Shown here: positions 1 to 43,265 of the stretch, piece after piece
Layout of the letters: each line of letters starts with the position of its first letter
Numbering within the stretch: the first letter of the stretch is position 1
NCBI GenBank assembly: GCA_003344405.1
Contig: NOWV01000174.1
Location: 124,001-167,265 of the forward strand
Reading direction: 5' to 3'
DNA from: Trichoplax sp. H2
Taxonomy: Eukaryota
DNA length: 43,265 bases
Translations under genes and position numbers: made by a program
Notes under the pieces: generated by a model
What the model was told of the DNA's origin: nothing
Seen by the model: only the letters and a program-made list of their open reading frames with translations
Database searches by the model: none

Positions 1-119
1 TGTAGTCAAGGACCACTGCAGACGGTACAGGTAAAGTACGTATAGAAACCTTGTAAATAGACAAGTCTTACAAGTGTGTCAATATGAGTGTCTCCAAGGC
101 GTCACAGATATGCAGAAAA

Positions 120-1530
120 CCTACAGTACATGTACTGTACTGTACAATAAGTAAACATTGTGCATTGTCGGTAGAGGTCTTCATGGTCTATAGTCTGTTT
201 TTAGTACTGTACAATATAGTACAGTATACCGGTACAGTACCGTAGAGGTAAAAGAAATACAGTACAGTACAGTACTGTACTGTAGATCATGATTGTAGCA
301 GTGTACAGTACTGTACAGAACTGTACTGCGTGTGCGCGTACTGTAGACAGGCTCCGAGAAATTTTGGAGATTTATCGCACGTACGAGTCATACGACTGAT
401 ACGGCGCTGAACATCATATAATCATTGATCTGTTTCTTTTCGAATTTGCTTTCAACATATCATCAATACACGTATTAAGTTGGACAAATTTGATCTGATT
501 GGACTCGGTAAAATTGAATTATATCCGTTTTACAACGGTTATTATGTACTGTACAATGAACCTACAGTATATGCGTATACGCGTACAGTACTCGTATATG
601 TTATACGTACTGTACAATGGACATACGCAGTGGATATATACTGTATATAACATATATGTATATATATATATAATTATATGCATTTATGACATATATTATG
701 TAAACGTACAGTATATGAGTATATTTAGCCAAATGTAACATATTACATAACAAAATATATGCAGTTTCTTTTACTACAACAATGCTGAAATGATCTCTAA
801 AAATGGAATGAGCTGTTACTGCTGCACACTTCTGCATTACAAAACATCCGAGGAACGTCAAACTGACACTCGGTCACTCACAATCAAAGTGCAATTTTAG
901 TCGCTGCTTTTATCCAGTGCAATACCGCACAGTATCACAATAAAAGCGAGCTTTAGGAGGTCGAAAACTTAACTCTTGACTTCAATCATGAGTTAATGTT
1001 GTACTGTAGATGATGCAAGTGTACTCTCTAATTTTTTTTTTATACTGTGTGCGTGCCAAGCACACGAGAGAACGTAAGAGTCTATCAGTACAGAAGTGAA
1101 TTGCATTTCCGCATTTTCATCAACCCTACAGTTATTACCATTACAGTAAAGGTCAGTGGTCACTAGTTAGTACAGTACAGTACAGTACTTCCTTCATCAC
1201 ACTTCGGGCTTTGTACTGTACTGTCTCTATGAGCCAAACCATAGAAACCGTGGCTTTGTTTTTCGATTCTACCGTGATACTGTACAGTGTACAGTGGATA
1301 GTACGGTAAAAAGTGGTACTGTGCACTGTACAGTACTGTACCGTACGAAAGCGTACTGTACGCTTTCATAGTTTCTGGCTTTATCACGTGTGTAAATTGT
1401 TACGATGCACGGTAGTTTCTATACAAACGCAGGGTCAGATGCACGAACGTGAATTCTAGAAAGTACTAAACTATTGTAAATCAAGCAACAAAATCTTTTC
1501 TTGTAGGCACCTAGTACAGTACCGTTCACT
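120..1530. repeat. Dense CAGTA/TACTG pentamer and TACAGTACTGTA palindrome cluster upstream of RCOR
   Basis: Examples: 22-bp perfect palindrome TACAGTACAGTACTGTACTGTA (263-284), 16-bp TGTACAGTACTGTACA (302-317), (TACAG)n run at 1171-1188, GTACAGTACTGTAC (1328-1341). Confidence 0.8.
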
Positions 1531-1875
1531 GTACTAGAGTACAATGCTGTTCACTGAACACTATTGTTTCCCTTGATATATTCCGCTGTAGTTTATTATT
1601 AGGCGTCAATCTTTATCGCTATTACCGTACGGCAAGTTTACGCATCTCGAAAATTTCCACTTTTATAAGTAGGATATATAAGCATCACGTATTCTGTCAT
1701 AAGTGCCATATAACTGAGTTAATTGGCTTTTAAATTCAATGAATGATTGACCAAAAATCTGCGTAAGAAGTTTTCAAAGATATATTCCATCACAGGTTGC
1801 ATTGATTCACACTGGAGTCACATTAGCACGGTAAAATACGGTAAACGGAGAAGTTTCATCGTGTCAAAAGGCAGA

Positions 1876-4800
1876 ATGAGTCAGTATAGTAGGACCAGTA
1901 TGGGATTACGTTCAATGATCAGGAACAAAGAATCGATTCCGCAACCATCACCGCCGTTAACACATAACTCTTCCTCTGAAAATGAAAGCGACAGTGACTA
2001 TGGTACATTTATCGATTTCGAGCAATATAAAGATTATTATTGATGTTATTGATAAAAATGGTAAGGTAACGCTAATATTATCTACTAATTTTATAAATCA
2101 ATGATTGAAAAATGTGGACAGAACCGGGCATGAGAGTTGGTAAAGAATACCAGGCTGTTATACCTGATGTTATCACCGGTATGTCATAATGATCGAAAAC
2201 TTAATAATAAAAGGTCATATTGCTAAAATATCAATACCATCCGATGGAACTGATCTAAATCTATCAATATATCATATTAAGTCGTTTATTTCTCGCCTTT
2301 GTACGACAGATATTGCTTTACTTCATTTATACACTACTTCATATCTCGATGATCGGCCATTATACATCAGGCGTACGGTTGCTGTGTTGCACGTTGTGTA
2401 CAGTACTATGTCCGCTACGAGCTTACTGTCTTCTAGTCAAATGTCAAAGCGTGCAGTACAGTCGGCTAAAATACACTGCACTCTTGGCCTGTACTAGACA
2501 GTGTACTCTTCGACACGGTTACGCTTTACTGTATTTTCTGTTAGAGATGCATTATTTAATTTTAGTCCTTGCGTCCAAATGTCTGTATCAATGGAAACCA
2601 ATCCAATAAGTAATACCATGACTGTTTGCCTTTATTCATGGCGTCGTTTTTGATGCATGCAAGATGATCCTGCAATGTTTTTCCAGGCTTTCATTTCACG
2701 GAAGTGCATTCTAGATAAAAAAATTTCCTTCGTTACTTCAACCTCAATTAAGGCGATAAACATCATCCTTTAAAATGAATGATTGTAAACGTCAATTTCA
2801 TATCTTATTAGCCAATAAATGGAGAATAAAAAGAATGTACTCTACTGTAAAGTATCGTAGTACCCAGATAAGAATACTTGTAGGTACGAATAGAATAAGA
2901 TGGGACTTTTTTTAAGCTTTCGTCTACTCTACCGTGTAGTAACTGTATTGGATCCGCAAACAGTTTGGCACAATTGAAATTTGTGCCGTGTTTGAGTAGA
3001 CACAGCAGATATAGTAGTGTATGAATTCATAGACGGTAATGTCGCTGTCGTAAGTAATTGCATCGCCGACAAGAGAGCGATACTTTCGAACAATATTCAG
3101 TCCTCACGATAGGTCACTAGCGGTTGCCTAATTAATTTCGTTGTTTTTTTACTTAAATGTACTCTGATACCAAATATTGCTGAAATGCAATTTTTATTCA
3201 TGATACGAAATAATCAGTACTTTAATTTATATTCACAATTTGCAATTTCTATTTTCAATACAAATATCAACCTTGACATTAATTGCTACTTGGGAAATAA
3301 GCATCATGGTTGATGCTTATTTGGTATTGATAGCAAACAATAACTACATAATTGTGTCATTTACCAAGTTATAATGGCAAGAAAAATCTGTCCCGATTAA
3401 AACTGCTCTTTTGCTTACATCTCTTACGTCTCATTTTTGAGGTTAACTTTGTTTTAAAGCTTAATACCGAGTAAAGCAGACTACATGTACAATTTTTATA
3501 GTTGTTTCAATTAAGTAAACGCGTTAAATGATACCGTCAACACGATAGATTATGTAGTATATTAAATTATTAAAAACGCTCGATTGTATAATATACAGTA
3601 GATGATCCATACGCGTACCAATCTAATATTTTTGTTGTTGAGTTGAACTAGTCGGTTAGTACCGGTAAGGGATTAACGTGTGCGTAATCATGTGCTATCT
3701 CGTACCGTATAGCATAATACCTTCGTGGCGATTTGATATGATATACGCGAATATAGATTATGAACAATTTCTTCAAATGATTTAATTTTAGAGATTTTAC
3801 ATCTTGGTGCACTGCAGAAATTTTCATTAAGAATTATTCTATACATACCCATACGCCTACGTATATTCATTATTTTTTAAAATTATTATATTACTATGTA
3901 CTAATTAAGAGTAGACCTACTCGTGCCGTATTACTGTATACAAGTATGGTTTTAATCGCTACATAGATGCGAAATAAAATATTACTCTACTATAACTAAG
4001 AAATGTTATCGAATCACTTACTAATGAACAGTGTGATAATACTTATCGCTAAGAAAAAAACTAAGAATTGTAGACAATCCATTAATAAAACGTAATGCAC
4101 GTGTAGTATACTGTAAGTGCGATAGCAAATGATTCAGTTTTTAAATATGGGTACCCGCCTATCGTTTTGTAATTATTCACATACGAATTATTACATATTT
4201 TGTCTAATAGGTGGTAAAGCAACACAGGATCGAGCGACAACTAAAATTGCAGAAGAAACTAGAATTTGGGCCCCTGAAGTATCTATGTCCGATGCCAAAA
4301 GTCAGCGTGAAAATTATTATAATAAATTCTGAAACATTTCTGCATTAATATTTCTAATAGCACAAAATAGTTATTAAAGTAATCTGTGTAGATATCACAT
4401 CAATAAGCAACATGCAATATATGCTTTATTTTTTCTCATGATATAGTTGATGAATTCATACACTATGCAAAAACAAATTTTGGATATTCCTTAGAACAAG
4501 TAAGTCCATAATTCATAATTCTTCTATTGTACTTTATTTATTACTAATGTAAAATTGTGTAAAATATATATCTATATGTACATTATGCTTAAATACCATA
4601 AACGTATTGTTTATGAATGCCGCGGTCCGTTTATCAAACGGTGGTGCTACATAATACGAGTATACATAATTGTATACGTTATTGTACTAATTTCTCTGAC
4701 AAAGTTGTAGCATAACTTTCACATCTTAATATGCAGCTACTACAGTAAAATTTAAATCATATGTTTATAAGTATATAGTAGAAAATTTGAATTTGTTATC

Positions 4801-6934
4801 AAGATTTTTATTGTAACTTTGAATTAATGTTTGTTTAGGCATTAGGTATGCTCTACTGGCATGAATATGACATAGAAAAGTCAAAGGAGGATTTGGCCAA
4901 TTTTGCCCCTTACCCAAGTAATGCACATAATTATTTATACATCTTTTAGGGCAATGTAATCAAGTTCTCATGATAATTATTGCTCATGAAGTAATCACCT
5001 ATACAGAAAATTTTATTAGTTATGGTCAATATTTCGCTAATTGACTTACTTTCAAGTTGATACATCACGCATTTCTGGTTCTTTTTTTAATTTTTAATTG
5101 CATAGATGAATGGAGTATGGAAGATGAAGTACTATTTGAGCAAGCATTTGATTTTCACGGCAAACATTTTCATCAGATAAAAGCGATGGTAACAAATGCC
5201 TATTATTTGCTCAATTATTAGATCTGATTTGAAATGAGCGCAATCTTGTTTCATGCCCGAAATTTGATATTTTCTTACATTAGTTACCTGATAAATCCGT
5301 TGGTAGCCTAGTTCGCTATTACTATTCGTGGAAGAAAAGGAAGAGTAGACTTAGCTTGCTAGATCGACAAGCAAGAAAACCCGCTGTTCCAAAAGATGCT
5401 ACTTCGTGGTTAGTAATTTGTTTATATATCTATTCATATATCGATACGTTTTTAAGAAATTAAATAAACCGAACATTTTAATCAGTGAAAATTCGGCAGA
5501 AGAAAGTAGTGATTCTGATTTTGAACCTTCCAAGGGAAGAAGTAACGGAGTAAGATTGCAAATACGCACTTCCGTATGACCACATTTCTGATTGTTGGTC
5601 AGTGTTATACCAGACTTCTAGTATGACTTTTAATTGTTCTTATTTGATACAGATTTCTAGTGATAGCAGAGTTTGCTCCAATTGTGGATCGTGTGTAACT
5701 CATCTACACTCGACACCAAAAGGCTCCATTTGTAATGCATGTTATCAGTACTGGAGGTTACACAAATTTTCTTGGTTTTTAATTTATTTTTCGGCGAAAA
5801 TATATTAACGTTATAGTAACTAAAAAATATGTGATATTCGTAGACGTACTGGAATGATGAGAAGCAACGTCAGGATACAAACCCGTACTGAGAATGAAAA
5901 AGGAAAATTGAAAAAACATAAAAGACGTCCTCCTAAGGTATGCAATTAAAATACTATTTTTTCGATACAGTCAATAAAATTTTGCTGTCTACCATCACTA
6001 GGGTATGAGAATAACTAGAGAAGCCCTTATGGTAATAGTGAAAGGGAATCACGAAAATGATTCTAGAATATTTGAGAACGAAATTATAAAATTAAAAAGT
6101 CAGGTCCAGCGTAACAAACAAGTACTGTCTGAACTTGATGAAGTATCTGTCAAAGATATTGAACGATATAGACTGCCAGAGGTCAATTTTGTGTATTTAA
6201 TTATTATCATATATATTATTGTCAATAGTACTAAGCTTTCTTCTAATAATAATAGAGTGGAGTTAGAAGTAACGCTCGATGGACCACTGAGGAGCTTAAC
6301 ATCGCTGTTGAAGGTAGATGTAACTTATAGCTATACGACTATATTGTCGCAACAAGTATTTATAACATAAGGAATGAATGCAGTTTAATGTCAAGATTAC
6401 TTTGTTATATATTAGCTGTAAGAAGATATGGCAAAGATTACCATGCTATTGCTGAAGTTGTCGGCAACAAGACTGTTAATCAGTGTAGGAATTTTTTTGT
6501 AAATTATCGACGACGTTTCAATCTCTTGCAAATTTTAGAAGAATTCGAAGCAACTCATGGAGTAAGACAAATCTGAAATATGAATATTTAGAATTGATCA
6601 TATTGTTGAATTACTGTATTATTGGCAATCTTTTTTTCAGAAAAAAGGAAGATCTGAATGGAAAGAAAACGGAACTGATGACGTATGTTATAGTAACGTA
6701 ATTTATAGTTGAAAACACTGTACTTTAATGTATTTTGGTCCCATTAATCTATAGGATTTATCGAGATCTCCGACTAAACGCCGAAAATCAAGTCAAGATG
6801 ATACCGATAAAGACGATGTATCTGAGCTAATGCATGATAAGAGCGGTAATGGTTCTAATAATTCTGCTAGTTATTCTCCTGATGGTCAACGAAGATCTGC
6901 CATGTCATCCTTGATTAGAAATGGGGCTAGTTGA
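1876..6934 (+). CDS. RCOR: REST corepressor (CoREST/RCOR family): ELM2-SANT1-GATA-type ZnF-coiled-coil linker-SANT2; 15 coding exons
   Basis: GT-AG exons splice in frame: 1876-2002, 2122-2178, 4211-4300, 4447-4499, 4839-4917, 5106-5188, 5284-5408, 5486-5549, 5653-5756, 5844-5937, 6002-6181, 6256-6313, 6416-6561, 6641-6682, 6755-6934 (TGA). Motifs: ELM2 [12 protein letters not shown] and [36 protein letters not shown]1 [45 protein letters not shown]; linker KRRPPKGM; SANT2 [51 protein letters not shown]. Confidence 0.95.
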
Positions 6935-9104
6935 ATGTATTAGACGGCATTATAATTGTAAAAATATAGACTGAAAGCATTGATCATTGCGCTGTATTGT
7001 TGCCCATCTTTCTTTTTTATTTGTATTACTTCTGACTGTAAAATATTCATGCGAGAAGAGTGCATCGAAGCATGCCGGAATACATTTTAAATACAGGCCG
7101 ACAGCCAACACAATATATTCATATGCTTCATACAAACCAACAAAATGCAGTTCTACCCAAAATACTTATAAGATTCATCTAGGTTAAACATCTAGTTGTA
7201 CAAGAAGTTGTAGATAGGCCGTAATGCCGTTATCTAGATTTATATAGCTTGATTTTTTACGTTAGACAAATACTTGTTGAGCACCTGCAATATCTTACAT
7301 TTTGGAATAGCTTCTAATTTATTAGTAAGTTCTCGATTAACGATTAACAATCGGTTAGAATATTAATTGATTAAGACTGTACTAACAATTTTATACATTT
7401 TTGCTTATTGGATCTATAAGAATTAACACGAAAATATTACTGTTATACCTACTGTACTGTACTTGACAACAGTTGATGATGCATCGTTTCGATTAACGCT
7501 ACTGGAGCTCTGTGTTACGAAAAGCAATTAGTCTGACGATTTGCTTCGTAAAGGACAAGAGCTTAACATTTTAATTTGCTTCTAAAAAGCAACGGAAATG
7601 GTTTAATTTTACAGTAGCTATTAAGGCACAGCTTTGTATTATCAACGGTAATTTTGATACTGCAGGAACATTAACTTTAACTCTTAATCTATCAGAAATT
7701 TGTTCGTATGTATAAAATTGGTTGTTAAGCGCGCTTTCTGATAGCATTAGCATCTGAGATACCAGACTAACTTTGTAAACAGACACCGTTAATATTTAAG
7801 TAATTAATTATATTATGGACGTTACTAAGTTTTTTATAGGTACTAATAAAAAGATTTCGGTACATTAACCGTATAGGCTGTTCCAACTGTTCTTTTTGCT
7901 GGTTGTAAAATAGCTAACTATTCCATTTCCAGGGATCTCGAACCTATCAAAAGTTTTTCGTAAGATGCAGTAGGGGGCATATTATTGTCATATCTTATAA
8001 CATTTCTGAGCAGCGATACAGTCAATTGTAAAATTAAAAGATATCGGGCAGATGACGTCTTAATTGTTGACCTTGTTAACGCATAATCTTACCTTGATTT
8101 CTAGTAATATTTGCAGTGACGGACTAATGTGATTTCGACAATTGGTACAGTATCTTATATACGAATATCGCACAACATTTGAAAGTTTACTATATAATCA
8201 CCTCACAAGATATACTGTAGAGCGTTGTTACGTAAACGCTTGAAAGAGAAAATTTTTAATATCTAGAGCTTCATTAAACTAAAAGCTTAAAAAATATAAC
8301 ACATTATACCGTATTCAAATTTAAGAATCTCAGTATTGCGATAGGACATTACCACACTCGTTCGACGCTTCAATATTTAATTTCTACAACATATAAATTA
8401 ATTCATATGTAATAGCAAGATCCGGTACTAGGTGAACACTGAAGAAAAGCAGTGTGATCATTTTTCGGTAAGAGAAAGCTAGCTGAATTATAAGCATGTA
8501 AATAATAATATATATATATATATCTATACCATTAAGTGTCATGGTTAAACAGATTAAGAATTATAAATTTCAGAATTGCTCATTCAGAGAAACTTTATTG
8601 GAAATTGTGATGAATGACTCGTATACATGACCAATTTCCGCATGGTATTCTCTTTACCGCTATATAAATTGAATGCTGATCATCATTATTGGTAATTCAT
8701 CCTATCCTAGATAACCATTGTATTATTTTCGTTGTAAACTACAACAGCTAACGTAATTGAGACGAATTCCACTGCACTGATGTATCTAAAGCTTGATAAA
8801 TTTAAAACGAAAAATTCTAGCCACAGAATAATAAAAAATAATTTAAACATAAACTACACAATAAGACTGAAATTTCCAGCATTCACTTCTTTTTGTTATA
8901 TTTTAATTCTGATTTTTCATTTATTAAGTACAATAACGAAAAATATTTAGATCAACAATGAATTGATATATAACTAGCGTATCGCGCCAGTCATTTTGCG
9001 ATATAACAATTACGCTATTTTCTAATAAAACACGGTTTATGGAGGGAGAATTATATATTTCGTTAATCGGATACAATTCACCATAGTTTTCATTAATCAC
9101 GATT

Positions 9105-12100
9105 TCAGAAAAATCCAAAGATGGGATTGGCATACGCCATCGGCTTAACGTTCGGATGAGGCTGAAATAATAATGTTACCTTACTAACCGGTAGAATGAA
9201 CTTAATCGGCATTCTAAAAACCTTGCATGACAAACAGCTAAAATGACTCGGCTTGACTTACCACAGCTTCGTAAGAGGTATACTTGGGCTTAAGATTGGA
9301 GGTTAATGTTATGTATGCTCCCTTATTGCCCATCTGGTCGCTATTAAGATAACATCAGGTTCAGTATCTTAATATTATATCAAATTTATAAGCGCAAGGA
9401 CAAAACGTAATTCTTTACCAATAATTAGGAGCTGAAAATACTGTTATACACTGGCCATCATGAGCTATCTCATACCCATCGTTCTTGACCTCATGGCTTC
9501 TAATTATCATGTCTAATAGGGAAACACCTGAGTCTTAAAGATTGATAACGGTCAATGATTGGACTAATACGCATTACCCAAATTATTTCTTTCGCAAAAG
9601 TTTTTCGTAATGTCGGGTCCAAACTGAATGCCTACGCCTCTTTTACTTGGCGATCGACCAGGCTACAAACCAGTAGAAATAATTCAATATTTAATATTTC
9701 TCAATCAATGTAAGGTAAAATAAAGATATTCACCTGCGGCTGAGGATCAGACCAAAGTAATTCACACATAATACCTTAGTAATTAATAGTATGAGTTATT
9801 TCAAATCATTAAAATAACCGATTGCAACACAAAAGATCAATAGGGTGAGCCTAATACATACCAGATTCTGGAGGTTCCCTTTTACGATCAACCTTTCGAA
9901 TATCATTCAAGGTTACATCATCATCACTAAAAAGTCCACCATGCATGCACTTTGTAAAAAAACATAAATAGAAAATTGTCTTTAAAGTAAGCAAAATTTA
10001 CAATATCGAATATATAACATCGCTCATATTTTGCGCACCATCTAAATATTGTACAGTGCATATCTAAATCAAGAAAATTTTCTAACCAAAATCTTATTGT
10101 TTATACAATGTGCCAAAGGCAAGTAGTTGAAAATTTCTGTAAATAGTTCACACATATTTGCTGAATATTTTTCCTTGACCTCTCCTTCAAAACCGTACAT
10201 TTTATTCATCGTAGGGCTTTCATGATTACCTATTAAATAATGTATTCATAAGAGAATTTCCCAATATTACCCATGTCAGTATATAAACTGCAGGAGCACT
10301 CAAAAGTGTTAAATATCATCGCTACACAGTATAATACGACCGCCGTAAATAGTCTTACCTCTTGATAAATGAACATGATTTGGATATAGCACTTTAAAGC
10401 CAAATAACGTAAAAACAACCTCAACGCAGAAAGATCCGCGGTCGACAAAGTCACCGTTAAACAGCTAGCAGGTAAGATTAGAAATTAGTATATCGACTCT
10501 TCAGTTTAGTCAATATTTTTGATGTGAACATTATACATGCCATAGACTATAGACGCTCGAACACGATATATATTCCTTACATAAGGGTTATCTTCAGATG
10601 GGAATCCGTTCAGATTAAAAATATTTAATAAATCGTAAAATTGGCCATGAACATCACCGCAAACGGTTAATTTGCCATTCTATTAATAAATAATTCAGCA
10701 ATCGCTTTGACTATTTGCCTACAAGTAGGAACATTGATTCTTTTACGAGATATCCAAACCAGTCTTACCGATGGTATTGTTACATCTACCAAAGTAGGCA
10801 GACTTAAAAGTATTTCTTTAATCTTAAGTAGTATAATATATGCAAACTTCTTATGTAATTTCTTTTGATTTCTAAAAGTTTCTACAAGTTCTTTCATAAA
10901 TTCAAGGGTAACATTGCCTTGAAAAGATGGCCCATCATAACCAGGTTCAATTTCTACAGTTTAATCCAAGTAATAGATAAATAAATATGATACATCGCAC
11001 TTCAATAACAACTTACTGAATGATAGTATTCAAATACTGTGGCTAAATTACATTGTTAAAGATTCAGTAAATACGTATAACGTTAACAAATGTTCACTCC
11101 GTATCTGTCCAACTGTTCTTGCTCATCATCAGTTGGTCATATCTGAGTGATTGAATGATATTCACTTTAGGGAACTTAGTGATAGCAAACAGACAATTTC
11201 TGCAGCTATGTAAGTTATTCCCAAATTTGTTATTTTCATATAATACAAACTATAACCAAATGTACTAGACGACGATGATAGACATAATAATCTTGCAATA
11301 AGTTGTAACCTATATTAGTGATACTTCTGTATAGCTACTTTGCAATCATAATAATGTATCTTATACCAACATTCTCTCAATTTTGCACTGGACTGCAACG
11401 TTTATGGCAATAATGACGATTATTGGCTAACAATAATCTATAATATACCCATGCACTCGATATCTATCGACTCTGACGTCAAAACTTTGCTAGAATCTTG
11501 TACAGCAATAGCTTTTTCGAATGCCCGTCGTCGAACAATTTTGTTACATTCATTATACTTCTGCCTAGCATCTTTATCATTGGGTCTCGATTTGGTAACC
11601 TACGAGAAAATAATTTGTGTTATGAATAGCATTAAAGCTGCTGTCAGTATACTTATTCTAGCCAATTTTAAAATTGGATACCTTTGATTTTTAAGTAACT
11701 TATAGTATAATAATATCAAGTTAATTATTTTAAAAATTTGTAAGGAATTCTCGACTAACAAATTCGTAATCCTTCAGAGCCATTTTAAAATTGCCAAGAG
11801 CCATGTTGGCTGAGGCTCTTCTGTAATACCCCTACCCGAGCGCAAACAATACAAATTAGGGAAAATAGATTTGCCAATTATGCTGGAAAGATCCAACAGC
11901 TTTAGAGCCATAATTTAACATTCAATATCATCTTTTAGTGGAATATTGGTTACTGATTTATTTACCTTGATGAAAGTTCTATCTAGCTCAATACATTTTG
12001 AGGCATCTGCTAAGGCATAACCAAAGCATTCGGTCTTGATAAAACTGAAGCTAATCAAAAAATTTTAATTTTCTTTACTCTACGTTGAGATATTGGCAAT

Positions 12101-13588
12101 TTATCTATACATTGAAATGAATGAACTACAACGGGAAAATTAGGCGATACTTTTCTACACTCAGCAAATCTATCATCTATTGATTAGGTAAGGATTAAAG
12201 TCGTCAGCATAACTCAGATATAGCATCGAGAGTGAGGTAAGAATATATAATACGCGTATATCAATGCATTCTCGAATCAAAAGTTAGCCGTATCTTGTTC
12301 CATTTACCTTCTGTTGCTCCAGTAAGCTGGTACCGTTGGATTTAATTCAATGGATTTGGTATAAAGTCGGATAGCATCTTCGTAATATTGCTCTTAGAAA
12401 AAGAAATTTTTATAACCATTAGTTTAAGCATTGTATGAAACTGTAGGAATGGACTACTGTCGACGACAGTCTATTGACTCAGAATAACGTCGAGAATATT
12501 GCAATGTTCACGATGAATTTTTCCGGTTGTATTTCTATAGAAATCAATGCATGGCTTAGAAGACGGCAGCACAAGCCAACCTCTACAAGCATTGTGATAT
12601 TCATTGACTAGTTCGTTGCAAAGCTATCGAGGTTGATTATGACTCCTTTTAATGTAGAAATTTAACACTTGTATACTCAACGTTATGCTAGTCAGGTGAA
12701 AAGTCGTCAAGGTTAATATTCGATCACGTAGAAATAATGGCATTCAAGCTGGTTAGCTGAAAAGTCACAAAAGTGAAATATTATGACTATTACTGACCAA
12801 CTAATCATAAAATATCGTATCTAGATTACGCTAGTCAGTACTGTAGCAATGAACTCTCTCATCTACAAGAGATCATCGGTGGATTTCTACCATTGACTAC
12901 AGTTGTAATCGACACTACAGTAATAGTTTTACAGTAGACAAAGTTCCAAAGCATTTCTGTTCAAAAAGGTAAATGGATCTATTCATGGCAGTCTATTAAT
13001 CGCCATTCCAATAACGAATGGTTATCAGCAAAGAATGTTAATAGCAAGTTTCCACGATGCAACGTGTCTTGTCTGTGGTGACTACAGTACTACTAACTCA
13101 AAAGATCATCCTTGCATGGCCTAGTACTTTACTATTCTTACTGTCCACATTGACTGGTGATGTAAAGAAAGTGAATGATTGTTTACATTATAGCGTAGCG
13201 AAAAGAGAATATCGTGAGGAGAAGATTGGTATAGCAATGAAATTGAATCAACCAACTCGCCATGTCTGCTTGAAATAGGCCGCACGCACTAGTACTCCTA
13301 CAACACGCGACTATCATCAAGACATAACACTGAGGGAAAACTAGTAGACACTTGTCATGATTGATAGAGTAAGTAGCCGCCGAAAACGAATATAATCCGA
13401 TCAGGACATCCATCTTCTATCATGTTGTCAATTGAATAGAAAGATTGGAGCAATTAAATTCATTGAAATGTCTAACTTTTAAAATTTTCATTAGCTTGGG
13501 TCTTGAATTCTTCAGCTTTCAACTTGTCATCATCCGTGACCGCAATTTGAGGAACGCTTGATTGACTTTCACTCTGTACGTCGCCCAT
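9105..13588 (-). CDS. PPP5C: Serine/threonine protein phosphatase 5 (3 TPR + PPP catalytic domain); 15 coding exons
   Basis: Minus-strand exons: 13588-13477, 12392-12308, 12050-11966, 11831-11760, 11599-11449, 10953-10769, 10679-10581, 10464-10359, 10229-10087, 9949-9862, 9774-9734, 9662-9578, 9512-9419, 9340-9262, 9161-9105 (TGA). TPRs: [14 protein letters not shown]...YWSNRS...[27 protein letters not shown] motifs: [52 protein letters not shown]5-type C-terminus [14 protein letters not shown]. Confidence 0.97.
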
Positions 13589-14730
13589 TGCGGACGTCAC
13601 CAGCTCGTTGGAGTCAGCTTGTGGGAATGAAATGAAACCACGATTGAGTTGTGGTGCGCGTCAACTGTACACTAGTGAGTGTACAGTAGGTTGAGTTCTA
13701 CGTCAGTACCGTCACTACAGTATCGTCAGTTCTATCGGCAGTGACAGGTGATACTAAAGTAGTACAGTAGTATTACTTTAGCACGTCACGGCTGCTGTTA
13801 CTTTGCCTTGCTGTGCCAGCAGTACCAGTACAGTATAGGACCAACCACGCGTACAATGGACAGTGTACCGCCAATGTCGATTATACGCCTGCGTGTGCAT
13901 GTGGTTGACACAGCCACTGGCTGCGAAGTCTACAGTGTACAGTACACAACAGACTCTCTAGGGTCTCTACTGTACTGTACACTGTACGAAAGGCCAGACT
14001 GGTTAGTCTAGTTACAATGTCAAAAAGTTTATGAAGATGACTGTACTGCAGTATTGTATGAGTCATTGTACAGCACAGCAGGGCCTTGAAAATTTACTAC
14101 TGTTCATTTGACTGAACAAGGAAAATGCAGTTGAATTGTATGCCACCAAGCGTCCGATACTGTAGCATATTGACGACAATGACTTGGCCAAAATGGTGTA
14201 TCGGAAAGAACCATCAATAGTGACATCAATTTTGCTCGTGTTCCTATGAAGTAAAACAAATCGCTTTTTCTTCTACCTCTATCATTGCAATGTACTGAAT
14301 CATAGACTACTAGAAGAAGAGTCGTATGATCAAAATGATTCATTATAAATTCATTATCTGCTTACTTGAATATCATGGCTACGTTAAAACATACAGTACA
14401 CGACAATAGTAAGCGTTAAAGCGCCAGTTTGGGCTTCCCCACACCCAATATTTGCCCAATTTGCCTAAGCCCAATATTCGCTTTTAACAGACTGACGGAC
14501 AGTGGACAATGTTGAACATAACTACTAGTTCAACCTTGACTAGTCCTGGGAATTAATGATCCAAGACTTGGAATATTACTTCAGCAAGTAGACATTAACG
14601 ATATTGGAAAGGGTTGCAAAAGCTAGAAAAGAGTGATAATACTAGGCCAAAATCTTCAACACGTTATCCTGTTGTACAGTAATGTTGGATTGTAACTGAA
14701 ATAATAAAAAAAAATCATTGTAAATCAACA
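13589..14730. promoter_or_regulatory. Divergent (probably bidirectional) promoter region between PPP5C and B3GAT3
   Basis: Head-to-head start codons ~1.14 kb apart. Higher GC/CpG than the introns, many TACAGT/ACTGTA motifs, and three CCAAT copies at 14445, 14456 and 14471. TSSs cannot be determined. Confidence 0.6.
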
Positions 14731-16881
14731 ATGGCCGTCAACAAGAGGCGACTATGCAACACTCAATGGATCGTCGTCCTCCCTCTAATAGCTTTCATCT
14801 CTACCATTTGGATTCTCCATAGTGGCAATAAGAATTGTGCAGAAGGTAATGCTAGAAATTAATTTTGACCTGTGTGACAACATGCTCTCTAAAGTATAAC
14901 CTCTATCCATCATGACTCTATTCCATTGTCAACAATCGCTGACAATGTCTGCATACGTCTGAAAGTATTTCAACCTTGATATCAATCAACATCATCGCAA
15001 GATGCCGATATTGAGCTTGGTACGAAGAAGAAGAAGAACCCGTATCCTACAGTATGCATTTTACTGTACTGTACACATGTTCTTTTTATCTGGTAATTTA
15101 CGACATTAAGGAAATTCATAAGTACCCTGAGCATGTTATATGTTCAAAACATCAAACGATTTATCTACTGTACCATCTTTAAAACGACATGTGATGACTT
15201 GAATCTTCCTTGACGAACCTGAATTCATCTTTGTAACAACACTAGACGTCAATGTCCATTATCGAACTTGCACTAGCAATAACAGTCAAAATAGTATTGC
15301 TAAGAAGAAGAATAGTTCAAGGATTACATTCGCAATTCTAATACATCTATCAATACTTGCTATTTATTTAGGATTAAGAAGCGAAGATGAACGCATTGAA
15401 ACGTTGCAATCAACAATTCAAGCGATTAAGAGACAAAAAGAAGTCTTGCTAAGTTCTTTAGCGAGTAAAGAGAGAGAGCTTCGCAATTTAAAATCTGAAA
15501 TTTTAAGCCAAAAGTTAGCCATAGATGACCCTCAGTATACCCTTGCTCATAAGAAATTCAGTAAAAGCATGACTACAATCTATGTTATAACACCGACATA
15601 CGCCAGAGCAACTCAAAAAGCGGACTTAATTAGGCTTTCACAAACATTACAACATATCACTGACGTCCATTGGATAGTAGTTGAGGTTACGAACTACTTT
15701 AATAAACTTATGTAAAATAGCAACATTCAACGTTTAATTTATTAATTTTCTGCTTACAAGAAATTAGCGATACTGTATGTTATTGCCAGTAAGAAGACAA
15801 CACTTGTTCTAGGATTTTATGCTATTTTACTTTGTAGCAGTTACAGTATCTAATTGGACTTGATTTATAATTATCCAGAATAGATAAGTACAGTACTATA
15901 CAGTACACTCTTCCTAGTCGTCCGAAATGACGTTATAGATCCTATGTAGTACATATGATAAGTATTTTAATGATCCGGAGTGTTTAGCCTGATACAACAT
16001 TCTTCTGCACCTCTATAGATTTACACCATAGATGTTTATTCTCTTGTCGCTCATGTCAATAATAACATCATTTTTTTTTATCACAATATTGACTATCACA
16101 GGATGCAAATGCAACTTCGAAATTAGTGACCAATGTGCTAAAACGCAGCAAATTACTTTACACACAGCTCAGCATTCGTACACCAGCTTTCTTATTACGT
16201 CAGAAAAAAGAACCCAAGTGGAAAAAACCTCGAGGGGTTGCTCAGAGAAATCGTGCCTTATTATGGCTACGTGAAAATATACAACTAAAAAAATCGAATG
16301 GAGTTGTCTATTTTGCTGATGATGACAATACTTATGATAAAGACTTATTCAATAAGGTAAATCCAACTATCGAGTGTAGGATAGGTATTCTTGAAGCAGC
16401 CCATGCAGTAGAGAAGATATACTTCTATAATGATATCATCAATCTTGCACAAACTAGATGAGGTAACAAATTTATGTTTTCGTTGCAGTTTCGAAATACC
16501 AAGCGAGTGAGCGTATGGCCTGTTGGACTTGTAGGGGGATTACGATTCGAAGGGCCTCGCTGCAACAACGGCAAAATTACTGGATGGCGGGTTGTGTTCG
16601 ATCCTAATAGGCCCTTTCCGTTTGATATGGCTGGATTTGCTATCAACTTGGAATTGATACTAGAAAATTATCAAGCACACTTTAGCTCATCCGTTGCACC
16701 GGGTTATTTAGAATCGTCATTACTATCATCTTTAGTACAGGACAAAACTCAACTAGAGACAATAACGCCTAATTGTAGAGAAATATTAGTGTGGCATACG
16801 ACAACCGCTCGTGCTCATTTAAACCGCGAGCCTTACGTTAAAGCTGCTAAAACATTAGAAGATGATAAAGTAGAAGTTTAA
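14731..16881 (+). CDS. B3GAT3: Galactosylgalactosylxylosylprotein 3-beta-glucuronosyltransferase (GT43, GlcAT-I-like), type II membrane protein; 4 coding exons
   Basis: Exons 14731-14845 (MAVNKRR + [19 protein letters not shown]), 15372-15685 (coiled-coil stem, [24 protein letters not shown]...WIVVE), 16102-16356 (DA...[15 protein letters not shown]...[12 protein letters not shown]), 16489-16881 ([39 protein letters not shown]). Family membership is secure; orthology to B3GAT3 rather than B3GAT1/2 is inferred. Confidence 0.93.
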
Positions 16882-18991
16882 ATGAATCTTTGAAAAATTG
16901 CGGTATAACTTTATCATATTCATTGCCTGCCACTTGCTCACCCTAATATGAGCCATAACGGTCAATTGAATATTCAAGATGTGAATTTTACTCAAACAAA
17001 TTATTAGTTCCCAATTGTTGGATTATGTAATAATTGTTTTAATCTATTCCTACGATTAGCCATGATAGATCCTATTAAAATTTATCGCTTTCCATAATAT
17101 TATCCTATTTCGCTACATTAGAAATGACTAAAAATGAATCTATATTCAACTGGATTTCATTTGAATGAAAATTATTTGATGATATTCGCACAAACCTCCC
17201 TATAATAGGTATAGTTTTATATGTTGCTGTTATCATATTTTTTTTAAGAATAACATATACTTCTACCTTGTATCTCGCCGAAGACGAAGCTTAAGCTGGT
17301 GAATCGTAAGTAGTTGCCATTCAACTCATTAATGCACGATTACTATCTAACTAATTATTGTACGATTTCAACTTCTGAGACAAAATAATTTAAGTTGATC
17401 CCTAGCCGTAAATAATGTACATACGCGTATATTCGAATATATATGTAGACGTTCATAACGATAGAACGGTACGACTCGTCATTGTTACTGATTTCATAAA
17501 GAGCAAAGTGTTTTTTACAGAAGTTCAGTCATTGCAAATTTTTTACGCTATTTACTGAAATTTTATATAACGTAGTTATATATATTTTTTTTACATCTTG
17601 TGGACTAATGATAAGTTGTCTATTTAAGCCAGGTCGAAAGGTAACAGTAATGCAAGTTTATTGAAATCGTGAGAATATTTGTCACATTTCTAATAAAGAT
17701 ACCATTTTTCCGTTATTACTCTCTTGATATGGATATCGACTAAAAGTATCAATCGTAACTATTAATGAATAAACAATCTCGTTCTCAATAAATATTCTGA
17801 ATGGTAAATTGTTCTCTGACGAACTTGGATCTAAAAAATTAAAATTTTGTCATATCGACTTAGCAATATCGCTATTATTGGCTCACATAGTATGGCCATA
17901 CAAGTACTGTAGTAGTACTATAAAGATTTTTACTTGTTGCTATGGAAGTTATAGAGGCATAGTACAGAAGAAAGAGTAAGTCTTTGTATTCATAACGGCG
18001 ACAACATCTTTACTATACTACATTGCATTAATGTTCGTTATACTTCAAAGGTGCACGACTATCTTCCCATTCTTGCAATAATTGTAATGAAATCAAAAGA
18101 TTCTAAATCGCAAATCATTATAAAAAGAATCTAAATATTTCTGCATGGCATATCGGTAATCAGATTACTATTATTATTTTATCATTGGTGCAACTTTATG
18201 CACGTTAAGATTCGATCGACATTCATAGTAACTTGCCACCTGCTATTGCGTCCAATTCAATAATATTTAGTAATTCTTGTCATTAATTACCGATACTAAA
18301 TGACAAATTTTGAGCTTAAAATAATGGCAATATATAGATAAACTGGATTACTTGCTATATCATGATATCATTTTATTAAAAGTTTGCATACTAAAAATTT
18401 CTCATAAATAAGAATAGATAAGTGATTCAGTTATCTTGTCTTGAATAGGTTTATAGTTGTTACACATTACTATTATAAGGACGAAATTATCTATCCAACC
18501 AAACCATACCATCTGTAGATTGCAAAAGTAATAACCGATGATAACAGAATAAGAGTCGATAATTGATCAATTTCTATCCAACATTAGATAAAGTTAAATG
18601 CACGAAATTACAGATCGATACCTATAAAGACAATTCTGGCGCAATTTTACTACACGTAGCAAGATATGAAGCAATAACACGAATCTTACCCATTTACTAC
18701 CTCTGTCTGTTAAGGAGACTCTACGAGTTTAAGTTTATCTGACGTATATTACCTTTGCAATCTCCAATATCCTACCGATATCGCAGAATTATATTATTAT
18801 TTAAGCTATTATCTAGTGTTATATAGAAACCAAAGCAAAACAGGACTCAACATTATAGCCAATTAAAAAATTTTATTATAAATCAGTATCACTTTACTAA
18901 TAAAGAGTAACATTCTCAATCAGATAGAAGCATATAAATTATGAATTATTACCATAACTAACTACTATTAAGTATTGCTTTTTTTATCATT

Positions 18992-20075
18992 TTATAGTGG
19001 TGACAATTCTTTAAATATAGTACTAAATGTCGGAAGAGAAGGTAACCGTTTCGAACTTGCTGTGCTATAATCTTTGGATAACTTTTTATTCGTTCTCTGA
19101 CTTCTAGTCATGCTAGTACTACCCGAGAATGTATACAAGTATGGATTAATGGATGAATTGAGGGGCAATACAAAGACAGCAATGAAAGGCAATGTATAGA
19201 TTTGAACTTCCGAATCGAGCATACTGCGCACCATAACAATATAGAAGGGCATCCAACAAGCTAAATTCGCTAATAATATTATTAACATCCTGCCAGCAAT
19301 TCGTTTATCATCTTCTCGAATATTACGACAATTTTCAACGGCCATTCTAGTACGCTGGATAGAGATAAACATTGCTAAGTATAATATACTAACAATTATC
19401 CATATTAAGACAGTGATAGCGATGGACGTTAAGATCCAAATACGAAAGAATGAATTATGAATATTCATAGGTAGGCAAACACTACTATATTGGTAGATAC
19501 GATCATCAGCTGATTTACCAAAGCCAAACATTAGCGGGAAAGCTACATAAGATATGCTAACTAGCCAGAAGAAAGTAACAATTGCGCTTGCCGACTTAAT
19601 AGTTAATCGTTTACCAGATAATGGGTAAACCACGCAAATATAGCGATCTATGGTGATCACAAACATCATTAAGACCGACATAATACTGGATACGCAGGTA
19701 AGAAAACATGCAAAGACACAAAATGGATGCCGTAACCAGAATTCAGAATATTGTGCGTAGTTATGGTGATAGATTTGATCGGCAACAGCAATAATGATAA
19801 GGTAAAAGCCAGTCAACAAATCGGTGAAGGCTAAGTTGCTAATAAGAAATGTCGGCACTAAGTGACGATGAAATTTACGACGCCATATCCAATGCATAAT
19901 TATGACCGACGTATTGCCAATAAGAGCTAAAATACCTACAATCCAAACAAAGATTTGTAACGATCTATGGGCTAATAAATTTTCACAAGTTGATAATTGC
20001 TCCTGATTGGGTATAGGTTTACATCTTTCCACAGTACCAGGTACAAGACAACATAAGTATTCGCGAGTAGATTGC
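18992..20075 (-). CDS. Terminal exon of the LGR: short type-C hinge and complete 7TM domain
   Basis: QSTREYLCCLVPGTVERCKPIPNQEQLSTCENLLAHRSLQIFVWIVGILALIGN; TM2 NLAFTDLLTGFYLIIIAVAD; TM3 SVLMMFVITIDRYICVVYP; ECL2 SSVCLP; TM6 NLACWMPF; TM7 LPLNSSINPYLY. The acceptor AG lies at 20077-20076, upstream of the ORF-track start. Confidence 0.95.
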
Positions 20076-23000
20076 CTAAAAGGAAGGGTCGAAATTTATT
20101 TGAAAAAGTTAATACACTCAACATTGTGGATAACCTTTAAAATTGCACCTATATGATGTAATAAATTCAGGGAAATTATGGATATCGTATCTAAGTGAAG
20201 CCCTGTTTGAGTAAATGTAGTTAAATATCAAAAGGTATCTGTTGTAGATAAATTTATTATATAAGTGAATGCGTGGTAATTTCTAATGAAATTAACTGCA
20301 ATAGCAAATTAATGTACTAAATTTTCTATAATAAAGAATGTTTGTGATAAATTTGAAGTAGGGATTTTAAATTGATTCCAAAAGATGAACAGCTAAAGCT
20401 GAAATTATAATTTCCATACGGTTATTGATTTCGTAAAATCTTTAAAATAAGAATACAGACAGTACTATAAATAGAATTATCCATATACGCGTATTTAGCT
20501 ATCATAGTAACATTTTTACAGTTCTAGAATAAGAATTAAAAAATAAAGTATCTAAGGTGTCAGTTTTACGCGATGCAATTGATTTCACTAATTTACAATA
20601 GGATAATTACGTACAAATTCTGTAGCCTAATTAATCCATAAAATGGCTCCGAAGCTAGGTCAACCAAAGGATTATTTTTTAATGACCTAGATATGAGATC
20701 CGGTGTTGTTAAATTTAGCAATTTATCTCATCAGCAAAACAAAATTTTTATCATCTAGACAAAGGAATTTGTAATTATGAATTATTGCGAACAATGTGAA
20801 GTCAATTAATGCTGCTAAACTTACAGTATTCTTAGTAAAGACATAGATGAAAAACAATTATGAGTAATAACCCGTACGTTATTTTCATCTAAGGTCCTAA
20901 AGCCCAACAGAAATCATGGTATTAACATTCGAGAATAAATCGAATATATATTTTAAATTCTTAAAAGACATAATAACGCTAATCTATTTGTCTTACAAAT
21001 TTTCAAGATACTGATAACCATTAAAGAAGGAACCACAAACATTAGATATCCTATTATGAGCCAGATTCCTATAACGGGTAGGTACCCAAAAGTAAATAAA
21101 TCAATCTATTCATTAACAATGAATTAATAGTATTAATTTACATTGTAACCTCGACTAGTTTCCTATTAATAAGATTTTAGCCTTAAATTCAATGGTTACT
21201 CGTATATCAAAATATTATAAACTAAGCATATGTCATTAGCTATGCAATCTACTAAAATCGAAAAACTTATTCCTCATTTTACTAATTCGATCAATTGAAT
21301 AAACTTACAAAATATGAATTCGATTAATATCTGATCGATTTTCATTATTAAAATACTCTATTTTATTTTTGGCTAGATGCCTAATGAAGAAAGTTTAATA
21401 ATTAATTTAAAGCTTTATTTAAAATCATTTTTATTGCAAGATTTGCGTAGATATATGGAATAGTTTTAGCGTATACTTACAGTTCTCGCAATCGATAATG
21501 CCTCATCAAGTGATAGGTCTGGAATGATTGAAGATCGTTACCGTTTAGGATTCTATAATTAATAAAACATGGTAAAATAATATGGTAAGAAAACAGGAAT
21601 CCAATCCATTTACAATTGCTCTATATTTTCAGCTTTAAATCTATGAAACAGAGGATGAATCACTTTGTTTTGAGGAAGTCTTGTAAATTATCAGTTAAAA
21701 ATATGAGTTTAATATCAGGTAATAAGAAAAGCAAATATCAATTGAAATAATAAATTTCAAAATTAAGAACTTATAAATTTCTTGGATTAAAATAAATACA
21801 GTTTCCAAGGGGCTTACAATGGTTACATGGCTTTTGAAATATGAATTTCTAATTTAAATTTACCGGTCAAAGATATTTTCTAGCTGCAATCTATGAGCCA
21901 GTTAATTAGAAAAAGGTATCCCATTTTGTTGGAAGAAAAATTTAAGGAAATATTAATACTTACAGTGATATCAATGATTCTCCTTGATTGACCAAAACTT
22001 CCGGCAAAAATTCTTGGATATTATTTCGACTCAAATCCCTAATCAAGTATTAATTGTCACTTAATACTTCAACGAAATACTTGCAAATAAGAAAAGATAT
22101 CAAATAAATCTCCTTATTTAAACTATATCTTAAATGCGATCAGCTAACACATCACTACATATGCAATACAAATAGATTAGCGGCTAATATTTGCTCTACC
22201 GCTATAAAAATGTTATTAACAGTTAAAAATTTAAAAAGTCTAATAATGCATATTTACAGAATTTTTAGGTTATGTAGCGGACGTATGAGTTCTTTAGCGG
22301 AGATTAAACTGAGATTGTTATCCGCTAAGTCTCTGTAATATTGGATAAATGAATTAATATGCCAACATCTTAACCTACAATGCTATAAATAAATTCAAAT
22401 TTGTAACAAGTAAGACCAACAAACAGCTCTTACAAAATTTGCAATTTTTTAAAATGCTTAAACATGTGATCATCAGGTGTAGTCATGTTGCTATCAGCTA
22501 AGCCCCTAATGTAGTATTAACAGAAATTAATTTAGTAATAAGTAAAAATTTGTGTAGGAAGATGCTTCCATACAATCTCTATAAAATCCAATCCTAAGAA
22601 ATGATAATTACTAACAAGGCCTTCAAATTGTTGAAATATCCTGAATGAACAATGTTATACCAATCTTCACCGAATATAACTTTAGTGTGACTGATATCTC
22701 TATTATTCAAATTGAAAAAATTATTTATTAGCTTAATCAAGACAAATGACTTTCATTTAAAAGTGCTCACTTAGAATAATATAGCTATCATTTTAAATTA
22801 GACACGTACAATTGCATGAGCCGTGATAAAATAGAATAGCATCGATAATCAATGGTAATCGCATTATTCCAGCTGAAATCTCTAAAATACATATAATAAT
22901 GTGCATAAGTTAGATTCAAAAGCCAGGACAGTATTCAAAGCGTATCTGTCACAGTAAAATTAATAGATGTATATAATTTGAATAACTATTTACCGTTACA

Positions 23001-26000
23001 AAATTAGAGGACTAGTATTTATCATTTTTATAGGTTATTAATATAGATAGACAGAGACATATATTTCGTCTATTAAAGAAGATTGAAAGCCCTTTCGTGC
23101 CATAAAAGCATTGTAAAACAGAAAGCTAGCATTTAGGCTTTTAGGCTGTTCGCTGTTATCATAAAATACGATGTAGATAATATAGATAAAGAATGGCGCA
23201 TATTTCATATCAGTAAAGAAATTATTAAACTACATAATTGAGCTATCTTTAGAGTATGTACTTTAACTTACAGCTTTGTTAAGACCAATAAATGACTAAG
23301 CAGGTGACATGGTAAATTCCATAGTCTATTCTTAGCTAAATTTCTGCATTATTTAAGGAACACATTACTCAAGTTATTTTGATTCTTCTAGTAAAAAGTT
23401 ATTGCTCAGTAAGCAACAAAATTCTGGTGATGAAATACAACAATGAACAAGATTTAAATTCTTAGCTTTATCTATAATTTAAAATTATTATGAAATACTA
23501 TTAGCAATAATAGTCTAATGACGAAGATTGCAAAGAGACAACTTGATCTATGTAACTCTTGATATAAGGAATTTCGAGAAAATTAAAATATGATTCCAAA
23601 CTGTATTTGCAATAAAATTCTTAAGTCAAAATCAAAGCTATAGTCAGTTAAATCTAAAGTACTAGACAATCTATCTAAATGTGAGACTTACAATTCGAAA
23701 AGGGGGAATATATTTTTGAATAAGCCATCTTCCAAATAGTCTAACTTATTTTCAGCTAGTTTTCTGATAGAGAGATAGCATATTATGATATAAGGATAAA
23801 TATTATTCAGGTAATATTATATGTAGCGGCTTAATAATTATCATCCAAACTGCTGGAGTATCCTACTTACAAAACTCTTAAAAATTTTAAATTACTAAAA
23901 GGTTTGGACTGGTTAAATTTAATATTATTGTTACTAAGGTCCCTATAATTTCAAGATGTGATAATAAAAGGACATTAGGGTGGGTACAAACACAATAACA
24001 TCGTAACTGATATAAATTATATAAACGATTAAATCGTAAATGAATTTTTCATCAATTTCACTAATCTCCTCACAATTCCCATAATGTTGGCATTTCCTGA
24101 TTGAATATTCCATTAATACTTTGCAAATCGTTATTATTCAGCAAGCTAATAAATAAAAATGTTATAAATTAGCATTAATGTGACTTGGCTTAAAATTATT
24201 TTGGGTTTTCGATCATATTGTTTTGCAAATAAACTCGAAATTAACAGATAATATCGATAGCAGATCGATATCAACCAATACTAGTATGCTAGTGCTACAA
24301 ATCTAAAATTTGTAAATACTGTAAAGTATTGTTGATTTGCCCTCCTCGAAGTCTACCTATAGTGCGACTCCAAATTCTGACGATCTACCATCGTCAGGAG
24401 GAAGGATACTATCTCTAGTCGCTCTTAAGGTACATTTTCATTATGAACTTTTTCAAGACAAACTGAGCCCAAACTTTATTGAAAATCAGTCAATTCATAG
24501 TAAACTGACAAAAAGATGAGTTATCGGCACCGAGACAATATTAGAAAACTATGTACTAATCTATTGAAAACATATCAAACGTCATAGATAAATTAATGCC
24601 ATTATATTCCTAGATAAGCAATCTTAAGGAAACTATATTACAGCAGCTATGCTAAAGCTACTCCGTAAAAACTAGTTCTACTAGAAGCTACGTCAAAGAT
24701 AAAATTAATATCAATATATTACTAGATAAGTAATGTTAAGGAACCTATTTTACAGCAGCTATGCTCAAGCTACTCTATAAAAATTAGTTCTACTTGAAGC
24801 TACTTACAGGGTATGTAATTTTGTCATTCCATCAGTTAGGTTTTCACCAAGAGTTAGTAATTTATTATTGGATAAATCCCTATAATGTATATAGATATTA
24901 ATAAAAAATGATTAGTTATTGTTTTCTTTATAACTAGTTACATTTAGACCGACTGTAGTGCTATCAAATTACAATTATATCAAATAATATGTAACTATAA
25001 TTTAATACATTAACGCAATCAAGCACGATTGCAATCTTTAGAGAAACAGCTTACAAAATTTTCAACTGCTTTAGGCCTTTAAATGTTCCAGTTTTTAACT
25101 CTCTAAGGGCATTATTACTTAAACGTCTGATATAAAAGGAAGAAAATTATATTAGCTTTAATTCATGGCTTATAAATATAATAATAATCTTCATTTTTAG
25201 TGTTAATAGGTGCTGCAAATGTAAAAGTTATAGGCATTTTAGGTTATAATAAATAATCCAGTCAGCAATTGCAACTAAAGTAAGATTGAACACTTTTGCT
25301 CGTGTTTGTTTATTTAAAAATTTTTTAGAATAGTATTAACTCTTTAAGATACAATATTTACAAAAAAATCATGCCTTTTAGAATTGATAAGCAATAATTA
25401 AACTCTAACTTTAAGTTGCAATAAGTACGTCATTGAAATAAAGATTAACCATTGGACGATTTATAATAAAGGTTTTAGGGAAGTTTATAAAAGACTTAAT
25501 TACTCTGATCTTTCGAACTTGACAGCTGCTATGCGAATGGGAGCCGCTAAGTTATTCACTAAGGTTAACAGTATAGCTTACATTTCTGTCAAGTTATTTA
25601 AAGTGTAGAATTGGTCTATTTCCAACTTCCGTAATCCATTATTTTGGATAAATCTTGTGTGTTTAAAGTAAAGATGTTTATAATCAGTAATTTCTTATAA
25701 AGAAGATGTAACGGTCTTACGTACATCACAATTGAAAACAAATTCGAAATTTATAAAACCTATTCTTGAAGGCTACATACAGATTTTTTAAATGAATACA
25801 GCGATCAAAAGTTTTCGGTTTAATACGTTCAATGGCATTATCATTTAAATTTCTATTTGAAATAAAAGCAGAAGAATCAAATTTATCAACGGTTACACAC
25901 TTAATTGAAGTAACTTGTGAGATATCTATTCTAAGCTTTCATTTTTAAGTTTTTATATTATTATTGAATGGATACTAACTTCTTTACTAGATCAATTTCG

Positions 26001-29000
26001 ATTTATTATTGTATAGCCAATATAACTAGTTACTTACAATTTTTCCAATCTTGAAAAGTTACAGATTTCTCCGTTAATAGATTTCAAGTTGTTCCGTGTG
26101 ATAATCCTAATAAAGATTCAGTACCAATAGTGCTTCTTAACTCAAATCGTTAGTTGGAATTGTTAACTTATCATACCATTTTATAGCTTAAAATGGATTA
26201 CAATTGTTTCACTTACAACTCTTTCAAAGATAATAAACCAGCAAATGCTTTATTGCTAATAATCCTCAATCGATTGCTACTTAAATCTCTACAATAATCA
26301 AAATGAGCTTATAACGTTACAATAGATCAAGTTGATGTAATTTTATCATGTTTCCTAGCAATCATCATTCCAGTAATTAAATTCTGCATTACAGTAGATG
26401 TTAAGGTAGTAACTTACAATTTCAGTAACGCTGATAAACCTAAAAAACTATTGTCCTGTATCTCACGCATCCTATTTCCTTCCAGGCTTCTGTGGGATAA
26501 TTATCAGCTAATAAGCTATCATTTTATATACTTATGCATAATAGTTGTTGAACGCTAGTATGCAAGCAGAATCATATATTTCAATTCATTTCTCTTTTTG
26601 AAATCATGCGAAATGAAAATCATGGTATTTGAATTCAATTTAGAATATAAGTGTGAAAGTTCATTTTAGACATCGTAAAATGGTAATATATGGTATATTT
26701 CTCTAGACCGATTATATAGTTATATATGGAGGGGCAGCATGCTTCTATTGCGACGGTAAATCATTGGCTTAGGAACAGTAAGCAAATAAATCCTGTGCGC
26801 ATTCGGTTCCGTTAGGTAAAACTGAGGGCTCTAACAAGTAACATTCTGATAACAGAACTGTACAAATTTGCCACTGCTAATATTTCCCTACTAAATTAGT
26901 TTTCAGGAAGGAGTTTTTTGCATACTTACGGTATAGATGTACAATAAAATTAATATGTTTATCCAATGATATAATGTATCAAAAAGAAATTAATTTATGA
27001 TCAAATATGATAGTAAGATTTACCCCAAATTATTCGTGAATTTAATACCAAGAAAAGGCTACAATATTAGACTGTCATTTGCGAAAGAAAAGTAAAATCT
27101 CTACCTGACATACGTCTTCTTAACAATCTAAGATATTAAATTTTTACTTTTATATATATAAGTTTAGGATAACTGCACGGCACGAAGTTGTCACGGTACG
27201 AACTACCGTGAAGAAATAGCTATCTAAATTTGGTTAATATAGTATAGTGATATTATATTACAACTAGTTACTTACAATAGGAGTTACTCTAATTATAAAT
27301 GTGTTACAGTAAATTTATTGCTGTGCTGTAATATGTGCTGAAATGATTCTGTGAATGGACATATTGTAGTCCGACTGTGAAAAACTAGTTAGTAGATGTT
27401 CTCACCCAAGTGTTATTATAAGNNNNNNNNNNNNNNNNNNNNCCCAAATTATTCGTGAATTTAATACCAAGAAAAGGCTACAATATTAGACTGTCATTTG
27501 CGAAAGAAAAGTAAAATCTCTACCTGACATACGTCTTCTTAACAATCTAATATATTAAATTTGTACTTATATATATATATATATATATATAAATTTAGGA
27601 TAACTGCACGGCACGAAGTATGCAATAGTAAATGGCTATCTTGACTTCGTTTTTAAACTGAAATAAACTCCGTAAATATAAATGCTTTAAAGGACAAAAA
27701 AAGACACAAGTGGAAATAGTTTTAGGGCACTAGGATTATTTTCTTATTACAGATAAAACATTTAGACTTTAAAATGAAATACTAAAGAATAACTATCTAT
27801 AAATGTAGAGCAAATACTCATAAGCTGGATTGCCCAAAGTTGCTTCAATAAAAATTAATTTAATAAATCTATCTCAATAAATTATTGCTGATGAAATGAC
27901 TGGCACTGCTTCTAATATTGAAAGATTTTGACTTGGTCGGTTGATATTTCGCTCAGCATTTAAAAATTATCAACTGTTACTGATCCATCTCAAGTTAGAA
28001 ATGACGCTATAAACCATCTGCGATAGAAGATACAGGTAAAAAATTTAAGGTATTTGCAATAGCTGGATAAGTTTCAACTTACAGTTCCGTTAAATTTTGT
28101 AAGAAGCTACAATCACTTGTTGGCAATCTATGTATTCGATTGTTTGAGAGCGATCTTATTTAGGATAAAGAGAAATTTTAGAAAGTGTTTGTGTAGACTA
28201 GTATAATTTTAGAGAAACTAAGAAAGCTTTTAGTCAATAAAGGTACTTACAAGGTTGTCAATGTAGGTAGTTTAGTAAAACATTTTACATTAAAATCTTG
28301 AATCTGATTATTGGAAAGCCGTCTAAATAGTTTTCCAGAAAATGTTTCTTATTATTTTGCTACAAATATTCATATTCGATTAAAATGTTAAGAATTGCAA
28401 ATTTAGATAATGTCTATTCTTGCATATTAAAGCTATTACAGTAGGAAACAGCTAAATTTTGTTATCCGACGCTATCATATTAACCCTGTAATATATATCA
28501 GCACTGTAAGAATCAGTTTATTTCGTAATATTTGACTGTATATTCCAAATTTGGTTAAAAACAGCCAGAAAATAGATTTTAATCTTCATCTTGTTGCGTG
28601 TTAGATAATAATACATTTAGTAAGAGGGAGCTGACTTTACATCATTTTACTAGCATATATAATATGCATTTTAAATTGATCAGGTGCAAATTTGAAAAGC
28701 TAATGCACATGTGTTACAGTGTTAAATACTGTATTACAGTAGAAATAACTATGTTAGGATAATTCTGTTAGACTATCCTTATTTAGTTAACTTCTAATTT
28801 GGATATACTGTATTTTAATATAGCACTGACTTTTTATGACAGTGACACTTATACACATACTGAAATTATAATAGTTATAATAGGGAATGCAAATCATCTG
28901 CTTACAGTTCGAATCATTGTGATTGTAATTTACTTATGATAGACTGTAAATTATCATGGAAATGTTCCGTGATAGGACATATCGTAATCTGACTATTCTG

Positions 29001-32000
29001 TATTAGTTATTACATGTCTATGTTCGTAAATACTGTTGTCTGCATTAAGAGAGCAGTAGCTAAAATTAATATCTAATTCAGTAAATGATTCTAATGTTAA
29101 TTGTATTAACTATGACTCATGAACTATTGAGGAATAGTATATAAATGCAGTATATCGTGAAATAAAGAAGAATTGTCCAACTTAGTGTTTAACGTAAAAT
29201 ACGAGGCGTTTAAGTCTGTGTGTAGTCTGCTAGTAGAGCAAAAGTGCTCGTGNNNNNNNNNNNNNNNNNNNNAACCCTGTAATATATATCAGCACTGTAA
29301 GAATCATTTATTTCGTAATATTTGGCTGTATATTCCAAATTTGGTTAAAAATAGCCAGAAAATAGATTTTAATCTTCATCTTGTTGCGTGTTAGATAGTA
29401 ATACATTTAGTAAGAGGGAGCTGACTTTACATCATTTTACTAGCATATATAATATGCATTTTAAATTGATCAGGTGCAAATTTGAGAATCTAATGCACAT
29501 GCCTATTAAGCTGTAATTTATCTAATCTGATGAAGCACCGTCTCCTATATTTTTCTAAGCTAACCATTGTTTTAAATGTAGATAAGATCGAATAATTACT
29601 ATCTTATAGCCAACTATCAAATTGAATCAGAGTCTAAAATACGGTTAATTTTATGATATTTGAATATGGTGTTCGTACCATTGTGACTGATTATTATCGT
29701 ATAAATCAGTATTATTAATGTTTATCTTCACATATAGTGCCAATTCGTAATTAGTATATCATTGTAATGGTTACTGTATAACTTCAAAATCATATGATTA
29801 ACTGAATCGGGTAGTAAAAAATCCGATAGCTAAGTAATGATAGAATGTTGTATGTTATGGTTCATGTATTTTATGTTCAGCTCCAAACCAAAAATTCAAG
29901 TACTTTCATAAGAAACTTTTCATAATCATACAAACGCCGACGAATCGAATAGATTCTATAATTATGTCTACATCTTATCACTAGAATATAACGAGGTTTA
30001 ATCAGCAAAGAAATTATATTTTTAGTAATCTTACAAAGTCGATAAACTGTGTAAGCCCTCAAAAAAAGTATCTTTTAAGGTAGTCAATTTATTCCTGGAT
30101 AGATCCCTAATGGTAAGTAAAAATTAGACTTAATATTAATACGTAACAAATCCAGGGTAAATTAAAAATCTAAAAGATAACCAAACTGTTTCAAATATTA
30201 AAGTCAAATTATTCTTCTATCCATGCTACTACAGTTCACAATATATCTCGAACTAAAACGAAGGCAATTATATTCGACTATTTTAAGCAGCCAACATTTT
30301 TCTATCGTTGCCGATGAATTAGCAACGTTATTAGATAATATCGATTAAATATTCTGTAGTTAAAGCCATTAATTGGCATTAAATTTCAGTAGATTGGATA
30401 GAAAATTAGAATATTTGTATTTAAAAGCATTTAGCATACAATCATAAATTTGTAAAAAATATTCAACAACCGCTAAGTTTGTAGTCTTACAATGTCGTTA
30501 GTTTTGGCAAATAATAGAATTGCTCCTGCTGCAATGTGCTCAATTGATTGGATGATAATATCCTTGATAATGACCGAAAATGGATCTTGTTAACTGAGCT
30601 AAAAGTTGAATTTTAAAACAATTAATAGATCAAATTTCAATCTTACAATGAATGAAGACTATCTAAACCAAAAAAGGCATTCTTATCCATGTAATTGATC
30701 CGATTGGAGAATAATTCCCTAAATGGATATGAAACCTTGTTATTCATTCGCGTTGTAGCCATATTGTACTCGTATGATGCAAATTAAGGTATTTCAATTA
30801 TTGGGTAAAACAGGTTCGTTATCAGTATACAACGTTAGAGTTAATCTAAATTCTCAGTGTTTCATATCTTGTTTGCTATCTCGATATTACTCCAGTCTAA
30901 GATATCTGTTCGACATTAGTTTTTTGCACAAACGGGTAGGATAACTATATGATCATCATACGGTATACATGCAAACCACTAGAGATTGGCTACGGTGTTA
31001 CATTCGTTGGGACAACAATTATAAAAATGTAAATACTAATATATCTTTTACTAAGAATGAATGGAAAAAATATCGGCAGAACATTTTCTTTTATACTTAC
31101 AATCTTTCAAGTGAGGATAATTCTTTAAATATATGTCCTTCTAGTTTTTCAATATAATTGTGAGGCAAGAAACTAAGAAATAAATGCAATAATTAAATAA
31201 GCTCTTTTCGAGATCAATGTAATTTGTTTTCTTCACATAGGCAGCAAAAAACGAAAACCTTAATCACAACGGATCGTAATTACTCTACTGTAATTGTCGT
31301 TGTGATGAAAAGATCAAACTATAGACAACCACATTTAATATTTATAGAAATTAATGATGATCAGATATTTCGATAATGAAAGATTTATAGTAAATCATCA
31401 TTAAAGACAATAGCTTAAAAATGATTCCAGAACAATTTGGCTAGATGATCAAGTTCCAAAGTAATAGCTCTATTTGCAATATAAGAATTGCCTGTATTTC
31501 AGATTTGCAAGTCTGGGATAATGGAGTACTTTACAGGTGTTTTCGAACTGAATTCAATCAGTGAATAAGTAAACTAACTAAATGATATTTTCCAGCCTAA
31601 GCTGAGTGTAACTTATCCTTCGATATTTTGTTCAATAACAGTTGCATGTACATTCGAAGTCAGCACTGTACTGTATATAAAGCTTGGTCTAAGTGATAAT
31701 ATTGTCGTCAGGCATGTAAAAACTAAATTTCAGATCGAAGAAATTATCCTTAACTTGATTTATTTTTTAATTAAAGTAGTGTAACGTTGCAACCAATTAT
31801 TGCATTGCACATTAAATTGTTTGTTTTTTTAAGAAATAATTATCGATGAGATTATCGACACTATTATTCAAATAAAATTTTAACTGAATACCAACTTATT
31901 TTGATTACGTGTACTTACAGCGTATTTAGTTGAGATAATCCTGTAAATGTCTCGTTTTTAATTTCCGTTAGATAATTGTTGCTAAGAATTCTTATTAAAG

Positions 32001-35000
32001 AAGATATTTCTTACGAAAGTGATAGAATAAATTAAATAACATAGTCCTTAATAACTGTCCTCTAGGATCTTACAAAATTGATAGTTTCGTCATATTGGCA
32101 AAATTGAATTTTTCTAGTTCTTTGATTTCGTTTGTGGTTAGTTCTCTGTTATAGCAAAGAATTGTATACTTTAACTAATGTTTATAGATAATGTAGAACA
32201 CATCTATCTAAAAGCTTGGTACCACTACTGAATCTCGCTTATGGACTAAAGAGTATATAAACTTACAATGTTCTGATAGCTCCTGCTTGCCCTTTTAAAG
32301 CCATCAGGCTAGTTAAATTATTCAAAGAAACCTTTCTAGAAAGTTTAATGCCATATATATATATATGAATTTTATGCGCAGTTAGTAAAGTATAAGCTAA
32401 AACTGACATCACACATCGATATAAATTAGCTATTTTTACAAATTCAGTAAGCCTGACAAGCCATTTAAAAATCCTTCGCCAATTTCTCCAATTCGATTAG
32501 CATCTAAATGCCTTTAAAATTGATCAATTGGAACAAATGGTAACTATTTAATTAAATAATGTACCCATGTATGGTAATGTTATTAATTTTTTTTCCGTAT
32601 TTCTCAAACTAACAGAAAATTCAATTGATGAAGATCTTCAAATAAATTGTCTGGTAAATATTGAATCTGGTTGTCTTGTAAATCTCTGTAACAGAATTTC
32701 GGATCAGAATGATGCTAATTATGGTGGCAAAAAATAATCAATCTATATTGTTTCTTGGAATGCTACTTGTATTGATTAAAATCTCGATTAATGAATAGCT
32801 ATTGCAACTGTGCTCATTAAAGTCTATATTGTAGTATTTAGAGTTTTTTACAATATTACTAAATTTGTTCATGAAACTTTTCTTAACAGAGCATAGGACA
32901 AGGATCCGGTTATTATTTTTCAATAATTTGCTATTTCATATACGTCACGGTACGAATCACCGTAAAGAGTAAATGATTAAATTTAGTGGTAAACATTTAT
33001 ATATAGAGAAAACTAATAATGACTTACAGTAAGAACTACGATAGTTATTATTTTATTACAGTAAATTATACTGTACTGTAGCAAGAGTTCTTATACGGTA
33101 ACTAATGNNNNNNNNNNNNNNNNNNNNATCTATGTTAGGATAATTCTGTTGGCCTATCCTTATTTAGTTAACTTCTAATTTGGATATACTGTGTTTTAAT
33201 ATAGCACTGACTTTTTATCACAGTGACACTTATACACATACTGAAATTAATAGTTATAATAGGGAATGCAAATCATCTACTTACAGTTCGAATCATTGTG
33301 ATTGTAACTTACTTATGGTAGATTGTAAGTTATCGAGGAAATGTTCCGTGATAGGACATATCGTAATCTGACTATTCTGTATTAGTCATTACATGTCTAT
33401 GTTCGTAAATACTGTTGTCTGCATTAAGGAAGCAATAGCTGTAATTAATATCTAATTCAGTAAATGATTCCAAAGTTAATCGTACTAACTATGACTCATG
33501 AACTATTGAGGAATAGTATATAAATGCAGTATATCGTGTAATAAATAGAATTCTCAAACTTAGTGTTTAACGTAAAATACGAGTCGTTTAAGTTTTCGTG
33601 TAGTCTGCTAGTAGAGCAAAAGTGTTTGTGATAGTGCAGATATCGTTCCTTGATACGTGGTTCAAGGAATTGACTTATTGATCGTACATTACGTTATCTT
33701 GTAGCAAAGCTGTTTTGTGACAGATATAGAAATATCGCAATGAAATTAATTTTATGCTACGGACATGAATTGTTGTAGCTAGTCGTATGTCAATATCACG
33801 GTACGAACCGCCGTAAAGAGTAAATGATTAAATTTAGTGGTAAACATTTATATATAGAGAAAACTAATAATGACTTACAGTAAGAACTACGATAGTTATT
33901 ATTTTATTACAGTAAATTATACTGTACTGTAGCAAGAGTTCTTATACGGTAACTAATGTTAATTGATTATAATGTTATGCCATGTAACGTTTGTGATGAA
34001 TATCCTGAAGATATTCAGTTACAGATGATACTATAAATAATTCTGAGTATGAACATACTATAATCTAATTATCTAGAATCGTTCAGTACATGTCTAAGAT
34101 TATGAATAATTTCTGTATTAATTTAGCTATACAATATGAACTAAATTTCAAGAACTACTGTTATGACTGATACATGATAGCTGCTGCTGAAGAGTATTTA
34201 AGCTCGGCAAATAGTTGAATAAAGAAGAGTTCTATAGTTGTTTAACGTAGAAGCAAAGGCGTCTAAATTCTTGTGAGATAGTTAAGGGATACTGAATTCC
34301 CAAGACTATAGTGATTTAGAGATTTGCTATACGTTATCTTTGTCACGAAGCTGGTTTGTGACTGTATATTATCAAATGTTAAATTTGATATTTTGGCTTC
34401 AATAATGTATTCTTTGAATTGATACAGCTTTCAGACATGAGGAGTTTAAAAGATCAAAATATGAATAAATTGTTAAAGTTATGGACCCTGTGAAATGTGG
34501 AAATAAAATTTCTAATATAATTCTAGTACATGTGTATTCTAAAGGAGTTTAGGTTATGCCGCTAATTAATCAATAACTATTTTCTATCAACGATCTGATT
34601 AACAATAATTTTTAAAATACATATGAGAATCTGAATATTTTATCAATCCGTAAAAGGTCTTGACTTAGTCCTATAAATCCTGCAGCGCTATCGCATTAAT
34701 CAAAGTTCTAAATATATTTTAGTAAACGATTTTAAATACGCTATTACTATCTTACAATGTTAAAAGCGACGATAATCCCTTGAAGTGTAGAGGTTCGACA
34801 GACTTTAAACGATTACTTAGCAAGAACCTAAGAAGCATTAAAGTGAAGAATGACGCGGTCAATTAAGTGCATTACTATTTTTGTAAATAATGCGCTATTA
34901 ATTCTTGGCAAGAACCTTCTGATAGTTAGAAGTAGACATCATTAATGTAAGCTAATGCTATTCAAAATGAATCTAAGCAGTGCAGTAAATTAAAAAGTAG

Positions 35001-38000
35001 GTATGAATGCTAGAAAAAGCTATGAAACTTCCAGATGAAATGCTAAGGATTCTTGGTAAGAATATAATTTATATGGTAAAATAAATAGCCTGTATGACTG
35101 ATCAATAGGCCGGCTAAAACATCAAATGAAGTTTTAATTAAATACATTTAGGTAAGCAACTATCCCAGACTATGAAGTAAGCAATACATAAACATGTGCG
35201 TATATCAAATAAAAGCAATATCCTATAGTAAAATATAGATATAACTGATTGAAATTGATACAATAACGTTGCATAGAATGATAAAATTGCTTCAAATACG
35301 AATCGGTTGGCAATTTCATTATTGGAGTGTTACAGTGTTATTACTGTATTACAGTAGAAATATCAATGTTAGGATAATTCTGTTAGACTATCCTTATTTA
35401 GTTAACTTCTAATTTGGATATACTGTGTTTTAATATAGCACTGACTTTTTTGACAGTGACACTTATACACATACTGAAATTAATAGTTATAGTAGGAAAT
35501 GCAAATCATCTACTTACAGTTCGAATCATTGTAATTGTAATTTACTTATGGTAGATTGTAAGTTATCATGGAAATGTTCCGTGATAGGACATATCGTAAT
35601 CTGACTATTCTGTATTAGTCATTATATGTCTATGTTCGTAAATACTGTTGTCTGCATTAAGGGAGCAGTAGCTAAAATTAATATCTAATTCAGTAAATGA
35701 TTCCAATGTTAATTGTATTAACTATGACCCTGAACTATTTAGGAATAGTATATAAATGCAGTATATCAAGAAATAAAGTAAATTCTCAAACTTAGTGTTT
35801 AACGTAAAATACGAGGCGTTTAAGTCTTTGTGTAGACTGCTATTAGAGCAAAAGTGTTTGTGATAGTGCAGATATCGTTCCTTGATACGTGGTTCAAGGA
35901 ATTGACTTATTGATCGTACATTACGTTATCTTGTTGCAAAGCTGTTTTGTGGCATGGAGTAAGAAGTAATGCCTCAACTACATTATGTGCATATTTCGAA
36001 ATATCAATTATAATAGGCTATATCTTCATCTTAGCTTCATAACTAAAGGAGCAGAACTGAATTTTGAAAAAGCTAATTAGTTTTTAAAAACTTACAAGAA
36101 ATGTAGCTGGGTTAAATTAGCGAATTGATAATCAGCTAATTTAGAAATTCTGTTATATCCTAAATGTCTATAAAAATTGTAAAATTTTAAAGATCAGTTT
36201 TCGTCAATAAGTTATTTAATAGAAAAGATAAAAAAAATTCGTTTATTATTGCCATACATGTAGAAAAATTTACTATAATTAATTCAAGAACTTACAACAA
36301 ATTCAGCTGTTTAAGATATCTAAATAAGCTAGGATCCAGTTCTTCAATCGTATTTCTTTCTAGTGATCTATTTATATTAATAATATTAATGCAGATATAT
36401 CATTACTTTTTATGCTACTACTAGTTTCTCTTCTTATCGGTACATAAATGATGATTTACAATGTTGAGAGTTGAGTCAAATTGTTAAAGGAATCTGGAGC
36501 TATACGCTGAATTTTGTTGGAGCCAGCATCGCTGTAATATAGGGTAAGATAGTAAAAGTTAAAATTAACCATTTCATTAATTTAAACTATAATGATAGAA
36601 TAAGATTAATCAAGCGGTTGAACACTTGGATATGAAAAAGGCTTAATGAAACACGAGGAATCATGTCCAAGCGACTACAAAAGTCCAATGGCAGTTGCCA
36701 TGAAAATATTATTTTAGAAACATAAGTGTATACGAAAATGCTTTACTGATACAGTAGGAGTATTAGCCTACAAAGTCCTCAGTCCAAAGAATGCTTTCAA
36801 ATTTTCCGGCTTTAGTTCTTTGATCAAATTATCTTTTAACAAACTAGTGTGTAATTCAACAGAAATAATTAAATTAATATGATGCCTTGTTACTTCCCGA
36901 TGATTATTCTTTAGAAAATAGAATTAAAGTATCCAAATATATCATATGGTCATGAAAGTGTACATAATCTATCTATGAATTTGATTCAATAATTCTAGGG
37001 CACACAGAATCAATACAATATTGCTATCACTCTTGATATCCTTTTCTGTATTAATGTACGGACATTGAATATTATTTTGTTAAGTTATCCCTTCAAAACT
37101 GACTGAAACTCTTTTCGTTATGAAGGTTACCCTAATCGCCTACGTGTATTATAGATGATATACAAAGCGAATCCCACATGCAAGATATACAGCTGTATTT
37201 TAAGTAGATACGTGAATGGCTGGCAGATATTTTTTATATGCATTTGTGACGATATATATCATGCAAGATTTTGTAACAAAATCGAACGACAAGGAGAAAA
37301 TATGCTTACAGCGTAAACTATTATCGTTATCATTCTATAAAGCGCCAACGGTAAATTTAAAATGTTAAATTTAACAACTTACTAAATTTTCCAAATTGAT
37401 AAATCGACTTTTGGTACGTTGATTAGTTCATGTAATGAACAATCTATTTTTTCCGAATCACATTTACATACAGCCGGGCAAGTGATATTAACTGTGGATG
37501 AAGCAAAAATAGTTGTTAAGAGTACATTAAAACCTATCAAATTAATCTGATATTCCTTACCGCACATTTCAATATAATTGTATATTGAACATCTGCGAAC
37601 GACTGGATCAGTATTTATAAACAATGGTGACGAAAAGCAACAATTTACTTCTTTACAAATTTTTTTCACTGGATAACCTATCAAATAATTTATTGTAGGA
37701 CAATTTTCAAAATAAATCAATTATTATGACAACTCTGACCGATCTAGTTGCTTACTCAATAACAATCTAGTCTATTTAAAGTTATGGAACAGCTAAAAAT
37801 ATTTGTTACCCAGATCTTGAGACTCATTTACCCGTCGGTATTGCAACCATTTATAAGCTGGTTCATTGATAAAGAAAATAGGAAAATTAATTACTAGACG
37901 TCTTAGCTGGAATGAATTATGATTATATATTTTTTATTAATGAACAAAATCTATTAATATGTAAAATTGATTTATTACAACTTTTTATATATACCGCAAT

Positions 38001-38111
38001 ATTTTTCGTCTGAGCCATCATGACAATCATTCTTGTAATCGCACCAGTCTGTATAAGAAATACAAGCACCATCATCACACTCTAACAGCGCCTTAGGTAT
38101 ATCAGGTGCAC
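18992..38111 (-). CDS. Giant LDLa + LRR-containing rhodopsin-family GPCR (type C LGR, RXFP/GRL101-like); at least 40 coding exons, ~1340 aa, 5' end unresolved
   Basis: In transcript order: LDLa exon 38111-37995, Cys-rich exon 37677-37561, LRRNT exon 37491-37383, 36 LRR exons between 36843 and 20615, hinge+7TM exon 20075-18992. All junctions are GT-AG with compatible phases. No start/signal-peptide exon was identified. Confidence 0.88.
20615..36843 (-). CDS. Array of 36 single-LRR cassette exons (31 x 72 nt, 2 x 75, 2 x 69, 1 x 84), all phase 2-2
   Basis: Exons: 20615-20686, 20997-21068, 21309-21380, 21481-21552, 21964-22038, 22258-22332, 22434-22505, 22616-22699, 22810-22881, 23272-23343, 23692-23763, 23871-23942, 24074-24145, 24808-24879, 25055-25126, 25582-25653, 25781-25852, 26038-26106, 26217-26288, 26418-26489, 28083-28154, 28251-28322, 30035-30106, 30491-30562, 30647-30718, 31101-31172, 31919-31990, 32074-32145, 32267-32335, 32440-32511, 32614-32685, 34756-34827, 36096-36167, 36296-36367, 36460-36531, 36772-36843. 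Each is stop-free and fits xLxxNxLxxLxxxxFxxLxxLxxL, e.g. DLSSNRLRIISNKAFAGLLSLKEL and DLSRNKLTTLKDTFFEGLHSLSTL. Confidence 0.92.
24604..24803. repeat. Intronic imperfect tandem duplication (~88-bp unit, period ~112)
   Basis: CTAGATAAGCAATCTTAAGGAAACTATATTACAGCAGCTATGCTAAAGCTACTCCGTAAAAACTAGTTCTACTAGAAGCTAC is repeated with scattered mismatches at 24716-24803. Confidence 0.85.
27189..27422 (+). mobile_element. Family B-related (B') 5' fragment running into an assembly gap
   Basis: Starts TGTCACGGTACGAACTACCGTGAAG exactly where the duplicated flank diverges, with patchy similarity to B (ACTTACA, TTACAGTAAATT, CTGTxCTGTA). Confidence 0.68.
27568..27591. repeat. (TA)12 microsatellite
   Basis: Read directly; shorter TA runs at ~659-672, ~8509-8523 and ~32354-32366. 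Confidence 0.9.
28482..29501. repeat. Direct duplication of flank around gap 2 (28482-28711 vs 29273-29501); probably two haplotypes
   Basis: ~230-bp near-identical copies. The second starts immediately after the N run at 29253-29272. Confidence 0.85.
28712..29252 (+). mobile_element. Family A solo-LTR-like copy, 3' end lost in an assembly gap
   Basis: Begins TGTTACAGTGTTAAATACTGTATTACAGTAGAAAT directly after ACATG and is colinear with 35328-35860 up to the N run. Confidence 0.82.
32943..33107 (+). mobile_element. Family B 5' fragment running into an assembly gap
   Basis: CGTCACGGTACGAATCACCGTAAAGAG... is near-identical to 33794-33958. Confidence 0.72.
33108..33127. other. Assembly gap (20 N placeholder); others at 27423-27442 and 29253-29272
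   Basis: N runs of identical length, each abutting an LTR-like copy. Confidence 0.99.
33128..33722 (+). mobile_element. Family A solo-LTR-like copy, 5' end lost in an assembly gap
   Basis: Colinear with the 35328 copy. Ends GCTGTTTTGTGACA and is followed by GATAT. Confidence 0.82.
33794..34363 (+). mobile_element. ~570-bp solo-LTR-like element, family B (diverged relative of A)
   Basis: Starts TATCACGGTACGAACC and ends ACGTTATCTTTGTCACGAAGCTGGTTTGTGACT (family A end: ACGTTATCTTGTAGCAAAGCTGTTTTGTGACA). Shares TACATGTCTA, a TATTTAA...AATAAAGAAGA block and TGTTTAACGTA with family A. Confidence 0.72.
35328..35954 (+). mobile_element. Complete 627-bp solo-LTR-like element, family A
   Basis: Starts TGTTACAG and ends TTGTGGCA. 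Perfect 5-bp TSD TGGAG (35323-35327 and 35955-35959). Internal TATATAAA (35749-35756) followed by AATAAA (35772-35777). Three more copies are in the window. Confidence 0.85.
37383..37491 (-). CDS. LRR N-terminal cap (LRRNT) exon of the LGR
   Basis: VNITCPAVCKCDSEKIDCSLHELINVPKVDLSIWKI matches CPxxCxC...xDC..L..VP. Acceptor is TCCACAG, donor is GTAAGT, phase 1 to 2. Confidence 0.9.
37561..37677 (-). CDS. Cys-rich 39-codon linker exon between LDLa and LRRNT
   Basis: GATAG|GYPVKKICKEVNCCFSSPLFINTDPVVRRCSIYNYIEMC|GTAAGG; 117 nt, phase 1-1, followed by a 69-nt intron. Confidence 0.65.
37995..38111 (-). CDS. LDL-receptor class A (LDLa) module exon of the LGR
   Basis: CCTTTCAG|APDIPKALLECDDGACISYTDWCDYKNDCHDGSDEKYC|GTATAT; 117 nt, phase 1-1, with the canonical CD...DCxDGSDE..C calcium-binding signature. 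It is too short to appear in the ORF track. Confidence 0.9.
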
Positions 38112-41100
38112 CTGAAAGGAAATTAAAAAAAGCTTACAAATCAATTTCATCATCATTTAATCGGAATTTATGATTACAATGATATTCGTGATCAGAATAA
38201 ATTACAACTTGATGATAAACGTAAAACAATACTAATTATATTAACATAGTTATATAGGCTTATTTCAAATGAGATAATTCACTAATTGATAGCTCAAATA
38301 GATTATATAATAAAATAAACAACAAAAATTTCATGAAGTATGGTATATAATGTGTAAGGTATCAAGTTTAAACCCAGATTAATAGTGACTTGTACGTGTC
38401 TATCTAAAAAGTTTTCAATATCTTACTATGGTTAAATTTATTTTATGTATTGAATGCATTACAGCCAAAATATCCTAAAAGATTTAGATATCAAAATAGT
38501 CAAATTATGACGTATCTAATTATGAAATCTTTAATATCTTAAAATAATTTACTTTTTCATTTATTACAATCATTGGAGCTAAAGTATATTGCAAAGTTTA
38601 CTTTTAAAAATAGTCAATTCTATGACACCCATACCAGTAGTATCGTCTGTCTACTTTCTGATTGATCAAGGATACTCGCTTACGCGGTTACTTATTTCGA
38701 AATAATAAATTCACGTCTTAATAGCTTCATAATAAAATAGTCGAATCCATATAACAGATATATAGTATATAATGATAGAAGTTTATTCATTTTTCGTTTA
38801 CTTTATGGTTTAATGTAGTCATTTAATCTTAATATTTGGTTTATTAAATGTTCAGGATTTGATTTCATACTTCGCTTGTACCAGATATTTTGCCTCATAA
38901 AAAATTATTTCAGTTGAAAATGATGGAGAAATATGGGCTTAACTATTGGAAAAGAGCCTTAGCTTTGAAAACCTATAAATAGTTTTATTATTTTATCGTT
39001 CAGACTTTGTTATAGTTGCACTGCCAAATGTACGTATGGACCGAAATTTTAAATACTGGGGTTAAGTAAGGCATTATGTGCTAGCATTAATCATATTAAG
39101 TATCATAATCATGCTTTTGTCATATCAATATTTAGACATCTTACAGTAGCTAAAGAGATAGATATTGGGCGTACCGGTACGAGATTACCACTAAGAATAC
39201 AAGTATACTGCAGAACTGGACTTTCTTTTAAGGTATTACCCTAACTACATGGAATTTAATATCTGAAAAACAAATCTATAACGTACATAGACAAACAATG
39301 AAACGACGATCTTATTGAATATCTAATGCACTAAAATTGCAGACGGCTGTTATTATTAATATCTGAATATATAGATTAGGCTCTTATGCAATTACATTTT
39401 CTTGTAACCTCTTAACGAATTATCGGTAGTCGATTATATTATGTGCGGGATTAAGCTAATGACTACATACTGTAAATACTGACTGTGCAATAAATATTCT
39501 ACCACTGCTATGACTAAATTAAAATTTGTTTAAGGTGTTCTAGATGACATTATGACGTAATATTGAAACAATATGCATAAATTGAATCTCTCAATAGGAT
39601 AAGCAACGTAAGCAATGCAAAAATTTACTTTTAGATCATAATGTTCGCATATAGTTAGCGATTTGAATATATAATGACATCTCTGCTAATAAAATCATTA
39701 GCCGCTGCCAATAACGCTAAATTCTGTCTAATCTATTGCAGAATGCCATCGATATATGTAATGAAGTCTAAGTATATGATAAATGCATCGTCATCAAATT
39801 GCGGTATTAGACTGAGCAGATTTGCGTACTATAATACAAGGTAGAGTAAAAGTGAGACGAATAGCCTAAAAGATATTTATAAGCTTGTATCTCTTAACAA
39901 ACTAATATAACCTTAAACCGTTTTCTGTCTATCTCATTAAGTAGATGACAACTTTAAGTGATATACTAAACTATAGATCGAACTATGCGAACAGCAACTT
40001 CTATAGTAAAATATAATTTATAAAATACGTATACGTATAAAATATGGCAGTAATTAAAAAGATATTCCGGTTATTTCTTTATGAAACACTACGAAAAGTT
40101 GTTTTAGATTTAAGTTAGGGAGACAAATTGTGATCAGTGTAGGAATACTTTTAATTCATTCCGAATCTGTAATATAAATATTGGAAGGAATAACTTCAAG
40201 ATCATAATCGGTAGCATAAAATTACGACTTTGTTCGAAGTTTTTGACTACGCATAGAAGTCAGTAAATTCAAAATTAACTAATAGTAATTTGAAATAATT
40301 AAAAATATTTCGATTGCTTTTATTCTACTTAAGGATCCAGTAATCGTTGACTTTTTTCTATTTGCGGAGCTAATGAATATTTCCTAGATACGTACATGCT
40401 TAGAAAGGTAGAAATAATCTTTACTATCTTCGATATATTATATATCATTAATAACTCTTGGCAATATTTTAGATTACGTACAGCTATGAAATTGAAAATG
40501 CAATAACATAAATTAGAAATAATTAAACGACTATTGTGTCTTATTACTTTCAGGTGATGGGATGAAGTGTAAACGGTACTTCCTGTTTATTAATAAACTC
40601 TTTCATTATACGCGGATATGAAAAATATTTAGGAATAATAGCAGACATTATCTCAGGTATTAGTTGAATGATAAAACACTGGGAGCGATATTCTAAGTCA
40701 TGCTAGTAGCAATGCTTTCAAGACAACAAATGGAAATTAGAAATAATTTAGACATTATCTCAACCCTTTTCATCAATTATAGATTAAGGAGCATAAAAAT
40801 CCATACACAGAAATTACATAAAGTATTTCCTAAATGGGTATCCATTTTCAGTACTATAAATAGCAGTAATTTCAAATTATATCATGTGCGACGTAATGCT
40901 TTGATAAATAAAAGTGGAGTTTTAAATTGTACATATGGGTAATATTTTCTGAATAAAACAAAATAAATTATCAATAACTTTCAAGCTCTCCAACGTTACT
41001 ATTGCGTGTATGGTTTGATAAACATTTCTATGATACCAGTGTATTTAAAAATAAAATGGAACGGTCCCAAGACTATCTGCTGTTTAGTATAATTTTATAA

Positions 41101-42777
41101 AAGGTTTTTGAAAGGATGCTTTGATCAGATAGACAGAAAATATTTCCATCACAAAATAAAAAGAGATTAAGCATAATTTTCAAATTAACTTAGTCATTGA
41201 CTTTTATAGCAGCCGATTTATTGGCATGATATAAGTTACGGTACCAAATATACAATAGTAAGTACCAGCAAGATATGCGTGAATGGAAAAAAGTTAAGGT
41301 ATTATATTTGGCTCTGCATCGAATTCTGAAATTAAAGGCACTTTTTTATAACAGCATCTACAAATATATCGCGCCTGAGAACGAGGAAATTAATACAATC
41401 TAGTGATTTTCCCTGCTTTTATTTTAAAAGGGTTTTGGGTCATATTTGATGTTATCCTATAGATTTGCATAATTCAATCGTTGAAAAAACTATGGGTGTC
41501 ATTGAAAGAGTATATTATTATTCGTCTACGGAATTTAAATAGATTCTAAGCGAGTGATATATCCGTTGTAAATTTGTGTTATATTATGAGTAGGCATTCT
41601 ATAATATAATAGATTGTGTTGGCTGAGCACGGTACAGTCTAATTATTACTTTATATCATAAATTTTCGATAGTAAAAGGATTTTATGAATAAGGATAGGA
41701 TTTTAATAAGGCCGATTGTCTTTTATAGTACAGGAAGTCAGTATCCAACTATGCTATAAATATACTAAAAATTAAAAATCTTTCGTGATATATCTTTTGA
41801 GTCGCCTAAGTATAGAAATTGAAAATATGTAAGAGCAGTTAGATCTGCTAAATCTATTTGTGTTAGAAATCTTTCTATCATTTAATCACCATCCTCCATG
41901 TTTAGCTATAGTTTCTGTTAGCAATTTGAGCTTTAATAGCACAAATTTTAGCTAAATGGCTAATTAAGAGATATACATTTGATATAATTCAAGCACAACT
42001 AGTTCCTCGGAATACTCTACAATCATTAATTAGTACATTTAAGAACTATATTTTCAGGAACGGAAGCACCACTTCAACTACTAATGGATTAGACAATGAG
42101 AGCCGTCTTTCGACATGCCTAATTACTACAAGCCATTTTAGATTTTCATAATTTGGTTAGCTATTTCTTTCTCTATCGATTGAAACCGTATAGTTAACTT
42201 AGCACCGTTTTATAATCTAGACATAATCATCCTAGCATATTGAATTCTATTAATAAATTATAGCTATGCCCAGAATACGTTCTGCTAATGGATGAAAATC
42301 CTGCAATTTTTTAAAGAATACTAAGCGAAATTGAAAATAAAGAACTTTTTCACCATTAGTAAAAATATATTTTACGTTCATAAATTATATCGTCTTAAAG
42401 AGAATGAAATAATTTAATTTTAGATTAGAATAAAGCGTGAAAACAATATCAATCTAACTACTATAGTAATAAATAACTAACATAAAAGTTAAAATACGTT
42501 CAAAGTTGATCCATCATCGGATTGAAATGTTGTAAGTTGAAAAGGTATCGACTGATAGAAGATCAAACAATTCGGCCACAGTACCGTAGTTGGACAGCTC
42601 AGTTTGATTATTATTCAGAACAGTGCCGTAAGAAGTTGCGGACCGAAACTAAAATTGTCAAATATCACGAGCATTGTACTAGTGATAGAGTTGTTATGAA
42701 AATCGCCATACTTGCTACTAATACATAGCCACAAGGAGAAACTAAAGGTTGATAGTTACTAAATTTAATTATGATAT

Positions 42778-43265
42778 TGTGACAGAGTTATATACTGTAT
42801 TAGAGTAGAATTATCTATGTTTGGATAATTCTGTTAGACTATCCTTATTTAGTTAACTTCTAATTTGGATATACTGTGTTTTAATATAGCACTGACTTTT
42901 TATCACAGTGACACTTATACACATACTGAAATTAATAGTTATAATAAGGAATGCAAATCATCTACTTACAGTTCGAATCATTGCGATTGTAACTTACTTA
43001 TGGTAGATTGTAAGTTATCGTGGAAATGTTCCGTGATAGGACATATCGTAATCTGACTATTCTGTATTAGTCATTACATGTCTATGTTCGTAAATACTGT
43101 TGTCTGCATTAAGGAAGCAATAGCTGTAATTAATATCTAATTCAGTAAATGATTCCAAAGTTAATCGTACTAACTATGACTCATGAACTATTGAGGAATA
43201 GTATATAAATGCAGTATATCGTGTAATAAATGGAATTCTCAAACTTAGTGTTTAACGTAAAATAC
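42778..43265 (+). mobile_element. Family A solo-LTR-like copy, truncated by the window end
   Basis: Begins TGTGACAGAGTTATATACTGTATTAGAGTAGAA after GATAT. Nearly identical to the 33128 copy (about 7 mismatches counted by eye over ~450 bp). Confidence 0.82.

Follow-up and report, generated by a model that had tools for sequence, protein, structure and literature searches.

On the minus strand of the window, that is, the whole stretch of 43,265 nucleotides that was analysed, positions 18992-38111 are occupied by one gene rather than two. This expressed Trichoplax gene, of which at least 42 exons lie in the window, is very probably an LGR belonging to the large placozoan-specific expansion that has already been published. 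In the order of the product it encodes one LDLa module, a Cys-rich linker, an LRRNT cap, 37 LRRs with a separate exon for each, a short hinge with four cysteines, and a rhodopsin-type 7TM domain.

Gene Organization

Altogether 42 exons are read on the minus strand between 18992 and 38111. Upon splice-site reading, 41 of 41 introns were found to be of the GT..AG type and all 42 exons to have an AG acceptor; the spliced frame extends over 4151 nt, corresponding to 1383 codons, and is devoid of in-frame stops. The succession of LDLa, Cys linker, LRRNT, long LRR array, short hinge, and 7TM that had been read in the original prediction was borne out, and the coordinates given there are exact, with the stop codon ending at 18992 and the LDLa exon beginning at 38111, after a polypyrimidine tract and CAG. 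The 367-aa ORF of the last exon matched the Pfam family 7tm_1 with 101.7 bits (6.3e-29; cut-off 30.5), and the 7TM switches DRY, CWxP, and NPxxY are all intact in this exon. The LDLa ORF matched Ldl_recept_a with 33.7 bits (cut-off 24.1) over profile positions 9-37 of 37, and the same exon is matched by LDL-A modules of the PDB. LRR_8 was matched in the predicted protein, while the match to LRRNT is weak (15.6 bits, under the cut-off of 25.8).

The exons are listed below in the order of the product; (-) denotes the minus strand. All LRR exons are based on the exon scan and on splice sites and frame; further evidence is given line by line. RNA joints are written as the two borders joined, "X4 length" stands for the length of the X4 contig, and "tblastn" for a tblastn match of the public gene model TRIADDRAFT_51796.

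37995..38111 (-) LDLa exon, 117 nt, starting with 2 bases of a split codon; Cys 2-6 and D/D/D/E calcium-cage motif; Pfam, PDB, acceptor read, 3' border given by RNA joint 37857/37995 in X11, X12, and X5
37810..37857 (-) linker exon, 48 nt; RNA joints 37857/37995 and 37677/37810, splice sites
37561..37677 (-) Cys-rich linker exon, 117 nt; RNA joints 37677/37810 and 37491/37561, contig pieces 37561-37675 in X11, X12, and X5
37383..37491 (-) LRRNT exon, 109 nt, with C-x3-C-x-C-x6-C cap; weak Pfam match, RNA joints 37491/37561 and 36843/37383
36772..36843 (-) LRR exon 1, 72 nt; RNA joints at both borders
36460..36531 (-) LRR exon 2, 72 nt; RNA joints at both borders
36296..36367 (-) LRR exon 3, 72 nt; RNA joints at both borders
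36096..36167 (-) LRR exon 4, 72 nt; RNA joints at both borders
34756..34827 (-) LRR exon 5, 72 nt; RNA joints 34827/36096 and 32685/34756
32614..32685 (-) LRR exon 6, 72 nt; RNA joints at both borders
32440..32511 (-) LRR exon 7, 72 nt; RNA joint 32511/32614
32267..32335 (-) LRR exon 8, 69 nt, atypical repeat; RNA joint 32145/32267 with a 69-letter side (X4, X5)
32074..32145 (-) LRR exon 9, 72 nt; RNA joint 32145/32267
31919..31990 (-) LRR exon 10, 72 nt; X4 length
31101..31172 (-) LRR exon 11, 72 nt; X4 length
30647..30718 (-) LRR exon 12, 72 nt; X4 length
30491..30562 (-) LRR exon 13, 72 nt; RNA joint 30106/30491
30035..30106 (-) LRR exon 14, 72 nt; RNA joint 30106/30491
28251..28322 (-) LRR exon 15, 72 nt; X4 length
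28083..28154 (-) LRR exon 16, 72 nt; X4 length
26418..26489 (-) LRR exon 17, 72 nt; tblastn, TRIADDRAFT_51796 beginning inside this exon
26217..26288 (-) LRR exon 18, 72 nt; tblastn
26038..26106 (-) LRR exon 19, 69 nt; tblastn
25781..25852 (-) LRR exon 20, 72 nt; tblastn
25582..25653 (-) LRR exon 21, 72 nt; X4 length, no tblastn match
25055..25126 (-) LRR exon 22, 72 nt; tblastn
24808..24879 (-) LRR exon 23, 72 nt; tblastn
24074..24145 (-) LRR exon 24, 72 nt; tblastn
23871..23942 (-) LRR exon 25, 72 nt; X4 length, no tblastn match
23692..23763 (-) LRR exon 26, 72 nt; tblastn
23272..23343 (-) LRR exon 27, 72 nt; tblastn
22810..22881 (-) LRR exon 28, 72 nt; X4 length, no tblastn match
22616..22699 (-) LRR exon 29, 84 nt, irregular 28-residue repeat; tblastn
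22434..22505 (-) LRR exon 30, 72 nt, without the conserved Asn; tblastn
22258..22332 (-) LRR exon 31, 75 nt; X4 length, no tblastn match
21964..22038 (-) LRR exon 32, 75 nt; tblastn
21481..21552 (-) LRR exon 33, 72 nt; tblastn
21309..21380 (-) LRR exon 34, 72 nt; tblastn
20997..21068 (-) LRR exon 35, 72 nt; X4 length, no tblastn match
20825..20896 (-) LRR exon 36, 72 nt; RNA joint 20686/20825 in four of four runs
20615..20686 (-) LRR exon 37, 72 nt; RNA joints 20686/20825 and 20075/20615 in four of four runs
18992..20075 (-) last exon with four-Cys hinge, 7TM, C-terminal tail of ~45 residues, and stop codon; translation, Pfam, alignment with RXFP1 of the PDB, motifs, and RNA (pieces 18960-20074 in X4 and X5, 19158-20074 in X11 and X12)

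The N-terminus is incomplete, and it is possible that further domains are encoded upstream. Neither the first LDLa cysteine nor a start codon or a signal peptide was found within the window, and examination of 38112-43265 for a first exon yielded no convincing candidate. One candidate begins with the ATG at 38156 and would be spliced, over a 26-nt "intron", to the acceptor at 38112, whereby a Cys codon would arise; it was rejected for want of a signal peptide and of contig cover over 38112-38302. A signal-peptide-like ORF at 38283-38334 was likewise rejected as first exon, as it is not covered by any contig. The 30-nt loose end of the X12 contig at 38613 has no match in the window, and none of 20 candidate public proteins contains the linker plus LRRNT part, which is weak evidence.

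The LRR Array

The array is composed of 37 LRR exons, 32 of which measure 72 nt, two 69 nt, two 75 nt, and one 84 nt. All exon borders are in phase 2 and every length is divisible by 3; the encoded repeats of ~24 residues each are arranged in tandem over an LRR span of 892 residues. About 36 LRRs had been expected from the letters; the long array is real, but the count has to be raised to 37. The additional repeat is probably the one encoded by exon 32267-32335 (69 nt, atypical), whose inclusion is evident in RNA contigs from both X4 and X5. Another candidate of 78 nt, at 24299-24376, was rejected: with it, the length of the X4 contig would no longer be matched exactly.

A simple search for LRR motifs over continuous frames returned no match, since phase-2 introns interrupt each of the repeats; the LRR exons were found by exon-aware scans. 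As a chance control, a strict pattern was defined, consisting of AG, 69, 72, or 75 nt that are open in phase 2 and contain an LRR motif, and GT. Within the gene region it matched 29 times on the minus strand and never on the plus strand; the remaining 23.9 kb gave no match on either of its strands, nor did any of 20 shuffles. The pairwise identity of the 72-nt LRR exons is 42% on average and 60% at most. Judged by their sequences, the repeats are old and distinct.

Transcript Evidence and Integrity of the Gene

RNA contigs were available from four runs (X4, X5, X11, and X12) out of three studies; the label of X4 and X5 as RNA is a guess, although their spliced contigs argue for RNA. Fourteen of the 15 joints listed are of the GT..AG type, lie on the minus strand and on predicted exon borders, and occur in three or four of the four runs. 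Another 39 joints exist beyond those listed; at least 14 of the 41 introns are evident as joints, and the other 27 introns are supported by the length of one contig. In X4 record 13 (4155 nt), 2432 nt precede the 7TM exon, which is the sum of 33 LRR exons (34827..20615; 2388 nt) and a 44-nt portion of LRR exon 4; the contig spans LRR4 to the 3' UTR, with a length that is exact for every intervening exon. LRR exons are joined to the LDLa exon in X12 record 12 and in X5 record 27, and an X5 contig of 2819 nt extends beyond the 7TM exon by ~1680 nt in the upstream direction.

The RNA contigs, including the 4155-nt contig with the length expected if 33 LRR exons are included, are the reason for assuming a single gene. 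This was also the original prediction, and the split at a gap that would have spoken against it is contradicted. It is highly improbable that an upstream secreted or membrane-bound LDLa-LRR protein and a shorter downstream LGR were taken for one gene across an assembly gap, even if TRIADDRAFT_51796 begins at LRR17, three N gaps (27423-27442, 29253-29272, and 33108-33127) are found inside the array, and the frame would be closed after LRR7 by the intron retained in X11 and X12 contigs. The gap at 33108 is skipped by the RNA joint 32685/34756 in all four runs, and from the exact summed exon length of the X4 contig it follows that all three gap-bearing introns are crossed; the X12 and X5 contigs connect the LDLa exon with LRR exons, and the frame is continuous. 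The chances are equally slim that the array is an artefact, its repeat number having been raised by scaffolding duplications at the gaps, or that the gene is a decaying pseudogene. Duplicated stretches of 137-195 nt (families D4, D5, and D7; 97-99% identity) do indeed flank each gap, and a repeat of ~500 nt is present three times, in introns. However, the duplicated stretches are intronic, and because the 72-nt exons are mutually not more than 60% identical, the size of the array is not inflated by the N gaps or by the duplications beside them. The 1383 codons without a stop, the canonical splice sites, the spliced transcripts in four runs, and the conservation of the last exon at 85% identity in the contigs of a relative likewise speak against artefact and decay.

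Slightly more credit, albeit still little, is given to the LRR exons being used as cassettes, in which case the main products would be shorter receptors with a subset of the LRRs or a truncated, secreted LDLa-LRR1-7 protein, and the 37-LRR form would be minor. With LRR exons of the same phase and of lengths that are multiples of 3 nt, skipping would preserve the frame; rare variants are lost in contigs, which cannot reveal rare isoforms, and most of the existing joints are outside the 15 listed. Moreover, the 104-nt intron 32336-32439, located directly upstream of LRR exon 8, is kept in the main contigs of X11 and X12. The retained intron brings about a stop codon immediately after LRR7, and the dominant assembled form of these two runs would therefore not encode the receptor. 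On the other side, no exon-skipping joint is among the 15 listed, the X4 contig contains, by its length, all 33 LRR exons, and no skip is seen in the 2819-nt X5 contig either. A single gene with the full array is the preferred reading.

Placement within the LGR Family

The LRR array, the Cys-rich hinge, and the 7TM domain, which together characterize an LGR, are contained in one polypeptide according to both the open frame and the RNA contigs. The 7TM domain is of the LGR type; its ten best PDB matches include RXFP1, TSHR, LHCGR, and FSHR (109-121 bits), with the next receptor class reaching 55 bits at most. The best solved match is RXFP1 (chain 7tmw_R; 121.2 bits, 5.5e-34), the hinge being aligned over the C..CKP..ENLLA stretch, and the lead of RXFP1 over TSHR (116.4 bits) is small. 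The named matches among 20 HMMER hits that were looked up are 11 from Trichoplax (38-45% identity) and three from bilaterians (31-38%). In the tree, 17 placozoan rows are separated from 14 bilaterian GRL101-like rows with a support of 100/100. The hinge motif is common to the gene and 13 rows of Trichoplax paralogues, and the cysteine frame of the hinge, CC-x8-C-x(10-12)-C, is common to the gene and the GRL101-like receptors. An LRR span comparable to the 892 residues of the gene is found in the paralogue RDD37287 (at least 825 residues), and that of nine bilaterian GRL101-like rows amounts to ~48-170 residues.

For T. adhaerens, 46 LGRs are reported in the review by Hauser, Koch and Grimmelikhuijzen 2022 (PMC9545775); 41 of them form a lineage-specific set there, marked by a hinge of its own and by "an unusually high number" of LRRs. 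Tadh-LGR-15 is stated to have 34 LRRs and type C LGRs about 7-9 (taken as 7-10 in the comparison with the gene), and section 7 of the same review mentions LDL domains for type C LGRs only (PMC9545775). By its LRR number, its hinge motif, and its position in the placozoan clade, the gene falls into the Trichoplax-specific group. The novelty implied in the original prediction is, consequently, not upheld; according to this review, long-LRR Trichoplax LGRs are already in print, including the one with 34 LRRs, and the kind of receptor is known (PMC9545775).

With the other Trichoplax-specific LGRs the gene shares the rhodopsin-type 7TM domain (11 named paralogue clusters), the hinge motif, and the very long LRR array, but it differs by the LDLa module at its N-terminus and by the Cys-rich linker. 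LDLa was detected in none of ten Trichoplax paralogue models scanned, several of which are partial or start within the LRR array. The best matches outside the placozoans, with a 7TM identity of 31-38%, are GRL101-like receptors (type C2) of molluscs, echinoderms, hemichordates, and mites. Multiple LDLa modules are taken as a mark of GRL101. LDLa, LRRs, and 7TM are present in these receptors along with the common cysteine frame of the hinge, whereas their scanned models show one to nine matched LDLa stretches, have the short LRR spans given above, and form the separate, fully supported clade; the recovered part of the gene has one LDLa, a count in which the 5' exon(s) are missing. Toll-like receptors, which consist of a single transmembrane helix and a cytoplasmic TIR domain besides their ectodomain, also have an LRRNT cap that is followed, outside the cell, by a long series of typical 24-residue LRRs. 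The likeness is confined to the ectodomain, as the gene encodes seven helices instead, and no Pfam match to a TIR domain was obtained in it.

RXFP1 and RXFP2 (type C1) resemble the gene in that a single LDLa at the N-terminus is followed by linker, LRRs, short hinge, and 7TM domain; they are unlike it in that the gene has 37 LRRs and is without GDxxGWxxxF behind the LDLa. In RXFP1/2, GDxxGWxxxF located C-terminally of the LDLa is described as the activation (tethered-agonist) motif (bioRxiv 10.1101/2021.06.06.446989). Because this pattern is absent from the 1383-codon model, the gene is not a relaxin receptor in the narrow sense. Of the relaxin-receptor type that had been proposed, there remain the LDLa, the domain order, and a hinge that can be aligned with RXFP1, while the absent motif and the closest relatives, which are Trichoplax paralogues and not RXFPs, point elsewhere. 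The type-C hinge that had been assigned agrees with the RXFP1 alignment and with the GRL101-like cysteine frame, but the review credits the Trichoplax group with "its own" hinge (PMC9545775).

Proposed Function

By analogy with other LGRs, the long LRR solenoid would serve as the ligand-binding surface. Binding would be relayed via the hinge to the 7TM domain, possibly with the aid of the N-terminal LDLa and the linker, as in relaxin receptors, and the 7TM domain would then activate a heterotrimeric G protein. The full ring or superhelix and the very different ligand put forward in the original prediction are conjectural. It may be guessed that the ligand is an extracellular protein. Because the lineage-specific expansion is so large, endogenous factors and external molecules derived from food or microbes are about equally open as ligands.

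That the receptor acts as a sensor of environmental or microbial patterns, in which a TLR-like LRR ectodomain is combined with G-protein signalling, and does not bind an endogenous hormone, is conceivable, albeit rather unlikely. In favour of such a sensor, the 41 lineage-specific paralogues by far outnumber the twelve confirmed preprohormones given in the review (PMC9545775), and the paralogues are merely 38-46% identical, even in the 7TM domain; furthermore, placozoans are reported to be without canonical TLRs, and their CTLD-bearing GPCRs have been proposed as recognition receptors (PMC6321704). Against it, the LGRs with known ligands are stated to bind endogenous proteins (PMC9545775), and the LDLa module and the type-C-like hinge of the gene indicate the relaxin/GRL101 lineage.

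Even more tentative is the extension of this idea to the placozoan long-LRR LGRs as a whole, according to which they would be pattern-recognition or food sensors that arose from the relaxin/GRL101 lineage and combine a solenoid of TLR size or larger with a G-protein-coupled output, the ectodomain forming a spiral past the closed ring. If so, LRR sensing would be coupled directly to G proteins in an animal without canonical TLRs, the N-terminal LDLa would mark the origin of the sensor family in the relaxin/GRL101 receptor lineage, and the spiral of 37 repeats would offer a binding surface that has no counterpart among LGRs with known ligands. Within the placozoan expansion of long-LRR LGRs, one member at least appears to have kept an LDLa module and a GRL101-type hinge, and the expansion would therefore be tied to the type-C lineage. 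The question of what ~40 such LGRs bind, and why they are maintained in an animal that has no nerves and few cell types, has already been raised in the literature.

The Public Gene Model

Automatic annotation had been expected to fragment the gene, and this is what is seen in TRIADDRAFT_51796, a name that was not found in the literature searched. This model of 749 aa starts inside LRR17, omits exons, and aligns to residues 521-1383 of the 1383-codon model with five gaps totalling 114 residues. In corrected form its length would rise to 1383 aa or more, LDLa module and 37 LRRs included. Over the last exon, the gene and TRIADDRAFT_51796 are 100% identical.

Gene Structure and Domain Organization

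The last exon of the receptor gene corresponds to an ORF at 18992–20095 on the minus strand of the AT-rich, eukaryotic window (G+C content about 28–39%). Its open frame of 367 residues scores 101.7 bits with the Pfam family 7tm_1 and is 100% identical, across 98% of its length, to TRIADDRAFT_51796, the public Trichoplax adhaerens model of the same gene. An LRR motif search on continuous frames found no LRRs, because each repeat is an exon of its own. For the finding of LRR exons, stop-to-stop fragments were listed and then scanned for an open frame in phase 2 preceded by AG and followed by GT; this exon-aware scan yielded 37 LRR exons.

Exons upstream of the 7TM exon, in order of transcription
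37995–38111, minus strand: LDLa exon (Ldl_recept_a, 33.7 bits; Pfam cut-off 24.1)
37810–37857, minus strand: short linker exon, 48 nt
37561–37677, minus strand: Cys-rich linker exon
37383–37491, minus strand: LRRNT exon
Within 20615–36843, minus strand: 37 LRR exons (32 of 72 nt, two of 69 nt, two of 75 nt, one of 84 nt)

Spliced by coordinates, the 42 exons form a single open frame of 1383 codons, with AG at all acceptors and GT at 41/41 donors, mostly as GTAAG. The LRR consensus is the typical 24-residue xLxxNxIxxLxxxxFxxLxxLxxL, and the DRY, CWxP and NPxxY motifs of the 7TM domain are all intact. The LDLa exon is also similar to solved LDL-A modules and encodes the calcium-cage acidic residues; the ectodomain contains 16 N-glycosylation sequons. 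Over the common exons, TRIADDRAFT_51796 and the window differ at nine residues (LRR exons 24074–24145 and 23692–23763), the last exon being identical; the window may represent a different strain or assembly. The original prediction of such a receptor with about 36 LRRs is borne out in its domain order, with an improved gene model and the count raised to 37 LRR exons.

The array is neither a chance pattern nor, most likely, a product of assembly. A strict LRR-exon pattern has 29 matches on the strand of the gene. The opposite strand, both strands of the remaining 23.9 kb in the window and all 20 shuffled sequences are free of matches. Three gaps of 20 N lie within the array, all of them intronic, as are the duplicated sequences at their flanks.

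Gaps and duplicated flanks within the LRR array
27423–27442: gap; flanks 27024–27160 and 27443–27579
29253–29272: gap; flanks 28517–28711 and 29307–29501
33108–33127: gap; flanks 32945–33107 and 33796–33958

These flanks, of 137–195 nt and duplicated at 97–99% identity, look like unresolved overlap from scaffolding. Since the duplications are intronic and the 72-nt LRR exons are pairwise at most 60% identical (mean 42%), the LRR count is not inflated.

Transcript Evidence

Logan contigs from four sequencing runs of three studies (X4, X5, X11 and X12) were aligned to 18960–38950. X11 and X12 are recorded as RNA-seq, X4 and X5 were taken as RNA by guess, and the organism code of the former pair differs from that of the latter. 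Among the 15 joints listed (of 54), all but one are bounded by CT..AC as read on the plus strand, hence by GT..AG in the direction of the gene. These 14 coincide with predicted exon borders, within an ambiguity of 1-2 nt, and are found in three or four of the four runs. Included are the joints of the LDLa exon to the linker, linker to LRRNT, LRRNT to LRR1 and LRR1 through LRR7, as well as LRR8-LRR9, LRR13-LRR14, LRR36-LRR37 and LRR37 to the 7TM exon.

The original prediction would fall with two separate genes, or with transcripts limited to a fixed exon subset. In record 13 of X4, a contig of 4155 nt, the 7TM exon starts at position 2433-2434, so that 2432 nt precede it. Between 34827 and 20615 lie 33 LRR exons with a summed length of 2388 nt, and the contig extends 44 nt into LRR exon 4 (46 letters, two ambiguous), which gives 2432 nt exactly. 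Record 13 therefore includes every predicted exon on its path and crosses all three gap-bearing introns. LRR exons are joined to the LDLa exon in X12 record 12 and X5 record 27. As far as contigs can show, the outcome is one full-length transcript. A 78-nt candidate exon at 24299–24376 was rejected, being excluded by the exact length of X4 record 13.

The 69-nt intron 37492–37560, between linker and LRRNT, is in frame and stop-free, and its retention would add 23 residues; it is spliced out in all four runs. The 104-nt intron 32336–32439 is kept in the X11 and X12 main contigs and spliced out in X4 and X5. Its retention puts a TAA immediately after LRR7. The explanation could be random-primed libraries that captured unspliced RNA, intron detention, or a genuine isoform that is truncated.

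At the 5' end, the contigs extend beyond the start of the LDLa exon by 78, 177 and 264 nt. By contig depth in bins, known exons alone are covered in 37636–38302, and X5 and X11 have no contig cover in 38303–38950. A scan of 38112–43265 for an exon with Met and signal peptide ending in phase 1 gave no credible candidate. The LDLa Pfam match is without the first cysteine, which would fit a split codon (x+GT) at the start of the LDLa exon. The 5' end of the gene is missing from the model, and more N-terminal domains are conceivable.

Relationship to Other LGRs

A HMMER search against 1.84 billion representatives returned 5385 matches at E ≤ 0.001, of which 20 of the best were looked up. Eleven of these 20 are proteins of T. 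adhaerens or Trichoplax sp. H2 (38–45% identity), those of the latter being annotated as GRL101-like, and three are bilaterian (scallop, clam and hemichordate; 31–38% identity). The other six include a pair, P0022 and P0170, with 85% identity, probably an orthologue from another placozoan. A separate search contributed two further T. adhaerens paralogues. P0024 (TRIADDRAFT_51798), a paralogue with 42% identity, has a locus number adjoining TRIADDRAFT_51796 on the same 13.26-Mb scaffold, which suggests a local LGR gene cluster just outside the window. In some LGR relatives, namely P0036 and P0175 (TRIADDRAFT_60495 and RDD45091) and P0006 (Ptychodera), the region C-terminal to the 7TM domain gives weak matches to protein kinases (20-23 bits, below the Pfam cut-offs), which could point to a GPCR-kinase fusion or to fused gene models.

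The hinge carries the same motif in 13/13 Trichoplax paralogue rows of the alignment, and its cysteine frame CC-x8-C-x(10-12)-C is also found in most bilaterian GRL101-like rows. The best solved match is the RXFP1 structure sequence 7tmw_R (121.2 bits, hinge aligned), with TSHR close behind (116.4 bits). A maximum-likelihood tree was built from the hinge and 7TM of 31 rows, rooted at the midpoint only and without type A or B references; in it, 17 placozoan rows including the present gene are split from 14 bilaterian GRL101-like rows with support of 100/100. LRR spans, measured with an HMM built from the gene's own repeats, are 892 residues in this gene, at least 825 in RDD37287 (partial) and 621 in RDD37320, compared with about 48–170 in nine GRL101-like rows from bilaterians. 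A long array is thus characteristic of the placozoan clade and no peculiarity of the present gene. No LDLa was found in the 10 Trichoplax paralogue models scanned, several of which are marked as partial or begin within the LRR array. No public protein with the linker and LRRNT part was found among 20 candidates, which weighs little.

Excerpts of a review count 46 LGRs in T. adhaerens, of which two belong to type A, three to type C and no member to type B, while 41 are specific to the lineage, having a hinge of their own and exceptionally high LRR numbers; they ascribe 34 LRRs to Tadh-LGR-15; the same excerpts hold no LDLa on a long-LRR Trichoplax LGR (Hauser, Koch and Grimmelikhuijzen 2022, PMC9545775). 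Placozoan LGRs had earlier been placed near type C1 and GRL101, according to excerpts of Roch and Sherwood (2014, PMC4079206), the only literature found on placozoan GRL101. TRIADDRAFT_51796 was not found by name in the literature searched. As a kind, the gene is already described.

Putative Mechanism and Shape of the Solenoid

By analogy with LGR biology, as excerpted from PMC9545775 and the RXFP papers, the LRR solenoid would capture the ligand, the hinge would pass this on to the 7TM domain, and the latter would activate a G protein; the LDLa module may modulate signalling. The motif GDxxGWxxxF is described, in the excerpted text, as an RXFP-specific tethered agonist (bioRxiv 10.1101/2021.06.06.446989). 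It is absent from the spliced protein model, and RXFP-like activation is therefore a lead rather than a finding. The original interpretation holds in part: the single gene stands; the assignment to the relaxin-receptor type lacks this motif, and the receptor is not new in kind. In TLR ectodomains, about 26 LRRs are enough to form a closed ring. By that measure, a run of 37 typical repeats would need either to wind into a spiral or to be interrupted at repeats 8, 19 and 29-32, which are irregular.

Other Elements in the Window

Exon fragments of neighbouring genes are found outside the receptor gene, and there is no second LGR within the window.

Neighbouring-gene exon fragments and copies of the repeat family
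5554–6576, plus strand: REST-corepressor helical region, Myb/SANT domain, weak GATA finger
10667–10960, minus strand: PPP5 TPR region (protein phosphatase 5)
15203–16881, plus strand: glycosyltransferase family 43, 125.9 bits
28749–29252, 33130–33630 and 35364–35862: intronic copies of a repeat of about 500 nt
43057–43173: ORF copy of this repeat, upstream of the gene

The repeat family has a conserved 38-residue open frame without Pfam match, and its contig depth from the RNA runs is very high, up to about 1236. The fifteenth listed joint, 29233 to 35844 (TA..AT, very high depth), connects two of the intronic copies. The family probably represents a mobile element that is transcribed and present in multiple copies. 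A further intronic segment, 24579–24803, is a tandem duplication of a 112-nt unit in two copies with 86% matches.
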